Origin: Naegleria gruberi
Lineage: Eukaryota
DNA length: 64,000 nt
Direction: 5' to 3' (one strand)
NCBI GenBank assembly: GCA_000004985.1
Contig: GG738882.1
Part shown: in pieces, positions 1-64,000 of the stretch
Position numbering within the stretch: position 1 is the first letter of the stretch
Layout of the letters: the number at the start of each line of letters is the position of its first letter
Made by a program: the position numbers and the translations under genes
Notes under the pieces: generated by a model
What the model saw: the letters and a program-made list of their open reading frames with translations, nothing else
Told to the model about the DNA's origin: nothing
The model's database searches: none

Positions 1-759
1 TATTTAGTTTGGAAAGCTGTGAAAATATTGAGGGATAAATATCGAATTTTAACAATTCCTTTTGGATCACTGCCCAATTATATTCAACAAAATGTATATA
101 GCTCTTTACCTTGTTTGATAACACCTGAATCTGTTAGTTTGGGAGTGGAGAAGGGATTTATTCGAGTTTATGAGGATTTAAATAGATCTAATGTGACAAG
201 TTTGGATGAAATATTACTCAACAAACACAGTAGCAAGACACCAACTCAATTACCTTCAAATGTTCCAGCAGGTCATAATGCTGGTCTTTCCCAGAATATT
301 TATTTATTTACAATGTCCTACAATCAGTCAACTGAGAAATACTCACAAGAACCTAAAGATATTACTCATTTGTGGAAGCATCCTTATACTCCTTCTGAAA
401 AAAATAAGTATGAAGTATTTAAGGATTTACATTCGAATTGTGGATTCTTCCTTACGAGTGGTGATAAATTTGGATGTGATTTCTTGGCCTATAAGGGAGA
501 TCCAGTTCTCCACCATGCAGAATTTCTGGTCTATGTTCAGGAGTATGATAAACCGATTGAATCATTCCAAATGATTAGTATTGGAAGATTGGCCAACAAT
601 GTTCACAAAACTGTACTCTTTGCATCGTGGAATCCTCAATCCAATCAAGTGGAATATTTAAATATGAATTGGTTCAATCCTCAGCCCATCAAAACTTGGA
701 AAATCAAAGAATTATGTAACAAGTACAAACAAGAACTTAACAACCAAACCTCTCATTAA
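1..759 (+). CDS. tRNA-splicing endonuclease catalytic subunit (Sen2/Sen34-like), 5'-truncated at the window edge
   Basis: The reading frame is open from nt 1, so the ORF tool's 'M' at 19 is a GTG and not a real start. The C-terminal motif GDKFGCDFLAYKGDPVLHHAEFLV matches the tRNA-intron endonuclease catalytic domain (G-KFG-DFLvY-GDP...H). Stop at 757-759. Confidence 0.55.
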   Translation, partial: YLVWKAVKILRDKYRILTIPFGSLPNYIQQNVYSSLPCLITPESVSLGVEKGFIRVYEDLNRSNVTSLDEILLNKHSSKTPTQLPSNVPAGHNAGLSQNIYLFTMSYNQSTEKYSQEPKDITHLWKHPYTPSEKNKYEVFKDLHSNCGFFLTSGDKFGCDFLAYKGDPVLHHAEFLVYVQEYDKPIESFQMISIGRLANNVHKTVLFASWNPQSNQVEYLNMNWFNPQPIKTWKIKELCNKYKQELNNQTSH

Positions 760-855
760 ATATTTAATCCTCTCGAATCATTTTCATATCACGAACCAAA
801 AATTAAGAATTCTTACAATGGACAGAAACTGGAGGATAAATTAACTTTAAAAAAA

Positions 856-2938
856 ATGCAAAACAACAACGTGATTACTCTTTCGGATGGTGAAGATGAA
901 GACGATGAAGTTGTGTCAATCTCCAATCCGAATACCAGTCCCAACAATATTGGTAATGCACCATTGATGAGAATGAACAATGGAGGAGCATTAATTCAGA
1001 ATAATAATAATAATATTAATCGGAATGTTTTCATACCTCCTCCATCGTTGGTTCCTTCCTCTTCTGTAATGGTTGGATCCTCTTCATCGAGTGTACTGCC
1101 TGCGAATGAAAATATTGGTGGTGGTGATGAAGGTGGTGATGAGAATGACGATGATGTATTGATTGATGAACCTGAAGATGATGAGGATAAAGATAATATT
1201 TGTCTAATTTGTCAAGATGAATGGAAAACAGAATCAAATCATCCTCACAAAGTCGTGGCTCTTAATTGTGGTCACATATTTGGACATTCTTGCATTTCTC
1301 AATGGTTACAAACCAAAAGAATTTGTCCTGTCTGTAAGAGACCTGCCGAAGAATCTGATTTGAGACCTATTTTCATTCAATCATCAGCTAATAGATTTGC
1401 CATAGAAAAGATTCAGAAAATTAGTGACAGAGAAAAACAACATTTGAGGAGGAAATTAAGACAAGAAAGAAAAAAGAGAAGAATGTTTGAATCGAGAATG
1501 TTAAAATTAAGGGAAAAAATTAAGAGATACATTTCAAGCTCCTCCAATCCTAAAACTAATGTAAATACTGATGTACAGATATCTCAAAATCCAAAACAAT
1601 TTCTAAAAGAAATATATACCGAAATTGATTCATGTCCTTTTGAACTCAAACTAATAGATACAGAAAATATGGAATTTCAACCAGAAGACCCTGATGTTGT
1701 GATTCAATCATCAAATCAGAACTCGTGCTTTGGACAGTACAAAGTCATGAGAAATGATTATTCACACAGGTTATTTAAATTTTTGGATGATCCTGGTCAA
1801 ATAGCATTTGACACTCCAAGAAATGCTCTGAGTATTTACTCATCTATAGCGAACTTGTATATCGATATTCCACTTTTTGGGAGAAGCTCTAGTGCATCTC
1901 CTTCCTCACCAATAGATGTAATTGACCTCAATTACTCGTCGAAAACTAACTTAATTTATGCATCTCTTGAAAATAATGATATTAAGATTGTAGATGGTAG
2001 GACTAGAAATAGTGTAGTATTCGATATGAGACTATCTAGTAGAGCAAATTGTATCTGCATTAATGAAAAATATGAAAATTACTTCATATGTGGTACAGAG
2101 ACTGGAAATATTACAGTTTTAGACATTAGACTGCCTAGATGTATTGCCTTTGATTACCAAGTACCTCACAGTGGCATAACAACACATGCAAACTCTGTGG
2201 TTTCTATTGATTGCATACCATCCAGTGACACTATTCTTTATTCTACCCTATCAGGAAATTATCAAGCCAAGCTGAACTTTGAATCGAATGATGTTATTGC
2301 AGACATTGGAGATACAAGCACCATTCAACCTGACTCTGTGCAAGATATTTCTTTTCCATTCATTCCAAAATCCCTCAAACCATTCAATATGAAATATGAC
2401 AGCTACTCAAAACGTACTTTATTTTCTTACTCTACTTTTGGAAATCCTCAAAGAACTATTGATCACTTAATTTTGAAAGAAACTAATAATGCTTTCCCAG
2501 TTACTGATGATATGATAAAAATAGAAGAAAAAGATGACCTTTCTTCACCACTCCAGTTTACTTCATTTGAAAGATGTATGTATTTTAATGATTTATCAAT
2601 TTGATTTTCTAATATTTACAGTTGAACATCATCCTACACCTATCCGAAAGTTCAAAGCACCAACTTGTTTATTCAATTTAACAACTACTGGACTGATTGA
2701 TTTGGATTCTAGTACTAATACTCAATCATACTCATATCTTAATGGTACATCACTTATGGCATATACAGGAAATAGAAAATTGACATTTGTTAATACTTTA
2801 ACAGGAAATAATTTCCAAACCATAAAGACAGACAATCTGCTGCCAGCATCCTGTCTTGACAGTTTGAACTGCCCTATGGGAACTTATATTGGCCAACTAT
2901 CTCCTGAATCACTTTCAATATATGTCTATAAAGGATAA
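856..2938 (+). CDS. RFWD3: RING-finger + WD40 E3 ubiquitin ligase, RFWD3-like; exons 856..2575 and 2622..2938, intron 2576..2621 (46 nt, GTATGT...TAATATTTACAG)
   Basis: C3HC4 RING (CLICQDEW...NCGHIFGHSCISQWL...CPVCKR), followed by a coiled-coil and WD-like repeats. ORF 856..2604 runs into a GTATGT at 2576, and the phase-1 splice rejoins the frame of ORF 2534..2938 (...SFER|F|EHHPTPIRKF...). A-rich context before the ATG. Confidence 0.65.
2576..2621 (+). other. Spliceosomal intron (46 nt) GTATGT...TTTCTAATATTTACAG
   Basis: The intron is required to join ORFs 856..2604 and 2534..2938 in frame. A branch-like CTAAT lies 9 nt before the AG. Confidence 0.6.
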
Positions 2939-3652
2939 TTATACGAATTTTGACCACTTTGAATTAGATGATTTGTTAATGGTTGGATTATTTGCAAATG
3001 TTGGTTTAGTCTTCTTTTTTGGTTGTTCATCCTCTTCCTCAAAAAAGAAGTGGTCATTATCTTCACTTGTTTGAGGAATTGTTTCATCATTGTAAGAATC
3101 CCAATCACTATTATTTTTCTTATTACTTGTGGACTTGGTATTTCTGCTATTACCTGAATTGTAGCTGTCATATTCATCATATTCAGCATATTCTCCTTCA
3201 TCTCCATCATCCTCAGCTTTTTTCCTCTTTTTACTTTGCGATTTAGTTGCAGGCTTTCTTGATTTCTTCTCCTTTTCCAAACTTGTCACAACATCAAATC
3301 CCTCGTCCTCATCCTCATCATCATCATGAACATATCTTTTCTTTTCCTCCTTGAATTGACTCCATTTACTAGCCGATGCCTGTTTGTAAATTGGTTTTTT
3401 CTCCACAATTTGTTCTTCATTTTCCTCCTCCAATTGTCTAGCCTCCAAAACTTCCTGTTCAATTTCACCTCTCTTCATATTTAATTCTTGAACAATTGGT
3501 CGAAGATCCTTCGGTTGATTAGAGTTGGCAAATACTTTTCTGATCGATTGTTGAGAGCCACATAATTTACATTTCCACTTCCGATTCTTTGTCACCTGAT
3601 TAATACTAAAGGCTGTGCAATTAAAACATTGGAAGATGGCGTGTTCTGGCAT
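2939..3652 (-). CDS. MRNIP: MRN-complex-interacting protein (MRNIP/C5orf45)-like
   Basis: The N-terminus MPEHAIFQCFNCTAFSINQVTKNRKWKCKLCGSQQSI has the same architecture as the MRNIP N-terminal zinc-ribbon-like motif (FHVLRCFSC..FQVQQVKKS.KWTCKACGEKQS). The tail is acidic and K-rich. The start context is aaaaaaaaATG. Confidence 0.6.
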   Translation of the reverse strand: MPEHAIFQCFNCTAFSINQVTKNRKWKCKLCGSQQSIRKVFANSNQPKDLRPIVQELNMKRGEIEQEVLEARQLEEENEEQIVEKKPIYKQASASKWSQFKEEKKRYVHDDDEDEDEGFDVVTSLEKEKKSRKPATKSQSKKRKKAEDDGDEGEYAEYDEYDSYNSGNSRNTKSTSNKKNNSDWDSYNDETIPQTSEDNDHFFFEEEDEQPKKKTKPTFANNPTINKSSNSKWSKFV

Positions 3653-4059
3653 TTTTTTTTATTTTGAAAAATTAAAAAAATTATTCCAGACAGAAGTGGA
3701 AGATTTTGTTGTGGAAAAAACAATTATTACTTAGTGGTATTTGCTTGATTACCAACATTAATTTACAAAAATTGGTTTTTCTCTCTTGTCATTGTTTCGA
3801 TTCGGCCTATTTTGAGTTTCCTGTTTCTACTGATATCAAAAGATTGAGACAAAATCAACATATTTCGAATCCTTAATAAGTGAAAAATCAAAATTAGATA
3901 CTCTTTAATTAGAAGATGATTATCTGGAACATTAATAATTATATATAAATAGTATAATTTTGGAAATTGTATTTTCATAGTCATTCCAATTCGTTTATTT
4001 AAAAAGTAAATTATACTAATCAAACTCTTTGCTTCCAATTCACACACAACAAAAAAAAC

Positions 4060-4900
4060 ATGAGCACTACAAATCGTCTAATAATATTTAGAGGAATTTC
4101 TGGTTCAGGTATTTATATTAGAAATTAATAAATTCACATGGTTAATATTTACAGGAAAAACTCATATTTGTGATCAGTTAATGATGAGATTTTTAGATAA
4201 TAAGGTCGATTCTCCTTCCATCAGAAATGTAATGAAACTTTCAAGAGATGATTTAAGGGCCAACCTCTTTCCAGACTTTGTCACACCGACCTTCAGCCAA
4301 GAGGAAGAAATGATGATTGATGAGTGGATCAAGAGGACAGTGAGGTATTTCTTTCATCACCACAATAATTCGAAAAACAAGGATGATGTACTCTATGTTT
4401 TTGTTGATGGCATGTGTTTAAACAGTAATGAATCTGTTAAATCTTTTGAAACACTCTGTAAAGGTATTGGAGTTGATGAAAAAGGGGAGGACGAAACTGT
4501 TAAAGAAATTGTTCAACTCACAACAACGATGGATTTACCTGGCATTCAATCATCCAACAATACGGGAGCTCAAGTACCAGATGATCATGTATCATGTGAA
4601 AAATTGACTAGAGTAATCAATGAACAACTAATCAATGTTGAGTCAAAGATCAAAAAATTGGCTTCTTTTTATTGTGTTGAAGTAGAAAGAGATGAATCAG
4701 ATTGTAAGGAAGCAATCGAGGAGATGAAAGATAGTCATCCAGCAAAACAGAGCAGAAATTATGATAAAACAAAACAAGAATTTACCAGATTGGATGAGAA
4801 ATACACCAAGACCATCAATTACAAATTTGTTTACAATAGAGAGGACAAACTTGAAGAAATTGTTAATGATTTGACAGAATGGATTAGACAAAATGATTAG
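4060..4900 (+). CDS. P-loop NTPase/kinase (AAA_33-like); exons 4060..4108 and 4155..4900, intron 4109..4154 (46 nt)
   Basis: Exon 1 MSTTNRLIIFRGISGSG splices in phase 1 to KTHICDQL..., which completes a Walker A GISGSGKT. The intron GTATTT...TTAATATTTACAG shares its last 12 nt with the RFWD3-like intron. Confidence 0.55.
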
Positions 4901-5237
4901 AAATAAACTGAAATTGACTTGATTGTCACCAACAAAAAAGACAACTGGAATGGTGACCCTTTCACAGCAATCAAGCACACCAAACCATTGTTATCTCTCC
5001 GCCCAATGAATTATTTGCAGTATGATTGCTGACTTTATTAAAATAACTCAAACAATGCAACGGGCAGGAAATACTCAAGAAATGAATGTTGTGGTTTTAC
5101 GAAAAAGATTATTTTATTCAAGAAAGCATACAATTTCCGTAAGTTTGAACCAACTATTTCTCCCGCCATTGTATTTTCATTAATGTACAACAAAAACAAC
5201 AGACAAATAAAATACCTCAACAACAAGGAACTATACA

Positions 5238-5583
5238 ATGGTACGTGTCGTTTGATACAAACGGGTTTTTTAATGATGATGAAAAATAGAGCGAAATCGA
5301 TGAAACATTGAAGAGAATTAAGTCTCATAAGGGAGTGGAAGGAATTGTTATTGTAAATAGTGAAGGAATACCTATTAGATCGGATTTTATGAATGATGAT
5401 GTAAAAGTAAAATATGCTGCCAATATAACACAATTAGTTGCCAAAGCTAGATCGGTCGTCAGAGATCTCAATCCTCAAAACGATTTAACCTTCTTGAGAG
5501 TAAGAACAAAACTCCATGAAATTTTAATTGCCCCAGATAAGGAATATATTTTAATAGTTGTACAGAATACCAACTTTGAATAA
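5238..5583 (+). CDS. DYNLRB: Dynein light chain roadblock-type (LC7); exon 1 is the ATG only (5238..5240), intron 5241..5289 (49 nt, GTACGT...AAAATAG), exon 2 5290..5583
   Basis: The spliced product M|[31 protein letters not shown]...[41 protein letters not shown] aligns end to end with animal DYNLRB1 ([32 protein letters not shown]...). It is about 98 aa. Confidence 0.75.
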
Positions 5584-5729
5584 ATTATTAGTTATTTAAT
5601 AAAGCCAATTATTTCATGAAGAATCAATTATTTTCTAAATCTTTGCTGTTATGACTATAATTTAAAAAGGCGGGAAGAACAAGAGTTTATTGCAAATGGC
5701 GCCAAATTCTACACTTTTCATCTTAAAAA

Positions 5730-6830
5730 ATGTCTCAAGACTCAAGTATTAATGATTCTTCTCTAATGTTGGACGATTCTATATCTTTCTCAAACCGTTT
5801 TGATTTTGAGGAAACTATAAGGCAAATCCAAGAACAAAGCAAGAAAGTCAGCAACCACTTGAATCAATATTCTAAATATCTTGCTCCGAGCCCTAAAGTT
5901 GAAAAAGAACAACAAAGTATCAAACCCACTACAACAACATCAAATAAGCAAAGCTCTCCTACAGCTAATTACTATACCTCAGTCCCAACAACCACAACAA
6001 CAAGGCCTCCATCGGTAAATTCAGTCTCTATGGAAGCAAAACAAAGTATAACATCAGGATCGGGGAGCAATTCTCTCCACAACCCTACTAAGAGTGTCCA
6101 ATCTGTGGCCACGCCTCTAACCTCTAAATATTCTCCGTCTGACCCCATTGAGGCTTTGATGAGGGATTTTCGAAATGAAGTTAAGGACATTGATAACTGT
6201 ATTCATCACTCAAATGATACTCCAGAGAGTTACAAATACGACTCTCTTTATAAAGACGAAGAGACAGATGGATATGAAGAGGAACCTGAATACTCTCTGT
6301 ACAATACCTCCACTCCTATCAATGAATCAGTTAAAAAATCTAACAGATTAGTTACTGAATCAATGTCAAAATTTAAAAGAATGAACGAACATGATTCTCA
6401 ACCAATTTTACCTAACAAGCCACCTACATCATCACATCGTTTGGGAGCTCACAATGATAGTGTTTTTTCTCCAATTTTGAATAGCTCTTCCAAGACTTCA
6501 CATACCTCTTCGCCAATGATTACCTTCTCCACGGCAGAGAAGAGTAGAGTTACTGATCCAGATATCATGTTTACTCCTCAACATTTAGGAGGAAGTGGAT
6601 TATTTTCAAGTAGCAATATCACTAATCAAGAAAAACAAAAACAAATTGTACCACAACAATCAAACCAAGCATCATCAAACACTGAAATGTTGCTTAGAAT
6701 TGAGAATATTCAGCTTAAAGATGAAATATCCAAATTGAACTCTACTGTGGTATCTCTACAAAGTAGAATGGAAGGAATGGAAAAGAGTATGAAACAATTA
6801 TTCGATTTGTTAACTCATCAAAATAAATAA
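5730..6830 (+). CDS. Hypothetical Ser/Thr-rich protein with C-terminal coiled-coil
   Basis: Uninterrupted 366-aa ORF with an A-rich start context. Low-complexity S/T/N tracts. The C-terminus LRIENIQLKDEISKLNSTVVSLQSRMEGMEKSMKQL is a heptad-like coiled-coil. Confidence 0.45.
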   Translation: MSQDSSINDSSLMLDDSISFSNRFDFEETIRQIQEQSKKVSNHLNQYSKYLAPSPKVEKEQQSIKPTTTTSNKQSSPTANYYTSVPTTTTTRPPSVNSVSMEAKQSITSGSGSNSLHNPTKSVQSVATPLTSKYSPSDPIEALMRDFRNEVKDIDNCIHHSNDTPESYKYDSLYKDEETDGYEEEPEYSLYNTSTPINESVKKSNRLVTESMSKFKRMNEHDSQPILPNKPPTSSHRLGAHNDSVFSPILNSSSKTSHTSSPMITFSTAEKSRVTDPDIMFTPQHLGGSGLFSSSNITNQEKQKQIVPQQSNQASSNTEMLLRIENIQLKDEISKLNSTVVSLQSRMEGMEKSMKQLFDLLTHQNK

Positions 6831-6992
6831 TAGGTCAATGAAATCTAGATTGACTAAACATTTCAAGATCCTATCTTTATATGTTTAACAATATTTTATT
6901 ATTTAAATTATAATATTTTTTGGTCCCTTATTGATGACCCTTAAATTAAGTTAATTGTACAAAATTCGTTTTGATTCCTGCTCTAAAGTGAA

Positions 6993-9029
6993 TTAATAGA
7001 CACGCTTGAATGGTGGAATATATCCCCACTCCTTTTCATCGAGAGTATAACTGTGGACTGGTCTATATTCAATATTGACCTTACCAGTATCAACATCCAT
7101 TGTGGTAAGAGTGTGCTTCATCCATGTAGCATCATCTCTGTCTGGGAAGTCGTCACGAGCGTGAGCACCTCTGGATTCCTTTCTGTTTTCAGCTGAAAGC
7201 ATAGTTTGTACAGCATTGATCAAAAGGTTTTGTAATTCGAGAATTTCATAAAGGTTAACATTGTAAATTGGTGACTTATCGCCCAACTTAAGGTATGGGA
7301 GCTTATCATAAGCTTCCTTAATGAGTTTACAACCAGTTTCCAAAGTTTCTTGCTTACGATAGACAGCAGCATAGTTTTGCATGACACTTTGCATTTCCTT
7401 TCTCAATTCGTGACATTTGATAGTTCCCTTATCACTATTGAAAAGCTTATCCAAACGAACAATTGATTGCATACCAGCATCAGATGGAAGAGGCTTATGC
7501 TTAGTATCCTTTGGCAAATTTTCCATGACGTACAAAGCACAAGCACGACCAAAGACGACAAGATCCAAAAGTGAGTTAGCACCCAAACGATTAGCACCGT
7601 GAACAGAAGCACAAGCAACTTCACCAGCAGCCAACAAACCCTTAACTGGATAATCTGGTTGATCTTCAGACTTCTTATAGACAACTTGACCAGTGTAAAG
7701 AGTTGGAACACCACCCATATTGTAGTGAACAGTTGGAACGACTGGAATTGGTTCCTTAGTCAAATCGACACCAGCGAAAATCTTGGCAGTTTCAGTAATA
7801 CCTGGTAATCTTTCGTGAAGTAAATCAGTTGGCAAGTGATCCAAGTGCAAGTGAATGTGATCCTTCTTTGGACCGCATCCTCTACCTTCCAAAATTTCCA
7901 TAGTCATAGCTCTACTGACAACGTCTCTTGAAGCCAAATCCTTGACACTAGGAGCATACTTTTCCATAAAACGTTCACCTTCACTATTTCTCAAGAAACC
8001 ACCTTCACCACGAGCGCCTTCTGTAATTAAACAACCAGCACCATAGATACCAGTAGGGTGGAATTGAACAAATTCCAAATCTTGATTTGGTAAACCAGCT
8101 CTAGAAACCATGGCAGTACCGTCACCAGTACAAGTGTGAGCAGAAGTACATGAACCATAAGCTCTACCATAACCTCCTGTAGCCAAAATAGTGTAGTGAG
8201 AACGGAAACGATGCATACTACTATCTTCAAGACAATAAGTCATAACACCTCTACATTCATCTCCTTCCATCAACAAGTCCAAAGCGAAATATTCAATAAA
8301 GAATTGGACGTCATATTTCAAAGCCATACCATAGTTTGTGTGGAGAAGAGCGTGACCTGTTCTATCAGCAGCAGCACAACATCTTCTAGCTTGACCACCT
8401 TTACCAAACTTGATACTTTGACCACCGAAAGCTCTTTGATAAATTTTACCTTCAGGAGTACGAGAGAAAGGAAGACCCATATGTTCCATTTCAATAACGG
8501 CTTGTGGAGCTTCTTTACACATGTAGTGAATAGCATCTTGATCACCCAACCAATCGCTACCCTTGACTGTATCATAGGCGTGATAAGTCCAGTGATCTTC
8601 TGTCATATTTCCAAGAGCAGCGTTAATACCACCTTGAGCAGCAACAGTGTGTGATCTTGTTGGGAACAACTTGGAAATACAGGCAACCTTGTATCCAGCT
8701 TTGGCCAAGTTGGCAGCACAAACGAGACCAGCACCACCAGCACCTACAACAACAGCATCATAAGTATGGTCAATTACTGGATAAACTTGTGAGAGTTGTG
8801 GTCCCTTATCGGTCATTGTTCCTTGTCTAACAGCACTATTTCCTAGCACAACCAAATTTTTGGTATTAGATGAAAAACATCTTTTAGTATTGGATGTTGT
8901 TGTGGATGTTTTAGTAGTAGAATTAATTAATGATGATGAAGATGAAAAAACAGAGTTGTTTTTTAATTGTTGTTGGATTGAAGACTTCAAAGCAGAGACT
9001 CCCTTCAACTTTCTGCAAGACTTGAGCAT
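6993..9029 (-). CDS. SDHA: Succinate dehydrogenase flavoprotein subunit, mitochondrial (with presequence)
   Basis: FAD-binding [13 protein letters not shown], covalent-FAD region [14 protein letters not shown], catalytic [21 protein letters not shown], and C-terminal ...[11 protein letters not shown]. The N-terminal region is S/T/K-rich and presequence-like. I chose the start at the ATG at 9029-9027 because of its aaaaaATG context. The ORF track extends to 9125 through a non-ATG start. Confidence 0.9.
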
Positions 9030-9875
9030 TTTTTGAGTCTGAATATTTTTTATCAAAATATTTTTAAAATTATTTTCTTGCCTGCTGCAGCCAAAAATCA
9101 TCCGAAGCCTAAAACTCCCCAGCAAAAGACAGATGTTCTGTATGAAATGGATTAGAGAAGGGACAATAACAATGATATTCAGCTTGAGTGTTTGACCGAC
9201 AACTCTAAGTTGTGTTGTCCCTTGCTAGCGATATGCTTTGTTGCGATTCTCTCTTTTGATGACTAATTCAAGCAGCTGGGCTTGAATTTACAATAACTCA
9301 AATTGAACATTAAAAAATACATCAATTCAGAGATGAATTGCATCAAGGAATGAATGTTAAGGAAATTAGAGTTGTTTGAATTAGCTTATTTTACACATTT
9401 TAAATCAATGTCCAAAATGGAAGAATAAGGCAATCAATTACGATGATTATCATAATTGGTTAAGGATAAGATCATCATTAGTATAAATATTGTCTATCAA
9501 TTCAATTCATGAAATTCAATTTCATAGCAGGCAACATGCTTTTGATTAAGGACCCACTTGCCGAACCGTTTGAATCAATCAATATTTCATTTTACCAGTT
9601 CATGAAAAGCAACTTTCTGCTCTCCGAATAGACTATGATATCAATCGACATTGGATGAATTGATGAACGTTTTGGTTTCGTAAAGACATCTTGGGTGATC
9701 ACTTTTGGAACCTTGTTACCATTCCAAATATGATGTCAAACAAAAGTTCTGTATTGTTATCTGCCACCATTGTATCTATCTTTCCAATCATGCCAGTTGA
9801 TACTTCTTTAAATACCACTGGTGATACAAGTCCAATGCATCCAACAATCAAAAAAAACAAAACACTGTGTTAACA

Positions 9876-10904
9876 ATGAAACTCTTTATGGCTCTCATCT
9901 TTTTATTCCTTGCATTGTTGGCTAACAATGGCAGATGTGCAACAGTAAATCCAATTGCATCTGTTCAGTTTAATCAAGTGATTGATGCAGCCATGACCAA
10001 TATTTTGCACAAGTCAGAAATAACAAGTGCTATCAATGATTGTAAGTAGTTGTATACTAAGTTTTATATGGAAAATATATTCGAAATTAGTTTTTACGTT
10101 TCCTGCTCCTACTTGTTATGCTTCAATTTCCTTCCCTGCCATCAATCCAATTCCTGCATCAGTTTCTCAAATTCGATTCTGCAATCTCAACTATGGCCTT
10201 TACAAAACTTTAGTAAGTAATTACAGCTCTTAAGTTTCTTATTAACCAAATTATTTGCTATATTCAATTAGGGAAATGCAATTGTTAGTGCAATCAACTC
10301 CCAATACAAACTTTCCCTCACAGCAAATTATGACGCAGTGGTCAATGTTTCAGTTTCTTATTTCAATTCATTGAAAACTGCAGTCGATTCCTCAGTGTGT
10401 GATGTTGTCATTGCAGAGACAGTATATACTGCAGAAAGAGCAAAGCTTGTAAAATATACTACTTGTGGTTATGGAAGCACCTCATATGGTTTTTTAAGAG
10501 GAGCATTGGATAATTCAACCATTAGTATTTCAAATGTAAATGATTTGAATAATCCAGCAGTCAAAATTTCAGTTGTTAAGGGATCAATTTTTGACACCTA
10601 TGTGAATCAATCATTACCATTAGCTCAAAAGGTGTATGCTTCCTATGGAGCTCAAATGCAATTGGTTGCTGATGGGGTTGTCCATGCAGTTGTGGATGAT
10701 GCAGTTGGACTTAATCAATTTCGATTGAACAATATGAAAGATTGCACTTCATGTTTTGTGAAACTATTTGGAGATGTTAGCACCTTCTCAGCTTTTACAG
10801 AACTAACAACCAAATCGAATGGAGCATTTTCAATTTTTAACACCTTTACTCTGTTAATGATGTGTACAGCAAGTCTGTTTATTAGTTTTCTTGTAATTTT
10901 ATAA
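9876..10904 (+). CDS. Secreted/surface protein with a bacterial-type solute-binding (SBP_bac_3-like) domain; exons 9876..10041, 10091..10212, 10272..10904
   Basis: Signal peptide MKLFMALIFLFLALLANNGRC. Introns 10042..10090 (GTAAGT...AATTAG) and 10213..10271 (GTAAGT...AATTAG) join three ORFs in frame. The exon-3 sequence DVVIAETVYTAERAKLVKYTTCGYGSTSYGFL...VKGSIFDTYV...LVADGVVHAVVDDAVGL resembles family-3 periplasmic binding protein motifs. The C-terminal hydrophobic tail FTLLMMCTASLFISFLVIL is GPI-signal-like. Confidence 0.5.
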
Positions 10905-10934
10905 ACATGTATTAAATGATAATTATGATCTCAA

Positions 10935-12662
10935 TTAAATATTGATTTCAACAGTTCCATTTTCCAAGTCTGCCAATAAATTCTTCATTTGACTGTCAAT
11001 GGTTGAGAGAGCAAATTGGACATGTTCGAGATTTGTGAAGGAACCACAAATTGCCAATCTCAAACAATACTTTCCACCCAAAACAGTATGACTCATGTAC
11101 ATCATACCATTTACATTAATTCTTTCAATAAGAATCTCGTTGAAACGATTTTCCTTTTGGAGAGACCATTCTGAATTGTGATATCTGAAACAGATAAGAC
11201 TGGTAACTCTTGGAGCTAGGAATTCAATGCATGATTGCTTTCTCAATTCAGTTTCGGCATATTTTGTAAGATTAATGTGATGTCTGAGATACTTTTGAAG
11301 TCCACTAATACCATAAACTCTCATAACAAGCCACAATTTCAAAGATCTGAAACGTCTACCAAGAGGCAACTGCCAATCTCTGTAATCAGTAACAAGTCCA
11401 CTACTGGATGCCTTATTTTTCAAATATTCAGGATCTAAAGACAGAGCATTCTTCAAATGTTTTCTCTCCTTGACCCAAAATGCACAACAATCAAAGTTTG
11501 TCAACATCCACTTGTGAGGATTGAATGTGAAAGAATCAGCAAATTCCAAATATTCACAATTATCACCACCAACAAAAGCTTGTCTACATTCAGGTAGCAT
11601 GAGTGATGATCCAACGAATGCAGCATCAACATGAAGGAATAATGAAAACTTTTGACAAATTGCTCCAATCTTGGATAAATCATCAATGGCAGTGCTACTT
11701 GTTGTTCCAATGGTTCCACAAACAAAGAATGGAATTAAACCATTTTCCAAATCCTGTTGAATAGTTTTTTCCAATTCATTTTCATTCATATTATAAGTGT
11801 CTGGATAGGCAGATATTTTCCTCAAATGAATAATACCAGTGACCATGCATGCCTTCTCAATAGAGCTGTGAGTTTGACTTGAAACGTAGGCCACTAACTT
11901 TCCTTGAAAATCAGCTTGATTGAATGAATCACCCATTTCATTCTTCATTTGGACACGTTTCTTTTCTTTAGCTGCTAACATTGCAACTACACCAGCTGAT
12001 GAAGCTGTATCTTGAATGGATCCTCCCTTTTCAGAAAGTGGTTGTTGAGATTTCAAATTTTGTAAAATAACTTACACCTGTTGTTTCACTTAAAAAGTGT
12101 TTTGGTAAATGGAGAGCTTTGGCCAACCAGTCCATAACAATAGTTTCCAATTCTGTGCATGCAGGTGAAGTAATCCAACTAAAACCAATGACATTGAACA
12201 TTCCTGACAAGATGTCACCAATGAGAGCAGGATATGAAAAATTGGCAGAAAAGAACTATCATTTTCAATTATTCTAATACATGTATTCCAAAAACCTACA
12301 GAATAGAAATTAGGATGTTGCCAATGAGTTACTCCCATAGTAATCTTCTCAGAAACATCTTTCAAAATATCATCAAATGATTCTCCATTAAGAGGTGCTT
12401 CATTTGGTAATAATTTTTGCAAATAACCTGGTTGTACTTGAGAACAGACTGGGTGATGAATTTTGTTTTCTTCTAAAGTATTGTTTGGATTAATTAATTG
12501 ATCATGATAATTAACAATATAATCACCAACTGTATTTAGGTGATTTTTGAAATCGGAGGCAGACCATGGATGTTGAAAATTGAGTTCTTCAAGTGTAAAT
12601 TCCGATGATGAATTGTTATTCTCTTGTGATGGGAGTGGCTGTTGATTGTTTGATGGAAGCAT
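10935..12662 (-). CDS. DDC: Aromatic-L-amino-acid (DOPA/Tyr/His-type, group II PLP) decarboxylase; exons 12662..12300, 12255..12076, 12026..10935
   Basis: Motifs HWQHPNF, SPACTELE...MDWLAKALHLP, LVAYVSSQTHSSIEKA and FNPHKWMLTNFDCCAFWVK. ORF 12090..12662 leaves the homology at a GTAGGT at 12299-12294. Introns 12256..12299 (44 nt) and 12027..12075 (49 nt, GTAAGT...GAAAAG) restore the conserved order. About 544 aa. Confidence 0.8.
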
Positions 12663-12758
12663 TTTTTTTATGTGAATTTACTAGTTGACCAATTCTTCCT
12701 TTCATAGATGTCTTCTTATTACAATAATACAATCAATTTATATACAAAATTTGTACAA

Positions 12759-15700
12759 TTATTTCTTAGTATCACCAGAATAGAGGGAGATGATAGAATC
12801 GGTTGATCCAGCTGCTAAACACATTCTGAAAGGATGGAATGCAAGACATGAAATTGGACCAATTCTTTGACCTAAAAATCCGTCATGATAATAAATCATG
12901 CTTAATGTTTCACCTGATGTGTTGAAAACTTTGATGAATTGGTTATTGCTACCACAAGCCAATACAGGAGCATAATTATGGATGGCTAATGCTGTCATCG
13001 ATCCCTTATGAGCGTTGAATTGTCTTGTGCATTTGTTAGTAACTCTAGTATCCCAGAACATGATATCACCACTAGAATAACCAGTGATAACTTGATTGCT
13101 ATTGACATTTTGAATCTTGGCACTTACTACCCAATTCTTACTGACTTCTTCATAATTTGAAATAAGTTGGTGAGTAAGTACTGGTCCACTATTTGGTGAT
13201 TCTCTCTTGTCGAATAAGAGAACTTTACCATCACTACAACCAGCAGCAAAGAGATATCCATTATTTGGATCAGCCGCAATACTCGTAACTGGAACATCCA
13301 GAGGAATATTTTGAACACAATATTCCTTATCGACATCCCAAATCTTGACTTTTTCAATATCACCAGTGACATAAAGTGTACCATTGTGTTGTTGCCATTC
13401 TGTTAAAATTCCCAGACCTGAATCACTGCTGAGGGCTTCATGAGCAGCTCGGAAAGAAGATACTGGCTCTTCTTTCTTTTCATAATTCTTATAGATTGCA
13501 ACATTACCAGCTGCTGATGCAACCAACAACATGGATTGCTCTGCCTCTTCGTTAATGATATGGAAATCTGTAATTCTACTCTTGAGAATGTCACCACATC
13601 TAAATTGATTCACAATAGCACCTCTAACCCAATTCCAAACACTTAAACCATCATTCTCATCAGAAACTACTAAATATGGTTCAAATCCATGGAATTTCAT
13701 TTGAGAACAAATTTCACTTTCATTTCCAAAGAAACCAATTTGTTCTTCCAACTTCTTTTTACCAGCAACCTTGAGCATTGTATTGGCTTCCTTAACCAAA
13801 TGCTCGTTTCTCTTTCTTCTCTTAAGAACTTGTTGGGATACAAAGCTGTCATCCTTTGGTGAATTCTCGGTAAGAATTGGATTTGAAAAATATTCACAAC
13901 TTCTTTCATAAAAGTTTGATTTCATGAATATCATATTACTGTTAGAAGAAGAGGTGACATCCAAGCTGTCAGAGTCAGTATCTTCATCAGAATAATTGCT
14001 TTGTTGATTAACAAATCCGGCTTTCAAAAAGTCAGAATCACTAGCGCTTCTTCTCATTGATAATTTGTCAATCAATCTCTTTTGCATTGGCTTGGCTGGA
14101 CTCTTTGGAGTATTTTGAGTATTATTGAATGCCTTTTCTTTGATGAGGAAGAGTTCTCTTTCGAAATCTTCATCGTTCAATTTTGAGTAAGTATACCTCA
14201 TAAAGCTCAGAATCTTGTGGGCTTCTTCGGCAACTTCGCGAACAGGATCAAAACACAACATAATAGCCACTCTACAAACGTCAAGAGCAAAATATGAAAG
14301 TTGACCAAGCTCTCTATCCTTCATATCTTTGAGAACTCGGGCATCCTTTGGAGTGGAAGGTTGAGTGGTAACTTCATCAACAGGTTTTCTTTCCTTCTTT
14401 TTCTTCTTCTTTTGTTGGAATATTAAAGTATTAGGTGATGATGAGTTTGAACCAGAAACCAAAATTGGTGTTGGGGCATTGTTGAGGTAGTGAGTTTCTT
14501 CCTTAATTATGGATTTCAAAAGTTCTGGTGCAATAAATTCGCCATATTGTTGAATAAATGTACCAAGAGCATAAACTAGCTCCTTTCTAACCATTGGAGA
14601 ACCATCCAAAATTGTTTGATAAAGAGCAGTGCAAATCTTGATTTCTCCTTGTACTCTTTCTTCGGATTTTTCTGGCTTATTTCCAACAAACTTTTGAAGA
14701 GTGAAAATACTTGCTGCTCTAACTTCTGGTACATCATCATTTAAAAGTCTTAAAACTTTTTCATGAGTAGTAGATTTGATAGCCAATTCTTGACCTTCAT
14801 CAAAATCTTCAACGAGCTTTGCAATCAAGAGACATGCCCACTTTCTAAGAATTGGATCTTGTTCAGTCAATTGAGAGGAGCAAAGATCAAACAAGTTCTT
14901 ATATTTGAGACATGCTTGTTGGCCAGGATTAAATCTATCTGCAATAACTGATAAAACAAAGCAAGACATTGCTCTCAATTCAGTATCATTATTTCTTTCA
15001 ACTAGTACATTGATGAAATAGCTATGACCATGATCCTTTACAAGATCAATTTGGCATGGTTTGTCGAGTGCCAAAATTTTAGTCCAAATAAATACTAAAA
15101 TTCTTCGAAGTTCTACAGAGTTACTTTGGAGAAGTTTGAGAACGTATGGGAAAATACCAACAGAGAGAGCCAAGTTTACAGCCCAGCTTCCCATATCCAA
15201 AAATCTTCCCAATAATGTGAGAGCTCTCAAACGATGGCTTTGACTGAGTAAAACTTGAAGTAAGATTGGGAGTTGTGTTGGTGGTTTTTGAATTCTATGA
15301 CCAAATTCCAACCAAACTTGGAAATCTGTAAGTTGTGCAGAGAAGAATGGGTTATATTGATATTCAGCACTTGGATTGTTAAATAAGTTAGGAAGTTGTG
15401 ATACACATTGGTCAAGAGCCAAATCCCATGCATCCCACATTGGATGGTTGTGTGTTTCAGGTAATTTAGGATAGCTTACTGGTGTACAATTAGCTGATCT
15501 CATAATTCTATCAGCCAACAAGAAATTTCTAAACAAACTAGCAACAAGAAGATCTTGTCTGAAAAGTTTGTGGAATAAATCTCTTGGTAAAACATTCCAA
15601 GCAATAGTATCAGTAACTGCAGTAAAGATCCAATTCAATTCACCAAGAGGTGTTCTTCTGTCATTGATTCTACCTGGAATATTTTCTATCAAGTCATCAG

Positions 15701-16838
15701 TAACTCCAGAAACGAGCTTATTACGTTGTCTAAACCATCTCAATGCAATTTTGATAGGTGTAGTAAGACATGATGTGAATAAATCAGCTGGGTATTCAGG
15801 ATTCATTGGTAAATTTTCTTTAACTCCACAAGCTGCTAAAATAATATTTTCCTTCTTCATGACACTTCCTCTTGGAGGAGCATCTTTTTGTTCAATAATT
15901 TGAATAAAACTATTCAAAATTATTCCGGCATTAGAGCAATCAAAAACATAAATTGAAGGAGAATCCATCCAACAATACAGATCATAAAGTGACAATGGAA
16001 TATACTGAGTAAAGGTCTTATTGAAAACCCAAATTTCACCATTTGTTGTTGGTTTTGGAACACCGTGACCATTGTAATGGAACAGTATTCTCTCCTTTTT
16101 AGCACTTTTTCTTAACTGTACACAAGTTTTTTTAACATCTTCAACAGTAGGATCAAGACATTGCTTATATCTTGCTCTTGGTTGCCAACGTTCATATTGT
16201 AATTTCAAATTACTACCAATAGCTTCCAAAGCCTTTTGTGGATGAGTTTGAGGATCAACCCAACACTCCAACTTTGCACAAGGTTGAACCTTGACAACAT
16301 CTGGAGGATCAACTCCAATATTCAAACAAACAACAAGTGCAACGTGAACAGTTTTTAACTAAATTCAAAATTATTAAATATGAAATTGGTATATATTTCT
16401 ACTACTTACTCTTTGTTTCATTCTCCAATCTATAACTTCTCTAGGTACTGGAGTAAAAACTTGATGTCTATCACTTGTGAAAAAGAGAGGCTTGTTTGGA
16501 AGGTTAGTAGATTTTCTTCTTCTAGATTTTGTCAATCTAAACGAAGCTAAACCATCAGAACTTTGACCAAATGGTGGAGAAATAGATGTGTTTGATGAAG
16601 GAGAAACATTGTTCATACTCGGAGTTGAAAGACCTTGATTATTTTGAGAGTAACCATCATCATAATAATCCCCTCCTAGAGTTGATCTTCCTGATTGAGC
16701 ATATTTTGGCTCATTTTCAAAGTTTTCTTCATCATCATTTTGTTGTTGATTGTTTGGTTCATCATTATCGATATCATCATTATCGTCATCTTGATTTGTT
16801 CTCCTTCTGGAGTTTTCTTCATAATCGTTTGGAATCAT
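12759..16838 (-). CDS. RPTOR: Regulatory-associated protein of TOR (Raptor); exon 1 16838..16410, intron 16359..16409 (51 nt), exon 2 16358..12759
   Basis: Exon 2 begins LKTVHVALVVCLNIGVDPPDVVKVQPCAKLECWVDP..., which is the Raptor RNC/caspase-like domain. It continues with HEAT repeats and C-terminal WD40 repeats. The ORF 16374..16838 ends in ...NKPLFFTSDRH...IDWRMKQR|GTAAGT, which matches the Raptor N-terminus (LPLAFMKKRH...[28 protein letters not shown]). About 1342 aa. Confidence 0.85.
16359..16409 (-). other. Spliceosomal intron (51 nt) in Raptor, GTAAGT...TTTAATAATTTTGAATTTAG
   Basis: The intron joins ...WRMKQR to LKTVHVALVVCLNIGVDPPDV, reproducing the conserved Raptor N-terminus. Confidence 0.8.
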
Positions 16839-17401
16839 TGTTTAGATGATGATTTTTGTTATTTAAATTCTACTACTATATTCGTATTTGTGGAAAGTAA
16901 ATATGTGTGTGGTGTTCTGAGTAATGTCCTATTATTATTTCTTGTCAAAATAATTCATTTCAATGTAAATACGCTTCACGACCACACAACGTATTTTTTT
17001 AATTTGATTAAAAAAAAATATTAATATTTTAAATACCAAGAAGAATTGCACGCGACAGCTTGTGATATTTTCGGCTAAGAGAGAAGATGATTGCCAACCC
17101 AATTAGTTTCAATTACTAAAGATTAATTTTTCGGATTTTATTTACGAACAATTGCCTTTTGCTTTTGGTATTATTGAAAGTTAAATTTAGCAATTTTTGA
17201 TAATATCATAGATCTTTTGCAGAGATGGAATTGATACCAACCACAGAAACTTTCTCAAAGAAGCTTACTTTCATATTTCAATCCAACCCAATGTTTACAA
17301 CCAAGTAATGGACGTTATTACTTCGTTGTCCATAAAAAAATTAAGGTCATTCCAATAAAAAAACAAAAATACTGCCTTATATGTGAACCTATAGGTTTAG
17401 T

Positions 17402-18664
17402 TTATTTGAAGAATAAAATTCCATAATCTAGGATCTGCATTTTGTACAAGTCTTTGTAGCTTTGTTGATGTGGAGCTAAAGAAGGATTATAGCCTGTTTG
17501 TCTGTTACTAGCTTTCAGGTTTTGAAGATGACAATATTTAACACCCTCCTTTCCATCAGGATGTTCACCTCCAAACAGTAATCTGTAATGTACATTTTGA
17601 GACCAGGTAGCAAACTTTAACTCGTCACGGTAAAGTTGAACTAGTTCAGTGGCCAGTCTATCATCGTTGAAATTTCTATTGGCACCTTGGTAAAATGTGG
17701 TATTTCTCTTTTGGTGGTATTTTTGTCTGGATGTCTTACTGAAAATATCATAAACACAGGCAAGAGTTAGCACTTGCTTACTGTTTGTGAGCTTGATTAA
17801 TAATTCTACAGAACGTTCCCAATTTTTTCTGTCATATGCATTGTGAGGCTTGTAGTACTGAGATAGACTGTTAACTACTATACACTTGTATGAATTCAAT
17901 TGTTCCAAGTTTTGAAAATTATCCTTTAGGGATTCTCTTTCAGCTGATAAATCTTCATTTTCCATTAATTGCTTTTCTCTCATCATGTTACTCTCGTTGT
18001 GTCTCCTGTGTAGTGCTTCAAAGGCAAGGGCAAGTTGAAAGGAATTGTCAACTCTAAAAATATGAATTCTGCTCAATACTTCCAACACAAATGAATTATA
18101 ACTAATTTCTGATGCATCAAAGATTTCTTCCACAATCATTTCCTCTGATATCGAACTAAAATCAATCATCTCTCCAGATTTTCGTTTCATATCATAGAAG
18201 GCCTTATAAATATTCATTTCTACAATTTCTATAAATCTTGGTTTTTCAAATTTATCATCCAAATCAAAATACAGAACTTGACATCCTTCTCTTGGTTTAG
18301 TCTTTTCATCCCCAGAGAATTGTAGAGTTTTAAAATGTGAAGGCATAGCAATATGACACATGGCAGTATAACAAGTTTGTGTAATACCCTGCCCTTCATT
18401 TCCATACAATTCAACAATAGTTCCTCCCAATTTCATCTCTCCGATCACTTGATCAAACGGTTCAACACCTGTCTGCAGTGCATCAGTTCTTTTTCTCTTG
18501 AAAAAACTTAAAGCATTCTCCGAATAAACCTTATTATCAAGAAATAGAGAATTTGTTTCCTTTGATGTACTCGTTCCGACAATACTATTAATTTGTGAGT
18601 CACATTCCATCTCCGATGAGGAGAAGCCAAACAAGAGACTTTGAAACTCTGGTGCTAGCTGCAT
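17402..18664 (-). CDS. RecA/Rad51-fold paralog-like protein (XRCC2/Rad51-paralog-like) with degenerate Walker A
   Basis: GGTIVELYGNEGQGITQTCYTAMC parallels the Rad51-paralog Walker A region ([22 protein letters not shown]), but the GKT is replaced by GIT. The rest is a hydrophobic core consistent with a RecA fold. Start context aaaaaaATG. Confidence 0.4.
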   Translation of the reverse strand: MQLAPEFQSLLFGFSSSEMECDSQINSIVGTSTSKETNSLFLDNKVYSENALSFFKRKRTDALQTGVEPFDQVIGEMKLGGTIVELYGNEGQGITQTCYTAMCHIAMPSHFKTLQFSGDEKTKPREGCQVLYFDLDDKFEKPRFIEIVEMNIYKAFYDMKRKSGEMIDFSSISEEMIVEEIFDASEISYNSFVLEVLSRIHIFRVDNSFQLALAFEALHRRHNESNMMREKQLMENEDLSAERESLKDNFQNLEQLNSYKCIVVNSLSQYYKPHNAYDRKNWERSVELLIKLTNSKQVLTLACVYDIFSKTSRQKYHQKRNTTFYQGANRNFNDDRLATELVQLYRDELKFATWSQNVHYRLLFGGEHPDGKEGVKYCHLQNLKASNRQTGYNPSLAPHQQSYKDLYKMQILDYGILFFK

Positions 18665-18914
18665 TTTTTTATTTTATTTTTTAATTAAATGTCTATTTTT
18701 AAGTGGAAGAATTTTTCCAGATTATTTTGGAAGCAATCATTTCAAATGAAAATAATTTGACAGTTTTGAATTAGAATTGGAAAACATGAATAACTTTTAC
18801 AATAATCTCTAAACTTTTAAATATGAGATATTTTATAAACGTCTTTTAAGAGATGAATAATAAACTATTTAAACTTGTAGATTGTAATAAGTTTCCAACA
18901 AGCTATTAGAAAAA

Positions 18915-19154
18915 ATGTTAGAAAGTGAAAACAAAGAATGCAAAGCGACAAAGCTTCTCAAGTCTTTGGGTTATTCCTCCCCAAAGAAATTAACTGATAG
19001 AGGCGAAAGAAACACCATAAAAATAACTCTCTTTGAGGCTGAAATTCTTAAAGACCTCAATTCCAAAGAGAAAGTTGTAATTCGAATGGTTGAAAATCTC
19101 GATCCAGAAGTACTAGTAGAGTTCGAAAAGGAATATGAAGCTGCTAAAATATAA
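18915..19154 (+). CDS. Possible 5' exon or remnant: degenerate protein-kinase N-lobe-like 79-aa ORF upstream of the TPR gene
   Basis: Start context gaaaaaATG. LLKSLGYSSPKKL resembles a glycine-loop. IKITLFEAEILKDLN..VVIRMVEN...LVEFEKEYEA is ordered like subdomains II-V (VAIK, alphaC, hinge). It ends in a TAA, and I could not define any splice to the downstream exons. Confidence 0.3.
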   Translation: MLESENKECKATKLLKSLGYSSPKKLTDRGERNTIKITLFEAEILKDLNSKEKVVIRMVENLDPEVLVEFEKEYEAAKI

Positions 19155-19329
19155 ATATAAAGATCAGATCCGTTGGAAGACATGTCTCTTCACTGGATGT
19201 CTCATTTTGCAAGACTAGTTGTTCTAAATCACTGAAATATTTTGGCATTTCAAAAATCAAGTATTTTTCATAAGGTATTACCTTGTTGATTTTTACAATA
19301 TTTGGATGATTAATATCTTTTAATTCAAG

Positions 19330-20819
19330 TTACTTCTCCTCCTGAATTATATAGTGAAACATATGATGTTTGGGAGTTGGGAGCTATTATTTATCAAATG
19401 ATAACTGGTGATTTAACAACCACGTTTCGTCTATTGCAACCTCACCAATTAAGAATGCATTTATATGGAACTGATGAAGAGAATCAAGTTGTAACAGATG
19501 GTTTGTATCAGAAAAGATTGAGGAATAGCTATATGGTCCCATACTTGTGGTCCTGTTTTCAGAATCATGCAAAGAGGATTCCTTCTGTTGCAATTATGGA
19601 GGAAATACTTGCTCAATTTTACTTTTATGTTTCGAATACAAAGAAGATTTTGACAAAGGAAAGAAAGGAAAAACCAAAGGAATTTTTCGTGTTGAACTTT
19701 TTCCAACACTTAGCAACAAACGAGGACAAGTTTGAAGAAATTCTCAAAATGGAATCTAAAGACATGAATAATACAGAGCTATACATTAAGAATGTGTTCA
19801 ACACCATGTTTGGTAATAAGGGAGTTTTCAATGTAAAAGAAGGAGAATCCAGTAATGAGTTGAAGAAATATTCTGTGTACTTTAACAAATTTCAAGGGTT
19901 TTATATGTTATTCAATGAGAAGTTTGACACGGCAAAGACTATCTTCCAAAACGTGTTGAATATTCATGCACATGATTTCACAGCATTTAATAATAAGGCC
20001 TTGGTTGATATGGCTTTTTCCAAGTTGGATGCAAACGGGGAATCAAAGAAATATTTGTCAGATGCCAAATCAGGTTTGATGCAAGCTATCAACAACGATC
20101 CTTTTTATGTTAGTGCACTAGTCAATCTTGCCAATATTTATGAATTCGAAGGAGAAACTCATAAAGCGACAGAAAATTACGACAAGGCTTGTAAATATTC
20201 CAGAATAGATCGTCAGAAATTCAATTCCCATCTTAACAGGGCTATTTTCAAAGCGCAGCAATGTTCATTTGATGAAGCACATAGTGATATCAATGAACTA
20301 TTGGCCATATTTACTCAATCTCCAATCATTCATGCCACCAAACAATTAATTAAGTGGATGCAATTGAGAAGTATTCCAACTTCCGCATCTGATTTTGTCA
20401 AGTTGGAAAATGAAATTTTGGAAGAATTTATGCATTTAGAGAAAGTTAAATACCTTCAAAATAATATTCCTTTCCAATTATATAAGGTGCTTTTCTATTT
20501 CCACAAACAGATACTCAAGAAGGATTCTCTCAAGCTATTGAAAGATATATTCCCTAATAAGGTTGAACCAAAAGTTCTATTCTGTTCCACCATTGTAAAT
20601 AGATTCTCTCTGCAATACTTTGAAAATGGAGAAATTCAAACCATTCCTCTTTTCAGAAATGAAATTTTGGATCTACTCAATGAATTGGAATTGTGTCCTC
20701 TTGAAAAAAGACCTGAATTTTCAGTTAATGATTTAGTTCAACTTTCGAGAGGTGATTATCCTTCCCTCACTCTCAAAATCAAAAATCTTACTAATCTTCT
20801 GTTAGGTATCAATTATTGA
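19330..20819 (+). CDS. TPR-repeat protein whose 5' part encodes protein-kinase C-lobe remnants (APE, subdomain IX); the upstream exon structure is unresolved
   Basis: Just upstream of the ORF at 19377, the in-frame translation reads TSPPELYSETYDVWELGAIIYQMITG (APE motif and subdomain IX). Further upstream, in another frame, 19169..19260 encodes HVSSLDVSFCKTSCSKSLKYFGISKIK (HRD-like and DFG-like). The rest, from 19400 to 20819, is TPR-like (...ALVNLANIYEFEGETHKATENYDKA...). Confidence 0.5.
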
Positions 20820-21078
20820 TTGAAGTTTCAAATTAACTATTCTCAACTAATCAAAAAGACTTTCCATTAAGACACATGTTTTCACAATCGATCATTCCCA
20901 GTATGCAACAAAAACCTTCTCAAAAACAAATTAAAAACAAGAATATTTTAAACCTTTGGATTTCGCTCTTCGAATGTAGCACCTCCTCATAGCCCGACGT
21001 TGTCAGAAACTCACATCCGATTCCTTGCATTTTCACATCATAAGCAGCAACAATTCAACATTATTTAGTATTAAAAAA

Positions 21079-22398
21079 ATGTCTGTTGTTATCACTGGTG
21101 GATGTGGTTGTATTGCTCAACATTTGGTGAGGGAATTAATCATCAATAATGAGAAAATGGCACTTGGTGTCGAGAATATAATTTTGTTGGATGTGAGACC
21201 GAATTGGAGACCTTTCTGGCATGATTATAAAGAACTGGAGGGATCACAAGGGGATCATGATCGGTTGAGACCCTATCCAACACTAGAACAGGAAAAGATT
21301 GTGAAATTTTACTCTGTTGATTTGAGTAATAAGGAAAAATTGGAAGAACTTTTTGAGAATGAATTGATTCCTAATTTCCCAAATTTGAGTACTATATTCC
21401 ATGTCTTGTCAACAACAGTGTTGTGGTCTCCAACCTTTGATATTTATGATAAGATTAATGTGAAATTGACAGAAACCTTGTTGGATATTAGTTACAAGTA
21501 TGATTCGATTAAGAATTTTATTTATACTAGTTCTGGATCGATATTTTGGAGAGAATTCAATGAAAAGAACAAACGATTGGAGCTCAGAGAGGAAGAATAC
21601 CAAACTGTTGAAAGAGATGAGAAGGGTTATGTGAAAAATGTTAAACTTCACTTTTCAACTCCACCATCAAGTATGGATTACAGCTATGTTCGTAGTAAAC
21701 AATTGGCGAATGAGATGGTTGTTGAGAGAACATTCAGAGACAAGTCCAAGCATCTGAATACTGTTTCTCTGGCCTTGTGTATGTCAATTTATGGTGAATC
21801 TGAAATTCAAATCTCTAATAGTGTGACACAACCTTACATTTTGAACAAATCAGGAGGAAAGGGACATAATTTATATTCTGGAAATGCAGCCTATGCTCAC
21901 GTAATGGTATTCAAGGCAATGCAAGATCAGGAAAAGGCAAATAGAATGAGAGGATTGACCTACATGATTTATGACAACAACGTTGGTCAATTACACAATG
22001 AAGCAGTTAGAGGAATAATGAAATGCGTAACTGGAGATGCAGAAACCTATAGCGAGGATAGATCTGAAGCAGTTTCTTTAAAAATTCTCTATGCTATCTG
22101 GTACTATTTCTGTGTAGTCAATTTCTTCGTCTATTTATTAACCTTACTCGTTCCACAAGCCAAAAAGTGGTACTTTATGCCATTCATTACTGCATTTATC
22201 ATTGATATTACTTATTTGGATAGATATATGGTGTGTAAGACATTGAATGCAAAGAATGATTTTGGATATGAAGAAAAATACACCACCCAAGACAATTACT
22301 CTCAAATAGCTCTACACTTTAAAATATTGGAAAAACAAGGTAAAATGAAACTCCACAGATTGCCACCAGTTAACAAATCTGATAAGAAATCATTATAA
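21079..22398 (+). CDS. NSDHL: 3-beta-hydroxysteroid dehydrogenase / sterol-4-alpha-carboxylate 3-dehydrogenase family (NSDHL/ERG26-like) with C-terminal membrane segments
   Basis: Rossmann N-terminus MSVVITGGCGCIAQHLV. Catalytic YxxxK in DYSYVRSKQLANEMV. C-terminal hydrophobic helices ILYAIWYYFCVVNFFVYLLTLLV. I take the first in-frame ATG at 21079; the ORF track starts at 21025 on a non-ATG codon. Confidence 0.7.
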   Translation: MSVVITGGCGCIAQHLVRELIINNEKMALGVENIILLDVRPNWRPFWHDYKELEGSQGDHDRLRPYPTLEQEKIVKFYSVDLSNKEKLEELFENELIPNFPNLSTIFHVLSTTVLWSPTFDIYDKINVKLTETLLDISYKYDSIKNFIYTSSGSIFWREFNEKNKRLELREEEYQTVERDEKGYVKNVKLHFSTPPSSMDYSYVRSKQLANEMVVERTFRDKSKHLNTVSLALCMSIYGESEIQISNSVTQPYILNKSGGKGHNLYSGNAAYAHVMVFKAMQDQEKANRMRGLTYMIYDNNVGQLHNEAVRGIMKCVTGDAETYSEDRSEAVSLKILYAIWYYFCVVNFFVYLLTLLVPQAKKWYFMPFITAFIIDITYLDRYMVCKTLNAKNDFGYEEKYTTQDNYSQIALHFKILEKQGKMKLHRLPPVNKSDKKSL

Positions 22399-22595
22399 AT
22401 TATATTCGAATGTTATGTGCTTTTCGACAACATATTTTAACAAGATTCTTATTGTTTGCAAATCTCAATCTAATTGCCATGTAAACACACTCCCAATTTC
22501 TAATGTTAAATTTCATTCACTGCTCGTTTAAATCATAATTTGAAACAAAAATTAGAAAATAAATTTAAAAATAAAAAATTCTCATTAAAAAAAAA

Positions 22596-23750
22596 ATGTC
22601 CACGCCAGCAGATTCTGTTACTCCCACCGATCATACAACTACAACAACATCAATGGAGGATGATCCACAAAATACAGTAGTAACATCAAATTCTCGTGAA
22701 CAGGAGGATAAAGCGATGGCTGCTTTGGATTTATTCGGAGATCATGATGGTGGTGTAACAAAAATAACAACAACAACAAGTGGTGATAATAATAATATGG
22801 CTGATGAAGATGATGACGATGATGATGATTTATCTGATGATGATGACGATGGAGTTACTTTTGTGACTAGTACAGAAACTGCAGCACAAGCAGCTACAAC
22901 AAAACCAACAGAAGTTACACAAATTGCTATCGGTGATTCTAAAAACAATGTTAAAAGTCAAGCTAACAAATCTGTGGATTCACAATCAATTAATGGAGAT
23001 CAATTTAAAGGAAGTGGTTATGTAGAACTTTTTCCACTCAAGATGAATGAAAATGTCTTCTTCAATGATTTACAAAATTATGAAGATAAACCTTGGAGAA
23101 AACCTGGAGCAGATATTACAGATTATTTTAATTATGGTTTTAATGAGGAAACATGGGAATTGTACATTCAAAAACAAAGAGAATTGAGAGGAGTTTATTC
23201 ATCAAATTCCGAAAGAAGTAAATATGAGTCGAGGGATCAAAGAGGTTCTTCTAGGGATCCTCGTTCATCAGGAAAGGACGATAGATCTGGAAGACCACCT
23301 GCCTCTCCTGTCAGTACAACTAGTAGCAATAGTGATGATAGACGATATGATAGAAGAGACGATGATAGATATGGAAGAAGATATGATAGAAGAGATGACA
23401 GAAGAGACGATAGAAGAGACGACAGGCCAAGAGACGATAAGAGAGACATTAAGAAAGATAATACCCCAACTAGAGATTCAGATTACAATGATAAGAAGAG
23501 ACCTATTTCATCTTTGGAAAGTCCAAAATCTTCTTCATCAAACAGAGATAGTAGGGATAGTAGGGACAGTAGAGATAGTAGAGACGGAAGAGACTCAAAG
23601 CCTTATGGAGGAAAAGATAGCTACTATGGTGGCGATAGAGGAAGAGGTGGATCAAGCAGTGGTGGACGAGGAGGAAGCTCTTATGGAGGTAGCTCAAGTA
23701 GTAGCAGTGGTGGCAATAGAGGAGGAGATCCTAAGAAACAAAAACGTTAA
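22596..23750 (+). CDS. FIP1: Pre-mRNA 3'-end processing factor Fip1
   Basis: [34 protein letters not shown] is almost identical to the conserved Fip1 motif ([33 protein letters not shown]). It has an acidic N-terminus and an RD/RS/RG-rich tail like FIP1L1. Confidence 0.9.
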
Positions 23751-23818
23751 ATTATTCTCAATAATTATTTTTCTAAGCTTTTGTAAAATTTAAAAAATTT
23801 AAAATTTCTTTTTATAAT

Positions 23819-25786
23819 TTATTTCTTTTTCTGCACAGATCCGAGTTTGGCCTTCAAACCTTCTACTGAACGTTTTGGAGTAGCACTTGGAGTAGCAGCC
23901 TTCTTTGGAGTTTGGGATTTCTTTGGAGTTTCTTGGGCAACTGGTTCAGCAACTTTTTCAACAACAGCTTCAGTCTTCTTTGGGGTTGATTCTACCTTCT
24001 TTGGTGTTTTCTTTGGGGTGACAGGTTGAGCTTCTTGCTTTTCTTCAACCTTCTTTGGAGTTTGTTGCTTCTTAGCTGACTTGGATTCTTCCTTAGTTTC
24101 AGTCTTCTTTGGTGTAGTTGGTTGTTCAACAACTTCCTTAACTTCAGCCTTCTTTGGAGTTGGAGCTGATTTCTTTGGAGTTGCTTCAGCCTTCTTTGGA
24201 GTTGATTCGGCCTTCTTTGGAGTAGCAGCTTCAGTTGACTTGGTACCCTTCTTTGGTGTTGATGGGACTTCCTTAACTGGTTCAACAGGAGCATCCTTAT
24301 TCTTCCATCTCTTTTCAGCTTTGAAAACTTTAGCCTTTTCCATATCAATATCAACATTTTCGTAAATCTTTACATAAATTGAACGGTTAGTGTGCAACAT
24401 GACCATTCTGATATCAGTTTGACACAATTGAGAGAATGCTTCCTTAGTTTCAGCATTATTTGACTTATTTTCCAAAAAGTGTGAAATATTTGCAAAAATA
24501 TCCTTTTCTTCCCATTCAGTACGAGCAATTCTGATTGTGAAATGTGAGTTACCTTGAGTGATGAATGCCTTTGAGTGAGTCAAGTCATTCTTAACCCAAT
24601 CAAGAACATTTTCAGATGTGACTGGACGGAAACCTTGCTTTCTCTTCTTGTATGAGTTGAACAATGCAGAAACTTTCTTGGAAAGGGTAGTATCACAAAA
24701 CAGTAAATCATATTGATTCAAAAAGTGCTTCTTTTCGTTGAATCTGTTGTATCTAGTATTTTCAAATGTGTTTCCGTTAAGATAAGTAGTACCAATATCA
24801 AGCATGACTTCAGAGAGTTTCATAACTTTGAGTTTTCCAATATATTCGGATTCTTTCAAGATATTTGTATATTGTTCATATTGGTCGTCTTGTACAATCA
24901 ACAACATTTGAAGAGATGAGAATGGAAGTTGTTCCTTAGAGAAGTTCAAAATTGGTTTCAAGAGAGGAACGTCAACTGGTGAGGAAATATTATGCAAGTA
25001 TGGATTCTTAAGATAAACTGAAATGAAGAATGTAAGACTAGGATCTTGGTCAGCAAACAAAAGTCCTTCTCCTGGTTCGGTAATAGATCTATCATATGAC
25101 TTGAGTTGTTTGATGGTTTCTATCACTTCACTCTTTTCCAATTGTATATGTTTAATAGATGATTGTCTACTTGCTTCAGCTTTTAAATTGTTAAATATTC
25201 CATAAAATTATAAATACTCACCAATAGCAACCTTGTAATATCCTGTTGTAATAAATTTGAATTGTTTACCAAATAATTTATCATCCATTCCAGTAAATGC
25301 TTTAATTGCTTGTGGTCTAGACAATGGTTTAGCAGAGTAAATTTCATCCTCGATTGGTTCTTGGTCATATTCATAATCAGGATCTTCCTCAATTTCATCA
25401 TTTCCAGTAGCAGCTCGTTTAAAATCAGGATCAGCATCATCTAAAAAGAATGTTGCGGTATTATTTTCATCATCAAAAGTTAATTCACTATCAATATAAT
25501 CTTTCATTGCTTGGTCAAAGCCAATTTCTTCATCTTCAAGTTTTTCCAAATCTTCCTTCTTCGGAATAAGTGGAACATTTAATTTTTGGTTGAATGGTTT
25601 CTTACTAGGCTTGATTTTATTCAAAATTCTGTGATAGTTTTCAATGTGATTCTTCTTTTTTTGAAATAAATCTTGCTTTTGTTCATCATTGGCTCCTTTC
25701 AAAGCCTCTTTAATTTGTTCCTTGTGGAGTTGATTAGTGGAGAGTGGTTTGGCGAGTGGAACTTTTGTTGGACGAGCTGAAGACAT
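23819..25786 (-). CDS. RSL1D1: Ribosomal L1 domain-containing protein (RSL1D1/Cic1-like) with lysine-rich TPKK-repeat tail; exons 25786..25222 and 25179..23819, intron 25180..25221 (42 nt, GTGAGT...TTAAAAG)
   Basis: The L1-like core (YDLLFCDTTLSKKV...FTIRIARTEWEEKDIFANISHFLE) parallels RSL1D1 (FDFFLTDARIRRLL...SAIRIGHVGMQIEHIIENI). ORF 25208..25786 ends at ...YYKVAIG|GTGAGT and joins, in phase 1, the frame of ORF 23819..25141. The tail carries about 15 repeats of (S/A/T)TPKK(A/T)E. Confidence 0.65.
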
Positions 25787-26051
25787 TTTTTTTTAAACGA
25801 ACCAAGAAATTTTTGTTCAAATTTTTTGCTGATTATTGAATGACACTCAAAATATTCATCATCAAGAAGAAGAATATTATCTTCATCAAATAATCTATCA
25901 CTCTCGGCACCAAATTCATACTGCTTGCAATAAAGTACTGTACAGTTTAATTGTTTCTTTGGGGATCACAGAATAGTCATTGATGCTGTGAATAGAATTT
26001 CAAGTCGATAAAGAGGGGGAATGAATTGATAGAATTCAAAAGGAAGAAAAA

Positions 26052-28433
26052 ATGCTAGATAGAGAACAACTTGTTTTCAATGTTGATGTTGCTTTTATTG
26101 TGCAGAGTTTTCTGAATGATTCGGATCGAAGAAATTGTGAACAGGTTTCTATTAATTTTCATCGTGCTTGTAATACTTTGGAGAGATTGGAGTTTAGGGA
26201 CCGATTGCAAAATGTTGAACTGAATTTGATCAGAGAGAAATTTGATAAATCATCAATTGCCTCGTCTCCAAAAAGAGTTTTTTCATCAGCAGAAGAAGTT
26301 TTCAATGAAGATATTGAAATGGAAATTGAAGCTTTTGAGAGAAAGCATATCAAGATTCCATTTCATTTGAAAGAGTATTTGAGAATGTCAGTTCATTTAG
26401 ATCCCTATTTAATTTTGGACATTCTGAAGGAATATGTATTTATGCATCCATTGACAGTTTTGTGTCCTTTGAGCGATTGGATTGTCATTAGGGAAGGGGA
26501 AGAATATTTGATTGGGGAGTTTTCTAATTCAAGTGGAAGAGAAAGTTTCATATTTACTTTGAATCAAAAGCAAAATGGAAAATGCTCAATATTCATGACC
26601 ATTACAAAAAATAACAATTTTGGATATGATCAGATTATTTCTTACACCACCAAAAAACGAGTTGAGATTGGTACATTGAAGAGATGGTTCAATAATTATG
26701 GATTTGGATGGTTTGTGAATAGGAACATCTTTCACTACTCTTTCCATAACTCCTTACAAAGAAATCATTTGGATTTGTTCCAAATTTCCAGGAATACCAC
26801 ATCAAGTTTCAACTCTCAACACATCTACAACTTGATCAAAAATTACAAATTTGTCTTTCCAGGTGCGCTTATGGAGAAATATAGCATCGACTTGTTGAGA
26901 GAAGGTCTAATAACTTTGAAACAACTAAAGGAAAATCTTAGAAAAGATCCAAGAATAATCGATATGGCAGTGAGATGCAACGGATTGAATTTGGAGTTTG
27001 TTGGAAAGGAATACCACAGAAATGAGGAAATGGTTCGAAAGGCTATCTCACAAAATGGATTGGCCTTAAAGTTTGCATCCAAGTCTGTACGAATGAATAA
27101 GGATATTGTGGAGATGGCATATAGACAAAACAAATATGCACTTAAATATTCATTGCTATCACCTAAGGAGGATTCAAAAACAATTTCAGATAGATTCCTG
27201 AAATACTTTTCCTTCAATCAAGATCCTAACTGTGAAATAGAAACTTTATTCCCCAACAATGACTATCTTTTGAGATGTATCTATGGATTTGGATTGGAAT
27301 ATTTTTCTCAATATCAAGTTGATATGATCAAAAGATGTCAGAGAGAGGACAACACTGCTCAAAATATTCTATTCCAAGCACCTTCTGTCGGTAAAACATT
27401 GGCTTCATTAATTGTAGCTTTGGAACGTATACAAAAGTTTAAATCTATATTGGGAAGTGGAATTCACTGCTTGATTCTATGCCCTAATAGAGAACTTGTT
27501 ATCAAAGTTGCCAGATTATTTAGCAGCTTATTAATGTGGAATGATATTAATATCATAACGGCCCATGGAGGTCACATTGAAAAGTTATATTTTTATAATT
27601 ATGAAACGTACATGCCATGTACTCCAATGGAAGTTGATTTCAGTAGAAAAACTGAGACATCCCCCAACCCTAGTATTCTTATTGGAACACCAGGTAGATT
27701 AGCACTTGATGATTTAAGAAGTGGAATGTTTGAACTAAACAAAGTCCATACAATAATATATGAGGAAGCTGATACCTTACTGAGCGGAGAATACGATTCA
27801 CTTACACATATTATGAGAGAAATTGAAGAGTACAATCCAAATTGTAAACTAATGAATATCGTATTGTGTCAAACTCTCACAGAAAGAATGTACTTTAAGA
27901 TGAACACTACATTCAATCAAAATCTGGAATATTTCTATAAGGAGGAAAAGTTTGCATTTTTGAAACCACTATCACTATTGAGGGGTTTTATAGACCATGA
28001 AATTGTTTCAGTAGAAGACTTGAGTGATACTGAGGTCCACAATCTCAAGTTAGATCTCTTAAAAAAGAATGGGGATGAGATTCCATTACTTGTTGCGTTT
28101 GGAAATAGAAGATCCATTGAAAGGTATATTGATGGAAATCAATCCATATTAATTTCAATACTACACTCTGACATGGAGCAACGGGATAGAGAGCTAGTAT
28201 GGAAGGAAGCTAACGAATTGACGTGTCAAGTGTTGTCCACAACAGATATCAACAGTAACGCCATGTTGCTTACAAGAGAAATCCATACAGTGTTTCAATT
28301 TGATTTTCCATCCTCAGAAGAAATATTCATCAAAAGAATTAGATATGCCCTTTTTAGAGAAAACAAGATGAAAGTAATAACATTTGTAAACTCTAAAAAA
28401 CAAGAGAGGAGAATCCTCAAGTGGCTTCGATAA
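26052..28433 (+). CDS. DUF4116-repeat protein fused to a degenerate DEAD-box-like helicase core
   Basis: Residues about 300-380 contain tandem 'NGLNLEFVGKEYHRNEEMVRKAISQNGLALKFASKSVRMNKDIVEMAYRQNKYALKY' repeats, which are DUF4116-like. The C-terminal half has APSVGKTLA (motif I-like), PNRELV (PTRELA-like), TPGRL, and EEAD in place of DEAD. The N-terminus is F-box-like. Confidence 0.5.
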   Translation: MLDREQLVFNVDVAFIVQSFLNDSDRRNCEQVSINFHRACNTLERLEFRDRLQNVELNLIREKFDKSSIASSPKRVFSSAEEVFNEDIEMEIEAFERKHIKIPFHLKEYLRMSVHLDPYLILDILKEYVFMHPLTVLCPLSDWIVIREGEEYLIGEFSNSSGRESFIFTLNQKQNGKCSIFMTITKNNNFGYDQIISYTTKKRVEIGTLKRWFNNYGFGWFVNRNIFHYSFHNSLQRNHLDLFQISRNTTSSFNSQHIYNLIKNYKFVFPGALMEKYSIDLLREGLITLKQLKENLRKDPRIIDMAVRCNGLNLEFVGKEYHRNEEMVRKAISQNGLALKFASKSVRMNKDIVEMAYRQNKYALKYSLLSPKEDSKTISDRFLKYFSFNQDPNCEIETLFPNNDYLLRCIYGFGLEYFSQYQVDMIKRCQREDNTAQNILFQAPSVGKTLASLIVALERIQKFKSILGSGIHCLILCPNRELVIKVARLFSSLLMWNDINIITAHGGHIEKLYFYNYETYMPCTPMEVDFSRKTETSPNPSILIGTPGRLALDDLRSGMFELNKVHTIIYEEADTLLSGEYDSLTHIMREIEEYNPNCKLMNIVLCQTLTERMYFKMNTTFNQNLEYFYKEEKFAFLKPLSLLRGFIDHEIVSVEDLSDTEVHNLKLDLLKKNGDEIPLLVAFGNRRSIERYIDGNQSILISILHSDMEQRDRELVWKEANELTCQVLSTTDINSNAMLLTREIHTVFQFDFPSSEEIFIKRIRYALFRENKMKVITFVNSKKQERRILKWLR

Positions 28434-28658
28434 ATGAATAGTATTTCACCAATATATCACAAGATATTCTCAATAACACCAGACCAATATGGTCACACCA
28501 AAATAGAGTCATTCACAGCATAATGTTGTAAACAATGTCTTCAATAATTAATACTACATTAATACAACTGTGTATTATCTTCTCTCTCTCAATAGAGTTT
28601 CAAAAAAATAACCTCACATATTTGCTTGTGTAAGCGCAAACCCCAAATTTACCTTAAT

Positions 28659-29358
28659 ATGCCCCCAAAGAAAGATAAAGCACCTGAATTGCCTATTGTT
28701 GTGATGGGTTCGGGTGCAGTTGGAAAAAGCTGTTTGGTATGTATTCAAGAGTGTATGCATAAATTATTTAACATTGAGTGATGGTTGCTGTTACATTGTT
28801 ATGAATGAAAATAGGCTGTACAATATCAACATTCGATATTTGAGGAACATGACTATGATCCAACAATAGAAGATAATCATCGTAAGGAAGAAGAATTAGC
28901 TGACGGAAGAACATACTGTTTAAATATAAGAGACACAGCAGGAGAGCCTGAATTTATTGGATGTAGGTTTTATTTGTGTGCTTTGAGGAATTAACAATTA
29001 TTTCAAAGTGTTGGAGAATGCAATCGAGGAAGGAGAGGGTTTTATGATTGTATATAGTATTATTGATAAACGTTCCTTTGAGGAAGTTGTTGGATTTATG
29101 GAATTGATCCAGAAAAAGAAAGGTGGAGAGGAAGTGCCAATTATGTTAGTCGGAAATAAGTGTGATTGTGAATCAGAGAGAGTAACAACTACAGAACAAG
29201 GACAATCTCTGGCTAAACATTATGGAATTACCTTCTTTGAAACCAGTGCAAAGACTGGAGAACAAGTTAAGGCTTGTTTCATTTCTATTGCTGAAAGAGT
29301 CAAGGAAAGTATGCTTAAGAGTGGAAAAATCAAGGATAAGAATTGTACTCTAATGTAA
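28659..29358 (+). CDS. Ras/Rap-family small GTPase with C-terminal CAAX box (CTLM); exons 28659..28736, 28815..28962, 29009..29358
   Basis: G1 GSGAVGKS, effector YDPTIEDNHRK, G3 DTAGEPE, and NKCDC / ETSAK motifs. Introns 28737..28814 (78 nt, GTATGT...AAAATAG) and 28963..29008 (46 nt, GTAGGT...TTCAAAG). About 191 aa. Confidence 0.75.
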
Positions 29359-30063
29359 TTAAAATAACCATAATAACAAACTCTAGTTTTTACTGTCTCT
29401 GAATGTTTCTTTCCGTTTAAACTGAAAGGATCATTATTGCAAAAACTGAAAGATTGTTTCATTCCTTGCCATCAACACGTTCCATTTGTTCATCTCAATC
29501 TATTTCAAATCTTTAGTTTGTGTCAAAGCATATTTAATTTATTCGAAATGATACACCATAAGATTGAATCCAACCATAAGGTTGCTTCCTTCAACGAAGA
29601 TTGAAACTGTTTGTAGTATTTCAACAACGAATACTTATTCTCTATAGTCTCCTCTTGTAGTAAAAAACTGAAACAAACTATTGAACTTCTGTACAACCTT
29701 AATATGAGTTGACCTTTTGTTGAAATGATCTATGATCTTTGCAATCCATTTGTGTTAATATTTTCCAAGAGCGCAAACCATGTGTGATTGTTGATTTCAT
29801 CTGCAAAAATTTTACAGCAACAACAACCACGACAATTGTTGTATCAAAATTGATTGGTCTTCCATTGGCACTCACTTTGGAAGTGTTTTGTATGGTTTTG
29901 CATTGATTATTAAACAATACACATCAACAATAATCATTGTTTTGGAATTTTATACATTGAATATATTGTATTGCATTATTGACAAAAACTATAATAACGG
30001 AACAAAATTCAACTTCATCTATTAACGTAATTCGAGAGAATATATTAAAACATTTTCATCATT

Positions 30064-32805
30064 ATGAATACAGCTGCAGGAAGTGTCGTATTGGATAATA
30101 ATTCCATCACAGGAGGAATACCTGCAGGAAGTAATTATGAAAATGCTTCATCTCATCATGGAGGAGCATTAACAACAACAACAGATGAACCAGTACTAAA
30201 TGAAACTCATCATCACACCAATAACAATCATCGGAAGAGTCAGAGTTTTGGAGGAACACCAATTACAATAGTGCCACCAACCATTCTGACTAAACCTAGC
30301 AATAAGAGGGATATTACAACAACTCCTGTTGATGGTCAGGAATTAGACGAATTAGACGATGATAATACTGTTTCAGGTGTTGCACCTGGTGCAGACACTA
30401 GCAAACATGCCTATTGTACTCCTAGAAGAGCTATTGTGAATTGTCAAAACTTGGAAGTAATTTCAGAAAAACTAAAGAATCGTAAATTGAGAATTTGTGT
30501 ATATATTAAGGAAAGAGTTTATAAGAGAAGAAAGACATTGAAATCCTCAATTATAGATGTACCAACTTTGAAGAATCAGGCAAATATAGCTGCCGATCAA
30601 TCACTACAAGTGCCACTGAATAACATTTCCTTCAAACTGAAATATTCACATCACTTTAAAAAGAAGATTGACATTTTGAGAATTTCTCTACAATCAGCCA
30701 AGAAAAAGGGTGATTCTTTTAAAACTATTTCAATAGTTTCTATTAATTTATTACACGTTTTGCAGAGACCTTTTGATGAAACTGTTTCCTTCCTCATCAA
30801 AAAGAAAAAGAAGAAGCAAGGAAAAGAGGAAGGAGGTGAAAACAGTCCCAATCAAAATAATTTAAACAATACCCCAAATCATACACTCTTCAATACTAAT
30901 AGTGCCATTTTACATTACTTGTCAAGTGACGATGAAGATGAAGAAAAAGAAAGATATCACAACCACCAAACACATCAAACTTCTCAAAATCTAGATCCTG
31001 TTGCTAATCTAAAGGTTTCTATTCAAACTTTGCCAATATCATTGACAGAGGAAAGAAAAAAGAAAAAGAAATTCCCATTCTTGGGAAAGAAGGAAAGCAC
31101 AAATCCAAATGGTATTGTGCCAGTTATGGAATCGTATGAATATGATTTTACAGATGATGATGATGAAACAGATGATGATAGTGATATTGAGTATGAGTAT
31201 GCAACTGGTTTACAACCAGGCACTGATATTCCAGCATCACCAATTAATAATCCAATTTCTTCTCCAATGGCCGATAAATCAAGTATACTGAAAGAGGATA
31301 AAACTCTAAAAGCAGTGATTGGAATCAAAGACAATATTATGAAAAAGTGGAAATCATTCAAAAAGAAAGGACATCATAATGACTCTGATCATGAACCAAC
31401 ATCACCCAGAGGTGCAGCTGCAAGCTCTGAAAACCCAACACAAATTACCATCAAAATTGATAGAATTCCAATACAAGAACAACTCAAGGAGCTTTTATCC
31501 AACAAGACAATTGTAAAGAAAATTATATTAATTAATGGCAGTTTTAGAAGAGGACAAAGGATTTGGAGCTTTTTGAAACGAACTGGTGGATTATATTCAA
31601 AAGATATTTTATGTACATATTCATGTGAAGATGTAGCTTTGGCTATTAACAAGATATTTGAAAGCAATGCAGAGAGAAGGTATGTCAGTGACCAAGAAAA
31701 TAATGAAACAAAAATTGTTATTCTTGGTAACGATGCCTATGTAAATGATGTTTTAAGAGCATGTCTTACATTGACAACAGATGAAAAGGTTTGGAATCAA
31801 ATTCTCTTCTACCTGGTTCCAATACCTTCTAAGAAAGGAGAGGAGGTTCTCCACCGATCAAGGAATGAAGTTTCTAATTACCTGTATGCTAAATGCACCA
31901 AATATGCCCAACTTTTCTCAACAGATGACTGGAGAAGAGCTCTCTGCTATTCAGTTGATGTAGAGGATTATGTAGAACATGTTTTATTTGAGTATTTGGA
32001 GAATGCTAGTCGTTTTGTTACGATAGAAATTTCACAAGTAATTTTAATGAGCGATTTGTCGACCCCAAACGCCTATCTTTATCCTCACACCAGTCGAGTA
32101 ATTGATTCAGAGACAGCACCATCTTCTCCATCTGAATTGATTCTCAACCAACAGTGTATTGTACCATTACTAAATAATATTCACATCATGAATGAACACC
32201 ATGAACAAAAAAAGAAGAATATTCTCCTAAAACTAGTTCAAAATCTCAATAAGGAAGATGAAAAGGATCCAAAAGAAAAATCCCACAAGAAGGAGATTAT
32301 TGATAAGTCCAACAATCCACCTTCAGCTGCTCAAGTTTTATCTACAAGTCCCCAAATTTCTAATTTACAAAAGAGATTGAGTGTGGAAAATGATGAAGAT
32401 TCATCAGATGAAGGAGAGGATGGTAAACTTGAAAAAGTTCCATCTCTGGAAGTTAAAATTGACTATTGGGATGCTAGTCTCGAAGATAAAAGCAAATGCA
32501 CAACCAAACATTCCTTCTCTCACGTCGAAATATTCAAGTTGCCATCCACAGACCTTCCTGATGAATTCCAACCAAAACCAGAAACCTTTACTCTTTCCAC
32601 CAGCAAACCTAAAAAGAAAAAGAAACAACCAAACGAGGAAATTGAAAGAAAATGCAATCTTACCAAAGTAATTTGTAAAGTAGAAAAAAAGAAGCAAACA
32701 GCAAGAGCAGTCATTGATGGTGTAGAATGGTCGAATGTTAAGGTTATTTCAGTAACTCCCAAATGGGTTAACAATTTGAGTTTCAAAGTAGCATCCTTCA
32801 AATAA
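30064..32805 (+). CDS. PACS: Phosphofurin acidic cluster sorting protein (PACS)-like
   Basis: Conserved C-terminal blocks: ILINGSFRRGQRIWSFLK (PACS ILVNTSDWQGQFLSDVLQ), KIVILGNDAYVNDVLRACLTLTTDEKVWNQILFYLVPIPS ([42 protein letters not shown]), and AVIDGVEWSNVKV (VLIDGVECSDVKF). Acidic cluster DDDDETDDDSDIEYEY. 913 aa, uninterrupted. Confidence 0.65.
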   Translation: MNTAAGSVVLDNNSITGGIPAGSNYENASSHHGGALTTTTDEPVLNETHHHTNNNHRKSQSFGGTPITIVPPTILTKPSNKRDITTTPVDGQELDELDDDNTVSGVAPGADTSKHAYCTPRRAIVNCQNLEVISEKLKNRKLRICVYIKERVYKRRKTLKSSIIDVPTLKNQANIAADQSLQVPLNNISFKLKYSHHFKKKIDILRISLQSAKKKGDSFKTISIVSINLLHVLQRPFDETVSFLIKKKKKKQGKEEGGENSPNQNNLNNTPNHTLFNTNSAILHYLSSDDEDEEKERYHNHQTHQTSQNLDPVANLKVSIQTLPISLTEERKKKKKFPFLGKKESTNPNGIVPVMESYEYDFTDDDDETDDDSDIEYEYATGLQPGTDIPASPINNPISSPMADKSSILKEDKTLKAVIGIKDNIMKKWKSFKKKGHHNDSDHEPTSPRGAAASSENPTQITIKIDRIPIQEQLKELLSNKTIVKKIILINGSFRRGQRIWSFLKRTGGLYSKDILCTYSCEDVALAINKIFESNAERRYVSDQENNETKIVILGNDAYVNDVLRACLTLTTDEKVWNQILFYLVPIPSKKGEEVLHRSRNEVSNYLYAKCTKYAQLFSTDDWRRALCYSVDVEDYVEHVLFEYLENASRFVTIEISQVILMSDLSTPNAYLYPHTSRVIDSETAPSSPSELILNQQCIVPLLNNIHIMNEHHEQKKKNILLKLVQNLNKEDEKDPKEKSHKKEIIDKSNNPPSAAQVLSTSPQISNLQKRLSVENDEDSSDEGEDGKLEKVPSLEVKIDYWDASLEDKSKCTTKHSFSHVEIFKLPSTDLPDEFQPKPETFTLSTSKPKKKKKQPNEEIERKCNLTKVICKVEKKKQTARAVIDGVEWSNVKVISVTPKWVNNLSFKVASFK

Positions 32806-32966
32806 ACCATATGAACCAACAACTCTCATATTACAAAGCAATCACATGTAGCCACTGTATCTGCATTGTATTATAGCTCCTTAGATTTTTTGTAAATGAA
32901 ATCTATTTTGAAACGTTATTCATCTCTCCCTCCATTTTCAATCTTTTAAGAATACAAAGGAAAAAA

Positions 32967-34428
32967 ATGCAAAACAACTCAACAATGGTAGATAAACGAT
33001 TATCGTTTTCATCATCACCATCATTGAATTCAATAATACCAATAGGTAACGCCAATAATCACCACCATCATCGAAATAATCACTACTTTTTTGGGAGTAA
33101 TTTACAAGGACAATTGGGATCATGTGCCAATCATCGATTATCAAATAATAATGGATCGAATTATTCGAGTTTACTTGTTGATGATTTGATTAAAACATTA
33201 CCAATTACACAAATTGCTTGCGGATCACACCATACAGTAATATTGACAGAGAGGAATGATTTGTATGTAAGCGGAAGAAATGTCAATCATCAATTGGGAA
33301 TACCAAATGATATTGATGAGTCGATTGAAGTTGTTTCACCAAATTCTGGACAATCCATAGTTTCAAATTCATATATTCGAGATTTTAAAAGAGTATCCTT
33401 CGGAAAGAAGATTAAAAAGATTGCTTGTTCGAGTGATCAGACATTTCTAGTCACAAGGGATGATGAAATTTATTATTGTGGAGGAAGTCAACCTGTAAGG
33501 GATCCGTTTGCTGTAAATACTTGTCAAGAAATTTCAATGATTAATCCTTTGAAATCTTGGAATGATCTTAATCAGAAAGTTGACATTTTTGTAACGAGTT
33601 GCTTTACTAGCTGTTTTGTACTTGTATCGAGAGAAGGTAATATTTATGTGAGTGGATCACAGAATGCATTCAATTCTGGAATGTTGGGTGTTGGAAATGT
33701 TGATTATACAAGAGGTAAATTCCATCGTGTGACACTTCCTAACACTCAATCAAAACCAAAAATTGTTGCCCTTGGATCCCAACATTCAATTATTGTAACT
33801 GAGAAAAATGAGTTTTATTGGTATGTGTATTGGAATATATTGAATATGTATTTAATCATCTCATTATAGTTCTGGATCTAATATGAATTATCAATTGGGT
33901 TTTCAGACATCATGTGGAAAACAAATCCATTTTGTAAAGCCAAAGAATATTCCTTTCAATGGAAAGAGAATTGAACAAGTGGCTTGTGGAGCTGATTTTA
34001 CATTTGTATTAACGGAGGGAAATCTTTTGTTTGGATGTGGAAATGGTGTGAGTGGATCGCTTGGAATTGGATCTAGTGAGAGAATTAACTTTTTCACCAG
34101 AATTTCCATTCCATTCAAAATCAAACACTTATCATGTGGTGAGGATTTTACAATTATCATGGCTACCAATGGTATGTGTTTCAGGAGTGGAAATAACAAA
34201 CTTGGCCAAATTGGATTGAAAAACACACCAACCCATCCTGTGGAAAAGGTTTGCAAATTTGAACCACTCTATGTGGACGATGGAATTGAGGACATAGTAT
34301 GCGGTGTAGCCCATACTTTCCTCTACAAGTCATCAGAATCTTGCTTTAATAGATATCTCCCTTACTATTCAGATATTAATCCACTCAATTGCCAACAAGC
34401 CCCATTTTGGGATGTAATTTTATGCTAA
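32967..34428 (+). CDS. RCC1-repeat protein; exons 32967..33820 and 33870..34428, intron 33821..33869 (49 nt, GTATGT...ATTATAG)
   Basis: Repeated motifs GSNLQGQLG / ACGSHHTVIL / SGRNVNHQLG / ACGADFTFVLTEGNLLFGCGNGVSGSLG. The phase-2 splice joins the two ORFs (...EFYC|SGSNMNYQLGF...). Confidence 0.65.
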
Positions 34429-34584
34429 CTTTGTAAATATTGAACTAACTTGTAAAATAATACTATTAAATAATCATGTATGATATTATATTTGATAATA
34501 CTTTAAATAAGCTTAAAATGAATAATACTAATCAAATAATTTGAATAAATAATTTTTTGAAATTTTAATAAATGGAAAAAAAAT

Positions 34585-36273
34585 TTAAGGAGTAACTCTG
34601 TTTGGATCTCTTGGGAACATTGATGTCTTTCTAACGTTACCCAAACCAAGATACAACATGACAATTCTTTCCAAACCAATACCGCAACCAGCGTGTGGCC
34701 AAGCTCCGTATTTGAAAGCATCAACATAAGGTTGAATTGGAGTCAAATCGACACCCTTTTCATTAGCAACCTTTTGCAAAAGTTCTGGATCGTGGATACG
34801 TTGAGCACCTGATGAGATTTCTTCACCACGCAAATAAATATCGTAAGAGTTGGACAAAGTTGGGTCTTCTGGACATGGCATTGTGTAGAATGGACGCAAT
34901 TTCATTGGGAATTTATCAACCATGAAGAAGTCAGTGTTATACTTTTCCTTGATAATTTCACCCAACATTCTTTCTTGGGATGAGTTAATATCTTCATCGC
35001 TAGCAAGTCCTAAATTGTGCTTTTCGTTAAGCAAAGCAATAGCTTCGGAATATGGCATTCTGAGGTTAGTTTTTTGGTTATAAGTGATAGATTCGAATGG
35101 ATATTGAGCTCTGATAATTTCCAATTCCTTAGCAAATTCAGTTTCAAGACGATTGAAAATGTAAATGAACATCTTGTCAATAACTTCCAAAGCTTCAGTG
35201 TAGTGAGACTTGATAGCCATTTCAAGATCCAAACCAACGAATTCAGTCAAGTGACGATGGGTGAAACTCTTTTCAGCTCTGAAAACTGGACCAATTTCGA
35301 AAACTCTTTCCAAATCACCAATGATAGCCATTTGCTTGTACAATTGTGGTGATTGAGCCAAATAAGCAGCTCCGTTGAAGTATCCGACCTTGAAAACGTC
35401 AGCACCACCTTCGGAGGCAGTAGCGATCAACTTTGGAGTGTGAATTTCAGTAAAGTCCAAAGTGTAGAGGAATTCTCTAAAGTATCTACCCATAGCAGAT
35501 TGAATCTTGAAAATAGCCAATTGTGCAGGAGCTCTCATATCAATAACACGGTTATCCAAACGATGCTTTTGACCAACAGCCTTTGGTGCATTTTCATCAC
35601 CTTCCTTTTCTTCTTCCAATTCAGCCATGTTAGCCTTCATTTGTTCTTCCTTGGTTTCAACTCTCATACAGTCTTCAATTTGAATTGGCAAACCAGCAGC
35701 CGATGAAATACAATAGATCTTTTTAATCTTGATTTCAACATCTTGTTGAGTAGCCTTTTCAACCTTTTGTTCAACTTTAACAATAGTACCGACGAGTTGA
35801 ATAACAGATTCCTTGCTGAGTTTTTGAGCATATTTAGCCATAGCAGCTTCCTCTTCGTTTTCGGCAAAGAGAGTAGCTTGAACAGAGAAACATCCTTCTC
35901 TCAAAGTGATGAAGCAAGCTTTACCCTTACCGGTAACGTTGTGAATTCTAGATCTAACGGTAACGACACTTCCTTCCTTTGAAGCATCCAAATCTCTAAT
36001 TCTATCAAAAGTAATTTCAGTCTTGAAAGTAGATCTAATAATTGGAACGTGACCAAAGTTTTTAGATTGTTGCAAAAATTCTTCTTCGGTAAGTTCGACA
36101 ACTTGAGCCTTGAGAGCAGCCTTTTGTTGTTCTTCTCTCTTCAATTGTCTTTGTCTCTTCTTTTCATCTTGTTCCCTCTTGGCTTGTTCCTTGAGAGCCT
36201 TCTTTTCCTCAGGTGTAAGCTTTTTAGTTTCTTCGGTAGAGGCAGCGACTGGTGTTTCAGTTGGTTCAGACAT
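34585..36273 (-). CDS. DARS: Aspartyl-tRNA synthetase, cytoplasmic (class IIb)
   Basis: Anticodon-binding OB fold. Class II motifs FRAEKSFTHRHLTEFVGLDLEMA, ...GGADVFKV, and the C-terminus GAWPHAGCGIGLERIVMLYLGLGNVRKTSMFPRDPNRVTP. K/E-rich eukaryotic N-terminal extension. Confidence 0.9.
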   Translation of the reverse strand: MSEPTETPVAASTEETKKLTPEEKKALKEQAKREQDEKKRQRQLKREEQQKAALKAQVVELTEEEFLQQSKNFGHVPIIRSTFKTEITFDRIRDLDASKEGSVVTVRSRIHNVTGKGKACFITLREGCFSVQATLFAENEEEAAMAKYAQKLSKESVIQLVGTIVKVEQKVEKATQQDVEIKIKKIYCISSAAGLPIQIEDCMRVETKEEQMKANMAELEEEKEGDENAPKAVGQKHRLDNRVIDMRAPAQLAIFKIQSAMGRYFREFLYTLDFTEIHTPKLIATASEGGADVFKVGYFNGAAYLAQSPQLYKQMAIIGDLERVFEIGPVFRAEKSFTHRHLTEFVGLDLEMAIKSHYTEALEVIDKMFIYIFNRLETEFAKELEIIRAQYPFESITYNQKTNLRMPYSEAIALLNEKHNLGLASDEDINSSQERMLGEIIKEKYNTDFFMVDKFPMKLRPFYTMPCPEDPTLSNSYDIYLRGEEISSGAQRIHDPELLQKVANEKGVDLTPIQPYVDAFKYGAWPHAGCGIGLERIVMLYLGLGNVRKTSMFPRDPNRVTP

Positions 36274-36635
36274 TTTTTTTTCGAATTTCTCTAAATATTT
36301 TTTTTAATGTTTTATTTTATTTTGGTTCATAGCACAGGCCTTTTATTGTAGATTTATTGAGAATGAGTACAGTAAGCAAAAAGGTTCTCCACAAGAGTGT
36401 TGTGAGATTCTTCGATCGGGTTTTCTAACATGCATTGGGTGGATGATATGAAGGAAACACAATCAAAATTCTTGGAAAATCTATTTTTGAATGTGCTTTT
36501 TCGATATTGTAAAGATGGTTAGTTTTTGGAAAATGAATGAATTTTGATTGATTCAATTTGATTGTGCTGTTACATTTTCTGTATTCATCTGTAAGGTGAC
36601 GATTCTTTCAATTATTAGTATTATGTTTCCATTCG

Positions 36636-38744
36636 TTAATCCTTTTGTTGTAATAGCATATGAGTCAACTTTGATAAATGGTGAGAATCAAGATTCAAGA
36701 AAACGTTTCCTTCTGATGCTCTTTTATGCTCATTGTATCCTTTTGGAAAGAAAAAGTCTTCTGCTGTTGGAGGAACATCTAACAGGACTGAATGCAATTT
36801 TTGATTTCTGACTCCTTCCAAGTGACACGTTCCTAATGGCTTAATAGTACACACTTCTTCCAAGATGGTGGCTGTATTACCATCACAAACAATGGACCCT
36901 TTCAAATGGTCATTGGCATAGTTACAGAATGAAATGGAACGCTTTATCAACTCTCCAAATAGTCCATATTCTCTTCGAAAGTCAGATCCAACACTTCCTC
37001 TAAAACTGTATCCAGTTGCATATCCAATTCCTGTAAATTGTAATTGTTCTCTTTCCACAATTTCTCTCATACATTGAATCACTAGCGATGGATTTTCCTC
37101 AGCAATATGTCTCTCGAAGGTATACACAAACATGACACAATCCTTCTCGTAGAACAAGTCATGGAACGTGGCATTATATTGCTCTATAATTTCTTGTACT
37201 GAGGTTACAATCTTATTCTTAACGGTTAAATCATGTTCTGGAATGCTCGACCCAAATAGAGATGCCTTAATTGAATGTGTACACACCACCAATTCCACAA
37301 CTGAATTCATTGACTCGATTGTTTTAGTTTCAATTCCATAAAGTAAATTCTTATTCAAAAAGAGAAGAATTGCCTGTGAGAAGGAACAATGAAATGTTAT
37401 CGAAGCAAGTGGATGATGATCAATATCTTTAGTAACGTGAGTTACTAAAAAGAGATTCCCTGGTTCCTCACTCGCCACTAAGGATTGTTTACACTTGTTA
37501 TAGGCATCCTTGGTAATGAAGACTAATCCTTCCTTACAATCCTTCAGACGTTTCCTTGTTTGATAAACAACTTGGCCTCCAAACATTCTCATCCAATGAT
37601 TTCCAAAACCACCCAAATGATACGATAAGGAATCTCCAACACCTATCAAACATTTAATTTCCAAAGGTGCACTTTCACTAATACACTTGTAGGTCTTTAA
37701 ATTGGCCAATGATTGAATCCTGAATGCACATTGAATGGCAGAAAGAATTGAATCAGTGAATGAGCGATCCACTCTAGGTGAAAAGAATTGACACACCAAA
37801 AGATCAGCCTCAAATTTCTCAATATCACCCCCCATGTCATGAATGATCGCAATTAACGTAGTGTACATGTAATAAATATATCTGGAAATTTCCGCAACAT
37901 CACAATTTGTTGAACAATCATAGAAAGAGTCCACAACTTTTGAAAATCCCTTCATTTCAATCACCAGGATGCAAGTCTCATTCCCAAATTCACTCAATGG
38001 AAGTACTTGCTTGATCCTATCCTCTTCCTGTTGTGCTGCAGAGACTACTGGTTTTGCAGCTTTTGTCTTATTATTCCTATTACCACCTGAACGGTTGGTT
38101 CTCATCGTGTTGGTTGTTGATGTGGAGAGTCTTCTCTTGAAGATTGAAGCTATTTTCCCATTATTATGTGCATGGGAATCTTGATAGTGAGAAGAGTAGT
38201 CGGTATTTACAGAGACAAAGGCAGACCACTTGCTTTCATTATCTACAAGACAACTTCCATCGTTGTGTGAAAAACTTTGTGGAAGAGGAGTGGCTAGCTT
38301 TTTCTTATATTGCTTCCCCTCACCTCCATAATAAATATATCTCAAACAGAAGAGCAAATGTTGTGGGAGGTAAGAACAACACAATTCCAAATTCACTTCC
38401 TCTTGAGATTTTCCTTGTGGAGTTTGGGGAAAACCAATCCAGCTCACACGAAGGCCAGGAATTCTAAATGATGATACCTTCTTTGCCCTCAGATCCAAAG
38501 TTTCAATTTCAGATGACACAGAATTCTCTCGTGATTGCTTCTTTCCGAATTGAAACCTGGCAGAATTTGCAAGAGAATTATCATTCTGATGATATACATT
38601 TTCCACACCTCCCCTTTGAGAACCGACCATGCCATTACCATTGGTGTTTAAAGTTGTGCTGGTGGTATTGCTCTGATGACGACGATAAGAGCTTGGCTCA
38701 CTGTGTAGTAGTACCTCAAAGTGAGAACTACATCCAGCTCCCAT
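36636..38744 (-). CDS. Soluble-type tandem class III adenylyl/guanylyl-cyclase-homology-domain protein with N-terminal myristoylation/palmitoylation motif (MGAGCSS)
   Basis: Domain 1: CILVIEMKGFSKVV...GGDIEKFEADLLVCQF...IKCLIGVGDSLSYHLGG. Domain 2: ASITFHCSFSQ...YEKDCVMFVY...GIGYATGYSFRGSVGS...GSIVCDG. The order matches the paired CHD arrangement of sAC-like enzymes. An N-terminal Gly2/Cys5 context precedes a long Ser/Asn-rich linker. Confidence 0.5.
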   Translation of the reverse strand: MGAGCSSHFEVLLHSEPSSYRRHQSNTTSTTLNTNGNGMVGSQRGGVENVYHQNDNSLANSARFQFGKKQSRENSVSSEIETLDLRAKKVSSFRIPGLRVSWIGFPQTPQGKSQEEVNLELCCSYLPQHLLFCLRYIYYGGEGKQYKKKLATPLPQSFSHNDGSCLVDNESKWSAFVSVNTDYSSHYQDSHAHNNGKIASIFKRRLSTSTTNTMRTNRSGGNRNNKTKAAKPVVSAAQQEEDRIKQVLPLSEFGNETCILVIEMKGFSKVVDSFYDCSTNCDVAEISRYIYYMYTTLIAIIHDMGGDIEKFEADLLVCQFFSPRVDRSFTDSILSAIQCAFRIQSLANLKTYKCISESAPLEIKCLIGVGDSLSYHLGGFGNHWMRMFGGQVVYQTRKRLKDCKEGLVFITKDAYNKCKQSLVASEEPGNLFLVTHVTKDIDHHPLASITFHCSFSQAILLFLNKNLLYGIETKTIESMNSVVELVVCTHSIKASLFGSSIPEHDLTVKNKIVTSVQEIIEQYNATFHDLFYEKDCVMFVYTFERHIAEENPSLVIQCMREIVEREQLQFTGIGYATGYSFRGSVGSDFRREYGLFGELIKRSISFCNYANDHLKGSIVCDGNTATILEEVCTIKPLGTCHLEGVRNQKLHSVLLDVPPTAEDFFFPKGYNEHKRASEGNVFLNLDSHHLSKLTHMLLQQKD

Positions 38745-39427
38745 TTTAATTTAATGTGTTCACTCACACCACTCAAAGAAATCAAATTTTGGGGAGAGCC
38801 TCTTAATCTAACGCGTGCTGCTTGGGTGTATTAAGGAAGAGGAGATGGGGTGTGAAAACAACTATCATTCTTGGAAAAATTGTTTTCAGCTGTGATAAAA
38901 GAGGAAATTTGAATGTCTTTCGAGGGAGTTAGGTCCAAAGTTCGTGCGTTAATGGTCCCTTGTTTGGAAGTCTGATACTAATTGTTTGTTGAGGCACCAT
39001 CATTTGGATAACTTTGCCTTAATTCATGTAGATATCTCTCAGTCCTTAATTTTAACAAATAAACGCTTCAAATAAAAGTGGAAAATTCAGCAACATTCCT
39101 TTTATCGTATGTTGATGGATTTGTGATGGTCAATCTGGAAAATAGTTCAATGATTTAAGATGAAAAAGATGAAAGTGATTTTATACAATGAGAATATTAA
39201 GGTGTGCACTTTAAGAATCCAAGCATATGGAAATCAATTTGCCTCAAAAGAGTCAGAAATTTCAGCTTCATATTAAGAATCTTTGAGAATGATATCTTGT
39301 AATTAACATTTTTAGAGCGGCACTGTTTTTGGAGTATCTGTTGCCAATTTAATTCAAGGGTCACCCCCTTTGGATCTTTTTAGCACAATTCTAATATTGT
39401 ATGCTTTGCATTCCATTATAATTCCTT

Positions 39428-40618
39428 TCACTCGAATGAAAATGATGGTGGTAGTGCTTCTCGAATTGAAATATGTCCATTCTCACTCAAATCCAAAAAC
39501 ACAATGTTTCTAAGGCAATTGCTTTTTGCCAACATGTTAGCACCTTCGTCGTTGATGTAATTCTGTGAAAGGAACAGCAATTTCAAATTGGAAAGGTTTT
39601 GACTATGTGCCAAGTGCTTTACACCCTCATTTCCAATCTTGTTATAATCTAACAAGAGTGTATGAAGAGATTTGAGTTGATTGCAATTGGATAAATGCCT
39701 AACACCTTCATTTCCAATCAGATTCCGCGCTAAGTTGAGTTCAGTAAGATTTGAGAGAGGATTTGAACAGAGAGATTGAATACAATCCGAGTTGAGATGA
39801 AGATTTTCTAAATCCAAGTGAGTGAGATGTGAAGATTTCATTCCATTGAAATAGAAATGATCTGTACTGCTATTCGAAATGGCACGATTGAATCCAATTT
39901 TTAGAGTTGATAAATTCAAATTCTTGCTCATAGATATCATTGATAGTCCTTCATTCGACATTCCATTACCAGAGACATCTAAATAGACAAGTTTGTAATC
40001 CAATCTCATCTCTGAAAAGTTTTTTCTTATCGAATCTAAACTCAACTTGTTTTGTCCCAAATACAGACTTGTTAGATTTGGAAACTTGGACAAGTCAATA
40101 TTGGTAATGGAATTTCCTCTCAATTTCAATGTTTTCAATGAGAGTGCCAACTTGGATTGTTGCATCTTTTCAATGCATTCATCATCAATTCCACAATCAC
40201 AAGCAGTCAACTCGGCTAACTTTCTCAAATGATCAGAACAAGAAATTATTTGGAGAATCAATTCTTTAAATTCTCCAATTACTAGTTCAATTTTTTCCAA
40301 ATAGCAAATTTTCGAATGATGAGAAAATAAACCTTTCAAATCATCAATTCTATTCAAATAATTCTCAGGTTGCACATTGATTGAATTAATACGAAAGGGA
40401 ATTAATCTAAATAATTTGCATTTTGTTTTTGATTGAATCGAATAGTGAATGGGAATAATTTGACATGTTTCTCTCCACTGTCTACATACAGTAGAACATT
40501 GTACAATCCTCTCCTGCTCATCCACAAATTGCAATATTTGATAAATCATATCGGGATACAATAATTGACTCGTGGACATTTTTTTTAATATAATTAAATT
40601 TAGCTTATTTAATCCCAA
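39428..40618 (-). CDS. F-box / RNI-like leucine-rich-repeat protein
   Basis: F-box-like N-terminus (LLYPDMIYQILQFVDEQERIVQCSTVCRQWRE) and then about 10 LRR_6-type repeats (LxxLxLxxNxIGNEGVKHLAHSQ...). Confidence 0.6.
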   Translation of the reverse strand: MGLNKLNLIILKKMSTSQLLYPDMIYQILQFVDEQERIVQCSTVCRQWRETCQIIPIHYSIQSKTKCKLFRLIPFRINSINVQPENYLNRIDDLKGLFSHHSKICYLEKIELVIGEFKELILQIISCSDHLRKLAELTACDCGIDDECIEKMQQSKLALSLKTLKLRGNSITNIDLSKFPNLTSLYLGQNKLSLDSIRKNFSEMRLDYKLVYLDVSGNGMSNEGLSMISMSKNLNLSTLKIGFNRAISNSSTDHFYFNGMKSSHLTHLDLENLHLNSDCIQSLCSNPLSNLTELNLARNLIGNEGVRHLSNCNQLKSLHTLLLDYNKIGNEGVKHLAHSQNLSNLKLLFLSQNYINDEGANMLAKSNCLRNIVFLDLSENGHISIREALPPSFSFE

Positions 40619-40767
40619 TCAACTCACCATTAAGAAACCTCACTATAATATTAAATACATCATACCATGAAATAAAACTACTTCTTAATCTTCTTGCAAC
40701 ATTTTTTAAAATTTCCAATTTGCCTCCAACAATCAAATTCACTAAAAAAGAACTCTATTAGAAAAAA

Positions 40768-41940
40768 ATGAGTACACCAACAGATCGTCAAACTGCAGTC
40801 ACAACCCCACCTAATCAAGCACCAAAGAAGAGACAAACACAACTCTCTGCTGGTAGTAGTGGCAGTGCTGATCATGCTAATATTGATCAACTCTTGACAA
40901 AGGGAAGTATTGGAGAGGATTTGACAAATATTTGGTCCGAAAGAGATTTACACGGACATTCTGTTCTTCACGTGGCTAGTTTTGTAGGAGTGAATAATGA
41001 ATTGTTTGATAGAATTTTACAATCGGTAAAGGATCAATCAACATTGAAGGAAATTTGTAATTTGAAAAGTAGTGATGAGAAGACTGCCTTGTCTATTGCC
41101 TGTGAAAGAGGCCATTTGGAAATTGTAAAAAAGTTGTACGACTTGACAGACTCATCAAATGATTTATATTCACCAATTCATATTGCTGCTATGAATGGTC
41201 ATACTAATGTTGTAGAATATCTTGTTCGTGAAAAGAATGTTGATGTAAATAGCTTAATGAACATCTATGGATTTACTCCATTGCACCTTGCAGCACAATA
41301 TGGAAGAGTGGAAATGGTTTATTATTTGATCGATGAACTCGGAGCAAAGAAGGATATTGCCTGTACCACTGAAGGAATGCTTCCTATTCACACTGCTATT
41401 TTGAATAATAATGTGGAAGTTTTGAAGGCATTAGTTCATATTCACTCAAAGGAACACGAAGTTTCCACTGTTAAATATTATGAAAGATTATCCAACGATC
41501 ACATACATATTAATCCACTTCTTTTGGCTATTGCCAACTCACATTCAGAAGAGGAAGGTGTCACACCAGAGACCTTGAAGGCATCTGCTGAAATGGTTAA
41601 ATTTTTAGTTAATGAATTGGATGCTGACTATTCACTTTCTGGAAATAATGGAATTTCTGCTCTCCATATGGCCTCAGAAGTTGGTAATTGTGATCTCATT
41701 AACTTCTTTGTAACTGAAAAGAAGGAAAAAGTTGATCAAGTTTGTGACATTACTGAAGATACACCACTCTATCTTGCTGTTATTAATTGTCACCTTGATG
41801 CTGTCAAATTACTCGTCTCGCTTGGTGCTGATATTAATGCAAAGAATAGAAGAGGTAACTCACCACTCTCCATTGCTCAAGAATTATCATCCAAACATGA
41901 GAAATTCCAAAACATTAACCAATTTCTTTCTTCTCAATAA
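40768..41940 (+). CDS. Ankyrin-repeat protein
   Basis: About 8 ANK repeats (GHSVLHVASFVGVNNELFDRIL..., SPIHIAAMNGHTNVVEYLV, TPLHLAAQYGRVEMVYYLI, LPIHTAILNNNVEVLKALV, TPLYLAVINCHLDAVKLLVSLGADINAKN). Confidence 0.75.
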   Translation: MSTPTDRQTAVTTPPNQAPKKRQTQLSAGSSGSADHANIDQLLTKGSIGEDLTNIWSERDLHGHSVLHVASFVGVNNELFDRILQSVKDQSTLKEICNLKSSDEKTALSIACERGHLEIVKKLYDLTDSSNDLYSPIHIAAMNGHTNVVEYLVREKNVDVNSLMNIYGFTPLHLAAQYGRVEMVYYLIDELGAKKDIACTTEGMLPIHTAILNNNVEVLKALVHIHSKEHEVSTVKYYERLSNDHIHINPLLLAIANSHSEEEGVTPETLKASAEMVKFLVNELDADYSLSGNNGISALHMASEVGNCDLINFFVTEKKEKVDQVCDITEDTPLYLAVINCHLDAVKLLVSLGADINAKNRRGNSPLSIAQELSSKHEKFQNINQFLSSQ

Positions 41941-42067
41941 TAAATTTCCAACTCTAAAATCTTCTTCAGAGAATCTAGTGATTTTATTATTGGTGTCTTT
42001 TTTGAATTAAATAATAATTAAAAACTATTCCATTCATTTTAAATTCCTAAAAATAAATATCAAAAAA

Positions 42068-44428
42068 ATGAAGCTTTATGCTCTTGGTGAAGGATGTCAC
42101 ATACTCACCTTTAAAAATACAACTGTGATGCTTGATTGTGCATTGGATTGGGGTAATCAGACTAGCAGTTGGGATTTTGTAAAGCGGAATGTTATTCAAA
42201 ATGATCCATCATCAGGAACAAAATCAATGCTAAATTTATTGAATAGAACAAACCGATTGAATGTAAACTCTCTTTCATCATCATCAACTAAAATTACACA
42301 ACAAGATTTACAACCTCCATCAATAGTTTTTAAAGCTCCGAATTTTCATAAAATTGATGCCTCACAAATAGATTTAATCCTCATCACAAATCCACATAAT
42401 TTATTAGCTCTACCATTCTTATATCAGCATTTAAAGGAAATTGCTAAGGATCAAAATTCAGACAAGGTCAAAATGCCTACTATTTATGCCACCGAACCAA
42501 CAGTACAACTCGGAAAGAAAATGATGCAAGAATTAATTGCCTATGTGAAACAAAGTGAACATTTGGAATTATCTAGAGCAAGTCAAATATTCAAACCGGA
42601 GGAAAATATTTTCATGAACAAATTATCACCACTCTTATCCGAAAAGTTTATTTATTCTAATGATGATGTATTAAGAGTTGTAGAGTCAATGAAGAGTGTC
42701 AGTTATCAGGAAAGAGTTGCAGTATTTGGTGGAGTATTCGAAATATCTGCACTCAGTAGTGGTTACAGTCTAGGATATTGTAATTGGTTAATTAGAACAG
42801 AATATGAGAAAATATTTTATGTTAGTCATAGTAGTAGATCTGGAGTTCAAGTACGTCATCCTGCAGAAATGGATCTCTCAACTGTGACATCTATCGTGCA
42901 GGCCCCTGGATCATCATCTGGAACTGTAGCAACAATTCAATCAGGAGTCAGTGGATCTATGGTAAATACTGTCATGATTGTATCAAATATTTGTCCAAAG
43001 AGTGACAGAAACTTACAATATTTTGAGCAAGTATATCAACAACTTGCCTCAACACTAGGACCAATATCTAAGAGTCAATTATATGCTATCGATACTGAAA
43101 ATATCAAAATTGTAAAACCATTATGTCATTACTATCCAGAAGCAACTTTAAATGATATTTGTAGAATAATAGGAAAAACTATTGAATCAGGAGGAGATGT
43201 TCTCATTCCTTGCCATACTACTGGGCTTATTTATGATTTGATTGACTTTTTATCTACATTCTTCAACTCTGTACATTTGGGTAATACTCTCATTTATTTA
43301 GTATCACCAGTGGCAGATCATGCTATTCAATATGCTAACATCAGCGCTGAATGGTTGTGTGACTCAAAAATGGATAAAACTCTGACAGCAGAAAGTCCAT
43401 TTGCCCACGTCAATTTGCTTCAAAACAAATCCTTAGTAGTTTTTGATAGTGTAAACTCTAAATTTATGAGTTATTATCAGAGTCACAGAGTTTCCAATCC
43501 GTGTGTTATTTTTGCTGGTCATCCTTCTTTGAGAATGGGAGATATTCTCCAACTCATTCCAATCTTCCAAAGAAATAGCAACAATGCCATGATAATGATT
43601 GAACCAGAATATTCCTTCCTCGATACAATTGAACCATTTTTACCTCCACCTGGACAGCAATCAATGAAGTTTATTCATTGCCCTATTGATCTTCGTTTGA
43701 AAAATTCAGATGTTGTACACATGGTAAAACAAGTAGCTCCTCAACATTTGATTTTGACCAATGTTGCTGTAGACATTCCACCTTATAACCTGAAGAATTG
43801 TTCACCAAGTACAGAATTACAAATTGCTTTGAATAGCTACTCTGCTTCAACTGCCAGTACCCTCTTGAACAGTTTGGATATGCGAACAATTTCTAAGTTT
43901 GTTTCAGAAAAGATTCATACAATTTCCACTCCTGGCTCAAGTATAAGATATGGCATTGATGGTGATGATATTCTCTCAATCAAGAGACATCACATGAAGA
44001 GGAAATACGAAATGGCAACTCTCTCACACAACCTTGCTCAAACCATTTATCCAAAGGTAGTTAAGGGTGTTTACGTCTCACGTGTCTCTGCTGAATTAAC
44101 ATCTAAGGATGGAAAACATATATTGGATGTGACATCAGAAGATGATTCACAATCTGAAGAATCATCCTCCAAGAAGAGAAAACACGATAAGGATCTAATG
44201 GTATTTGGTGACATTAGTGTGGAGAAAATTGTTAAACATTTACAAGTTGAAGGATTTGATAATATCACAGTACTGACATCTCCAACAGATTATGGTACCT
44301 ACACAATCGTCATTCCACAACTTGGTAAAATTATCTTTAACGCAGAAGACACCACCATTGAGACACAGGACGAGACCTCACGTCAGTACCTCAAAGAGGT
44401 CCTCATGCAAAATTTGTACATGTTGTAA
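42068..44428 (+). CDS. INTS9: Integrator complex subunit 9 (beta-CASP / metallo-beta-lactamase fold, catalytically degenerate)
   Basis: MKLYALGEGCHILTFKNTTVMLDCALD (INTS9 [31 protein letters not shown]). IDLILITNPHNLLALPFLYQ...IYATEPTVQLGKKMMQEL ([20 protein letters not shown]...VYATEPTVQIGRLLMEEL). VAVFGGVFEISALSSGYSLGYCNWLIRTEYEKIFYVSHSS ([39 protein letters not shown]). The HxHxDH motif is degenerate, as in INTS9. Confidence 0.85.
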   Translation: MKLYALGEGCHILTFKNTTVMLDCALDWGNQTSSWDFVKRNVIQNDPSSGTKSMLNLLNRTNRLNVNSLSSSSTKITQQDLQPPSIVFKAPNFHKIDASQIDLILITNPHNLLALPFLYQHLKEIAKDQNSDKVKMPTIYATEPTVQLGKKMMQELIAYVKQSEHLELSRASQIFKPEENIFMNKLSPLLSEKFIYSNDDVLRVVESMKSVSYQERVAVFGGVFEISALSSGYSLGYCNWLIRTEYEKIFYVSHSSRSGVQVRHPAEMDLSTVTSIVQAPGSSSGTVATIQSGVSGSMVNTVMIVSNICPKSDRNLQYFEQVYQQLASTLGPISKSQLYAIDTENIKIVKPLCHYYPEATLNDICRIIGKTIESGGDVLIPCHTTGLIYDLIDFLSTFFNSVHLGNTLIYLVSPVADHAIQYANISAEWLCDSKMDKTLTAESPFAHVNLLQNKSLVVFDSVNSKFMSYYQSHRVSNPCVIFAGHPSLRMGDILQLIPIFQRNSNNAMIMIEPEYSFLDTIEPFLPPPGQQSMKFIHCPIDLRLKNSDVVHMVKQVAPQHLILTNVAVDIPPYNLKNCSPSTELQIALNSYSASTASTLLNSLDMRTISKFVSEKIHTISTPGSSIRYGIDGDDILSIKRHHMKRKYEMATLSHNLAQTIYPKVVKGVYVSRVSAELTSKDGKHILDVTSEDDSQSEESSSKKRKHDKDLMVFGDISVEKIVKHLQVEGFDNITVLTSPTDYGTYTIVIPQLGKIIFNAEDTTIETQDETSRQYLKEVLMQNLYML

Positions 44429-44611
44429 ATACTATCAAGTATAATAATAATATTTTATACAATCATCATTAAACATTACCTTCTTTCAAATTCTTAATAT
44501 CTTTTCACATGTTACAGTTGACACGTTCTCTCCTTCCAAATAATTCGAGTCCCAATTAAATATCTGAGCAGATTTTTACAATGAATTTTCATTTGCAACG
44601 AATTTAAAAAA

Positions 44612-46801
44612 ATGTCCTTCACCGCTTACTTTAGCTATCAGGCAAATTTACGGCCAGCCTGGAAGACCTACTACATTTCATACCCAGAACTTAAGAATGC
44701 ACTCCATCACATTAGAGAGGAACTCACACAAATGAAACAAGAACAAAAGGAGCATCGGAAACGAAGATTGCAACAACAACAAGAAGAGGAGAGGAAAACC
44801 TCAGAAAATTCTGCCCTATTGTCCTATCAGCAACAGGCTGTAACAAGTGGAGATAGTAATAATAATAATAATACAACAATAGTATCATCGTCATCATCAT
44901 CACTGTTGCCTGCTAATAGCAGTGGTGCATTGAATCCAATTGAAAACTTTGGATTATCACTGCGGAGAGTCTATTCAGAACAAGATTCATCAATTCAGGA
45001 GAATGATGGAGAGAAAATAGGAGGAACCATTGTTGATGATTACTTTTTCAGATTGGAAATTGGAGAAAGTTTGAATATGCATATTGAAAATTTCAAAAAC
45101 ATGTTTAAAAAGGACGTAGAGACTGTTTTTAAAAAGTACAATTTTGAATTGAAGAAAGTCAATGAAATAACATTGAGAACACAAAAGGAATTGTCAGAAG
45201 CAAGAATGAAACCATTTTTCAATAGTGAAACTGGTCCAGTACTGAAAGAGAAATTTGTTGAAATTTACAGAGAGTTGGAATTTCTCTACAGCTTTTTGCA
45301 TGCCAACAGAATTGCTAGTAATAATTTATTGACTAAATTTGAATTTTGTGGTGAACATTCAAGAGATTTAAAACATTGGTATGAAGATTTACCAAATGCT
45401 GACTTTAGCACCAATCAATTGAAACAAAGTATGGAAAATGTCGAACAGATATTTGCCAAATATTTCACATCCTCAGATCAGAGTAGAGCCTTGTCATTCC
45501 TTCGTGAACCTTCCACTCACCACACCCACGGTGACACTTTCAAATTGGCTCTGGCTATTGGTTCCATTGTGCCATTGTTTGTCCTTCTGGTTGCTGTGTG
45601 GTTCTTTAAGGAGCCATCAATTAATGATATTCCAGGTTTCTTTGATGTACTTCCAATTTTCCGTTCTATCATGTTATACATTCTCTATGGTTGGCTCTAT
45701 GGATTGAATTTGTTTGTTTGGGAAAGATACAAGGTCAACTTTGCCTATCTTTTTGAATTTGATCCAGTGAATCACTTGAAAGCTATCAAAATTTGGAAGA
45801 CAACTAGTGTTTTGACAGTTTTTTGGTTCTTTTTCTTTTTCCTTTACATGATAACAGTGAAAGGTTATTTAACAATATTAGATGCTTCATGGTATCCATT
45901 AATTATGAGCTTGATGATGGTCTTTATTGCCATTTTACCAATGCACTTTGTTCACTTGAGTGCAAGATATACTCTCCTTAAGGTCTTGGGTAAATTGTTG
46001 ATCACACCATTTGGTCACATTAGATTCAGAGAATTCTTTGTTGCTGATGTTTTAACAAGTATGGTTATTCCAATAACTGATACAGCTTACATGTTGTGCT
46101 TTTATTTCTCTTGGAGTAGTGGTGAAAATCAATGTCATGAATTTAACAAATTCTTGGGTCCTTGCCTTACTTTCCTTCCTTTCTTGTGGAGAATGTTACA
46201 GTGTTGCAGAAGATTTTACGATGACAGATCACAAAAGAGTCAGCTTCTCAATGCTCTCAAATACGTTGCTGCTCTCTCTGTGATTTTATTCAACACCTTG
46301 CACGTCAATTTGGAAGATAACGATGCTTGGGGACCTTTCAGATATATTTGGATTATTCTGACACCAGTCAGTACTGCCTATGCTTTCACTTGGGATATTC
46401 TGATGGATTGGGGCTTATTCAAATTCAAACAAGTTAAGGAAGAGGAAAGAGCCAAGACGAAATTGGAAGCAATTAAGAAATTTTTCACCTCACAAACAAT
46501 TATGGGCTACAAATTTGTAATGCGTAGCAGAAGAATTTATGGTAGAAGAAAACTTGTCTATCGTTTGGCAATTGCTTTCAATTTGATTGCTAGATTTGCA
46601 TGGGCTGGTACCATCTCAACTTACTTTAAGCAAAATAAGGAATTTTTAGCCATTCTCTTTGGTAGTGTCGAGTTGATGAGAAGATGTAGTTGGAGTGTCT
46701 TTAGATTGGAATGGGCAGCAATCTCTAATGATGAGGGCTGGCGTAAACATGGAATTGGAGACTTGGCATCTATCTATCTTGGTATTAACACTTCAAAATA
46801 A
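44612..46801 (+). CDS. XPR1: SPX-EXS domain phosphate exporter (XPR1/PHO1/SYG1 family)
   Basis: N-terminal SPX (MSFTAYFSYQANLRPAWKTYYISYPELKNALHHI...), about 8 TM helices, and a C-terminal EXS domain (WDILMDWGL..., RFAWAGTIS..., FRLEWAAISND). Confidence 0.8.
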   Translation: MSFTAYFSYQANLRPAWKTYYISYPELKNALHHIREELTQMKQEQKEHRKRRLQQQQEEERKTSENSALLSYQQQAVTSGDSNNNNNTTIVSSSSSSLLPANSSGALNPIENFGLSLRRVYSEQDSSIQENDGEKIGGTIVDDYFFRLEIGESLNMHIENFKNMFKKDVETVFKKYNFELKKVNEITLRTQKELSEARMKPFFNSETGPVLKEKFVEIYRELEFLYSFLHANRIASNNLLTKFEFCGEHSRDLKHWYEDLPNADFSTNQLKQSMENVEQIFAKYFTSSDQSRALSFLREPSTHHTHGDTFKLALAIGSIVPLFVLLVAVWFFKEPSINDIPGFFDVLPIFRSIMLYILYGWLYGLNLFVWERYKVNFAYLFEFDPVNHLKAIKIWKTTSVLTVFWFFFFFLYMITVKGYLTILDASWYPLIMSLMMVFIAILPMHFVHLSARYTLLKVLGKLLITPFGHIRFREFFVADVLTSMVIPITDTAYMLCFYFSWSSGENQCHEFNKFLGPCLTFLPFLWRMLQCCRRFYDDRSQKSQLLNALKYVAALSVILFNTLHVNLEDNDAWGPFRYIWIILTPVSTAYAFTWDILMDWGLFKFKQVKEEERAKTKLEAIKKFFTSQTIMGYKFVMRSRRIYGRRKLVYRLAIAFNLIARFAWAGTISTYFKQNKEFLAILFGSVELMRRCSWSVFRLEWAAISNDEGWRKHGIGDLASIYLGINTSK

Positions 46802-46840
46802 TAAAAATTAATTCAATTATTAAGTTAAATACAGGTAGAT

Positions 46841-49465
46841 TTATAACAAATGTTTAATACGATCTAAAAAGCTCTCTGCAACAGAATCACTTGTCTTTTT
46901 TTCAGTCAGGTACTCTTCCAATACCTGAACTGCTTGTGGGTATTGAGAGGCAAAGAATAGCTCACAAGCTTGATGATACTTTAACCAACGATTTTTCTTT
47001 TCTTTGGCTTCCAATTCATACATCCATTCTATTATTTGATTAAAGATTATATTATTACTAATACTAAAAAATTATTACTTACCATCTGCTGTAACATCAT
47101 TACTTTCTCCCAATTCGTATATTTTTCTTGCGTGATAGGCAACTTGCTGTGTTGAGGCCAAAAGAGGTGATGAATAATAGTCATCCTCAATCATATCCTT
47201 AGTGTCGACATATCTTGCTTGGAATTGATTGTTATTCTTTTCGAATAATTCTTCTGAAATGACAATATCCAAATCGAAACGGTTGGCGATCTCAATCATC
47301 ACTTCAGTATTGTACTGATGACTTCCCAGAACAGAAAAGTTCATCACTTGCTTGGATCCAACATTTCCACACAAATTACTCTGACAATGTGCAACTATTC
47401 TAAACTTGAAATCATTCAATAGAGCTTGATGTGATTTCAAAATTGAATTTTTCGACAACTTTCCTTCCTTAATAGAATTTAACTTGGCAAGAACAATTGA
47501 GCTCATTTGAACACCTTTCAACTGGTGATTTGATTGATCATTAGTTGCATTAAAATGAATGCTAAGTGTTTCATTTTCGAATTTACCAATTTGCCCATTA
47601 TTTGCTCTTGCTATCTGGCCAACACTTTCGAAAATATCACTCAAAATATTAACACATTCATTGGGATTGATGCTGAGCAACCATTGATTCAACCCTTGCA
47701 TGTAAGTATTCACAAAAGTAACTTTCCTTTTCTCCAAATAGAGAGAAAACATATTCCCTGTTGGCTGTTTTCCAAACTTTCCAGATTGACGAAGATCGCT
47801 GTGAGAGCGACTAGATTTACTGTACATGGATTCTTCACGCTTGGAGTTGGACACAGCTGTGGAACTTTCATGATTTTCATTATTCGATTCTTGAGTACTT
47901 TCTTTTTGAGAATTTCCATCCAATTGCATTAACAAGTGAGGTGGAATGAATCTTCTGTAGAGCTTAATTCTTCCAATCATACTCTTAAAGTGAGTTTGAA
48001 GGGATTTAACCTCAGAGAATCGAGTCTTGTAAAGGTGTAGATTTTCAAGTTCCATATTCGAAACCATCTCAAATGCTTGTATGAGGTTATTGAATGGCCT
48101 AACAATTTTGAGAGAGAACAAGATAGCCATACTTATACTAGCCCCAACAATTATAATTGCTCCCAATAGAGCACAAATTATAGCAATAACCATAGAGCCC
48201 ATATAATTCCATTGTGGAACTTTAAACACCAGAATCCTAAAAGTTACAAATCAATATAAATTCTGAAATTCTGTATTGAAAACTTACCAATCAATACCTT
48301 CATTTGTACACAATCTTTGAATGGATATGAAATCAATGAGTGTAGTTAAATCCTGCTTGGTATTACATGCAATTTCATTAAACGTTTTAAATCTATTGTA
48401 AATAATGTTACCCGTCACTGAAATGTCACCACCAAAATCTAGAGCTGTCTTTCGATGAATTACTCCCTGATTATCCCAGGTGGCCACAACAGCATCTGGA
48501 TCATCACTTGCAATAATGAAATCTGTCTTTTTTTCAATTACAAAAGCAGTAGATCCTCTCACTGATTTTGTAATCTCAATCAAAAAATTCGAAACTGTTG
48601 CAACACTCATATCAAAAGCAAAATGGAATGAGAAATTATCTCCTGGTTTGATTGTTCCAACATTTGTAAAACTCGAAACTGTAGTCAAAAAGACGAATTG
48701 TGGCATTGTTGGATCGGCATATGACAGTGTGACAACTGGATTGCCAGGATTAGTCGAAGCAAACTGAGCTACATAGTTTGAGGTGAATGGTGGAATCACA
48801 ACATTCGGCTCAACAGTTCTATTGCAATACTCATTTGAAGCAATATCTCTACATTCCCAAAAATATTGATCCAAACCAAGTGTAGTATTAAAGTATTGAG
48901 CTGAATCACCCAAATTGACCATTCCATAATTAGAACCATCTGGATAACCAATATATACAGCTAGAACCACTTGCCTGAGATAGTTCTTTACAACCTTGAA
49001 CGTTTTATAGGTGTGTCTCTCTAGAGAAATGGGATCCAGATAATTAAAGTCATTGTAAAGTTGAGCTTTGACAGATTCCACAACAAGTAACACATCCTGA
49101 AGTGTTCTCTCAATGAACGAAACAATTTTTGAGAAATCTTCCTCCCTCACTTTTGTACTTTGCTCTGCAATTGAAGAACTAAATGTACTTATCCAAATAA
49201 CTGACAAGACAATAACAGAAATCAACACCAATAAGGAAATCATGAGCATCAAAAGAAATTTGATTGAGGAAAAGAAGGAAGGTTTGGATTCGTCCTTTTC
49301 AAAACTTGATTGACTAGTACTTTCCAATAATTGATTTTGCTCTTCAATGGGATAGGATTTTTCAGGAGAGGAGGTGGGTTTAACTCGTGTCATTGTTTTT
49401 TTTTGTTTCGAATAATAGTAATGTAAGAGAGATTGATATTGTTTGAAATGAATTACAAAATCCAT
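46841..49465 (-). CDS. Receptor-type (extracellular domain + TM + class III cyclase-homology domain + TPR-like tail) nucleotidyl-cyclase-like protein, probably catalytically inactive; exons 49465..48288, 48236..47083, 47028..46841
   Basis: The N-terminal TM and large ectodomain are joined by the phase-2 intron 48237..48287 (GTAAGT...TTTTAG) to a second TM (MGSMVIAIICALLGAIIIVGASISMAILF). After that comes a CHD (VTFVNTYMQGL..., IGKFENETLSIHF, FRIVAHCQSNLCGNVGSKQVMNFSVLGSHQYNTEVMIEIANRF). The phase-1 intron 47029..47082 (GTAAGT...AATAG) joins the tail ...EWMYELEAKEKKNRWLKYHQ. About 839 aa. Confidence 0.55.
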
Positions 49466-49846
49466 GTTTCGGCACTACATGCCAAATATTCCAAATAAGA
49501 TGTGAATCTTAACAAATTTGGAGTAATTCAACCATGCATTAGTATTCAGGTAACGTGATGGGATTGTAAACCAAAAAGCTTACATTAGAGAGATTGAGAG
49601 TGTATCAAAACGTGGTATTAATTTGATAAGATTATCTTTAGTCTATCAATTAAAATCAGATATGTTGCCCAAATTAGAGAGTTTTTTGTAGTGGAATTTA
49701 GATGGGTAGAAAATCATGATTTACAAATTCAAATTGTTTCATTCAAAATGAAATAAACTTTATTGAAAACTAAGCAATTTTGCAATTTGCTTCAACCAAT
49801 TTCACAAAGTAAGAGAATGTTCTTACACATCTCTTATCATAGATAT

Positions 49847-50425
49847 TTAACGAAGGTACAAAGTTGAAGGAGAAAGTGGGTTGAGAGAACCTGTTGAAGC
49901 AGATGCATTTCTCAGTTTGTTCTTTTGTGGAGTTTGCAATGAAGAGCTTGTCAACTTCTTAATTCTTGAAGGTTGTGTCGAGGTTTGACCCAGCACAGAT
50001 AATGTAATATCTTTGAGTGGATCTCTAATATTGTTGTTAGGTGTTGTTGTACAGTTAGACTTTGAGTTAGAATTATTATTGAAGAGATTTGATGAGGAGG
50101 ACATTGGATAGACCCTACCAGTTAATGGGTCAATGTTTTCCTTGTTAATACCACATGTTAGCAGATGAGGATTTACATTCAGGTCAACATATCCCATTGC
50201 TGCTTTTGTATTTTGTTTGGTAGATGATATTATCTTTCCATTGTTAATATTATTATTATATTGTTGGTTGTAGTTATTGTTATTAGTCACTGCTAGCATC
50301 ATCATGGATTTATTCGAGGACATCCTTGATGACAACATGGGTGTAGACTTTGAACAAGATGTACGGCTCAGAGTTTGTACCTCATCAACGGAGCATACAT
50401 CTTCATAGACAGTGTAGGATGGCAT
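49847..50425 (-). CDS. Small Asn/Ser-rich protein with KEN box and RxxL D-box (candidate APC/C substrate, securin-like)
   Basis: 192-aa ORF with start context aaaaacaATG. It has a KEN box (GINKENIDPLT) and a D-box-like RDPLKDITL. The rest is low-complexity N/S/T-rich. Confidence 0.35.
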   Translation of the reverse strand: MPSYTVYEDVCSVDEVQTLSRTSCSKSTPMLSSRMSSNKSMMMLAVTNNNNYNQQYNNNINNGKIISSTKQNTKAAMGYVDLNVNPHLLTCGINKENIDPLTGRVYPMSSSSNLFNNNSNSKSNCTTTPNNNIRDPLKDITLSVLGQTSTQPSRIKKLTSSSLQTPQKNKLRNASASTGSLNPLSPSTLYLR

Positions 50426-50870
50426 TGTTTTTGCTTTTTTTTATGAATGATTTTTCAAATCTTTTCCCGCTTTTATTCACCGTTACACTTTTCTCTCTTT
50501 CAAAACCTTTCAATTTATTGATGGTAAATACAATCGGCAAGAATGTAGAGAATTAAATGCATGTAAAGATACTGACATCTCTTCTAGAATTATCAAAATA
50601 GTGCCTTTGAGATTGAGAGTAAGAGATGGAAACTCTTCGCAAATTTAAAGAATTCCATCTGTAAAGGGTGTGAAAGAGATGAATGTCTGTCAATCAACTT
50701 TTTTGGAAGTATTGATGGTCAACCGTGCTGTTGAATAAAATTTACAGTGATTGCGATAGAAAGTATTAGAGTTGATGAATTGAAAAATAGAAACACTCAT
50801 CTACAAATTAAGAGAACGTCCCTGCCTCTTTTGAAGTATTGAATCTTGTGAAAAGATATTATTTTGCATC

Positions 50871-52409
50871 TTAAATGTCCTTATCATTTTGAACTAGTGT
50901 TCTGAGAGCCATGTCAATAGCACGTTGCTTGTCCTCTTGTGGAAGGAGAGCTACAAAATAGATGAGCTCTCTTAAACCATTAGAGAAATCCTCAAGGGTA
51001 GATACTGGTTGAGTAGATTGAGGTACTGGAACTTGAATGGCTGTATTGGATCCATGAATTTCCTGTAGCCTAGCCCTCTTTTCATCAATTAATCTCTGAA
51101 TCTTTTTCCTCTTTTTGCTTTCGGCTGTTCTTTGTGGCTTCTTCCTTCTAGCAGAGGTAAGAAAAGGAGCTCCCTGTACAATGCAAAATGGTAAATCATC
51201 TTCATAATAATCCTCAGGGAAGTAGTATCTTATTTGAATGGTAAATGCTCGATTTTTGTAGTGAGCCGACACTACATCAATGTTAAATTTTGTTCTATTT
51301 TCCATAATTGAGTTGGGATCTTCTCTCTGTGAGAGTGGCTTCATCAATTCCAATCCTCTAATATCACCGGCAATAACATCCTTAGTGACTCCTCCTTGTT
51401 TTTCTGGAATTAAATTTGCAGGAACTGGTATTTGATTCATTTCTACAACCTGAACTATTTTTTGAACTTCCTCTCCAGTATCACGGAATGCCAATTTAAT
51501 ATCAGCAATAATCTTTTCGTAATTTCTCCTAATTTTCTCATGGAATAGTACTGTTTGATGAAATTGGTAAACAAGAGATGTGTACAAATTTTCTGGAATG
51601 TAAGGAGTTGGATCATCACTTCTAGTTTGCAAGACATATGAATAATCAATTATTGGAGATTCTGATCCAATTAACTCGATGAGTTTTTGATTTTTGGCCA
51701 TGAGTGAAAATATTGTCTCATTGATAAATGAATTCTCTTCGTGTGAAATTTCAATTGGTGCAGAGCTGGATCCAAAATTATTCGAAGAAGTATAGAGAGT
51801 AGATGTATTTGTTGGATAACAAATCTGCCATTCTCTCAAATCCACATTTTCCTCATCCTCCTCATCTTCCATCTCCTCATCATCCTCTGTAGTGTCACTT
51901 TCGTCCATTTCCGATGAAGAATCTTCATCCGAAGACGAAATCACACCTTCGGAACGATTTGCCATCATTGATCCATTATAACTAGCACTATCATTAATCA
52001 TACTACTGCTACCCATACGACTATGCATTGCTGATGATCCTACCCCCAGCCTATTTTCCAAATTCTCTTCATCAAGCCTAAAATAAATATTATTAAAATT
52101 TGGCTGACGACGATGTTGATGATGATTTTTCTGAATACTCGCATAACTACTACTCTGTGATTCGTCATCATCCTCCATACTAATCATTCTATTATCGATA
52201 GGATTGATAAATGGATAACCCGAACCATAAGAAGAAGAATTAATTCTTGTTGTATTAGCACTCATTGATGATGAAGTGTTGGTTCGTTCCAAAATATTAA
52301 TTCCATCACGAATCATACCACTGATCATTTTAGCTTCATCTTCCGAAGATTCCGATGTCTCATCTAAAAGTGCAGCGTCATATTCATCGTCAGACGATGA
52401 CGAACTCAT
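50871..52409 (-). CDS. Hypothetical protein with an acidic/Ser-rich N-terminal half and a structured C-terminal domain
   Basis: 512-aa uninterrupted ORF with start context aaaaaaATG. Acidic tracts (DEEMEDEEDEEN). The C-terminal 250 aa are complex and non-repetitive (…FHQTVLFHEKIRRNYEKIIADIKLAFRDTGEEVQKIVQ…YFPEDYYEDDLPFCIVQG…) and then basic KKRKK. Confidence 0.5.
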   Translation of the reverse strand: MSSSSSDDEYDAALLDETSESSEDEAKMISGMIRDGINILERTNTSSSMSANTTRINSSSYGSGYPFINPIDNRMISMEDDDESQSSSYASIQKNHHQHRRQPNFNNIYFRLDEENLENRLGVGSSAMHSRMGSSSMINDSASYNGSMMANRSEGVISSSDEDSSSEMDESDTTEDDEEMEDEEDEENVDLREWQICYPTNTSTLYTSSNNFGSSSAPIEISHEENSFINETIFSLMAKNQKLIELIGSESPIIDYSYVLQTRSDDPTPYIPENLYTSLVYQFHQTVLFHEKIRRNYEKIIADIKLAFRDTGEEVQKIVQVVEMNQIPVPANLIPEKQGGVTKDVIAGDIRGLELMKPLSQREDPNSIMENRTKFNIDVVSAHYKNRAFTIQIRYYFPEDYYEDDLPFCIVQGAPFLTSARRKKPQRTAESKKRKKIQRLIDEKRARLQEIHGSNTAIQVPVPQSTQPVSTLEDFSNGLRELIYFVALLPQEDKQRAIDMALRTLVQNDKDI

Positions 52410-52798
52410 TTTTTTTGAATGTTGTTTTTAACATTCTTTAAGAATATTTTGTAAACAATAAAATTACAATATTTTGTAAAGTATTTGGGCAATGGAAAGG
52501 AAGATTTATAAAGCAACTCCTGAAACATTCAATTACTTACCAATCTCCTCCTAATGGTTCACAAACAATAATGTGCAAAGTGCTTGCTACGGAGATTTGT
52601 CAAAAAGCTCTCGGACTTTTAAAAAAAATGAAAAATCTGCAACTCTGAATTTTGGTCAAATTTCATCAGCGTTAAGATTTTCATCACACCATCATATCAG
52701 TTAATATAGAAAATTAATAATAATAATTTAAATAGAACAAATATAACAAGAAAATTATATATTGTACATAAAGAGCGGAAAAGTGGATTTTTTGAAAT

Positions 52799-55598
52799 AT
52801 GGGAAATAATATTAAATCAGCCAGTAATGATCGGGAGGCCCCTACTAGGAGTTTATATGAAGAAGAGGTATCCCCATCAGCTTCATCATCAACAAATTAT
52901 CAAGACGATTTGCAGAGTTACAAGTCATATATTACACAACATCAAATTATTGATCAAATACAATTTCGATCACTTCCCGATAAGTTTTGTAGTGTGAGAA
53001 TTTTGATAATGCAAAGTGGAATGAATGGCAATACACTCATGTACGATACTCATCATGATAATAACTTTAAACAATTTAAAGCCAAATTAAATCAAAATAC
53101 AAAGGAGGTTAATGAAAGATTTAGAAAAATGCAAATGTTGAAGAGTACAAGAGCTGTCAACAAGATTAAGACCAGCTCACCATCTTTGAAACCACTATTG
53201 GGAGGTTTATCTCAAAATAATTTGAATCAATCCTTCCAATCACAAACAAATAATACTTCGAGTAATAATAATATTAATAACAAACAATCAGTGGGAATGA
53301 ACGATACTAGTATTCTAGGTGAAATATTATTTGGATCTATTCCAATACAGATACTTGGACAAAATACTAAAATTCACACTCTTTCACAGCACAAACAAAC
53401 CTGTCTCAGTAAGGTGTTCAGAGTTGGTTTGCCAGTCAGTACAATAATTAAGACAGACGTACAGAGTGATCATGGAGATGACTCTAGCTCAACATCAAAG
53501 GATATTCCACCAAATACAGAACCAAATCCAAACCCCGTTAGCACATCACCAACACCATCACCAACTGTGAGAAATAGAGCTGTCAGTATAATTCAACAAC
53601 CAAATGCAAACCAAGTATCAGCAACTGCTTATAGTCCAAACACCTTGGGTACTCGTAATAGAAGCTATTCCACATCTGTTACAGATGCCATTAGAGATAA
53701 TTTCACTGAAAAAGCAGCTGCTGCCTCTACTACCACTGAAGATACAAAGCAAGCTCACAAGAAGAAAGACAGAAAAAAGAAGCTACACAAAGATCAGGAT
53801 ATTTCATTCATGTGCAAATCTTCATTTGGAATAGCTGTCTTATTGGTTTTCCATGACTGTGGAGAAGATAAGGATGAGCTTCAAAATCCAAGTCAGTTGC
53901 AAAGACTCATATTCTCTCACTTCCCAATATTTGAACACAAACTGAGAAAATTGCTCAACTCTTGTAAAAACTCAATTCAAAACTACCTGAAGAAGAAAGT
54001 TGATGAAGCTCGAGAATCAGACAAGCTAGACGAAATTTTCAGTGGTTTTACTTTCAATATCAAATCATTCCATGGATGTCTTCAAGATTCTGAAGAAATT
54101 TCTAATGCATCCATAGATTTCAACAAGTTTATTATCTCTTTCCTACATGCGCCTCGTTTCAATGTAAGTGTCTGATATGTATTTATTTTCTCACTTATCT
54201 TTTTAGGAACCAATTTGGCAATCACAATCACTTTTGCCTCTTGAAAAATCTAACAATTTCTCTACCTTTTTAACTGATCTTGCCTTGCTAACGAGGAAAG
54301 ACGAACAACATCTTTCATTCTTTTCTCTAGTGTTGACTACCATTTTATCAAACCACCTTTCATGGGTTTCACAATTCATACAATCTGAAAGGAGTGACTG
54401 TGATGATAATCCTTCACTACTCATTCAGAAATATCTAAAATCTCTGTATGGAAGTGGCTACCTTCCAACATTGACATCTGGTGAACAAGACAAGAAAGGT
54501 CTGAAAAAGTTTTGTAAAATAATTGTTGTTGGAAGTAATAACAAAGATATTAGATATTGTATATCCATGATTACGTTCCTCCTTCAATCAACTCTACTTT
54601 TAGAAAAAGAATTTTCCATTGACAAGCCTCAACAATCCTCCAATCTCGATTCTAAATTCCTTCCAGAAACTCTTTTAACCCTAACTCCAATGCAATTTGT
54701 TGAAATGAAACCTCCACTTAAAACTAAGCCACGACAAAAACACTCCCACGACACAACGAATCCAAATATAGCTATTCATACAATAGAGAGTGATTCAGAT
54801 GAAGATTCTGAATATCATATCAAACCTGTAGTTTTAGTTCCAAAACCTAATTTCACACTTGCAGCTTATGACAATAACGTTGAGGAAATGAATTTGAAAA
54901 TGAAATTCAACAAGTTTGGAAATTCACTTTTTGCTGACGTTTGTACGTGGTATTGTGGTGGATTCGTAATATCTGGCTTGCCTAGGTATGTCAATTTCCA
55001 AAAGGAGCTCATAGAAGACTTGGAATTCATTCAAACAGAAAGCATTGATGGAGATCCAAGATTACCAGATGTAGCCAGTTGCATTATAATTGATATTGAA
55101 GGAAGGTCTTGCAATGTTGTAACGAGTAAGCACAAGACAGCTAAATTCGAAGAAGGTCATAACTCTAGCATAATCTCCAAGTTATTGCACGAACTTTTAT
55201 TCCTTAGATCAGTAGATCAGACATCAGAAGGTGAAAAAGCATGTGAGCAGATATTTAAAGATACACTTTATGGACTAGTTCTAAAGACCAAGCTTATGTT
55301 TTCAATTGTGGACTCGATAGATTCGGAAACGAATAGAATTATACCAACAAACGCCGTTCATTGGCGCTCTGATTCCAAACAAACACCAACAAAGAGTTTA
55401 TCAGAACAACTCAAAAAGATACTTGTATCCAAACCTAAGAAGAATGGATCTGAGAGAATCACCTACGAGCAATTGTCTCATCTATTACATGTTAATATTT
55501 CAGACATACCCTTACTCATGTCCATTGCCAGTGCTTTCCGTAGTGATATTTCAAAGAAGGTCATTCCACATAAAGTGTCAAAAAAGAAAAAACGATAA
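52799..55598 (+). CDS. FNIP: Folliculin-interacting protein (FNIP/Lst4-like); exons 52799..54163 and 54207..55598, intron 54164..54206 (43 nt, GTAAGT...TTTTTAG)
   Basis: VRILIMQSGMNG and DTSILGEILFGSIPIQILGQNTKIHTLSQHKQTCLSKVF match the FNIP N-terminal block ([22 protein letters not shown]...SKVF). The phase-0 splice APRFN|EPIWQSQ joins the two ORFs. About 919 aa. Confidence 0.6.
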
Positions 55599-55710
55599 AA
55601 ACATAATGTGTTAGTTGCCATACCATTTAGAAGTTTATTGGAACGTCCAAACACAAATCAAACACTTCAAATTCCATCGCAATTTTAAATGGTGAAAAAG
55701 AATAGAAAAA

Positions 55711-56510
55711 ATGTCACAACAACCTTCAAAGGGACAAATAGTGAGTGGAATCTTTGCAAGTATTCTTGTGTTATTGTGCATTATAATAGTGTTGGTTACT
55801 CTGGGGACTTGCTATCAAACCACAGGAACAGAAGAACCTGTTTCAGCATGTGGAAGAAATAATTCACCCAATAGAGCTCTATTCATTGCATGTTTTGCTG
55901 TCGGAACCTGTTTGGTTCTTCTTTTCTGTCCGAGCAGATTGATATCACTTCATTATTCAACCTATGGCACGATAAAGCCACAATTCAAGAGTATTTACTT
56001 TTGGTTTTTAGTGTTGCATTTCATTCCGATGGTGTTGAGTATGCCCTTACTATTGGTAATGGCTATAATTCCAGATACATCTGATTTGGGAATGCTTCAT
56101 TTGGGAGTTGCTATTGCTGGGATGGGATTGTTGCTTGTTTATGGATTCCTTAATTGTGTTTTGAATGGTATTAGAATTGTTAGATTATTCTTTGGAAGAT
56201 TTTGGATTGTAAGATTTTGTACCTGGAGTAGGAGTTTACCAAACTGGATCTTGTGTATCTTGTTTACATTGTCAATACTCTGTAACGTTGGATTGGTTAT
56301 TGGTGCCATCATTGAATGGTTCAGTGGAAGAGTGGAAATCTTGCTGGAGAATGGGCTGCTGTTTTCTTAATTGTCAGTCAATTGATACCAATCTTTATTG
56401 AAAGCTTAATGTTAATTTTCTTGAATGAGGAAAAGAAAGAGCAAATTATCGAAGAGGAAAAGCAATCAATCATAGTGAAGAATCAAGTTGAAACTTTAAA
56501 TAAATATTGA
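55711..56510 (+). CDS. Multi-pass membrane protein (5-6 TM); the 3' end may need a noncanonical intron 56319..56377 or may be frameshifted
   Basis: Hydrophobic helices IFASILVLLCIIIVLVTL, ALFIACFAVGTCLVLLF, IYFWFLVLHFIPMVLSMPLLLVMAII, VAIAGMGLLLVYGFL and WILCILFTLSILCNVGLVIGAII. A further TM-like stretch (AAVFLIVSQLIPIFIESLMLIFL) lies in the overlapping +2 frame ORF 56316..56510. Confidence 0.4.
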
Positions 56511-56545
56511 AACTGATTTAGTGAAATAAATAATTTGTGAATTTA

Positions 56546-57928
56546 CTATTCCCATTGGAATGAATTACAAAGTTGAACTGTTGGTGCCTGTGTTAACACA
56601 AACTTTTTAAAATCATTCAACCATGACTTTACACGTTTTTCATTGGTATCTTTGAGATCAAACTTTGATCTAGAATAAATTACAATTGAAAACTTTGGTT
56701 TTCTAACTTCTTCGGTGGATTGAGTATCGTCATAAAGATTATTAGAAGTATCGGACAGTAAATCTCTAATATCAAAATCTGTCGTTCTTCTAATACTAAA
56801 TCTTTTCAAAATATCACCAACATTGCTCTCAAAATTTGGTGGTGACATATTTGATAAGGTATCATCTAGCTCTTCGTTTTTGTTGGGTGAGGTAACTTCT
56901 GCTGTTGTTTCAGTATTAGTTTCAGGTGATTTTGGTGGAATTTCCTGAACAAATTGCACAGTTATAAAGTCATTAATAAATGATGCTTTCTGCATATAGG
57001 TATACAAGCAAATATCATGATTCGAATCGACCAATTCTACCTTCTCCAGTTTTGAAATAAACTTTTCCCATAAATTAATCAGAGTTTCAATACTAATGTT
57101 TTGGAAAATGGGTGAAATATACTCTGCTCTCCTATCGAATGAAGTACTGAACTTTTCAAAACCTAATGGTGCCGAAAAGAACCAATTATTTCTGGAATTT
57201 GGTTTGTGAATCATCCAATCAATATTCTTATTGGGATGTTTCGAAGGATTTGATTCTGATAAAACTAGTGGTGGTTTAGCTGAAAAGAAGTGCGTAACTA
57301 GCTTTTGCAACTCTGAATTATCCTCCTTCAATATAATATCAACCATCTTTTTGAAATACTCGTTAAATTGTTCAACTCTCTTTTCAATATTTTCCTTTTT
57401 TAAATTTCCAATAATTAGCTTTTTCGGAAAGAGTGATTTCATATCCTTACTGTTCTGTAGGGAGGTAGTAGTAGTAGTAGTAATTTCAATGAAACGTTGA
57501 TGATAATCATACAATTCACTATATCTTTTAGTAACTGTCCAATCGGAGTGATTCATAAATCCACAAGTCTCTCGAGGTGATTCATGATGATGTTGATTAT
57601 TGTGATTGTGATGGTGGTGATGATGATGATGTTGATTAGGAGAGGCTCCTCCTCCACCACCATTAGAAGTAGTCTCTGAATGTGATGACGTAGAAATCCC
57701 ATCATCATCAAACTCCTCCACATATGAATACTTGTACTCTCTATCAAAAGGTGATGAATAATTGAGTGGCACAACATCACCACTCAACTCTGCATTCTCC
57801 AAGTGTGATGACGAGACTCCAAGTTGCTTCCTTTTTCTCCTATTTTCAATTTGTATCGTGTATAATACAAATGGTTTGGAATCATCTGTTTGATGATGAA
57901 GTTCGTATCGTATTACCTTGATATTCAT
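56546..57928 (-). CDS. PX-domain protein (sorting-nexin-like) with His/Gly-rich insert
   Basis: FVLYTIQIENRRKRKQL ... WTVTKRYSELYDYHQRFIE is the RR(Y/F)SDF..L signature of PX domains. It has a poly-His/Gly tract. I take the first ATG at about 57928; the ORF track starts at 57952 on TTG. Confidence 0.55.
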   Translation of the reverse strand: MNIKVIRYELHHQTDDSKPFVLYTIQIENRRKRKQLGVSSSHLENAELSGDVVPLNYSSPFDREYKYSYVEEFDDDGISTSSHSETTSNGGGGGASPNQHHHHHHHHNHNNQHHHESPRETCGFMNHSDWTVTKRYSELYDYHQRFIEITTTTTTSLQNSKDMKSLFPKKLIIGNLKKENIEKRVEQFNEYFKKMVDIILKEDNSELQKLVTHFFSAKPPLVLSESNPSKHPNKNIDWMIHKPNSRNNWFFSAPLGFEKFSTSFDRRAEYISPIFQNISIETLINLWEKFISKLEKVELVDSNHDICLYTYMQKASFINDFITVQFVQEIPPKSPETNTETTAEVTSPNKNEELDDTLSNMSPPNFESNVGDILKRFSIRRTTDFDIRDLLSDTSNNLYDDTQSTEEVRKPKFSIVIYSRSKFDLKDTNEKRVKSWLNDFKKFVLTQAPTVQLCNSFQWE

Positions 57929-58291
57929 CAACAACAATTTTTCCTTTTCCAATGGTATGATGATATATTGATAATATTTACACTCTATAATAATACAGTA
58001 TAATACAGTATCCTCTCACTCACTCAATATATTACACGCACACACTATTAATTTCACTGCACAAACAGAAAGTAGCAACAGGATGGACCACTCAAGAGGT
58101 TACTTTTTTTTATTGTAAAAGTTTGTCTTGTCGGTTGGCCAATAATAAGAATGAAATGTGTGTGATTACTTCTTCTGATTGGTCCGCTGATATGATAATG
58201 GTAATTATATTTTGGTATTTGTTGTAATACTTTGATTTACAGGATAACATGAATATAATAGGTGTGAAACAGATCAGATAATGTTAAAAAA

Positions 58292-59494
58292 TTATCGGAG
58301 TGATCTTGTGGATTGTTCAATAAGATCTAATTTGGGTTGAATATCTTGGTTGAAAGATTGAGTGATGGTTTTGAGTGTGGAGCCATCTTGAATGATCTTT
58401 TGATAGGAATCTTTGATTTGATTTACGTTTTTGACAAACTATTAGAGTTTTTAGTGAAAGATCGATATAAAAAGAATAACTTACTGTCTCTAAAGTAGTC
58501 AAAACTTCTGGAATGGAGACTGATAATTCTTCGAGTTGGGATTTCTCTTCTACAGGTTTTGGATTGATCCATTGTGTAAATTCCTCATGATAGACGTGCA
58601 TAAATTGGTCAACTAAGGTGCTGAATCGACCGATGGCTTCACCCAATAGTTGTATCTTTTCATTGTGTTCCACTGAGAGATTGGACATGATATAATAATT
58701 TCCTCCCGTATGTAAGGTCTGTTCATTCAAAACAACTGATTGTCCTCTATGTTGCTCATCAATATTTGTCTGTAATTCCTCAATAATATCCTGATATCTT
58801 TGAATGTGAAGATTTGCCTTTTCCACATCTGTTTTGAATGAGGCAGCATCTGGAAGTTTCTTCCTCTTGAATTTAGAACTCATTTCATTTGAGAAGAGTT
58901 TCATATCATTGGCCAAAACTGAATCCTTATTGTGACATATGTGATTGATAAAATTGTGATCCTTTGTAAATTGTTGTTTCAATTCCTCTGTATTATTGAA
59001 TCTGTTCAATTTGGAATAGAGATTTAGTAATTATTTCTTTTAGAATATTGTCACATAAAGAAACCTACCCTTTCACTGAATAGATCAAATCCAAAATATC
59101 CATTATGAATTTAATATTTCTCTCCAATGTACATTCTCCTCTTACAATTTCCATATCACAAAATTCAATAATTCCCAACCAAGAGAAAGCTCGGAGAATG
59201 GCTAGTTAAATTAAATAATACTAGTATTGGATGAATAACACTTACATTGTTCTTTGTGATCATTACTGTCCAAAGGCAATCGGAGAGCATTGTTTACTTC
59301 ATCAGGAAAATAACTAGGAACAAAGTATTTGTTCAACATGTACATTAAAATGTCATAGCGAATGTATCCTGCATTTAATAGATAATCTTCCTCTATGGAT
59401 TGTCTGTAGAGCGTGATGGCTTGTGGATGTGAATCCCAAGATAAAACTGTTTTGATTTTTTCAATGAGTTTTGAAACGGTTGGAAGTTTATGCA
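58292..59494 (-). CDS. Four-exon coiled-coil protein (about 348 aa), hypothetical; exons 59494..59246, 59201..59069, 59001..58485, 58438..58292
   Basis: Intron 1 59202..59245 (GTAAGT...AACTAG) joins in phase 1. Intron 2 59002..59068 (GTAGGT...TTGAACAG) joins in phase 2 and gives ...IYSVKG|G|FNNTEELKQQF..., which explains why ORF 58317..59009 has no ATG for 35 codons. Intron 3 58439..58484 (46 nt, GTAAGT...TAATAG) joins in phase 0. Exon 1 coordinates are approximate to ±1 nt. Confidence 0.45.
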
Positions 59495-59601
59495 TTTTTT
59501 TGGCGCGTGAATTTAACAGAAACAAGGTGGGAAATGAATTCAAAAGGAAAGAACAAAGATGATGTAAATGTTTGATTTAATGTTAAAAAAAGATAAAAAG
59601 T

Positions 59602-62133
59602 TTATTGTTGATGACCATAAGGATGGTGCTGTAAAGAAGAATTGTGTTGTGGAGGCATGTTCATGAAAGGTTGTTGAATGTCTTGCATTGAATTATGTCG
59701 AAGAGACATATTGTTGATTGGAGGTAAATGTTGTGGTGGCTGTTGTTGTTGTTGGTCAAAAGCAGGATAAGAATCACCAAATCCTCCCTCTTCCAGAACT
59801 ATTTCTGTAGTATCATTTTTCTTTGGCTCAGGAACGAAATGAGAAGATGTCATAGGACCATCCATTGGAGGTAATCTGGCCAATCTTTCCTGGAATCCTT
59901 GATAAGGGGTTGGAGTTAGTATCTCTGTGGACGTCAGATTGATATCATTTACAATGTGATGCGTCGAGTCCAATGAAATGGTGTGACTATTAGTAACATG
60001 TGATGTACCTTGATTTACAAGAGTTCTCATTATGATACCATCCCTGGAATCAGTTTCTGGTTGGGATCTGTATGATTGTTGAGGAATGTTAGTTGGAGCT
60101 ACCATTGATCGAGAATACTTATGTTCCTCTGGAATATTGGAATGCATAGTTGGAGGAGATTGGTGTTGAGGATAAGCATAGTGTGAACTAGATGATTGTT
60201 GTTGAACTGGTGGAAGATACAGGTCATTAGGAGTTTGGGAGGAAGGTGCATTAGATGCTGATGTTTGATAGGATTGAATTAGATCTTGGAGGGAAGGAAT
60301 GTATTGGTTGCAACTGACAGAAGCCAAAACATCAATACTGCTTGGTGATTGAGCTCCTTTCTTTGCTTTTTTGTTTTTACGTAATTGGGAATTGTTACTG
60401 ACTTGAAGTGAGGTAGAAAGTGATCGTTGAGGTCTATTTTCTATTGAACTTGTTGGAGATTCATCGAGTGGTGAACCCTTATCTTGAACTTCTCCAGCCA
60501 ACACTGATAGAGTGAACAAATCAGGGGTGGCAACCTCTGGATTAGATTCAACATATGGAATAGGGCTCTTCTTTTTCTTTCTACGTTTTGTTGGTAAAGT
60601 AAGGCCCAATTTGATCTTGTAATTCAAAAAGAGATTTCTAATTTGAGTTTCAGTTTTGGTTGGAATGAGTTCAGCAATAGTTTTCCAGTCACGTCCATAC
60701 TCTCTGAAATATTCAAGGAATGCATCTCTTTCGCTGACAGTCCAAATAGAAACAATTTTGAGAATCTTTTTAGTCTTGTTTGGTTTGGTGATTCCTGCAG
60801 GAGGTGTAGATGGAGGCAATACTGGAGTAACTTCCTTCTTCTCTGGAACTTCCTTTGTTATCTTTTTAGTTGCTGGAGAAGTGGTACTAGGTGGTGGAAT
60901 AGCAGTCGATGAAGATGAGATAACAGCAGGTGTAGTATTAGTTGTACTAGCAACAGTGGAAGCTGCTTGTGTCTTCTTCTTCTTGTTGGCATCTTTAGTA
61001 TTGGTATTTGCAGCTACAAGTTTAAGTTTGACCTTATTGTCCTCGAAAAATTGTTTACATTGAGCTTCATCTCTAGTTTTAAGTTTTTGAGCAATCTTGG
61101 AGAAATCTGCACCAAATTTGGTGAAATGATTTTTAAATTTGGTAATTTCAGCTTGAGACCATTCTGCTAATAATTCTTCTTCCTCCTTCTTCTTATTTCT
61201 AGCTGCCACATTAGCTCTATTTTCAGCAGCTGCAACTTTAGCATCCTTTGTAAAGATTGGCTCAAGGGGAGTCATAGGAGATTCTGGTTCATTATAATCC
61301 TTTCGTTTACCTTCATCTACAAACCTTTTCCTATATTTTTGGCTTAGTTTTAACTCGTTTTTCATCTTTTTAAAATCCTCAGTCAATTTGTAATTATAAT
61401 AGAAAGTAACAACATCACCAGTTGTCTTATTTGGCAAGTATGATGCAATTACTCTCATATCCTTAGGTGTTTTTGTAAACTTATCAACAAATGTTTTCTT
61501 TTCTTCCTCTGTCCAAATCTCTTCGAGAATTCTAGTTTCTTGATACTGTTGAAGAACTTTTTCGCTTGCAGTCAAGTGGTTAGTACTAATAAAGCAGTTT
61601 CTCTTCTCCTCATCGTTGAGCATTGGTGGCACAACAGCAAGTTGATCCTTGAATCTGGTATTCTCGTTTCTAACGTCATCAATGGTAATCCTGTTTTTAG
61701 CCCACCATTCATATCTTAGCTTCTTGAAAAGATTGCCATTCTCGATATTTTTCTTTTCAAGCTTTTCTAGTCTGCCCTTGACGATCTTTGTAAGATCGGG
61801 AAGAATTTCCTGGAAAATCTCTTCATTCTTCTCACAAAAATCATAATCTTGTGGTTTTCTGAGAGTCTTTTCCATCTTTTCGTCATCCTTGTAGAGCAAG
61901 GAATCAAACTTTCTGTCGGCATATAGACTGTTTTTCATGTTTTGGTAGTACACAGCTTGGATTCTATTCTTTGGAACAAAAGGTTCGGTTTTAGTGCTCT
62001 GCTCTGTGCTCGGAAGTGTCCTATTGTTGACTGCCTCAAGTTGTTCTTCGTAGGTTTTAACTAGACTCTCCATCTTTTGAATTTCCTTCATAATTTCCTC
62101 CTGTGTTGGTTGCGAAGAGCTGAACAGGCTCAT
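59602..62133 (-). CDS. NCOR: NCoR/SMRT-like nuclear corepressor with two SANT domains
   Basis: SANT1: EIWTEEEKKTFVDKFTKTPKDMRVIASYLPNKTTGDVVTFYYNYK (NCoR WTDHEKEIFKDKFIQHPKNFGLIASYLERKTVAECVLYYYLTKK). SANT2: WSQAEITKFKNHFTKFGADFSKIAQKL. A third Myb-like motif: WTVSERDAFLEYFREYGRDWKTIAELIPTKTETQIRNLFLNYK. Q/P/S-rich tail. Confidence 0.7.
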   Translation of the reverse strand: MSLFSSSQPTQEEIMKEIQKMESLVKTYEEQLEAVNNRTLPSTEQSTKTEPFVPKNRIQAVYYQNMKNSLYADRKFDSLLYKDDEKMEKTLRKPQDYDFCEKNEEIFQEILPDLTKIVKGRLEKLEKKNIENGNLFKKLRYEWWAKNRITIDDVRNENTRFKDQLAVVPPMLNDEEKRNCFISTNHLTASEKVLQQYQETRILEEIWTEEEKKTFVDKFTKTPKDMRVIASYLPNKTTGDVVTFYYNYKLTEDFKKMKNELKLSQKYRKRFVDEGKRKDYNEPESPMTPLEPIFTKDAKVAAAENRANVAARNKKKEEEELLAEWSQAEITKFKNHFTKFGADFSKIAQKLKTRDEAQCKQFFEDNKVKLKLVAANTNTKDANKKKKTQAASTVASTTNTTPAVISSSSTAIPPPSTTSPATKKITKEVPEKKEVTPVLPPSTPPAGITKPNKTKKILKIVSIWTVSERDAFLEYFREYGRDWKTIAELIPTKTETQIRNLFLNYKIKLGLTLPTKRRKKKKSPIPYVESNPEVATPDLFTLSVLAGEVQDKGSPLDESPTSSIENRPQRSLSTSLQVSNNSQLRKNKKAKKGAQSPSSIDVLASVSCNQYIPSLQDLIQSYQTSASNAPSSQTPNDLYLPPVQQQSSSSHYAYPQHQSPPTMHSNIPEEHKYSRSMVAPTNIPQQSYRSQPETDSRDGIIMRTLVNQGTSHVTNSHTISLDSTHHIVNDINLTSTEILTPTPYQGFQERLARLPPMDGPMTSSHFVPEPKKNDTTEIVLEEGGFGDSYPAFDQQQQQPPQHLPPINNMSLRHNSMQDIQQPFMNMPPQHNSSLQHHPYGHQQ

Positions 62134-62961
62134 AATATCTGTCGACTCGTCTTGTTTGACATTTTGCTTTTGCTTCTTTTTGTTGTTTTGTCCCGAATTT
62201 CCCTTGGAAGTTGATGATGTAGTATTCTCTGTGTTTCTAAATTATTGTTGATAATAAAATAGATCAAAACAATCCAACATTAATTTGTAATAAACGTGAT
62301 GATGTAAAATAATATAATAACAAAATAATAGTAAATATCATCCAAACACAAGACATCATCATTGATAAATAATATTAAAAAAAGGTATTTGATTAATATT
62401 ATATTGTCATCAGTAGCCACTTACCGTTTTCTCTTGGTGGAATTATTATTTAGCATGGTGATTATATTAATACAGAATGATGAATTTAAATTATAGCAAA
62501 ACAGATTATGAGCGGACCCCCATGTAGAGAGAATTATTACGTTATTGATAACCCTCTCCTTGAATAAAACTTATTGATAGATGGTGGAAGGTACTTTTGA
62601 TTTGTTGTATCAATCCCGGATAGTGATTTCTTATTTTTTTAATCTTTAAATTTTTTAAGATTTAAAAAAAGTTGCAACATGAAGACTTGAGAATATTTCG
62701 GTTGGCGATCACATCCATCAAGTTGATAAAAACAAGGCGCGGAAATTCTTTCTCACTTCAATACACTTGGAGAGATGAACATTTAGTCTCTTGAACGTGA
62801 AATACACTCATTGAATTATTATTATCAAATAAAAATTGAAATTCTCTTCATCTTCCATGTTTCCTCAATTCTTTCAAATTGGAACATTTCGCTCTGGTCA
62901 AAGAACAGCATCTAATTGCCGTTGAAAGATGAACATGTTCTGAAAGGAATACACTAAAAAA

Positions 62962-64000
62962 ATGTCATCATCCATAATCACACACCATTCAACATCGATA
63001 GTGGATACAACACATGTCCATACGGAGGAGTCGGACGAAGTTCAACTATTGAAAAAGCACAACAATACAAATATTAGTACATCAAAGAGATCGGATCTTT
63101 CAAACCAAGAAGGACGATATTCATGTTGTTTAATGAGGGATATTGCTATTGGATTGTATTCGCTTGTATTTTCATTGAGTATAATTTTCATTGCCGTTGT
63201 GGCTATTATTTGGAAGGCTTCATCATCAGATTGGGCTCAAGCCATGTTGGATACACCAATTCCTAGTTATGTAACCAGTGTAAATTCTATTCCATCTAGT
63301 ATTCCATATTCTGTTTCAAACTCAACACAAGCTGTGACTGTACAGGATGCAGATTATGGAATTAAATTGTATGGAAATGTATCATTATGTGCTGAGTGTT
63401 ATTATAGACCATTTGCAACATTGGATATGTTGAGTCAATACTCAATTTCTCCTCCATGTGTCAGTGAACAGAATTGCTCTTTCTATGGAGTTAGAAGTCA
63501 GGAAATCCAAAACAGGATTTCTACACTAGGTGAAAATTGGTATCAAAATTGGGAGCCTGCAAAGAAGGTATTTGTGATTGCATTCCATCACGGTGAACGT
63601 CTCTATGCACCAAGACAAAAAATTGATCAAGTTGTTTTTGAACTTATTGGACCAACAAATACTAATTTCAGTCTTGTAATTTCTACAAATTATCCATATC
63701 AAGAACAACAGAAATTTTTCATTAGAGTTCATCCACGTGTTAAGGTGAGGAATATTCTCATTCATGGAGCTTCTAAATTCCCAGTTCCTTACAAACTTGT
63801 TGCTAAGGAATTCAGTGACAGAAATTATATCAAGACTATCAATGTTACTTCTTTGAGTAATGTTACAGATAGTGCCTACTATAGTCCAGAGTCATTTGTT
63901 TCAGCTCTTAAATACAAATACCCTGATATTGAAAGCTACACTCACTACATGATGTGTGTCACCTCACATATGTTTGAAATTAGACAAGGTGGCAAATGCT
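62962..64000 (+). CDS. 3'-truncated gene missing from the ORF track: type-II-like membrane protein with Cys-containing ectodomain
   Basis: ATG at 62962 with start context ctaaaaaaATG. The frame is open to the window end at 64000. The cytoplasmic N-terminus is followed by TM IAIGLYSLVFSLSIIFIAVVAIIW and then about 270 aa of complex, non-repetitive sequence. The opposite-strand ORF 63526..63765 is embedded in it and is probably spurious. Confidence 0.5.
   Translation, partial: MSSSIITHHSTSIVDTTHVHTEESDEVQLLKKHNNTNISTSKRSDLSNQEGRYSCCLMRDIAIGLYSLVFSLSIIFIAVVAIIWKASSSDWAQAMLDTPIPSYVTSVNSIPSSIPYSVSNSTQAVTVQDADYGIKLYGNVSLCAECYYRPFATLDMLSQYSISPPCVSEQNCSFYGVRSQEIQNRISTLGENWYQNWEPAKKVFVIAFHHGERLYAPRQKIDQVVFELIGPTNTNFSLVISTNYPYQEQQKFFIRVHPRVKVRNILIHGASKFPVPYKLVAKEFSDRNYIKTINVTSLSNVTDSAYYSPESFVSALKYKYPDIESYTHYMMCVTSHMFEIRQGGKC

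What the first reader, a model, noticed from the sequence alone, without database searches (positions are those of the whole stretch)
856..3652. Two DNA-damage-response genes converge with abutting stop codons (TAATTA)
The RFWD3-like RING/WD40 ligase on the + strand ends with TAA at 2936-2938. The MRNIP-like gene on the - strand ends with TAA at 2941-2939 on the reverse complement. There is no intergenic base, so the two 3' UTRs must overlap as antisense. Both products act at stalled forks and double-strand breaks in animals. The overlapping antisense 3' ends could couple their expression.
Basis: partly seen in the sequence, partly recalled or inferred. Interest (0 to 1): 0.5.

Follow-up and report, generated by a model that had tools for sequence, protein, structure and literature searches.

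The report
Abutting stop codons, convergent Naegleria genes
Two DNA-damage-response genes of the amoeba Naegleria gruberi do end back-to-back with no base between their stop codons, but this is ordinary tight gene packing in this group of organisms and shows no sign of a special link between the two genes.

Summary
TAA at 2936-2938 (+) and TAA at 2941-2939 (-) abut as TAATTA. The window is Naegleria gruberi. The minus gene (NAEGRDRAFT_50736) is a clear MRNIP-family member (Pfam 84.7 bits, cut-off 27). The plus gene (NAEGRDRAFT_70084) is a divergent RFWD3-family RING/coiled-coil/WD40 ligase. It reaches the abutting stop only if a 46-nt intron (2576-2621) is spliced. The public 582-aa model misses that intron and stops at 2604. 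The intron position and the last exon are conserved in N. lovaniensis and N. fowleri. The "coupling" idea is not supported. In those two species a SNAPC1 gene lies between the two genes, and the RFWD3-like stop abuts or nearly abuts SNAPC1 instead (0 and 8 nt). In Willaertia magna the convergent partner is a JAB/MPN gene (24 nt). Across 17 convergent junctions in these genomes the median stop-to-stop gap is 30 nt. The published median 3' UTR in N. gruberi is 39 nt, so short antisense overlap of 3' ends is probably routine. This is genome compaction and a known kind of arrangement. The useful by-products are two corrected gene models.

The parts
856..2575 (+). Exon 1 of the RFWD3-like gene (NAEGRDRAFT_70084). 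It holds codons 1-573 plus the first base of codon 574, and encodes an acidic and Ser/Asn-rich N-terminus, the RING, the coiled coil and most of the beta-propeller.
   Evidence: ORF 856..2604. 100% identical to P0001 / XP_002674707.1. RING domains above Pfam cut-offs.
1198..1338 (+). RING-H2-type zinc finger (residues 115-161). It carries the motif shared with RFWD3 proteins: C.IC..W....H..L.CGH.FG.SCI..WL...CP.C, followed by D[IL]R.I[FY].
   Evidence: PF13639, 41.6 bits against a cut-off of 27.3. Nearly invariant columns in the alignments with RFWD3 proteins. pLDDT 80-97.
2576..2621 (+). 46-nt phase-1 spliceosomal intron, GTATGT...TAATATTTACAG. The public gene model misses it.
   Evidence: Splicing restores the frame. 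There is an intron at the same codon in N. lovaniensis (49 nt) and in the N. fowleri-like contig (45 nt). The 3' end is identical to that of a second 46-nt intron at 4109-4154.
2622..2938 (+). Exon 2 of the RFWD3-like gene (residues 574-678 plus stop TAA at 2936-2938). It encodes the last propeller blades.
   Evidence: Conserved in three Naegleria species and in Willaertia. It aligns to the C-terminal end of genuine RFWD3 propellers (hhalign Prob 98.8%, E 1e-16).
2936..2941 (.). TAATTA, the two abutting stop codons, with zero intergenic bases. It is palindromic by construction.
   Evidence: Direct reading. The analogous TAGCTA lies at L001 13043-13048 in N. lovaniensis, where the partner gene is SNAPC1.
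2939..3652 (-). Single-exon MRNIP-family gene (NAEGRDRAFT_50736, 237 aa). It has an N-terminal CxxC...CxxC zinc ribbon, an acidic/basic disordered tail and a C-terminal SKWSKFV motif.
   Evidence: PF15749 MRNIP, E 8.9e-24, 84.7 bits against a cut-off of 27, profile positions 2-106 of 106. 100% identical to P0004 / XP_002674783.1. The C-terminus is conserved in congeners (...SKWSKYL*).
1..759 (+). 3' part of the tRNA-splicing endonuclease (TSEN34-like) gene. It is the conserved upstream tandem neighbour of the RFWD3-like gene.
   Evidence: PF01974, E 6.4e-20. The same neighbour is found in N. lovaniensis, N. fowleri and Willaertia magna.

Best explanation
This is an ordinary tail-to-tail (convergent) gene pair in the compact nuclear genome of Naegleria gruberi. 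The + gene (NAEGRDRAFT_70084; corrected to two exons, 678 aa) encodes a divergent RFWD3-family E3 ligase with a RING, a coiled coil and a WD40 propeller. The - gene (NAEGRDRAFT_50736, 237 aa) encodes an MRNIP-family protein. Their stop codons abut because 3' intergenic DNA in heterolobosean genomes has shrunk to a few tens of bases or fewer. That part is shown. N. gruberi mRNAs carry short 3' UTRs (published median 39 nt, with the AAUAAA-type signal 15-20 nt before the cleavage site). Each mRNA must therefore end inside the last codons of the other gene on the opposite strand. The two mature mRNAs probably share a few tens of nucleotides of antisense overlap, and their 3'-end signals are probably embedded in coding sequence. 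That part is inferred. The adjacency of two DNA-damage-response genes is lineage-specific synteny and not a conserved functional unit.
For: The spliced model is backed by a conserved intron position and a conserved last exon. MRNIP is PF15749 at 84.7 bits against a cut-off of 27.

RFWD3 family: PF23419 is the best-scoring propeller model in all the Naegleria, Willaertia, Acrasis and related metagenomic sequences scanned. A profile of the Naegleria proteins, searched against 1.84 billion representatives, retrieves RFWD3 proteins right after its close relatives. Of the best 95 hits, 60 carry PF23419 at E<=1e-12, and no other family with more than 4 members appears. Named examples are RFWD3 of Centruroides and Chamberlinius. 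hhalign against 50 genuine RFWD3 propellers gives Prob 98.8% and E 1e-16 over 265 columns to the C-terminus. The structure model shows RING, long helix and beta-propeller.

Compaction is the norm. Stop-to-stop gaps at convergent junctions are 0, 30, 68, 156, 162, 175 and 273 nt in the window. They are 95, 58 and 0 in N. lovaniensis, 8 and 60 in N. fowleri, and 2, 24, 20, 8 and 21 in Willaertia magna.

The partner is not conserved. The RFWD3-like gene converges on SNAPC1 in N. lovaniensis (0 nt) and N. fowleri (8 nt), and on JAB/MPN in Willaertia (24 nt). MRNIP loci L003-L005 lack an RFWD3 neighbour. The 3' UTR and poly(A) figures are from PMC11529991.
Against: No transcript data for this locus could be examined, so the overlap of the mRNAs and its length are inferred. 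Neither gene has a canonical AATAAA or ATTAAA within 200 nt downstream of its stop. Only variants were found: TATAAA at 2927-2932 on the + strand and AATATA at 2890-2885 on the - strand. The real poly(A) sites therefore cannot be predicted, and the UTRs could be longer than typical. MRNIP and the RFWD3-like gene lie within 2 kb of each other in three Naegleria species, which leaves room for weak selection on linkage. The baseline rests on 17 junctions from ORF-based or public gene calls and not on a genome-wide curated set. The single-sequence Pfam score for the RFWD3 propeller is below the curated cut-off (18.9 against 47 bits). A profile of the three Naegleria C-terminal domains did not hit the human RFWD3 WD40 chain in PDB sequences at E<=10.
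Confidence: 0.82

Rival explanations
1. Functional coupling. The abutment is selected because antisense overlap of the two 3' ends co-regulates two DNA-damage-response genes, through transcriptional interference, duplex formation or an RNAi-like route.
For: Overlap of the 3' ends is logically forced by the zero gap. Both families act at stalled forks or breaks in animals (MRNIP: PMC5014761, PMC7439443; RFWD3: PMC5459755, PMC7265328). Interference between convergent genes mediated by 3' UTRs is documented in yeast (PMC3900390). The two genes stay within 2 kb of each other in three Naegleria species.
Against: The tail-to-tail contact between these two genes exists only in N. gruberi. In N. lovaniensis and N. 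fowleri SNAPC1 lies between them and MRNIP is not convergent on the RFWD3-like gene. In Willaertia the partner is JAB/MPN, and other MRNIP loci have unrelated neighbours. Equally tight junctions join unrelated genes, such as TFIIE/BCS1 at 2 nt and RFWD3-like/SNAPC1 at 0 nt. No paper links MRNIP with RFWD3.
Confidence: 0.06
2. Gene-model artefact. The public model is right, the + gene ends at the TGA at 2602-2604, the ORF 2534..2938 is non-coding, and so there is no abutment of two real coding regions.
For: The deposited N. gruberi protein XP_002674707.1 is the unspliced 582-aa product. No RNA evidence for splicing could be examined here.
Against: The 105 residues of the proposed last exon are conserved in N. 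lovaniensis, N. fowleri and Willaertia (50% identity to N. lovaniensis over residues 575-677 by tblastn, E 3e-29). The intron sits at the identical codon position and phase in three species. In Willaertia the region is one continuous reading frame. The exon aligns to the final blades of RFWD3 propellers, which the truncated model lacks. The unspliced C-terminus (CMYFNDLSI) is modelled at pLDDT below 50.
Confidence: 0.03
3. The + gene is not an RFWD3 relative. It would be another RING/coiled-coil/WD40 ligase (COP1/RFWD2-like) or a lineage-specific RING-propeller protein, so the 'two DNA-damage genes' premise fails.
For: PF23419 scores below its curated cut-off in every heterolobosean-type sequence scanned (18.9-38.8 bits against 47). 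The Foldseek PDB search puts COP1 complexes first, with the RFWD3 WD40 crystal structure 6cvz only at rank 20 (TM 0.53) among many generic WD40 propellers. The HMMER profile of the C-terminal domain does not hit the 6cvz sequence.
Against: All Pfam propeller families competed, and PF23419 ranks first or within a fraction of a bit of first in all but one of the sequences; that exception, P0126, was included only as a hit matching the propeller region. The best non-heterolobosean hits in 1.84 billion proteins are bona fide RFWD3 proteins. They match through the RING plus the adjoining helix, with a second matched stretch elsewhere in the protein. The RING-proximal motif (W..G.H..SL.CGHLFG.SCI..WL...CP.C...A...DIR.IY) is shared. 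hhalign gives E 1e-16. COP1 tops the fold list through a long multi-domain alignment with rmsd 35-40 A, which reflects shared architecture and not a closer propeller.
Confidence: 0.1

Closest known systems
Convergent gene pairs with overlapping 3' UTRs (cis natural antisense pairs), as catalogued in Saccharomyces cerevisiae (645 pairs, over 20% of genes; PMC3900390) and Arabidopsis (PMC3032780)
   Same: Tail-to-tail orientation. The 3' ends necessarily share DNA, which gives the potential for partly complementary mRNAs and transcriptional interference.
   Different: Here the coding regions themselves touch (gap 0), so the whole of each 3' UTR is antisense to coding sequence. Overlap of the transcripts is inferred and not measured. 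No regulatory effect is shown, and the pairing is not conserved in sister species.
Ultrashort 3' UTRs and 'dual-use' stop codon/poly(A) signals of compact protist genomes (Giardia, N. gruberi; PMC11529991)
   Same: Same organism and the same compaction regime: median 3' UTR 39 nt, and the AAUAAA signal overlaps the stop codon in about 11-13% of genes. Several genes in this window show AATAAA overlapping the stop.
   Different: Neither gene of this pair has AATAAA or ATTAAA at or within 200 nt after its stop. Only the one-base variant TATAAA lies 4 nt before the + gene's stop, and it is also the Tyr-Lys codons conserved at the protein level.
RFWD3 (FANCW), the RING/coiled-coil/WD40 E3 ligase that ubiquitylates RPA and RAD51 (PMC5459755, PMC7265328, PMC10097976)
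   Same: Same domain order. The RING and adjoining helix are most similar to RFWD3 among 1.84 billion proteins. The propeller scores best against the RFWD3 family model and aligns to it up to the C-terminus.
   Different: About 15-20% identity. The propeller carries insertions and scores below Pfam's curated cut-off. Function in Naegleria is untested.
MRNIP (C5orf45), the MRE11-RAD50-NBS1-interacting protein (PMC5014761, PMC7439443, PMC9098523)
   Same: Full-length match to the Pfam MRNIP domain, which includes the N-terminal four-cysteine ribbon, followed by a disordered charged tail.
   Different: Shorter than the animal proteins. MRN binding is untested. The SKW[SA][KQ][FY] motif occurs twice, at residues ~94-100 and at the C-terminus.

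Membership tests
MRNIP (Pfam PF15749) | Match to the family model above the curated gathering score, covering the whole domain | tested here: met
   84.7 bits against a cut-off of 27, E 8.9e-24, residues 7-100 on profile positions 2-106 of 106. The homologues found all carry PF15749.
MRNIP (Pfam PF15749) | N-terminal CxxC...CxxC zinc-ribbon-like motif | tested here: met
   C9-x2-C12 ... C28-x2-C31 in MPEHAIFQCFNCTAFSINQVTKNRKWKCKLCGSQQ. It is conserved in the N. lovaniensis and N. fowleri-like proteins.
MRNIP (Pfam PF15749) | Binding to MRE11-RAD50-NBS1 and a role in fork protection or break sensing | not testable with these tools
   Known only for the mammalian protein (PMC5014761, PMC7439443).
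RFWD3 | RING finger followed by a coiled coil, in that order, N-terminal to the propeller | tested here: met
   RING at 115-161 (PF13639, 41.6 bits). Helices at 176-187 and 191-229 in the model. Genuine RFWD3 proteins match profile positions ~85-240, spanning the RING and the helix.
RFWD3 | C-terminal propeller matching Pfam PF23419 (WD40_RFWD3) at or above the gathering score of 47 bits | tested here: not met
   N. gruberi 18.9 bits, N. lovaniensis 35.2, N. fowleri-like 31.6, W. magna 31.9, Acrasis 38.8. All are below 47 bits. PF23419 is still the best or joint-best propeller family in each of these.
RFWD3 | Propeller homologous to the RFWD3 propeller by profile-profile comparison over most of its length | tested here: met
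   hhalign of the Naegleria C-terminal alignment against 50 genuine RFWD3 propellers gives Prob 98.8%, E 1e-16 and 265 aligned columns, query 114-440 on template 63-332 of 333. No control against other WD40 families was run with hhalign.
RFWD3 | Nearest relatives outside its own clade are RFWD3 proteins (forward search of a whole-protein library) | tested here: met
   60 of the best 95 hits carry PF23419 at E<=1e-12, up to 399 bits, and no competing family appears. Named RFWD3 proteins of Centruroides and Chamberlinius are among them.
RFWD3 | Fold closest to the solved RFWD3 WD40 structure (6cvz) | tested here: inconclusive
   6cvz_C ranks 20th (E 1.4e-9, TM 0.53, rmsd 5.2 A over 276 columns) among many WD40 propellers, and COP1 complexes rank first. 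The model was built from the truncated 582-aa sequence because the spliced sequence was not accepted by the tool.
RFWD3 | RPA binding and RPA/RAD51 ubiquitylation | not testable with these tools
   Biochemical property of the animal enzyme (PMC5459755).
Functional cis-natural-antisense (convergent 3'-overlap) pair | Convergent orientation with shared 3' DNA | tested here: met
   Stops at 2936-2938 (+) and 2941-2939 (-), gap 0.
Functional cis-natural-antisense (convergent 3'-overlap) pair | Mature transcripts demonstrably overlap | not testable with these tools
   No RNA data could be reached. It is inferred from the median 3' UTR of 39 nt (PMC11529991).
Functional cis-natural-antisense (convergent 3'-overlap) pair | The pairing is conserved in related species, as expected if selected | tested here: not met
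   SNAPC1 intervenes in N. lovaniensis and N. fowleri. JAB/MPN is the partner in W. magna. MRNIP loci L003-L005 have unrelated neighbours.

The most novel reading that the evidence does not exclude
In N. gruberi specifically, absence of the intervening SNAPC1 gene leaves the RFWD3-like and MRNIP mRNAs in antisense 3' contact. The resulting overlap (tens of nucleotides, entirely within coding sequence) might then tie the levels of a fork-remodelling ligase and an MRE11 regulator together. That would be a lineage-specific regulatory link created by genome compaction.
Probability: 0.05. Interest if true: 0.4.

Novelty: new member of a known kind. Interest (0 to 1): 0.15.

Why it matters
As a biological finding it matters little. 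It is one more example of convergent genes sharing their 3' ends in a compact protist genome. It has three modest uses. First, it corrects two public gene models. N. gruberi NAEGRDRAFT_70084 lacks its last exon. N. lovaniensis C9374_001671 is a fusion of the tRNA-splicing endonuclease with the RFWD3-like gene and carries a false 3' intron. Second, it documents that MRNIP and a divergent RFWD3 exist in Heterolobosea, so both families are much older than animals. Third, it shows that coding-to-coding contact (0-24 nt) at convergent junctions is common in Naegleria and Willaertia. [quoted passage not shown] That constraint is worth analysing genome-wide with the existing direct-RNA data.

Tried and rejected
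- Exact-sequence look-ups of the two N. gruberi proteins for contig context found nothing on record. Context came from relatives instead.
I used the exact database proteins P0001-P0003, so the structure model lacks the last exon.
- PDB sequence searches with the full-length and C-terminal Naegleria profiles gave only generic RING and WD40 hits. They did not hit RFWD3 6cvz.
- The Foldseek PDB search did not discriminate RFWD3 from other WD40 propellers.
- I looked for canonical poly(A) signals after both stops and found none within 200 nt. Poly(A) sites could not be predicted.
- I looked for a hairpin or bidirectional terminator at the junction and found only short, weak inverted repeats within the coding regions.
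- tRNA and Rfam scans of the whole window were empty.
- The supplement of PMC11529991, which holds per-gene 3' UTR annotations, is not held.
- I searched for SNAPC1 in the window and in the protein database for N. gruberi and found none. Whether SNAPC1 was lost, moved or left unannotated, and which arrangement is ancestral, stays open.
- The COP1-like alternative and the unspliced-model alternative were considered and rejected on the evidence given under the rival explanations.
Full report
**What is in the sequence.** The window is AT-rich (34% G+C) eukaryotic DNA with short introns. Protein searches identify it as Naegleria gruberi. ORF 856..2604 is 100% identical to XP_002674707.1 (NAEGRDRAFT_70084). 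ORF 3652..2939 is 100% identical to XP_002674783.1 (NAEGRDRAFT_50736). Both lie on a 381,539-bp scaffold. Positions 2931-2941 read AAGGATAATTA. TAA at 2936-2938 closes a + strand frame, and TTA at 2939-2941 is the complement of the TAA that closes the - strand ORF.

**The + gene model.** The frame that ends at 2938 (ORF 2534..2938) differs from the frame of the long ORF 856..2604. Removing 2576-2621 joins them. This segment is 46 nt, runs GTATGT...TTTACAG and is phase 1. The result is a 678-aa protein. The public 582-aa model reads into this intron and stops at 2604. Four lines of evidence favour splicing.
- N. lovaniensis and a N. fowleri-like contig have an intron at the same codon and phase (FER|V/F|EHHPTP).
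- The last exon is conserved to the C-terminus. The endings are LSIYVYKG*, CSLYVYKE* and CSLYIYKE*, and the tblastn E-value is 3e-29.
- In Willaertia magna one uninterrupted match spans the junction.
- The exon aligns to the last blades of genuine RFWD3 propellers.

The abutment is therefore real at the level of coding regions, although it is absent from the public annotation.

**Identity of the two proteins.** The - gene is an unambiguous MRNIP-family member. PF15749 scores 84.7 bits against a cut-off of 27 and covers the whole domain, and the four-cysteine N-terminal ribbon is present.

The + gene has a RING (residues 115-161, above several Pfam cut-offs), a long helix (176-229) and a C-terminal beta-propeller. 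The RFWD3-specific propeller model PF23419 is the best or joint-best propeller family for N. gruberi, N. lovaniensis, the N. fowleri-like contig, W. magna and Acrasis kona. It always scores below its curated cut-off (18.9-38.8 against 47 bits).

I ran two further tests.
- A profile of the three Naegleria proteins, searched against 1.84 billion representative proteins, finds its own clade first and then RFWD3 proteins. Of the best 95 hits, 60 carry PF23419 at E<=1e-12 (up to 399 bits), and no competing family appears. Named RFWD3 proteins of a scorpion and a millipede are among them.
- hhalign of the Naegleria C-terminal domain against 50 genuine RFWD3 propellers gives 98.8% probability and E 1e-16 over 265 columns reaching the C-terminus.

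Two tests gave nothing specific. PDB sequence searches did not hit the human RFWD3 WD40 chain. The Foldseek search ranked it 20th among generic propellers, with COP1 first because it shares the three-domain architecture. I conclude that this is a divergent RFWD3-family ligase, with probability about 0.85-0.9. The formal Pfam criterion is not met.

**Is the abutment special?** It is not.
- In this window the seven convergent junctions have stop-to-stop gaps of 0, 30, 68, 156, 162, 175 and 273 nt. Most flanking ORFs are confirmed genes: PLP decarboxylase, Fip1, RCC1, a class II tRNA synthetase, SPX-EXS, PX and SDHA.
- In N. lovaniensis the RFWD3-like stop abuts the stop of a SNAPC1 gene as TAGCTA, with gap 0 once a false intron in the public model is removed.
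- In N. fowleri the same junction has 8 nt.
- In W. magna the RFWD3-like gene converges on a JAB/MPN gene with a 24-nt spacer that carries AATAAA on both strands. Other junctions there have 2, 8, 20 and 21 nt.

Pooled, the 17 junctions have a median of 30 nt. Twelve are shorter than twice the published median N. gruberi 3' UTR (39 nt; poly(A) signal 15-20 nt before cleavage; PMC11529991). Overlap of convergent 3' ends, with signals and cleavage sites inside the neighbour's coding sequence, must be routine in these genomes.

**Is the pairing of these two genes meaningful?** The upstream neighbour (TSEN34-type tRNA-splicing endonuclease) is conserved from Willaertia to Naegleria. The convergent downstream partner changes: MRNIP in N. 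gruberi, SNAPC1 in N. lovaniensis and N. fowleri, and JAB/MPN in Willaertia. In N. lovaniensis and N. fowleri MRNIP lies just beyond SNAPC1 in the same orientation. MRNIP and RFWD3-like are therefore linked within about 2 kb across the genus, but they are tail-to-tail only in N. gruberi. Three metagenomic MRNIP loci have flavokinase, RdRP or peptidase neighbours and no RFWD3-like gene. SNAPC1 is absent from the window, and no N. gruberi homologue turned up in the protein database. In Willaertia SNAPC1 sits about 120 kb away on the same contig. The direction of the change (deletion in N. gruberi or insertion in the other lineage) cannot be settled. No paper in the library mentions MRNIP and RFWD3 together. 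The comparative data therefore argue against a selected coupling.

**Mechanism.**
- Shown: two real genes, convergent, zero spacer.
- Inferred: each mRNA extends some tens of nucleotides into the antisense of the other's last codons. Neither has AATAAA or ATTAAA within 200 nt after its stop. The + gene has TATAAA at 2927-2932, four bases before its stop. These bases are also the conserved Tyr-Lys codons, so the real sites cannot be called from sequence.
Poly(A) sites inside the other gene's coding region are exactly what a zero gap forces.

**Comparison and verdict.** The arrangement belongs to the well-known class of convergent pairs with overlapping 3' ends (645 pairs in yeast; PMC3900390). 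It also fits the described ultrashort-UTR regime of N. gruberi (PMC11529991). It is a new instance and not a new kind. Interest is low. The main value lies in the corrected gene models and the small survey showing how tight convergent junctions are in Heterolobosea.

Noticed in passing
window 856-2938: The public N. gruberi model XP_002674707.1 (NAEGRDRAFT_70084, 582 aa) misses the 46-nt intron at 2576-2621 and lacks the last 105 residues of the propeller. The corrected protein is 678 aa.
   Followed up: yes
L001 10001-13045 (N. lovaniensis PYSW02000013.1): Gene model C9374_001671 (897 aa) is a chimera of the TSEN34-type tRNA-splicing endonuclease and the RFWD3-like gene. It also removes a false intron near the 3' end, which gives a wrong C-terminus. 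The true stop is TAG at 13043-13045 and abuts the SNAPC1 stop.
   Followed up: yes
window 2576-2621 and 4109-4154: Two 46-nt phase-1 introns, in the RFWD3-like gene and in a P-loop gene starting at 4060, are 32/46 identical without gaps and share the last 12 nt, TAATATTTACAG. That 12-mer (up to 1 mismatch) occurs 7 times in the window against 0.8 expected. It is probably the branch-site plus 3' splice-site consensus of short Naegleria introns, though related introns are not excluded.
   Followed up: partly
window (whole) and the protein database: No SNAPC1 (snRNA-activating complex subunit 1) homologue was found for N. gruberi, either in the window or in the protein collection. N. lovaniensis, N. 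fowleri and Willaertia magna each have one. It may be lost, relocated or unannotated.
   Followed up: partly
L006 8100-8129 (Willaertia magna JBEGDK010000162.1): A 24-nt spacer between the convergent RFWD3-like and JAB/MPN genes contains AATAAA on both strands (AAAATAAAACTTTATTTTA). This is a minimal bidirectional poly(A)-signal spacer. TFIIE-alpha and BCS1 in the same locus are 2 nt apart.
   Followed up: partly
P0014 (Acrasis kona KAL0478243.1): A protein named 'myosin heavy chain' in the source record is a homologue of the RFWD3-like propeller protein (PF23419 is its best family, at 38.8 bits). It is probably misnamed because of its coiled coil.
   Followed up: no
window 2939-3652 (-), residues ~94-100 and 231-237: The MRNIP-like protein carries the motif SKW[SA][KQ][FY] twice, at the end of the Pfam domain and as the extreme C-terminus. 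Both copies are conserved in N. lovaniensis and the N. fowleri-like protein.
   Followed up: no
window 3653-9224 compared with L001 14760-17739: In N. lovaniensis and N. fowleri MRNIP is directly followed by the succinate dehydrogenase flavoprotein gene. In N. gruberi three + strand genes lie between them: a P-loop protein at 4060-4900, a roadblock/LC7-like ORF at 5308-5583 and a Ser/Thr-rich ORF at 5730-6830. Micro-synteny here has been rearranged on both sides of MRNIP.
   Followed up: partly
window 23334-23447: A 12/24-nt tandem repeat (GATGATAGAAGA-like, about 9 copies) lies inside the Fip1-domain gene at 22596-23750. It encodes an Asp/Arg/Glu-rich repeat.
   Followed up: no

What the first reader, a model, noticed from the sequence alone, without database searches (positions are those of the whole stretch)
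9876..10904. Intron-containing gene for a secreted bacterial-type solute-binding (SBP_bac_3-like) domain with a GPI-like tail
The gene has a signal peptide. Two GTAAGT...AATTAG introns give a mature domain whose motifs (AETVYTAERAKLVKY..., VKGSIFDTYV..., VADGVVHAVVDDAVGL) follow the order of family-3 periplasmic amino-acid-binding proteins. There is no channel or 7TM module, and the C-terminus is a short hydrophobic tail. This is either an ancient bacterial acquisition that has been fully domesticated with introns, or a free-standing relative of the iGluR/GPCR ligand-binding domain acting as a surface nutrient or quorum sensor.
Basis: partly seen in the sequence, partly recalled or inferred. 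Interest (0 to 1): 0.55.

Follow-up and report, generated by a model that had tools for sequence, protein, structure and literature searches.

The report
Surface amino-acid-binding-type protein gene, Naegleria
This is a real three-exon gene of the amoeba Naegleria gruberi, apparently missing from the deposited protein set, that encodes a secreted, probably lipid-anchored protein with the two-lobed "Venus flytrap" fold of bacterial amino-acid-binding proteins, one member of an uncharacterised amoeba gene family whose fold is circularly rearranged.

Summary
The window is Naegleria gruberi NEG-M. Exons 9876-10041, 10091-10212 and 10272-10904 join in frame across two short GTAAGT...AATTAG introns of 49 and 59 nt to give 306 aa. 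The product has a signal peptide, a solute-binding-protein (SBP) core and a GPI-signal-like tail.

The arginine and aspartate that hold an amino acid's carboxylate and amine are conserved (R152, D239). That supports, but does not prove, an amino-acid-like ligand.

- It is one member of a multigene family, not a lone acquisition.
- The closest homologues checked are intronless and not syntenic.
- The fold is circularly permuted: the canonical C-terminal helix pair sits at the N-terminus.

Distant members are fused to protein kinases, which favours a sensing role. Function, GPI attachment, splicing and evolutionary origin remain untested. Interest is moderate.

The parts
9876..10041 (+). Exon 1 (aa 1-55 plus the first base of codon 56): start codon, signal peptide, N-terminal helix pair
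   Evidence: It starts at the first ATG and the frame is open up to the GTAAGT donor at 10042. The product aligns with the N-termini of family members.
9876..9938 (+). Predicted signal peptide (aa 1-21, MKLFMALIFLFLALLANNGRC, with cleavage before A22)
   Evidence: Mean hydropathy is 2.6 over aa 1-15, and small residues occupy positions -3 and -1. This is by inspection only; no predictor was run.
9957..10040 (+). N-terminal helix-turn-helix segment (aa 28-55, continuing to aa 59 in exon 2). It is the equivalent of the C-terminal helix pair of canonical SBP_bac_3 proteins, which makes the fold a circular permutation.
   Evidence: In the model of homologue P0006 the helices H26-40 and H43-53 have pLDDT 95-98, and no helix follows the last strand. 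The Naegleria-type segment profile matches the distant-member segment profile by hhalign at 93% probability, E 2.7e-7. The distant-member profile hits the C-terminal helices of solved binding proteins at E down to 2.9e-11. An in-silico un-permutation test supports the same reading.
10042..10090 (+). Intron 1, 49 nt, GTAAGT...AAATTAG, phase 1
   Evidence: Removing it restores the frame. L001 carries about 5 extra nt here. Homologues are collinear across the junction.
10091..10212 (+). Exon 2 (aa 56-96): the FPxPxC loop, conserved cysteines C64 and C86, and the first strand and helix of lobe 1
   Evidence: It aligns with the family motifs FPVPxC and CYE. The only difference from L001 here is one conservative substitution, V to I.
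10213..10271 (+). Intron 2, 59 nt, GTAAGT...CAATTAG, phase 0
   Evidence: Removing it restores the frame. L001 has an 8-nt deletion inside it.
10272..10904 (+). Exon 3 (aa 97-306 plus the stop): most of the binding-protein core and the C-terminal tail
   Evidence: The AF2 model of this product has pLDDT 92.2. Foldseek matches it to AncCDT-1 and to Trp-, Gln- and Arg-binding proteins at E about 1e-11. TIGR01096 matches at E 3.2e-6 over aa 98-252.
10168..10799 (+). Two-lobed solute-binding core (aa about 82-272, interrupted by intron 2)
10437..10439 (+). Codon of R152, the equivalent of GlnBP R75 and LAO R77, which bind the ligand's alpha-carboxylate
   Evidence: It is invariant in 26 of 26 aligned family members.
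10698..10700 (+). Codon of D239, the equivalent of GlnBP D157 and LAO D161, which bind the ligand's alpha-ammonium group
   Evidence: The position is D or E in 23 of 26 family members.
10815..10901 (+). GPI-attachment-signal-like C-terminus (aa 278-306): S-N-G-A small residues, an 8-aa spacer, then 17 hydrophobic residues to the stop
   Evidence: Mean hydropathy of the tail is 2.56 and there is no charged residue in the last 29 aa. Most complete eukaryotic family members show the same pattern, whereas the prokaryotic relatives end in a membrane span followed by basic residues.

Best explanation
**What is shown.** The locus is a spliced Naegleria gruberi gene. Its 306-aa product enters the secretory pathway and folds into a two-lobed, type-II periplasmic-binding-protein (Venus flytrap) domain of the polar-amino-acid-binding kind (SBP_bac_3 superfamily). 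Six conserved cysteines fit an extracellular, disulfide-bonded protein. The domain is a circular permutant: the helix-turn-helix that ends canonical proteins comes first. The chain then runs through both lobes and stops right after the last lobe-1 strand, where a GPI-signal-like tail begins.

**What is inferred.** The tail is exchanged for a GPI anchor, so the domain sits on the outer face of the plasma membrane. A small ligand carrying an alpha-amino-acid-like carboxylate and amine is clamped between the lobes by R152 and D239. Lobe closure is then read by a membrane partner, either a co-receptor for chemosensing or feeding decisions or a transporter or endocytic route for scavenging. Kinase-fused relatives in other amoebae suggest that the ancestral use of this ectodomain is signalling. 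The exact ligand is unknown, and one canonical contact (GlnBP T70) is Val in this paralogue.
For: - **Organism:** the neighbouring SdhA ORF is identical to N. gruberi XP_002674784.1.
- **Gene model:**
- **Family:** 90 cluster representatives at E<=1e-3 and 38 at E<=1e-10. These are mostly about 280-340 aa with the match at the same position. Named members come from N. gruberi, N. fowleri, N. lovaniensis, Willaertia magna, Heterolobosea sp. BB2 and Nematostelium gracile.
- **Homology to binding proteins:** TIGR01096 at E 3.2e-6. The family profile matches AncCDT-1 at 2e-30 and GlnBP, ArgBP, GluR0 and GluN1 LBDs at 1e-15 to 4e-9. 17 of 26 members hit PF00497 at E<=0.01, best 5e-35.
- **Binding residues:** R152 is invariant, D239 is D/E in 23 of 26, F127 is aromatic in 24 of 26, and the G-S/T motif is present.
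- **Permutation:**
- **Tail pattern across the family:**
- **Kinase fusions:** P0060 and P0089 have the ectodomain, a membrane span and a PK_Tyr_Ser-Thr domain (E 2e-55 and 1e-71).
Against: - There is no expression or splicing data.
- The exact product is absent from the 15-billion-protein collection, and no deposited N. gruberi model covers it.
- The signal peptide and GPI signal were judged by eye, without a predictor.
- The single sequence is below Pfam's cut-off.
- V147 replaces the Thr that contacts the carboxylate in GlnBP and iGluRs, and the column is variable across the family (T in 12 of 26). Ligands may therefore differ between paralogues, or binding may be lost in some.
- The Naegleria-type N-terminal segment alone gives no hit to solved structures, and un-permuting the Naegleria-like subset alone adds little score. 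For this gene the permutation rests on transitive homology plus the predicted secondary structure, not on a 3D superposition.
- The full-length window protein could not be modelled. Only exon 3 and a homologue 44% identical over the exon-3 region were modelled.
Confidence: 0.6

Rival explanations
1. It is a surface-coat, adhesion or antigen family. On this reading the flytrap fold is only a scaffold, and the expanded, fast-diverging, GPI-anchored and glycosylated paralogues serve as cell-surface coat or attachment proteins rather than small-molecule receptors.
Against: The carboxylate-binding Arg is invariant and the amine-binding Asp nearly so across very divergent members, which argues for a retained ligand site. 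Kinase-fused relatives point to signalling.
Confidence: 0.2
2. It is an enzyme derived from a binding protein, like cyclohexadienyl dehydratase, and acts on an extracellular substrate.
For: Among the top sequence and fold matches are the reconstructed ancestors AncCDT-1 and AncCDT-3 and several cyclohexadienyl dehydratases.
Against: AncCDT-1 is described in its PDB entry as an amino-acid-binding protein, a precursor of the enzyme. Plain Gln-, Arg-, Glu-, Cys- and Trp-binding proteins score equally well. The binding-type Arg/Asp pair is kept. The catalytic residues of the dehydratase were not examined here.
Confidence: 0.05
3. It is not a functional gene, but a decaying paralogue or a mis-joined set of ORFs, which would explain its absence from the deposited annotation.
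For: No deposited protein model was found. It has two introns where the closest homologues checked have none. V147 sits at a canonical contact position.
Against: The spliced frame is intact over 306 codons, and all six family cysteines, R152, D239, the signal peptide and the tail are kept. Both introns have consensus ends and typical lengths for this window. The roughly 98%-identical second strain keeps the frame, with indels only in the introns and exon changes split 3 synonymous to 3 conservative. The AF2 model is confident.
Confidence: 0.08
4. It is bacterial contamination or a very recent horizontal transfer.
For: The domain type is predominantly prokaryotic.
Against: The gene carries spliceosomal introns and has the AT-rich composition of the rest of the window. 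It is flanked by N. gruberi nuclear genes, has eukaryote-type signal and GPI-like ends, and has paralogues and homologues across several heterolobosean genera. No prokaryotic sequence is closer than about 30-35% identity.
Confidence: 0.02

Closest known systems
Bacterial and archaeal polar-amino-acid-binding proteins of ABC importers (Pfam PF00497 SBP_bac_3: GlnBP, HisJ/LAO, ArtJ, ArgBP, the reconstructed AncCDT-1 and AncQR)
   Different: It is eukaryotic, spliced and probably GPI-anchored, with six conserved cysteines. No ABC permease or ATPase partner lies nearby. The order of elements is circularly permuted, with the canonical C-terminal helix pair at the N-terminus. The single sequence falls below the Pfam gathering score.
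Ligand-binding domains of ionotropic glutamate receptors (S1S2; Pfam Lig_chan-Glu_bd), including prokaryotic GluR0 and plant GLRs
   Different: No channel is inserted between the two halves, and there are no membrane helices other than the cleavable tail. The sequence is more distant than to the ABC-type binding proteins. Only 4 of 26 family members, not including this one, touch the Lig_chan-Glu_bd model.
PfVFT1 (Plasmodium falciparum PF3D7_0606800, PDB 5jkq), a free-standing secreted Venus-flytrap protein of a protist
   Same: [quoted passage not shown]
   Different: PfVFT1 is reported to have no recognisable membrane anchor and is probably not GPI-anchored. No sequence relationship was tested here. 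The Naegleria family is a large paralogue set.
Sensor proteins that use SBP_bac_3-type flytrap domains (BvgS and EvgS, histidine-kinase sensor domains such as 3h7m, and the kinase-fused eukaryotic relatives P0060 and P0089 found here)
   Different: The window protein has no cytoplasmic part at all. Any signalling would need a separate membrane partner.

Membership tests
Pfam PF00497 SBP_bac_3 (family-3 extracellular solute-binding proteins) | Match to the family HMM at or above the curated gathering score | tested here: not met
   The window protein scores 16.6 bits (E 0.0068) against a cut-off of 26.4, and only aa 124-163 match. 17 of 26 aligned family members match at E<=0.01, best 5.2e-35. 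UniProt's automatic name for the N. fowleri and N. lovaniensis homologues is 'Solute-binding protein family 3/N-terminal domain-containing protein'.
Pfam PF00497 SBP_bac_3 (superfamily level) | Significant profile-level homology to solved members | tested here: met
   The family profile gives E 2e-30 against AncCDT-1 and 316 PDB sequences at E<=1e-3, nearly all amino-acid-binding proteins or iGluR LBDs. TIGR01096 matches the single sequence at E 3.2e-6.
Type-II periplasmic-binding-protein (Venus flytrap) fold | Two alpha/beta lobes joined by two crossover strands, with a cleft between them | tested here: met
Polar-amino-acid-binding subgroup | Arg that binds the alpha-carboxylate, Asp that binds the alpha-ammonium, and Thr/Ser five residues before the Arg | tested here: inconclusive
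   R152 is invariant and D239 is conserved, but the Thr position is V147 in this protein (T in 12 of 26 members).
Pfam PF00497 SBP_bac_3 | Canonical order of elements, ending in a helix-turn-helix that packs on lobe 1 | tested here: not met
   No helices follow the last strand, and two helices precede the first strand. The N-terminal segment is homologous to the canonical C-terminal helices. Un-permuting the alignment yields one continuous match to the end of GlnBP and LAO and adds about 15 bits.
ABC-importer substrate-binding protein (functional class) | Genomic or physical coupling to an ABC permease and ATPase | tested here: not met
   The neighbours are SdhA and a pyridoxal-dependent decarboxylase on the opposite strand. 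The N. fowleri homologue lies between a PNP_UDP_1-domain gene (with catalase beyond it) and an unannotated gene. Gene adjacency is weak evidence in a eukaryote.
Ionotropic glutamate receptor | Ligand-binding domain split by a pore-forming membrane module | tested here: not met
   The domain is continuous, the only hydrophobic stretches are the signal peptide and the C-terminal tail, and the gene ends 30 nt before the next gene.
GPI-anchored proteins | N-terminal signal peptide plus a C-terminal signal: a small omega, omega+1, omega+2 triplet, a short spacer, and a hydrophobic end with no cytoplasmic residues | tested here: met
   The tail reads N279-G-A, then an 8-aa spacer, then 17 hydrophobic residues to the stop. 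The same pattern is seen in most complete eukaryotic members. This was by inspection, not with a trained predictor.
GPI-anchored proteins | Actual lipid attachment (PI-PLC release, mass spectrometry) | not testable with these tools
   This needs experiment.
Cyclohexadienyl dehydratase | Catalytic residues of the dehydratase active site | not tested
   Only overall similarity was seen. No residue-level comparison was made.

The most novel reading that the evidence does not exclude
Heterolobosean amoebae, including the pathogen N. fowleri, and at least one amoebozoan would carry a previously undescribed class of cell-surface chemoreceptors. These are built from a circularly permuted amino-acid-binding flytrap domain and exist both as GPI-anchored free ectodomains and as receptor kinases. 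On this reading the GPI forms act as ligand-loaded co-receptors, much as bacterial binding proteins dock onto chemoreceptors, and the family sets how the amoebae sense amino acids released by prey or host tissue. The permuted module would have been carved out of a prokaryotic tandem binding-domain protein, giving a route to eukaryotic amino-acid sensing that is independent of iGluRs and class-C GPCRs.
Probability: 0.25. Interest if true: 0.7.

Novelty: new variant of a known kind. Interest (0 to 1): 0.45.

Why it matters
The binding-protein or flytrap fold is the module from which glutamate receptors and class-C GPCRs are built, so free-standing eukaryotic versions bear on how such sensors arose. 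This locus points to an expanded, uncharacterised family of surface proteins in Naegleria, including the brain-eating N. fowleri. The family has an apparently intact amino-acid-type pocket, a natural circular permutation of the fold and kinase-fused relatives.

If the proteins really are exposed on the surface, they are candidates for the unknown receptors behind amoeboid chemotaxis towards bacteria and tissue. They could also serve as antigens; the analogous Plasmodium PfVFT1 is being pursued as a vaccine target. I found no description of a natural circular permutant of this fold in three full-text literature searches. Engineered binding-protein biosensors are a field where such a permutant could be of interest.

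On the practical side, this gene appears to be missing from the deposited N. gruberi protein set.

Tried and rejected
- **Word-indexed protein search.** The full protein and the family alignment returned only a 188-aa metagenome ORF and one other protein. The tool missed the family that the exhaustive HMMER search then found.
- **Spliced protein as input.** I used the exon-3 product and the full-length homologue P0006 instead.
- **AFDB Foldseek.** The afdb50 library was unavailable.
- **Synteny.** The N. fowleri homologue P0005 is intronless and sits among unrelated genes, and P0006 likewise. No positional orthologue was found.
- **Naegleria-only N-terminal profile.** A search against PDB gave nothing relevant. 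Un-permuting only the 17 Naegleria-like sequences adds just +0.5 bits for GlnBP and +6 for LAO. For this gene the permutation claim therefore rests on transitive homology through more distant members.
- **Donor lineage.** Standalone permuted prokaryote-like proteins exist (P0052, P0081, and a Kariarchaeaceae MAG fragment). The Poseidoniales (Marine Group II) loci recovered with them are ORFs of about 1050 aa in canonical order. Their core scores against the eukaryote-only profile (52-70 bits) overlap those of bacteria (43-61 bits). The origin is unresolved, and an Asgard link is only a lead.
- **Literature.** I found no paper on Naegleria solute-binding proteins or on natural permutants of this fold. 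The Naegleria pangenome paper mentions GPI proteins only in passing.
- **Other checks.** There is no paralogue elsewhere in the window. Contamination and recent transfer were rejected because of the introns, the composition and the flanking nuclear genes.
Full report
**Organism and setting.** The window has 32-37% G+C throughout. The ORF just upstream on the minus strand (6993-9125), read from MLKSCRKL, is identical over 678 aa to succinate dehydrogenase flavoprotein XP_002674784.1 / EFC42040.1 of Naegleria gruberi NEG-M, which lies on a 381,539-bp contig. Just downstream on the minus strand is a pyridoxal-dependent (aromatic amino acid) decarboxylase (10935-12056 and further exons). The finding is therefore a compact, stand-alone nuclear gene of a heterolobosean amoeboflagellate, about 750 nt from the SdhA start and 30 nt from the decarboxylase stop.

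**The observation.** The ATG is at 9876. GTAAGT donors sit at 10042 and 10213, and AATTAG acceptors end at 10090 and 10271. Joining 9876-10041, 10091-10212 and 10272-10904 gives 921 nt, or 306 codons with no internal stop. All three quoted motifs are in exon 3. No ORF longer than 53 aa lies on the opposite strand.

Three independent lines support the splicing.
- In a 26-sequence alignment, the spliced product is collinear with homologues through both junctions. For example, SAINDFFTFPAPTC aligns with YITTVVGFPVPLC, and YKTLGNAIVSAINSQY with YKEVGKRIVDAFNTQY. The two close homologues whose loci I inspected, N. fowleri P0005 and metagenomic P0006, are single uninterrupted ORFs of 313 and 305 aa.
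- A 2,516-bp ENA metagenome contig (L001) from a second strain about 98% identical covers part of intron 1 through to the neighbouring gene. Its only indels lie inside the two predicted introns, about 5 extra nt in intron 1 and an 8-nt deletion in intron 2. Neither is a multiple of three. The exons carry six substitutions, three synonymous and three conservative.
- Introns of 43-59 nt with GTAAGT...TAG that join long open frames recur in this window, for example 12075-12027, 16409-16359, 48287-48237 and 54164-54206. The GTAAGT hexamer is depleted overall, at 9 and 12 copies against about 22 expected per strand.

There are no expression data, so splicing is inferred, though strongly.

**What the protein is.** On its own the sequence only grazes the databases.
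- Pfam SBP_bac_3 gives E 0.0068 and 16.6 bits against a 26.4-bit cut-off.
- NCBIfam TIGR01096, the Lys/Arg/Orn-binding protein model, gives E 3.2e-6 over aa 98-252.
- PDB phmmer against AncCDT-1 gives E 0.024.
- The word-indexed search found only the exon-3 ORF of L001.
- The exact product is not in the 15-billion-sequence collection, so the deposited N. gruberi annotation seems to lack this gene.

The exhaustive HMMER search with the exon-3 product changed the picture. It returned 90 cluster representatives at E<=1e-3 and 38 at E<=1e-10. Most are 280-340 aa with the match beginning near residue 100, exactly as in the spliced model. Named members are N. gruberi EFC43451.1 and EFC39018.1, N. 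fowleri KAF0984982.1, N. lovaniensis KAG2378881.1, Willaertia magna KAL9653165.1, transcripts of Heterolobosea sp. BB2, and a Nematostelium gracile (Amoebozoa) protein. UniProt's automatic label for two of them is 'Solute-binding protein family 3/N-terminal domain-containing protein'.

All share one layout:
- a signal peptide;
- an FxQAIDAA helix pair;
- an FPVPxC loop;
- the binding-protein core;
- a CxxC motif;
- a run of small residues;
- a hydrophobic end.

Six cysteines are conserved (C64, C86, C139, C161, C254 and C257 in this protein).

The family profile hits solved amino-acid-binding proteins decisively: AncCDT-1 at 2e-30, AncQR at 1e-25, and Glu-, Gln-, Arg- and Cys-binding proteins at 1e-21 to 1e-12. 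It hits cyanobacterial GluR0 at about 1e-12 and NMDA-receptor GluN1 ligand-binding domains at about 4e-9. 17 of 26 members hit PF00497 individually at E<=0.01.

**Binding site.** I aligned E. coli GlnBP to the family. R75, the alpha-carboxylate clamp, falls on R152, which is invariant in 26 of 26. D157, which binds the alpha-ammonium, falls on D239, which is D or E in 23 of 26. F50 falls on F127, aromatic in 24 of 26. The lobe-2 G-T/S loop is kept as KGS. T70 corresponds to V147 here and is Thr in only 12 of 26 members. Side-chain-specific positions vary. This is the signature of a family that still binds amino-acid-like ligands but with different specificities. It is an inference, not a measurement.

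Canonical family-3 proteins end with a helix-turn-helix of about 30 aa that packs on lobe 1. In this family nothing of the kind follows the last strand, and the chain goes straight into the tail. Instead, two confidently modelled helices (H26-40 and H43-53 in P0006, pLDDT 95-98) precede the first strand.

- A 34-column profile of the N-terminal segment from 35 family members, searched against all PDB sequences, returns almost only amino-acid-binding proteins, always at their extreme C-terminus, with E 1.9e-5, 2.3e-5 and 4.6e-4.
- The signal comes from the more distant members that retain a G-x-Y...W-F motif. Their profile alone reaches E 2.9e-11, with more than 45 binding proteins hit at residues of about 195-255.
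- The Naegleria/Willaertia-type segment alone finds nothing. It does align in register with the distant-member segment by profile-profile comparison, at probability 93% and E 2.7e-7.
- Moving the N-terminal columns of the family alignment to the C-terminus turns a two-piece HMMER match into one continuous match reaching residue 220 of 226 in GlnBP and 230 of 238 in LAO. The scores rise from 54.3 to 68.9 bits and from 30.7 to 45.6 bits. With the segment columns reversed there is no gain, and 20 column shuffles give no mean gain (largest single increase about 6 bits, for GlnBP).
- With only the 17 Naegleria-like sequences the gain is small.

I could not superpose coordinates. For this particular gene, then, the permutation is well supported but indirect.

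Tandem binding-domain proteins offer an obvious origin, because in them the C-terminal helices of one domain directly precede the next domain. Such tandem proteins appear among the bacterial hits and in ORFs of about 1050 aa in Poseidoniales archaea. Stand-alone permuted versions with a membrane-span-plus-basic-tail anchor also occur on prokaryote-like contigs (P0052, P0081). A closely similar fragment is assigned to a Kariarchaeaceae MAG. Whether the eukaryotic family descends from these could not be decided, because the profile scores overlap.

**Ends of the protein.** The N-terminus has the n/h/c pattern of a signal peptide. The C-terminus reads TTKS-N-G-A-FSIFNTFT-LLMMCTASLFISFLVIL-stop: small residues suited to an omega site, a spacer, then 17 hydrophobic residues, with no charged residue in the final 29. 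Most complete eukaryotic members end the same way, with no cytoplasmic residues, whereas the prokaryotic relatives end in ...RRKK or ...RKMRN. This is the classical GPI-attachment signal, but attachment itself is untested.

**How it probably works.**
- Shown: it is a secreted flytrap domain of the amino-acid-binding kind with the backbone-binding Arg/Asp pair.
- Inferred: it is GPI-anchored on the cell surface, captures an amino-acid-like ligand by lobe closure, and hands the signal or the ligand to a membrane partner.

A sensing role is favoured because relatives of the same ectodomain are fused, through a membrane span, to protein kinase domains (P0060, and P0089 from Nematostelium; PK_Tyr_Ser-Thr at E 2e-55 and 1e-71). 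The same fold also serves as the sensor in BvgS-type kinases. Eukaryotes are not known to run binding-protein-dependent ABC importers (my own knowledge), and no such partner lies nearby.

The rivals are a coat or adhesion family that uses the fold as a scaffold (about 0.2), a binding-protein-derived enzyme (about 0.05), a non-functional paralogue (about 0.08), and contamination or recent transfer (about 0.02).

**Comparison with the known, and novelty.**
- It works like, and is homologous to, SBP_bac_3 amino-acid-binding proteins. It fails two membership features, the Pfam score for the single sequence and the canonical element order, and it lacks the transporter context.
- It is not an iGluR, because no channel is present.
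- Its nearest eukaryotic analogue in concept is PfVFT1, a secreted, membrane-associated flytrap protein of unknown ligand (PMC13199436).
- Databases already tag some homologues automatically. I found no paper describing the family, its GPI-type architecture, its kinase-fused relatives or the permutation.

I therefore rate it a new variant of a known kind. Interest is moderate (0.45): the fold and its use as a sensor are familiar, but a permuted, GPI-type, expanded family in Naegleria, including N. fowleri, is unreported and experimentally tractable.

Noticed in passing
window 6993-9125 (-): This ORF encodes succinate dehydrogenase flavoprotein subunit. Read from MLKSCRKL it is identical to N. 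gruberi XP_002674784.1, which is what identifies the organism.
   Followed up: yes
window 10935-12056 (-) and upstream exon; intron about 12027-12075: The neighbouring gene is a pyridoxal-dependent (aromatic amino acid) decarboxylase. It carries a 49-nt GTAAGT...AAAAG/TAG-type intron, and its stop lies only 30 nt from the stop of the gene under study (convergent arrangement).
   Followed up: partly
L001 (ENA ERZ929261, 2,516 bp): A metagenome contig about 98% identical to window 10080-12600 shows that a second N. gruberi-like strain is present in an environmental assembly. Prokaryote-style gene calling there split the genes at their introns.
   Followed up: partly
P0004 = N. gruberi EFC43451.1 (462 aa): This annotated paralogue contains two nearly identical copies of the domain in tandem, and the first copy lacks a signal peptide. 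It is either a real tandem-domain protein or two neighbouring genes merged in the gene model.
   Followed up: no
P0060 (Logan assembly, 667 aa); P0089 (Nematostelium gracile transcript, 540 aa): These are receptor-kinase architectures: the same SBP-like ectodomain, one membrane span and a cytoplasmic Tyr/Ser-Thr-type kinase domain.
   Followed up: partly
P0032 (557 aa): In this protein an N-terminal region that looks like part of an ABC transporter (membrane helices plus the beginning of an ATPase) is fused to a complete family domain. Pfam found nothing significant. It may be a gene-model fusion.
   Followed up: no
L004-L026 (Candidatus Poseidoniales / Marine Group II archaeal MAGs); L017 (Kariarchaeota MAG); L002 and L003: Relatives of the prokaryote-like permuted proteins P0052 and P0081 in Marine Group II archaea lie inside ORFs of about 1050 aa with binding domains in canonical order. 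Stand-alone permuted versions sit on short prokaryote-like contigs, and a similar fragment is assigned to an Asgard (Kariarchaeaceae) MAG.
   Followed up: partly
L043 8001-8942 (N. fowleri VFQX01000001.1) and L045 331-1248: The closest full-length homologues checked are intronless, whereas the window gene has two introns. This implies intron gain in this paralogue or loss in the others.
   Followed up: no
window-wide: The hexamer GTAAGT is about two-fold under-represented on both strands (9 and 12 copies against about 22 expected). Where it does occur, it often borders open reading frames that can be joined by removing 43-59 nt.
   Followed up: partly

Follow-up and report, generated by a model that had tools for sequence, protein, structure and literature searches.

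At positions 12759..16838 on the minus strand, a 64,000-nucleotide stretch of Naegleria gruberi DNA (contig GG738882.1 of assembly GCA_000004985.1; hereafter the window) almost certainly carries a two-exon gene for Raptor/Kog1, NAEGRDRAFT_80526. By homology, its product would be the scaffold subunit through which TOR complex 1 (TORC1) recruits its substrates; it comprises, in order, an acidic, Asn/Gln/Ser-rich and disordered-looking tail of about 96 residues, a conserved segment of 47 residues, the caspase-like Raptor_N domain, a HEAT-repeat region and a WD40 propeller. What looks like a separate 'acidic protein' at the 5' end of this gene appears because a spliced eukaryotic gene has been read as plain open reading frames (ORFs): the 154-codon ORF would be exon 1 continued into the intron.

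Gene structure and the splice junction

Table 1. Predicted features of the Raptor gene and of the neighbouring FNIP gene, in positions of the window.
Feature	Position	Strand	Description
Raptor exon 1	16838..16410	-	429 nt, residues 1-143, phase 0, ATG at 16838
Low-complexity part of exon 1	16551..16838	-	residues 1-96, acidic and Asn/Gln/Ser-rich
Conserved tail of exon 1	16410..16550	-	residues 97-143, LASFRLTKSRRRKS...FFTSDRH...DWRMKQR
Spliceosomal intron	16409..16359	-	51 nt, phase 0, GTAAGT...TTTAG
Raptor exon 2	16358..12759	-	residues 144-1342; stop codon 12759..12761
Raptor_N caspase-like domain	15906..16355	-	residues 145-294, Pfam PF14538
HEAT-repeat region	14499..14879	-	residues about 637-763, Pfam HEAT PF02985
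C-terminal WD40 beta-propeller	12768..13406	-	residues about 1128-1340, Pfam WD40 PF00400
FNIP ORFs	52799..54175 and 54234..55598	+	Pfam FNIP_N, FNIP_M, FNIP_C
FNIP intron	54164..54206	+	43 nt, GTAAGT...TTTTTAG, same style as the Raptor intron

In the list of ORFs, a frame of 154 aa (16838..16374, minus strand) starts with MIPNDYEENS, runs to NKPLFFTSDRHQVFTPVPREVIDWRMKQR and then continues as VSSRNIYQFHI before reaching a stop. A previous sequence-only reading had taken this ORF for the N-terminal exon of Raptor and had described it as reaching DWRMKQR directly before a GTAAGT; the coordinates and the sequence that it gave are both correct. Read directly, the DNA across the junction consists of the codons AAA CAA AGA, the intron GTAAGTAGT...GAATTTAG, and the codons TTA AAA ACT GTT CAC GTT. 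Removal of the intron places LKTVHVALVVCLNIGVDPPDV and the long ORF terminating at 12759 in frame with exon 1, linking R143 to L144, and the junction proposed earlier (51 nt removed, 16410 joined to 16358) proved exact. It restores the frame and recreates the DWRMKQRLKT found in the Raptor of Acrasis kona, which sets it apart from a chance GT/AG pair. When recomputed, the spliced coding sequence is 4029 nt long and translates to 1342 aa with one stop, which is terminal, in agreement with the product of about 1342 aa that had been predicted. Exon 2 is a single uninterrupted frame, and at the other end of the gene a TAA stands in frame two codons 5' of the exon 1 ATG. The intron has the boundaries of a U2-type intron, with a GTAAGT donor and a TTTTGAATTTAG acceptor whose AG is preceded by a pyrimidine-rich tract, and its G+C content is 17.6%, versus 34-36% in the exons. 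Joining R143 to L144 through this phase-0 GTAAGT...TAG intron would thus yield the 1342-aa protein, and the comparative and homology evidence set out below strongly supports splicing of the intron in vivo. The 41-nt spliced junction had 0 exact matches in JGI metagenome contigs, a source in which N. gruberi mRNA is not likely to be present.

Raptor architecture of the spliced product

Comparison with Pfam and with solved structures in the PDB showed that the gene product has the complete Raptor architecture. The Raptor_N profile (PF14538) is matched over positions 2-151 of 151 at 240.9 bits (cut-off 27; E 5.8e-72). Further along, HEAT (PF02985) is matched at residues 678-701 (37.8 bits, cut-off 23.5; E 1.3e-9), accompanied by weaker HEAT_2 and Cnd1 matches below their curated cut-offs, and the C-terminal residues 1128-1340 match several beta-propeller families, including WD40 (PF00400; 53 bits, cut-off 27; E 3.5e-14). 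All solved structures matched in the PDB search are Raptor or Kog1: with the full-length protein as query, human RPTOR scores 1085 bits, and Arabidopsis RAPTOR1 and the Kog1 proteins of Chaetomium and yeast are matched as well. Among the best 120 database matches, every informatively named protein is a Raptor, and all carry Raptor_N except one N-terminally truncated fragment. This homologue search was run with the full-length protein; a query of the N-terminal 302 aa gave short proteins only, and did not return the protein's own full-length entry.

Human RPTOR, the mTORC1 scaffold subunit (PDB 5h64, 6bcu, 6u62 and others), shares the order of pre-domain segment, Raptor_N, HEAT/ARM region and WD40. 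Its residues 25-702, which include the armadillo region, are collinear and continuous with residues 115-779 of the Naegleria protein, and there is a second matched stretch, whereas the linker between HEAT and WD40 is divergent. Animal Raptors are about 41-46% identical to the Naegleria protein at about 90% query coverage. When the N-terminal 469 residues are used as the query, Arabidopsis RAPTOR1 (5wbi), Chaetomium thermophilum Kog1 (6zpn) and Saccharomyces cerevisiae Kog1 (7pqh) are each matched with E < 1e-100.

The alignment with RPTOR that had been put forward as a check on the splice junction came out in its favour. In a phmmer search of the PDB, query residues 115-468 align to residues 25-396 of human RPTOR (E 4e-161), and WRMKQR and LKTVHV, which flank the junction, are aligned without a gap. 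Within this alignment, the exon 1 residues 115-143 are paired with residues 25-54 of human RPTOR (NLPLAFMKKRH...WRMKDR), directly before the caspase-like domain, and in a seven-species alignment R124, W138, R139, M140, K141 and R143 are invariant. We therefore find it extremely improbable that exon 1 matches Raptor only by chance or through its low complexity, with the true first exon located elsewhere; although two thirds of exon 1 is indeed low-complexity, the six invariant columns stand against this view, as do the in-frame stop just upstream of the ATG and the preservation in Naegleria lovaniensis of the start Met and several patches of sequence amid many synonymous differences.

Equally hard to credit is the proposal of two genes, in which a free-standing 154-aa acidic protein would precede a shorter Raptor whose start codon lies within the long ORF. 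Both ORFs are listed mechanically as separate frames, and exon 1 alone has no Pfam match, the latter because Raptor_N begins one residue past the splice junction. However, conservation reaches both splice sites, the N. lovaniensis gene is split at the same codon, and neither stand-alone protein occurs in the public collection: the 154-aa ORF, the 1188-aa mechanical ORF and the 1069-aa product of the exon 2 ATG were all looked for among about 15 billion proteins, and none was found. Translation from an in-frame ATG beyond the intron had been named beforehand as an outcome that would overturn the spliced model. No ATG lies inside the 51-nt intron, and exon 2 has its first Met at exon residue 131, or protein residue 274; a start at that Met would cost the protein 129 of the 150 Raptor_N residues and is therefore implausible, so we rejected it.

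Conservation of the intron and of the N-terminal extension

The orthologue in N. lovaniensis (C9374_002172, P0125, 1363 aa) is collinear with the N. gruberi protein, at 82% identity over 100% coverage. Subtracting its coding sequence from its gene range leaves exactly 189 nt, corresponding to one GTAAGT...CAG intron, which lies in phase 0 right after the Arg codon of WRMKQR, as in N. gruberi. The two introns are not alignable. Exon 1 has identical residues at 91 of 139 aligned codons, and 48 of those 91 residues are encoded by different codons; in exon 2 the corresponding figures are 1037 of 1196 and 459. Since the residues kept in exon 1 are so often specified by different codons, selection appears to act on the protein, as expected of a translated exon. 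The start of the protein is likewise kept, as MIPNDYEEN in N. gruberi and MITNDYDEN in N. lovaniensis.

The alternative that survives best, though we consider it very unlikely, accepts the intron as real and supposes that it is sometimes retained, giving the truncated 154-aa peptide or a transcript subject to nonsense-mediated decay as a regulated by-product. Retention leads to a stop after 11 codons in N. gruberi, and the N. lovaniensis intron also contains an in-frame stop; with such early stops in both Naegleria species, retained transcripts would be non-productive. Against this reading, the read-through tail of N. gruberi is not conserved in N. lovaniensis, where translation would continue as VSGVLNSV... 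and meet its first stop after 26 codons, and the GTAAGT and polypyrimidine-AG signals are of strong consensus.

The position of this intron extends well beyond Naegleria. At the same position, a 74-nt phase-0 intron separates WRMKER from MKTVSV in Nematostella vectensis, and one of 101 nt, also in phase 0, separates WRMKQR from MKTVSV in Acanthamoeba castellanii. DWRMKQRLKT is contiguous in the Raptor of Acrasis kona and in a heterolobosean-like JGI sequence of 1402 aa, which takes up almost the whole of its 4279-nt contig and is therefore probably intron-free. Because the position is common to animals and amoebozoans, the intron is probably an ancestral eukaryotic one. Between 30 and 50% of N. 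gruberi intron positions are common to other supergroups (Csuros et al. 2011, PMC3174169), and the Raptor intron is one further, unsurprising, example of these shared positions.

Exon 1 divides into two parts of contrasting character. Residues 1-96 are 22% D+E, 24% N+Q and 32% S+T+G+P, with a net charge of -16, and within the first 45 residues acidic side chains account for 38% and Asn/Gln for 31%; residues 97-143, which are conserved, have a basic character (net +9). Among the homologues compared, residues 1-96 align, in patches, with N. lovaniensis only. That species shares the acidic, Asn/Gln-rich tail with its conserved patches, though its exon 1 is longer by 19 codons through indels in the low-complexity part. 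The low-complexity tail was not found in Acrasis or in the other homologues compared, whose N-termini are short. Asn/Gln/Asp-rich tracts are common in Naegleria proteins.

The N-terminal extension is real and is not unusual in length. It had been described as an unusually long Asp/Asn/Gln-rich extension, but the claim about its length does not hold. N. gruberi has 143 residues before the equivalent of LKTV, versus a median of 80 (interquartile range 54-116) in 110 representative Raptors, of which 16% have at least 143. These 110 come from the best 150 representatives found when the N-terminal 469 aa were searched exhaustively; matches starting past query residue 150, or within the hit's own first four residues, had been removed. 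In human RPTOR the NLPLAF motif is preceded by 24 residues, compared to 114 in Naegleria; in PDB chain numbering, which may include construct residues, the conserved segment is preceded by 221 residues in Chaetomium Kog1 (6zpn) and about 78 in Arabidopsis. The Arabidopsis, Chaetomium and S. cerevisiae proteins also carry N-terminal extensions, of variable length, but these are not alignable with that of Naegleria.

The patches of the tail common to N. gruberi and N. lovaniensis are DYxEN..RRR, GGDYYDD and NNVSPSS..SPP, and they are followed by a basic SRRRKS motif. R-R-x-S is a basophilic-kinase consensus, which SRRRKS fits. It is conceivable, though we think it improbable, that the tail of about 96 residues and SRRRKS together constitute a regulatory module of TORC1 specific to Naegleria, as opposed to neutral low-complexity drift; if so, it might serve, for example, as a phospho-regulated or localisation element.

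The FNIP neighbour and the public record

A second gene of the TORC1 axis, FNIP, had been reported 36 kb away, and the profile matches agree: FNIP_N (E 2e-23), FNIP_C (E 1e-20) and FNIP_M are all present, and the two start codons are 35,961 nt apart. These true FNIP domains identify a folliculin-interacting-protein homologue, and we rejected membership of the unrelated FNIP-repeat family on the same grounds. Its spliced product is 918 aa long. A protein search with the FNIP N-terminal exon gave two short environmental contigs only, and no N. lovaniensis protein. The interval between Raptor and FNIP contains about a dozen large ORFs, and those that are annotated (a 3-beta-HSD-like dehydrogenase, a DEAD-box helicase, PACS-1, a metallo-beta-lactamase/beta-CASP protein and an SPX-EXS protein) are unrelated to TORC1. 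The immediate neighbours of Raptor differ between N. gruberi and N. lovaniensis. By a rough estimate, with a few dozen TORC1-axis genes in a genome of about 41 Mb, the chance of finding one within 50 kb of a given gene is several per cent, and the proximity of Raptor and FNIP in this gene-dense genome is therefore best treated as incidental.

The two-exon model is already known, having been public since the 2010 genome paper, and only a descriptive name is missing. An exact-sequence look-up identified the 1342-aa product as EFC42042.1 / XP_002674786.1 / UniProt D2VMD1 (D2VMD1_NAEGR), a 'predicted protein' of locus NAEGRDRAFT_80526; two ORFs next to it likewise correspond to N. gruberi proteins of the same 381,539-bp contig. 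Identity over all 1342 residues implies that the public model has the same start, 51-nt intron and stop, its exon coordinates being deduced here from the exact match of the protein. N. gruberi is also among the species covered by two published surveys of the TOR pathway, van Dam et al. 2011 (PMC3236823) and Tatebe & Shiozaki 2017 (PMC5745459). The practical consequence matters little beyond tidy annotation: a reading confined to ORFs splits Raptor in two, and the 'predicted protein' of GenBank, RefSeq and UniProt could be renamed Raptor/Kog1. Judged by its family, the protein so named would act in N. gruberi as the scaffold of TORC1 that presents substrates to the TOR kinase.

Folliculin-interacting protein and the surroundings of Raptor

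The product of the gene 36 kb from Raptor is a true folliculin-interacting protein by its FNIP_N, FNIP_M and FNIP_C domains, and removal of a 43-nt intron (54164..54206, GTAAGT...TTTTTAG) fuses its two ORFs into a predicted protein of 918 aa. In N. gruberi, Raptor itself lies between the 420-aa NAEGRDRAFT_70092, for which a Pfam search returned no match, and a decarboxylase spread across at least two ORFs, one of which covers positions 1-44 of the Pyridoxal_deC profile and the other positions 102-374; this gene must contain at least one short intron around window 12057..12300. In N. lovaniensis, Raptor has as neighbours an FKBP_C-domain protein of 1449 aa and, on the other side, an AMP-binding enzyme (L001 1..2519 and 7771..9810), and since different genes flank Raptor in the two species, local gene order is not conserved between them.

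Features in the window and in the Raptor loci of N. lovaniensis (L001), Nematostella vectensis (L002) and Acanthamoeba castellanii (L003)
Feature	Location	Strand
Succinate dehydrogenase/fumarate reductase flavoprotein	window 6993..9125	-
Pyridoxal-dependent (aromatic-amino-acid-type) decarboxylase, directly downstream of Raptor	window 10935..12662	-
Raptor intron, N. gruberi	window 16359..16409	-
Basic motif SRRRKST, Raptor residues 105-111	window 16506..16526	
NAEGRDRAFT_70092, upstream neighbour of Raptor	window 17402..18664	-
PACS-1 homologue	window 30064..32805	+
SPX-EXS (PHO1/XPR1-like) protein	window 44612..46801	+
Folliculin-interacting protein gene (two ORFs)	window 52799..55598	+
Raptor intron, N. 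lovaniensis	L001 3487..3675	
Raptor intron, Nematostella vectensis	L002 663..736	
Raptor intron, Acanthamoeba castellanii	L003 772..872	

A basic motif in the N-terminal segment of Raptor

The motif LASFRLTKSRRRKS, which matches an R-R-x-S kinase consensus, does not differ between N. gruberi and N. lovaniensis. Human RPTOR is without an equivalent. Acrasis-like sequences carry a basic SFK...RKQ stretch that is weaker.

Position of the Raptor intron across eukaryotes

N. gruberi, N. lovaniensis, Nematostella vectensis and Acanthamoeba castellanii share the Raptor intron between WRMKxR and (L/M)KTV, which has one position and one phase in all four. This intron position is probably ancestral among eukaryotes.

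What the first reader, a model, noticed from the sequence alone, without database searches (positions are those of the whole stretch)
18915..20819. Protein-kinase remnants spread over three frames and fused to a TPR protein (pseudokinase or decaying gene)
An 79-aa ORF with a good start context looks like a kinase N-lobe (glycine-loop-like LGYSSPKKL, VAIK-like IKITLF, hinge-like LVEFEKEYEA) and ends in TAA. Fourteen nt later, in another frame, comes HVSSLDVSFCKTSCSKSLKYFGISKIK (HRD to HVS, DFG to YFG), followed by GTATTT. Then in the TPR ORF's frame comes PPELYSETYDVWELGAIIYQM (APE and subdomain IX). The αD-αE segment is missing. I could not find canonical splice sites that join these pieces in phase. 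The locus is therefore either a pseudokinase-TPR gene with noncanonical splicing, a sequencing frameshift, or a kinase domain decaying in front of a retained TPR module.
Basis: seen in the sequence. Interest (0 to 1): 0.6.

Follow-up and report, generated by a model that had tools for sequence, protein, structure and literature searches.

The report
Kinase-TPR gene broken by inversion-deletion
This stretch of the Naegleria gruberi reference genome is a broken copy of a species-specific kinase-plus-TPR gene: 166 bases of the kinase domain are flipped and the next 201 bases are lost, which makes it an ordinary null allele (or possibly a cloning or assembly artefact), not a spliced or frameshifted pseudokinase.

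Summary
The window is Naegleria gruberi NEG-M. Both flanking ORFs are exact matches to NAEGRDRAFT_70092 and NAEGRDRAFT_70094.

Two intact copies of this gene exist. One is XP_002668061.1, on an unplaced 1,617-bp contig of the same genome project. The other is a syntenic 4,550-bp metagenome contig. Against these copies the window shows:
- residues 1-79 on the + strand (18915-19151);
- residues 81-134 (end of alpha-C, beta4, beta5, hinge, alpha-D) encoded on the minus strand (19157-19322, 99.4% nucleotide identity), so this piece is inverted in place;
- 201 bp missing (about residues 135-202: alpha-E, HRD, DFE, activation loop);
- the C-lobe and the TPR region resuming at 19325, in the same frame as the N-lobe;
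- junction fillers of 6 nt and 2 nt.

The intact gene has no intron across the kinase domain, so splicing is not needed to explain the locus. The intact protein itself looks catalytically impaired: no glycine loop, VAIK Lys replaced by Arg, DFG replaced by DFE.

The most likely reading is a heterozygous inversion-deletion null allele. A cloning or assembly artefact is not excluded. Interest is low.

The parts
18915..19154 (+). 79-aa ORF. It is the first 79 residues (degenerate N-lobe through most of alpha-C) of the kinase-TPR gene. The stop at 19152-19154 was created by the rearrangement junction.
   Evidence: tblastn of P0001 residues 1-79 gives 97.5% identity, E = 1.8e-42. blastn of L001 1911-2322 against window 18739-19150 gives 99.8%.
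19151..19156 (.). Junction 1 filler, ATAAAT. It has no counterpart in the intact sequence and is a near-copy of the adjacent ATAAAG.
   Evidence: Junction sequences compared; alignment limits.
19157..19322 (-). Inverted 166-bp piece of the kinase domain. It encodes residues 81-134 (KDINHPNIVKINKVIPYEKYLIFEMPKYFSDLEQLVLQNETSSEETCLPTDLIF: end of alpha-C, beta4, beta5, hinge, alpha-D) on the minus strand.
   Evidence: blastn of L001 2325-2490 against window 19322-19157, minus strand, 99.4%, E = 4e-81. tblastn E = 3.9e-29. Minus-strand ORF 19144-19260. Secondary-structure assignment from the CDK2 alignment.
19323..19324 (.). Junction 2: a 2-nt filler (AT) at the site of a 201-bp deletion. The lost sequence is L001 2491-2691, about residues 135-202 (alpha-E, HRD catalytic loop, DFE, most of the activation loop).
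   Evidence: The deleted piece is found nowhere else in the 64-kb window.
19325..19625 (+). Kinase C-lobe remainder (PPE as the APE equivalent, DVWELG, KRIP), in the same frame as the 79-aa ORF. The first in-frame ATG is at 19398 (MITGD...).
   Evidence: tblastn of P0001 residues 203-371 gives 99.4%, E = 1.4e-110. Frame-1 translation. Pfam Pkinase E = 0.08 on this stretch only.
19626..20819 (+). C-terminal all-helical region of the 480-aa ORF (19377-20819). TPR-like repeats lie at about 19893-20405; the best single Pfam TPR hit is at about 20082-20204. The last ~135 residues have no relatives outside this species.
   Evidence: Pfam TPR_12, TPR_17 and TPR_2 at E = 1e-4 to 6e-4, all below gathering scores. 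Exhaustive phmmer found only self hits plus generic TPR proteins, with best stretches mostly within query residues ~70-280, and the top hits were confirmed as TPR proteins. The AF2 single-sequence model is all-helical but has pLDDT 38.9.

Best explanation
Shown: the locus is a disabled copy of an intronless gene so far found only in Naegleria gruberi. In its intact form the gene encodes an N-terminal protein-kinase domain followed by a helical C-terminal region with TPR-like repeats. Relative to intact copies, one complex rearrangement flipped 166 bp of the kinase domain in place and removed the adjacent 201 bp. It left 6-nt and 2-nt fillers at the two junctions, for a net loss of 195 bp.

Inferred: this kind of scar is left by end-joining repair of clustered double-strand breaks, or by replication template switching.

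Consequences read from the sequence: translation from the original ATG stops after 79 residues. The catalytic loop, the metal-binding Asp and the activation loop are gone. The TPR ORF is left without its own upstream start; at best, a 473-aa TPR-only protein could start at ATG 19398.

Inferred: this is one real haplotype of the heterozygous diploid strain NEG-M, and the intact haplotype survives as the unplaced 1,617-bp contig that encodes XP_002668061.1. The gene appears dispensable. The intact protein already lacks key catalytic residues (likely a pseudokinase), and a second lineage carries an independent 4-bp frameshift in the TPR half.
For: - Identity of the window: the flanking ORFs are exact matches to NAEGRDRAFT_70092 and NAEGRDRAFT_70094, which lie on a 381,539-bp scaffold.
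- Intact copies: P0001 (XP_002668061.1, partial, on a 1,617-bp contig) and P0002 (ENA contig L001) both pass Pfam Pkinase. L001 also carries the 70092 orthologue upstream and aligns downstream to window 21172, so the intact form sits at this same locus.
- Rearrangement: the block structure is +18739-19150, -19322-19157, 201 bp absent, +19325-21172.
- The intact gene is a continuous ORF, so no intron is involved.
- There are no assembly gaps in the window.
- P0001 differs from the window allele at 5 of 303 comparable residues, including sites outside the rearrangement. It therefore looks like a distinct haplotype, not the same sequence without an artefact.
- Naegleria is described as mainly a heterozygous diploid (PMC9928731).
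- Relaxed constraint or dispensability: pN/pS is about 0.28 here and 0.05 in the neighbouring gene, though with few sites (Fisher p = 0.18). L001 has a 4-bp deletion that creates a stop after residue 465.
- Pseudokinase features of the intact protein are shown.
Against: - I could not see reads or the DNA of the 1,617-bp contig, so the coexistence of both structures in NEG-M is inferred from a protein record.
- A rearranged plasmid clone that was taken into the consensus would give the same sequence.
- The rearranged form was not found in any other sample. The JGI metagenome scan found nothing, and the only wild contig has the intact arrangement.
- The 6-nt inverted microhomology at the ends of the inverted piece (AAAGAT/ATCTTT) is short enough to be chance.
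- The small contig could in principle come from a paralogous locus and not from the allele.
Confidence: 0.6

Rival explanations
1. Cloning or assembly artefact. NEG-M really carries only the intact gene, and the inversion-deletion arose in an E. coli shotgun clone (or a chimeric read) that was taken into the consensus of the main scaffold. The correct reads were then left over as the unplaced 1,617-bp contig.
For: An intact version from the same genome project sits on a tiny leftover contig that spans just the rearranged region plus about 500 bp on each side. The rearranged form has been seen nowhere else. The inverted piece carries one substitution private to the window, I103F, which could be a low-coverage error.
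Against: The small contig differs from the scaffold at four further residues (N6T, V68A, S122A, M246I). That is expected for a second haplotype and not for the same molecule. An assembler cannot create an in-place inversion without reads that cross both junctions. There is no gap or N run nearby. Short fillers at both junctions are typical of in-vivo repair, although they could also arise in E. coli.
Confidence: 0.3
2. A functional pseudokinase-TPR gene. The pieces would be joined by noncanonical or cryptic splicing into one mRNA that encodes a degenerate kinase domain fused to the TPR region.
For: The N-lobe ORF and the TPR ORF are in the same frame. There are 47 GT...AG combinations that would join them without a stop.
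Against: The intact gene has no intron here. The middle piece is antisense and cannot contribute kinase sequence. Any in-frame join lacks the whole catalytic core, which is deleted from the DNA. The 47 combinations are what a 33% GC sequence yields by chance, and none has supporting evidence. The concatenated pieces give Pfam Pkinase only E = 0.08.
Confidence: 0.04
3. Domain loss that created a new TPR-only gene. After the rearrangement, the 3' part is transcribed and translated on its own from ATG 19398, giving a 473-aa TPR protein that retains a function. This is compatible with the best explanation and is listed as a separate functional claim.
For: The 480-aa ORF is fully open, while the orthologous region in L001 is frameshifted. 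An in-frame ATG lies 73 nt downstream of the second rearrangement junction.
Against: The divergence is so low (about 1-2%) that an open frame is expected even without selection. There is no promoter or transcript evidence. No annotated product for this ORF was retrieved.
Confidence: 0.15
4. A simple sequencing frameshift, or indels, in an otherwise intact kinase gene.
Against: The two + strand pieces are already in the same frame. The interruption is a strand inversion plus a 201-bp loss.
Confidence: 0.01

Closest known systems
XP_002668061.1 / EFC35317.1, 'predicted protein, partial [Naegleria gruberi]' (P0001), and the ENA metagenome protein P0002 on contig ERZ929261 k127_63475
   Same: They are the same gene. 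Identity over the retained pieces is 97-99%. L001 carries the same neighbour gene. The order of N-lobe, C-lobe and TPR-like region is the same.
   Different: Both have the 166-bp piece in sense orientation and retain the 201-bp catalytic-core piece. P0002's contig has its own 4-bp deletion in the TPR part.
Unitary or allelic pseudogenes made by complex inversion-deletion rearrangements (end-joining or template-switch scars)
   Same: There is an in-place inversion with an adjacent deletion, short fillers at both junctions, at most 6 nt of microhomology, and a disabling effect on the ORF.
   Different: The mechanism is inferred from the scar only. It is unproven whether the event happened in Naegleria or in a cloning host.
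Kinase-then-TPR signalling proteins: plant BSK pseudokinases, mycobacterial PknG, and many bacterial Ser/Thr kinase-TPR proteins (for example P0008)
   Same: The domain order is an N-terminal kinase (in BSK a catalytically impaired one) followed by C-terminal TPR repeats. P0008 has Pkinase at residues 25-280 and TPR repeats after it. The comparison with BSK and PknG rests on my own knowledge of those families.
   Different: No specific sequence relationship was found. The best solved-structure matches of the intact kinase are CDK2, MARK and ABL at E of about 5e-11 to 1e-6. PF25575 (TPR_BSK1_C) does not hit the window ORF. The resemblance is one of architecture only.
Bub1/BubR1 and Mps1 (TPR plus kinase or pseudokinase)
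   Same: They combine a TPR domain with a kinase or pseudokinase domain (from my own knowledge; the lead came).
   Different: The order is opposite (TPR at the N-terminus, kinase at the C-terminus), and no sequence similarity was detected.

Membership tests
Eukaryotic protein kinase domain (Pfam PF00069) | A contiguous domain that scores above the Pfam gathering threshold | tested here: not met
   Window pieces scanned separately match no family. Concatenated, they give E = 0.08 and 12.8 bits against a cut-off of 31.7. The intact allele meets the criterion: P0001 scores 53.8 bits and P0002 53.4 bits.
Catalytically competent protein kinase | Catalytic loop HRD Asp with the downstream Asn, and the DFG Asp | tested here: not met
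   The 201 bp encoding HRDISL[A/S]N and LADFE are absent from the window.
Catalytically competent protein kinase (intact allele) | Gly-rich loop GxGxxG, the VAIK lysine and the DFG glycine | tested here: not met
   There are no glycines at the loop position. R57 sits at the position that aligns with CDK2 K33 and Pfam profile position 30. DFE replaces DFG. HRD and Asn are retained.
Tetratricopeptide repeat (TPR) proteins | 34-residue helix-turn-helix repeats recognised by Pfam TPR models above the gathering score | tested here: inconclusive
   The best hit is TPR_12 at 22.7 bits against 30.1, and only one repeat is recognised. The exhaustive search hits genuine multi-TPR proteins at E = 1.6e-10 and weaker. 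The structure model is all-helical but has pLDDT 38.9.
Pseudogene or null allele of a protein-coding gene | An intact counterpart exists, and a lesion abolishes the original ORF | tested here: met
   Intact counterparts are P0001 and P0002/L001. The inversion-deletion introduces a stop after codon 79.
Pseudogene or null allele of a protein-coding gene | The lesion is present in the organism's DNA (not an artefact) and there is no functional product | not testable with these tools
   This needs reads, PCR or RNA. It was not available here (one search returned no DNA for the small contig).
Programmed invertible DNA switch (site-specific recombinase type) | Inverted repeats that flank the invertible segment, and reversibility | tested here: not met
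   Only a 6-nt inverted match (AAAGAT/ATCTTT) lies at the segment ends in the intact sequence. No flanking inverted repeats are found in the window. The accompanying 201-bp deletion makes the event irreversible.
Plant BSK family (kinase plus TPR_BSK1_C) | A match to the BSK-type TPR domain PF25575, or BSK-like kinase similarity | tested here: not met
   The Pfam scan of the ORF gave no PF25575 hit. The kinase's best PDB relatives are CDK2, MARK and ABL.

The most novel reading that the evidence does not exclude
The reference strain NEG-M is naturally heterozygous for an inversion-deletion null allele of a species-specific pseudokinase-TPR gene, and an independent wild lineage carries a different disabling lesion (a 4-bp deletion) in the TPR half. 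That would catch an orphan signalling gene in the act of being lost, or held as a presence/absence polymorphism, possibly with the TPR half surviving as a separate protein in NEG-M.
Probability: 0.35. Interest if true: 0.3.

Novelty: new member of a known kind. Interest (0 to 1): 0.15.

Why it matters
The value is mainly for genome curation. The N. gruberi reference scaffold carries a scrambled copy of this gene. No gene model covering it was retrieved, and the intact copy is stranded on an unplaced 1.6-kb contig as a 'partial' protein. Kinome counts and orthology tables for Naegleria will therefore misrepresent the gene.

The case is also a caution for motif reading. Antisense translation of a real kinase segment produced convincing-looking 'HRD/DFG remnants'.

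If the allele is real, it is a small documented case of heterozygous structural variation and gene decay in a protist that is thought to be a heterozygous diploid. It would not change any larger question.

Tried and rejected
- Pfam scan of the three reader-defined peptides and of their concatenation: nothing for the N-lobe and 'HVS/YFG' peptides, and E = 0.08 for the C-lobe. This is uninformative without the intact relative.
- Fetching the DNA of the 1,617-bp contig by exact protein look-up: not on record.
- Scan of JGI metagenome contigs for relatives of P0002: 77 pattern matches, none confirmed.
- Word-indexed homology searches with the kinase part and the C-terminal part: only P0001, or nothing. 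The tool also missed the 98%-identical P0006, so its negatives are weak. The exhaustive search is the one I rely on.
- Enumeration of GT...AG introns joining the two + strand ORFs: 47 in-frame, stop-free combinations, none special and all lacking the catalytic core. Splicing rejected.
- AlphaFold2 single-sequence model of the TPR ORF: pLDDT 38.9, so I ran no fold search.
- Bacterial promoter and terminator scan: at background level and irrelevant for a eukaryote.
- Repeat search for flanking inverted repeats: none relevant. Invertible switch rejected.
- tRNA scan: none found.
- Literature: the Fritz-Laylin 2010 genome paper is not held, and no paper mentions PRJEB11402.
- The pN/pS comparison with the neighbouring gene is suggestive but not significant (p = 0.18).

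Full report
**What is in the sequence**

The region is AT-rich (about 33% GC) and gene-dense.
- a 79-aa ORF at 18915-19154;
- a frame-3 peptide ...RHVSSLDVSFCKTSCSKSLKYFGISKIKYFS*;
- PPELYSETYDVWELGAIIYQM, in the frame of the 480-aa ORF 19377-20819.

One search also shows that the first and third pieces lie in the same reading frame, so the pieces are not spread over three frames. On their own, the pieces give almost nothing against Pfam. The N-lobe and 'HVS/YFG' peptides have no hit. The concatenation gives only E = 0.08 to Pkinase, and that match lies over the C-lobe piece. The ORF gives several sub-threshold TPR hits.

**Identity of the locus**

A homology search with the ORF returned one protein, P0001. 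It is 'predicted protein, partial [Naegleria gruberi]' (XP_002668061.1 / EFC35317.1), 371 aa, 99% identical, encoded on a 1,617-bp contig, and it carries a full Pfam kinase domain.

Exact look-ups showed that the two flanking ORFs of the window are NAEGRDRAFT_70092 and NAEGRDRAFT_70094, which lie on a 381,539-bp scaffold. The window is therefore the main N. gruberi NEG-M assembly.

The 90% cluster of P0001 holds a second member, P0002 (465 aa). It comes from a 4,550-bp ENA metagenome contig that also encodes a 420-aa protein one residue different from NAEGRDRAFT_70092. I fetched that contig as L001.

**The real anatomy**

tblastn of P0001 against the window and blastn of L001 against the window agree:

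| Intact copy | Window | Strand | Identity |
|---|---|---|---|
| Residues 1-79; L001 1911-2322 | 18915-19151 (protein); 18739-19150 (DNA) | + | 99.8% (DNA) |
| Residues 81-134 (tblastn block 80-138); L001 2325-2490 | 19322-19157 | minus | 99.4%, E = 4e-81 |
| L001 2491-2691 (201 bp, about residues 135-202) | no counterpart anywhere in the 64 kb | - | - |
| Residues 203 onward; L001 2692-4550 | 19325-21172 | + | 98% |

The junctions read as follows:
- Junction 1: ...GCTGCTAAAAT | ATAAAT | ATAAAGATCAG..., a 6-nt filler that nearly copies the next 6 nt.
- Junction 2: ...ATATCTTTTA | AT | TCAAGTTACT..., a 2-nt filler.

The net change is a loss of 195 nt (65 codons). That is why the N-lobe ORF and the TPR ORF remain in the same frame while being separated by stops.

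In the CDK2 alignment, the inverted piece covers the end of alpha-C, beta4, beta5, the hinge and alpha-D. The deleted piece covers alpha-E, the HRD catalytic loop, DFE and most of the activation loop.

The minus-strand ORF 19144-19260, MIFEMPKYFSDLEQLVLQNETSSEETCLPTDLIF..., is the true coding sense.

**Why splicing and frameshifts are excluded**

In L001 the gene is one uninterrupted ORF from the ATG through the whole kinase domain, so there is no ancestral intron. A frameshift cannot invert a segment.

I enumerated the GT...AG pairs that would join the two + strand ORFs. There are 47 in-frame, stop-free combinations, as expected by chance in AT-rich DNA. Every one would give a protein without a catalytic core, because that DNA is gone.

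No inverted repeats flank the segment. The only match is a 6-nt one, AAAGAT/ATCTTT, which could be chance. Together with the deletion, this rules out a programmed invertible switch.

**Real allele or artefact**

I could not inspect reads, and the DNA of the 1,617-bp contig was not retrievable.

Points in favour of a real second haplotype:
- P0001 differs from the window allele at N6T, V68A, I103F, S122A and M246I. That is 5 of 303 comparable residues, and most of these sites lie outside the rearrangement.
- By length, the small contig spans just the rearranged region plus about 500 bp on each side. This is what a haplotype-collapsing assembler leaves over at a heterozygous structural variant (inference).
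- The window has no gaps.
- Both junctions carry short fillers, which are typical of in-vivo end joining or template switching.
- Naegleria is described as mainly a heterozygous diploid (PMC9928731).

Points in favour of an artefact:
- The rearranged form is seen only in this assembly. The one wild contig is intact, and a JGI metagenome scan found nothing.
- A rearranged shotgun clone could produce the same consensus.

I put the real allele at about 0.6 and the artefact at about 0.3.

**What the gene is**

The intact kinase is very divergent. Its best solved-structure relatives are CDK2, MARK and ABL, at E of about 5e-11 and weaker. No closer relative turned up in the protein collections.

- the beta3 motif is KVVIRMV, with Arg57 where the catalytic Lys should be;
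- there is no glycine-rich loop;
- DFG is DFE;
- HRD and the catalytic-loop Asn are retained.

The intact protein is therefore probably a pseudokinase or a very atypical kinase (inference).

The C-terminal region has no relatives among 1.84 billion representative proteins apart from itself (P0001, and P0006, a fragment from L001) and generic TPR proteins (E of 1.6e-10 and weaker; best stretches mostly within query residues ~70-280). Its single-sequence structure model is all-helical but unreliable (pLDDT 38.9).

The kinase-then-TPR order is common. It is seen in P0008 and, from my own knowledge, in plant BSKs and mycobacterial PknG. No specific relationship to any of these was found.

**Signs of dispensability**

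L001 carries a 4-bp deletion (TGCA, window 20114-20117). It ends its ORF at residue 465, so the TPR half is broken in that lineage while the kinase half is intact. This is the mirror image of the window.

Between the window and L001 the gene has 6 synonymous and 7 nonsynonymous differences (pN/pS about 0.28). The neighbouring gene has 5 and 1 (about 0.05). The counts are too small for significance (Fisher p = 0.18).

P0001 and P0002 differ at 10 of 371 residues. Three of these lie in the 68-residue catalytic-core piece.

**Verdict**

The kinase remnants in front of a TPR ORF are real, but the frames and motif assignments are wrong.

The kinase domain is indeed destroyed, but by an inversion-deletion and not by splicing or frameshifts.

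This is an ordinary null allele, or possibly an artefact, of a lineage-specific gene. It is mainly of value for genome curation. No annotated product for the scaffold copy was retrieved, although two of those searches are demonstrably incomplete. Interest is low.

Noticed in passing
window 18739/18740 (L001 1812-1910): The metagenome contig has 99 bp in the intergenic region between NAEGRDRAFT_70092 and the kinase ATG that the window lacks. This is an indel polymorphism in the shared upstream region.
   Followed up: partly
window 20114-20117 (L001 3481): L001 lacks the palindromic TGCA, which creates a stop after residue 465 of its otherwise intact kinase-TPR gene. It also has one extra G at L001 4149 (window 20786), close to the C-terminus. 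This is an independent disabling lesion in another lineage, unless it is a metagenome assembly error.
   Followed up: partly
window 18915-20819: No annotated protein covering the 480-aa TPR ORF was retrieved from the protein collections, although both neighbours are annotated (NAEGRDRAFT_70092 and NAEGRDRAFT_70094). The locus may be unannotated in the reference, or NAEGRDRAFT_70093 may be a model that these tools did not return.
   Followed up: partly
window 19899-20816 / P0006: The word-indexed homology search failed to return P0006, which is 98% identical over 162 residues and which the exhaustive search did find. Negatives from that tool should therefore not be read as absence.
   Followed up: no
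window 17402-18664 (minus strand): The neighbour NAEGRDRAFT_70092 (420 aa) has only a weak, sub-threshold Rad51-like Pfam hit (E = 0.007). It is highly conserved between the window and L001, with 1 amino-acid difference.
   Followed up: no
window 21079-22398 (+): The neighbour NAEGRDRAFT_70094 is a member of the 3-beta-hydroxysteroid dehydrogenase / NAD-dependent epimerase family (PF01073, E = 1e-20).
   Followed up: no
window 20945 and 21069 (L001 4310-4320 and 4445-4446): The window and L001 differ by 11-bp and 2-bp indels in the 3' intergenic region between the TPR ORF and NAEGRDRAFT_70094.
   Followed up: no

What the first reader, a model, noticed from the sequence alone, without database searches (positions are those of the whole stretch)
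36636..38744. N-myristoylation-motif, sAC-like tandem cyclase-homology protein
MGAGCSS (Gly2, Cys5) predicts a dual-lipidated membrane-associated protein. Two class III CHDs follow in sAC-like order. Domain 1 keeps the D of the GD(A)Y metal site but has E at the first metal position. Domain 2 is more degenerate. It is a candidate bicarbonate- or Ca-regulated cAMP source, anchored by lipid and not by transmembrane helices.
Basis: inference. Interest (0 to 1): 0.5.

Follow-up and report, generated by a model that had tools for sequence, protein, structure and literature searches.

The report
Lipid-anchored, catalytically degenerate sAC-like pseudo-cyclase
This Naegleria gruberi gene encodes a relative of soluble adenylyl cyclase with a conserved fatty-acid membrane-anchor signal, but it has lost the residues needed to make cAMP, so it is more likely a regulatory "dead enzyme" than a cAMP source.

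Summary
The window carries an intact 702-aa ORF at 36636-38744 (-) that starts MGAGCSS. It is identical to the N. gruberi "predicted protein" XP_002674790.1 (NAEGRDRAFT_70102), which has no Pfam or NCBIfam hit.

**Anchor.** M-G-[AS]-x-C-S is shared by all six N-termini of the Naegleria sAC-like clade. None of 256 other family members examined has it. A lipid anchor is therefore well supported, though not demonstrated.

**Catalysis.** The "cAMP source" reading is not supported.
- The C1 side keeps E263 (Asp in 107/107 homologues), D314, K310, K364 and R397.
- The C2 side has lost every catalytic determinant: K334→D529, T405→G594, N412→K601 and R416→S605.
- R416 is Arg in 105/107 homologues. The ortholog has Ala there.

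**Relatives and selection.**
- The sAC-type STAND/TPR tail is absent.
- N. gruberi has two full-length, canonical, equally lipidated paralogs.
- The gene is under purifying selection.

Verdict: a lipid-tethered sAC-family pseudo-cyclase, and a new variant of a known kind, of moderate interest.

The parts
36636..38744 (-). Whole single-exon gene, 702 codons plus stop (NAEGRDRAFT_70102 / XP_002674790.1)
   Evidence: ORF listing. 100% identity to the N. gruberi protein. An intact ortholog ORF exists in L001. Purifying selection.
38724..38744 (-). MGAGCSS: predicted N-myristoylation (Gly2) and S-palmitoylation (Cys5) signal, an SH4-like dual-acylation motif
   Evidence: Fits the PROSITE-type myristoylation rule. 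M-G-[AS]-x-C-S occurs in 6/6 Naegleria-clade N-termini and in 0/256 other family members. An in-frame stop lies 9 nt upstream. The modification itself is inferred.
38421..38489 (-). Conserved N-extension motif [KR]K..SF[KR][IVL]P..R[VL].[FWL].GF (aa 86-108, invariant Ser92); function unknown, possibly a basophilic-kinase phosphosite
   Evidence: Alignments A1 and A2. dN = 0.23 over aa 85-150, against 0.7-0.76 in the flanking segments. The phosphosite idea is inference only.
38325..38405 (-). sAC-family N-terminal helix region (aa 114-140, 'SYLPQHLL')
   Evidence: Aligns with the '[AS][YF]VP..L' motif at the extreme N-terminus of bacterial and eukaryotic sAC-like proteins. Predicted helical even in the poor first model.
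38010..38297 (-). Fast-evolving low-complexity linker (aa 150-245) inserted between the N-helix and C1
   Evidence: 31% identity and dN = 0.76 against the ortholog. Absent or short in P0003, P0156 and P0157.
37455..37997 (-). C1-like cyclase-homology domain (aa 250-430). Carries E263 (codon 37956-37958), K310 (37815-37817), A313-D314 (37803-37808), K364 (37653-37655) and R397 (37554-37556)
37305..37454 (-). C1-C2 linker (aa 431-480)
   Evidence: AF2 secondary structure and the alignment to sAC.
36780..37304 (-). C2-like cyclase-homology domain (aa 481-655), catalytically degenerate: D529 (37158-37160), G594 (36963-36965), K601 (36942-36944), S605 (36930-36932)
   Evidence: HMMER alignment to sAC C2. 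Gap-free alignment to canonical paralog P0003 across 'VG..R.E[FY]..xG....N...R'. MSA tables.
36636..36779 (-). Poorly conserved C-terminal tail (aa 656-702) and stop codon; no STAND/TPR module follows
   Evidence: pLDDT below 50 and 24% identity to the ortholog. The AspRS start codon lies 362 bp downstream. tblastn of P0003 and P0004 finds no STAND sequence in the window.

Best explanation
The gene encodes a Naegleria-lineage paralog of the soluble adenylyl cyclase (ADCY10-type) family that has become a membrane-tethered pseudo-cyclase.

**Shown.**
- One chain carries a C1-like and a C2-like class III cyclase-homology domain, which fold as an sAC-type intramolecular pseudo-heterodimer.
- These domains are preceded by the family's N-terminal helix and by a Naegleria-specific N-terminal extension.
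- The sAC-type C-terminal STAND NTPase/TPR region is absent.
- The C2-side residues that recognise the base and stabilise the transition state are all replaced, and the first metal Asp is Glu.
- The protein is nevertheless under purifying selection.

**Inferred.**
- Gly2 is N-myristoylated and Cys5 S-palmitoylated. This would hold the protein on the cytoplasmic face of a membrane, the plasma or flagellar membrane by analogy with dual-acylated proteins of other Discoba.
- The protein makes little or no cAMP.
- It retains a ligand pocket on the still-conserved C1 side (E263, D314, GFS loop, K364, K310, R397). That pocket could bind metal-nucleotide, pyrophosphate or a small anion such as bicarbonate.
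- It acts as a regulatory, sensor or scaffold partner in the same membrane compartment as its two catalytically intact, identically lipidated N. gruberi paralogs (P0156 'FM146' and P0157).
For: **Fold and homology.**

**Family context.**
- The closest relatives are N. lovaniensis P0003 (E = 6e-78; canonical residues; Pfam Guanylate_cyc) and N. lovaniensis P0004 (degenerate).
- N. gruberi has two full-length canonical paralogs that start MGSACS and MGASCS.
- An NJ tree places the focal protein with P0002 and P0004 in a degenerate subclade (200/200 bootstraps) inside a Naegleria clade (195/200).

**Catalytic residues, two independent MSAs.**
- D47 is Asp in 107/107 homologues; the focal protein has E263.
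- R416 is Arg in 105/107; focal S605, ortholog A608, P0004 Q490.
- N412 is Asn in 103/107; focal K601.
- T405 is T/A/S in 98/107; Gly in all three degenerate members.
- K334 is Asp in the focal protein and its ortholog.
- C1-side positions are identical in the two orthologs (E, K, G, F, S, K, D, K, R). The C2 transition-state positions differ between them (K/N and S/A), which suggests constraint is kept on C1 and relaxed at the catalytic C2 positions.

**Selection.** dS is saturated. dN is 0.23-0.32 in the N-motif and both CHDs, against 0.7-1.0 in the linker, N-terminus and tail.

**Anchor.** The motif is conserved in 6/6 clade members and 0/256 others, and there is no TM helix. In kinetoplastids, dual acylation targets truncated reporter fusions (N-terminal fragments of PPEF and SMP-1) to the flagellum (PMC3491706).

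Against:
- Glu can in principle ligate Mg/Mn, and D314, K364 and the phosphate loop are kept, so weak or unusual catalysis is not excluded.
- Mutating the transition-state Arg or Asn in mammalian cyclases lowers kcat but does not abolish it (own knowledge).
- The degenerate clade has only three known members. One of them, N. lovaniensis P0057/P0004, is split across two reading frames, so inferences about conservation rest on very few sequences.
- Acylation was assessed by rule and by conservation only, not with an NMT predictor or an experiment.
- The proposed partnership with the canonical paralogs and the flagellar or plasma-membrane location are analogies, not observations.
- The AF2 model was built from an MSA of sAC-like proteins, so its resemblance to sAC is not fully independent of the sequence evidence.
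Confidence: 0.6

Rival explanations
1. One reading: an active, lipid-anchored adenylyl cyclase regulated by bicarbonate or Ca2+, i.e. a real cAMP source.
For: - sAC fold and domain order.
- Second metal Asp (D314), a Glu at the first metal site, the GF[ST] phosphate loop and the K144 equivalent (K364) are kept.
- Both bicarbonate-site residues of human sAC align with K310 and R397, although only 6/107 homologues have Arg at the R176 position (residue roles from PMC12867704 Table 1 and PMC12250328).
- A C1-C2-only architecture is known to be highly active in the truncated mammalian sAC isoform (own knowledge).
Against: - All four C2 determinants are missing in N. gruberi (D529, G594, K601, S605).
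- The transition-state Arg is missing in all three members of the subclade (S, A, Q), although it is Arg in 105/107 homologues.
- K601 cannot be a conserved substitute, because the ortholog has N604 with A608, which leaves no basic residue there.
- The first metal Asp is invariant in 107/107 homologues but is Glu here.
- Canonical paralogs exist in the same genome to supply cAMP.
Confidence: 0.12
2. An enzyme with a different chemistry. The palm-like CHD scaffold still binds metal-nucleotide through E263, D314, K364 and the GFS loop, and carries out another reaction (for example NTP hydrolysis or another nucleotidyl transfer), or uses a non-canonical substrate.
For: - The C1-side metal and phosphate residues are strictly conserved between the two orthologs, while the C2 transition-state positions drift.
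Against: - No positive evidence for any alternative catalytic residue set.
- Only two orthologs are available to define conservation.
- The Asp-to-Glu change at an invariant metal site argues for altered or lost metal geometry.
Confidence: 0.15
3. A decaying relic: a truncated, non-functional duplicate on its way to becoming a pseudogene.
For: - Loss of the STAND/TPR tail and of the catalytic residues.
- No Pfam hit.
- The N. lovaniensis member of the subclade is split over two reading frames.
- Naegleria has a very large cyclase repertoire, at least 81 (PMC9928731), so redundancy is plausible.
Against: - Intact ORFs of about 700 aa survive in two lineages whose synonymous sites are saturated (pS about 0.7).
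- dN is 3- to 4-fold lower in the N-motif and both CHDs than in the linkers.
- The N-terminal acylation motif and long pocket-lining stretches are identical between the orthologs.
- The AF2 model is confident.
Confidence: 0.04

Closest known systems
Human soluble adenylyl cyclase (ADCY10, sAC) catalytic core, as in the truncated C1-C2 isoform
   Same: - N-terminal helix motif.
- Equivalents of D99, K95, K144 and R176 are kept.
- No TM helices.
   Different: - About 14-16% identity.
- D47→E, K334→D, T405→G, N412→K and R416→S, so the active site is not competent by sequence.
- A 110-aa N-terminal extension carries an acylation motif.
- A roughly 95-aa low-complexity insert lies before C1.
- The gene itself lacks the STAND/TPR region, whereas the mammalian short form arises by splicing or proteolysis.
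Naegleria canonical sAC-like paralogs: N. gruberi P0156 (NAEGRDRAFT_66608, 'FM146') and P0157 ('guanylyl cyclase'), and N. lovaniensis P0003
   Same: - Same clade (195/200 bootstraps).
- Same MG[AS]xCS N-terminus, same [KR]K..SF..P motif and same 'S[YF]LPQHL' helix.
   Different: - These proteins are 1455-1605 aa with a long C-terminal region.
- They hit Pfam PF00211.
- They keep D/D, T, N and R at the catalytic positions.
- The focal protein is 702 aa, has no Pfam hit and is degenerate.
N. lovaniensis C9374_002893/002894 (P0004 plus P0057)
   Same: - Same degenerate subclade (200/200).
- Shared derived features: 'LVCQF', 'R[RH][ED][FY]GL[FY]G', Gly at T405, and loss of R416.
- MGSSCSS N-terminus on P0057.
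   Different: - Still carries a P-loop (AAA_16/NACHT-like) region after C2.
- Even more degenerate on the C1 side (D47→K, D99→E).
- Has a roughly 70-aa insert in C1.
- Annotated as two genes in different reading frames, and lies in tandem with canonical P0003.
Bacterial and eukaryotic CHD-AAA_16-TPR proteins (the 'class 3 adenylate cyclase/predicted ATPase' family, about 1350 aa)
   Same: Homologous tandem CHD module and N-terminal helix.
   Different: - These proteins keep the canonical catalytic residues.
- They carry the STAND/TPR tail and lack an acylation motif (0/256).
P. aeruginosa 'class III adenylyl cyclase-like ATP-binding protein' (PDB 6yii)
   Different: - Bacterial, 11% identity and no lipid anchor.
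- No direct sequence match in phmmer or hmmsearch.
- Its biochemistry is known to me only from the PDB title and memory.
SH4-type dual-acylated proteins (Src-family kinases, Leishmania HASPB, SMP-1 and PPEF, trypanosome calflagins)
   Same: An N-terminal Met-Gly...Cys motif that is myristoylated and palmitoylated and is sufficient for plasma- or flagellar-membrane targeting (PMC3491706 and PMC5617996).
   Different: Only the short N-terminal signal is analogous, and the proteins are not homologous. Acylation of the Naegleria protein is untested.

Membership tests
Class III nucleotidyl cyclase catalytic domain (CHD, Pfam PF00211) | Sequence match to the PF00211 profile above its gathering score | tested here: not met
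   hmmscan against Pfam-A returns zero families even at E <= 10. The same holds for the ortholog P0002 and for NCBIfam.
Class III nucleotidyl cyclase catalytic domain (CHD, Pfam PF00211) | CHD fold (beta-alpha-beta-beta-alpha-beta palm-like core), twice | tested here: met
   [not shown]
sAC (ADCY10-type) family | C1 and C2 CHDs in tandem on one chain, in that order, with the family's N-terminal helix | tested here: met
   Two HMMER stretches collinear with sAC C1 and C2. 857 profile hits, dominated by N-terminal tandem-CHD proteins. 441-column structural alignment. N-helix alignment.
sAC (ADCY10-type) family | C-terminal STAND NTPase (AAA_16) plus TPR-like region in the full-length protein | tested here: not met
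   The protein ends 47 aa after C2, and the next gene (AspRS) starts 362 bp downstream. tblastn finds no STAND sequence in the window. The ortholog is also short.
Catalytically competent class III cyclase | Two metal-binding Asp residues (sAC D47, D99) | tested here: inconclusive
   E263 and D314. The first position is Asp in 107/107 homologues, and Glu is conserved in the ortholog. Whether Glu supports metal binding cannot be tested here.
Catalytically competent class III cyclase | Transition-state Asn and Arg on the partner domain (sAC N412, R416) | tested here: not met
   K601 and S605 in the focal protein, N604 and A608 in the ortholog. Homologues have Asn in 103/107 and Arg in 105/107.
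Catalytically competent class III cyclase | Base-specifying pair (Lys plus Asp/Thr for ATP; Glu plus Cys for GTP) | tested here: not met
   D529 (alternative alignments give H528 or A525, never Lys, Gln or Glu) and G594. This is neither the AC nor the GC signature.
Bicarbonate-regulated sAC | Bicarbonate-site Lys95 and Arg176 | tested here: met
   K310 and R397 align with them in two MSAs and are conserved in the ortholog (K315, R400). Only 6/107 homologues have Arg at the R176 position. Residue roles are from PMC12867704 and PMC12250328. Actual bicarbonate binding is not testable here.
N-myristoylated / dual-acylated (SH4-like) proteins | Met1-Gly2; a small uncharged residue 3; Ser/Thr/small residue at position 6; no Pro at 7 | tested here: met
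   MGAGCSS matches G-{EDRKHPFYW}-x-x-[STAGCN]-{P}. The same holds for the five related N-termini. No NMT predictor was available.
N-myristoylated / dual-acylated (SH4-like) proteins | A nearby Cys for S-palmitoylation | tested here: met
   Cys5 is invariant in 6/6 clade N-termini.
N-myristoylated / dual-acylated (SH4-like) proteins | Actual lipid attachment and membrane localisation | not testable with these tools
   Requires metabolic labelling or mass spectrometry, and imaging.

The most novel reading that the evidence does not exclude
The protein is a lipid-raft or flagellar-membrane-tethered sensor pseudo-cyclase. It has given up catalysis but kept the sAC regulatory pocket: K310 and R397 correspond to the bicarbonate-site Lys95 and Arg176, and D314 is available for the Arg-Asp switch. 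It would use anion (bicarbonate/pH) or nucleotide binding to control the two catalytically active, identically dual-acylated sAC paralogs of Naegleria, one of which is in the flagellar-motility gene set. More broadly, 'soluble' adenylyl cyclases would be membrane-anchored by lipid in Heterolobosea.
Probability: 0.12. Interest if true: 0.6.

Novelty: new variant of a known kind. Interest (0 to 1): 0.35.

Why it matters
- It assigns a fold and a family to a Naegleria "predicted protein" that standard domain libraries leave blank.
- It suggests that the whole Naegleria branch of the "soluble" adenylyl cyclase family is held on membranes by an N-terminal myristoyl/palmitoyl signal, a mode of localisation I could not find described for sAC-type cyclases.
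- It identifies a conserved, selectively maintained dead paralog. That paralog keeps the C1-side metal, phosphate and bicarbonate-site residues while losing the C2 catalytic set.
- If this pseudo-cyclase regulates the active paralogs, it would be a simple, testable system for how pseudo-enzymes shape cAMP signalling in a free-living relative of the pathogen N. fowleri.
- If it does not, it is one more degenerate member of a very large cyclase repertoire.

Tried and rejected
- **Domain libraries.** Pfam and NCBIfam scans of the protein found nothing, even at E <= 10.
- **First AlphaFold run.** Run on the two-sequence alignment, it was useless (pLDDT 29). It was replaced by a run on a 51-sequence alignment.
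- **Second word-indexed homology search.** With alignment A2 it returned only the two known orthologs, probably because low-complexity words filled the candidate list, so it was wasted.
- **Metagenome scans.** Two scans with patterns from the N-motif and from C1 found no further relatives. The degenerate subclade therefore still has only three members. No N. fowleri ortholog could be looked for directly.
- **Other searches.** The afdb50 fold library was unavailable. Literature searches for the gene identifiers, for lipidated sAC in protists and for the 6yii paper found nothing usable.
- **Considered and rejected:**
  - A mis-called start or a missing upstream exon: there is an in-frame stop 9 nt upstream, and the N-terminus is conserved in the ortholog and paralogs.
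  - A STAND module hidden downstream.
  - A functional second (pseudo-symmetric) active site: C2 lacks the metal Asp and C1 lacks Asn and Arg.
  - Pseudogene status.
  - Conserved synteny with the N. lovaniensis locus: none apart from the CHD gene itself.
  - A functional element on the opposite strand: only short mechanical ORFs of 71-107 aa.
Full report
**What is there.**

The finding's coordinates are exactly one ORF: 36636-38744 on the minus strand, 702 codons, starting MGAGCSS.
- An in-frame TAA lies 9 nt upstream of the ATG.
- The window is 32-37% G+C and is packed with typical eukaryotic genes: AspRS, Raptor, SDH flavoprotein, PACS-1, SPX-EXS, and F-box/LRR, ankyrin and RCC1 proteins.
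- The protein is 100% identical to the Naegleria gruberi 'predicted protein' XP_002674790.1 / NAEGRDRAFT_70102 / UniProt D2VME2.
- Public annotation gives it no domain. Pfam-A and NCBIfam return nothing even at E <= 10.

**The tandem cyclase-homology reading is correct.**

- phmmer against PDB sequences finds human soluble adenylyl cyclase (ADCY10) at E = 7e-7. It gives two collinear stretches: query 258-426 on sAC C1 and query 513-621 on sAC C2.
- A profile of the protein and its one close ortholog (P0002, 52% identity, from a 3.2-kb ENA metagenome contig) was scored against 1.8 billion representative proteins. It finds 857 relatives at E <= 1e-3 and 110 at E <= 1e-10. Almost all are 1.2-1.7-kaa proteins with the tandem CHD module at their N-terminus.
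- An AlphaFold model of aa 239-702, built on 51 family members, is confident (mean pLDDT 84.8, pTM 0.84).
- The 24 best Foldseek hits in the PDB are all human sAC (best E = 6e-26, TM 0.74, 441 columns, 14% identity).
- Caveat: the model's MSA consists of sAC-like proteins, so the structural and sequence evidence are not fully independent.

**Family context.**

*Closest relatives.*
- N. lovaniensis P0003 is 1455 aa (E = 6e-78) and hits Pfam Guanylate_cyc. It has canonical motifs (LDVSGFT, GGDVEKFSGDAL, GDKVNLAARL).
- N. lovaniensis P0004 is 1032 aa (E = 2e-54). It is degenerate and carries an AAA_16/NACHT-like P-loop after C2.
- N. lovaniensis P0057 is a 188-aa fragment holding only the N-terminal region.

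*The N. lovaniensis locus.* The three genes lie in tandem on one contig. P0057 and P0004 are 140 bp apart on the same strand but in different reading frames. They are therefore one gene split by annotation, a frameshift or decay.

*N. gruberi paralogs.* A search seeded with P0003 shows that N. gruberi has two full-length paralogs: P0156 (1566 aa, NAEGRDRAFT_66608, named 'FM146' by UniProt) and P0157 (1605 aa, 'guanylyl cyclase'). The rest of that list consists of bacterial and eukaryotic CHD-AAA_16-TPR proteins.

*Tree.* A neighbour-joining tree of the CHD module groups all Naegleria members (195/200 bootstraps). It splits them into a canonical subclade (P0157, P0156, P0003) and a degenerate subclade (focal, P0002, P0004; 200/200).

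*Conclusion.* The focal gene is thus the N. gruberi representative of an old, degenerate duplicate of a Naegleria sAC-like gene. It has also lost the C-terminal region:
- The ORF stops 47 aa after C2, and the AspRS start codon is 362 bp downstream.
- No STAND sequence is detectable in the window.
- The ortholog's contig shows the same short form.

**Catalytic residues.**

Residue roles in human sAC were taken from Table 1 of PMC12867704 and from PMC12250328:
- metal ligands D47 and D99
- bicarbonate site K95 and R176
- PPi receptor K144
- base recognition K334 and T405
- N412
- alpha-phosphate / transition-state R416

Two independent MAFFT L-INS-i alignments (111 and 14 sequences) and the HMMER pairwise alignments agree on the mapping.

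| sAC residue | Role | Homologues (of 107) | Focal | Ortholog P0002 | P0004 |
|---|---|---|---|---|---|
| D47 | metal | Asp 107 | E263 | E268 | K83 |
| T52 | GFT loop | Thr 95, Ser 12 | S268 | S273 | H88 |
| K95 | bicarbonate | Lys 89 | K310 | K315 | R191 |
| G98 | precedes D99 | Gly 107 | A313 | G318 | P194 |
| D99 | metal | Asp 107 | D314 | D319 | E195 |
| K144 | PPi | Arg 39, His 38, Lys 29 | K364 | K367 | R246 |
| R176 | bicarbonate | Arg 6 | R397 | R400 | N279 |
| K334 | base | Lys 51, Gln 34, Arg 9, Asn 7 | D529 | D532 | C414 / K415 (the two alignments differ) |
| T405 | base | T/A/S 98 | G594 | G597 | G479 |
| N412 | ribose / product release | Asn 103 | K601 | N604 | N486 |
| R416 | transition state | Arg 105 | S605 | A608 | Q490 |

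- For K334, other alignments give H528 or A525, never Lys, Gln, Arg or Glu.
- The three canonical Naegleria paralogs have D, D, T, N and R at these positions.
- The mirror-image site cannot be catalytic. By manual motif comparison, C2 has Thr at the first metal position, and C1 has Tyr394 and Lys398 where Asn and Arg would be.
- The C1-side pocket residues are identical between the two orthologs, whereas the N412 and R416 positions differ between them (K/N and S/A). That is the pattern expected if binding is still selected but transition-state chemistry is not.

**The gene is not a pseudogene.**

Against the ortholog, synonymous sites are saturated (pS about 0.7). dN is 0.23 in the N-terminal motif region (aa 85-150), 0.27 in C1 and 0.32 in C2. 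It is 0.7-1.0 in aa 1-84, in the low-complexity linker (aa 151-245) and in the C-terminal tail.

**The lipid anchor.**

- MGAGCSS satisfies the myristoylation rule G-{EDRKHPFYW}-x-x-[STAGCN]-{P}, with the favoured Ser at position 6 and a Cys at position 5.
- All six N-termini of the Naegleria clade read M-G-[AS]-x-C-S: MGAGCSS, MGAICSS, MGSGCSN, MGSSCSS, MGSACSL and MGASCSC. The next roughly 50 residues are not alignable.
- None of 256 other sAC-like proteins fetched has the motif.
- No segment of the protein reaches transmembrane-helix hydrophobicity.
- The anchor is therefore a conserved trait of the whole Naegleria sAC-like family, catalytically intact members included. That is the most interesting by-product of this analysis.
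- In kinetoplastids, which like Naegleria belong to Discoba, dual acylation targets truncated reporter fusions to the flagellar membrane and places calflagins in flagellar lipid rafts (PMC3491706 and PMC5617996).
- 'FM' in the name of paralog P0156 refers, to my knowledge, to the flagellar-motility gene set of the N. gruberi genome paper. A plasma- or flagellar-membrane location is therefore a reasonable inference, but it is unproven.

**Other anatomy.**

- Between the anchor and C1 lies a conserved motif, [KR]K..SF[KR][IVL]P..R[VL].[FWL].GF (aa 86-108, invariant Ser92). Basic residues at -3 and -4 and Phe at +1 make it look like a basophilic-kinase site. This is inference only.
- Next comes 'SYLPQHLL' (aa 114-140), which aligns with the '[AS][YF]VP..L' helix that opens bacterial and other eukaryotic sAC-like proteins.
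- A fast-evolving low-complexity insert of about 95 aa follows.

**Most likely mechanism.**

*Shown:* an sAC-fold pseudo-heterodimer with a degenerate active site, no STAND/TPR tail, purifying selection, and a conserved acylation motif shared with active paralogs.

*Inferred:*
- The protein is myristoylated and palmitoylated and sits on the inner face of a membrane.
- It makes little or no cyclic nucleotide.
- It uses the preserved C1-side pocket (E263, D314, GFS, K364, K310, R397) to bind metal-nucleotide, pyrophosphate or an anion.
- It works as a regulator, sensor or scaffold next to the active paralogs.

I put about 0.6 on this. The alternatives are an active bicarbonate-regulated cyclase (about 0.12), a different chemistry on the same scaffold (about 0.15), and a decaying relic (about 0.04). 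The remainder is unassigned.

**Comparison and novelty.**

- The protein works like, and is homologous to, the sAC catalytic core.
- It meets the fold and architecture criteria of the sAC family. It fails the criteria for a competent class III cyclase (transition-state Asn and Arg, and the base-specifying pair), and it lacks the family's C-terminal module.
- The nearest functional precedent for a non-catalytic sAC-like module is PDB 6yii.
- Pseudo-enzymes are common, and Naegleria has at least 81 cyclases (PMC9928731), so a dead paralog is not surprising in itself.
- What is new: the fold assignment for an unannotated protein, the predicted lipid anchoring of an entire 'soluble' cyclase clade, and the asymmetric pattern of retention (C1 and bicarbonate-site residues kept, C2 catalytic residues lost).
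- I found no literature on this gene or on acylated sAC-type cyclases in the searchable library.
- Verdict: a new variant of a known kind, interest about 0.35.

Noticed in passing
L002 (N. lovaniensis PYSW02000017.1) 10001-20184: Canonical sAC-like gene P0003 (10001-15136) is followed on the same strand by a 92-aa ORF, then P0057 (16323-16889; MGSSCSS plus the N-motif) and P0004 (17030-20184; degenerate CHDs plus a P-loop). P0057 and P0004 are 140 bp apart in different reading frames, so they are one gene split by annotation, a frameshift or an intron, or a decaying copy. The arrangement indicates that the canonical and degenerate lineages arose by tandem duplication.
   Followed up: partly
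P0156 (N. gruberi NAEGRDRAFT_66608, 'FM146'), around aa 180-190: The public gene model reads 'FIYDAIICQF', where its ortholog P0003 has 'YIYEFGGDVEKFSGDALICQF'. The beta2-beta3 hairpin carrying K95, G98 and D99 appears to be spliced out, probably through a mis-called intron and not a real deletion.
   Followed up: no
window 32967-33869 (+) and 33883-34428 (+): Two RCC1-repeat ORFs (300 and 181 aa) lie 14 bp apart on the same strand. They are probably one RCC1-like gene interrupted by a short intron or a stop codon.
   Followed up: no
window 38421-38489 (-), aa 86-108 of the focal protein: The motif [KR]K..SF[KR][IVL]P..R[VL].[FWL].GF, with an invariant Ser (S92), is conserved across canonical and degenerate Naegleria sAC-like proteins. 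It looks like a basophilic-kinase phosphorylation site that could couple the anchor region to kinase signalling.
   Followed up: partly
window 26052-28433 (+): A 793-aa ORF combines a DUF4116 repeat with a DEAD/Helicase_C core, an unusual pairing seen only in the Pfam scan.
   Followed up: no
window 12759-16325 (-), 6993-9125 (-), 44612-46801 (+), 30064-32805 (+), 42068-44428 (+): Housekeeping and signalling genes, all as long uninterrupted ORFs: a Raptor (TORC1) homolog, SDH/fumarate reductase flavoprotein, an SPX-EXS (XPR1/PHO1-like) phosphate exporter, a PACS-1-like sorting protein, and a metallo-beta-lactamase/beta-CASP nuclease. This fits the intron-poor N. gruberi genome.
   Followed up: no
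L001 2475-3221 (-): The ortholog's downstream neighbour is a convergent ORF that is not present in the window. I read it by eye as exonuclease/phosphatase-like (CCR4/nocturnin type) and did not test that. Local synteny around the pseudo-cyclase gene is therefore not conserved between the two species.
   Followed up: partly
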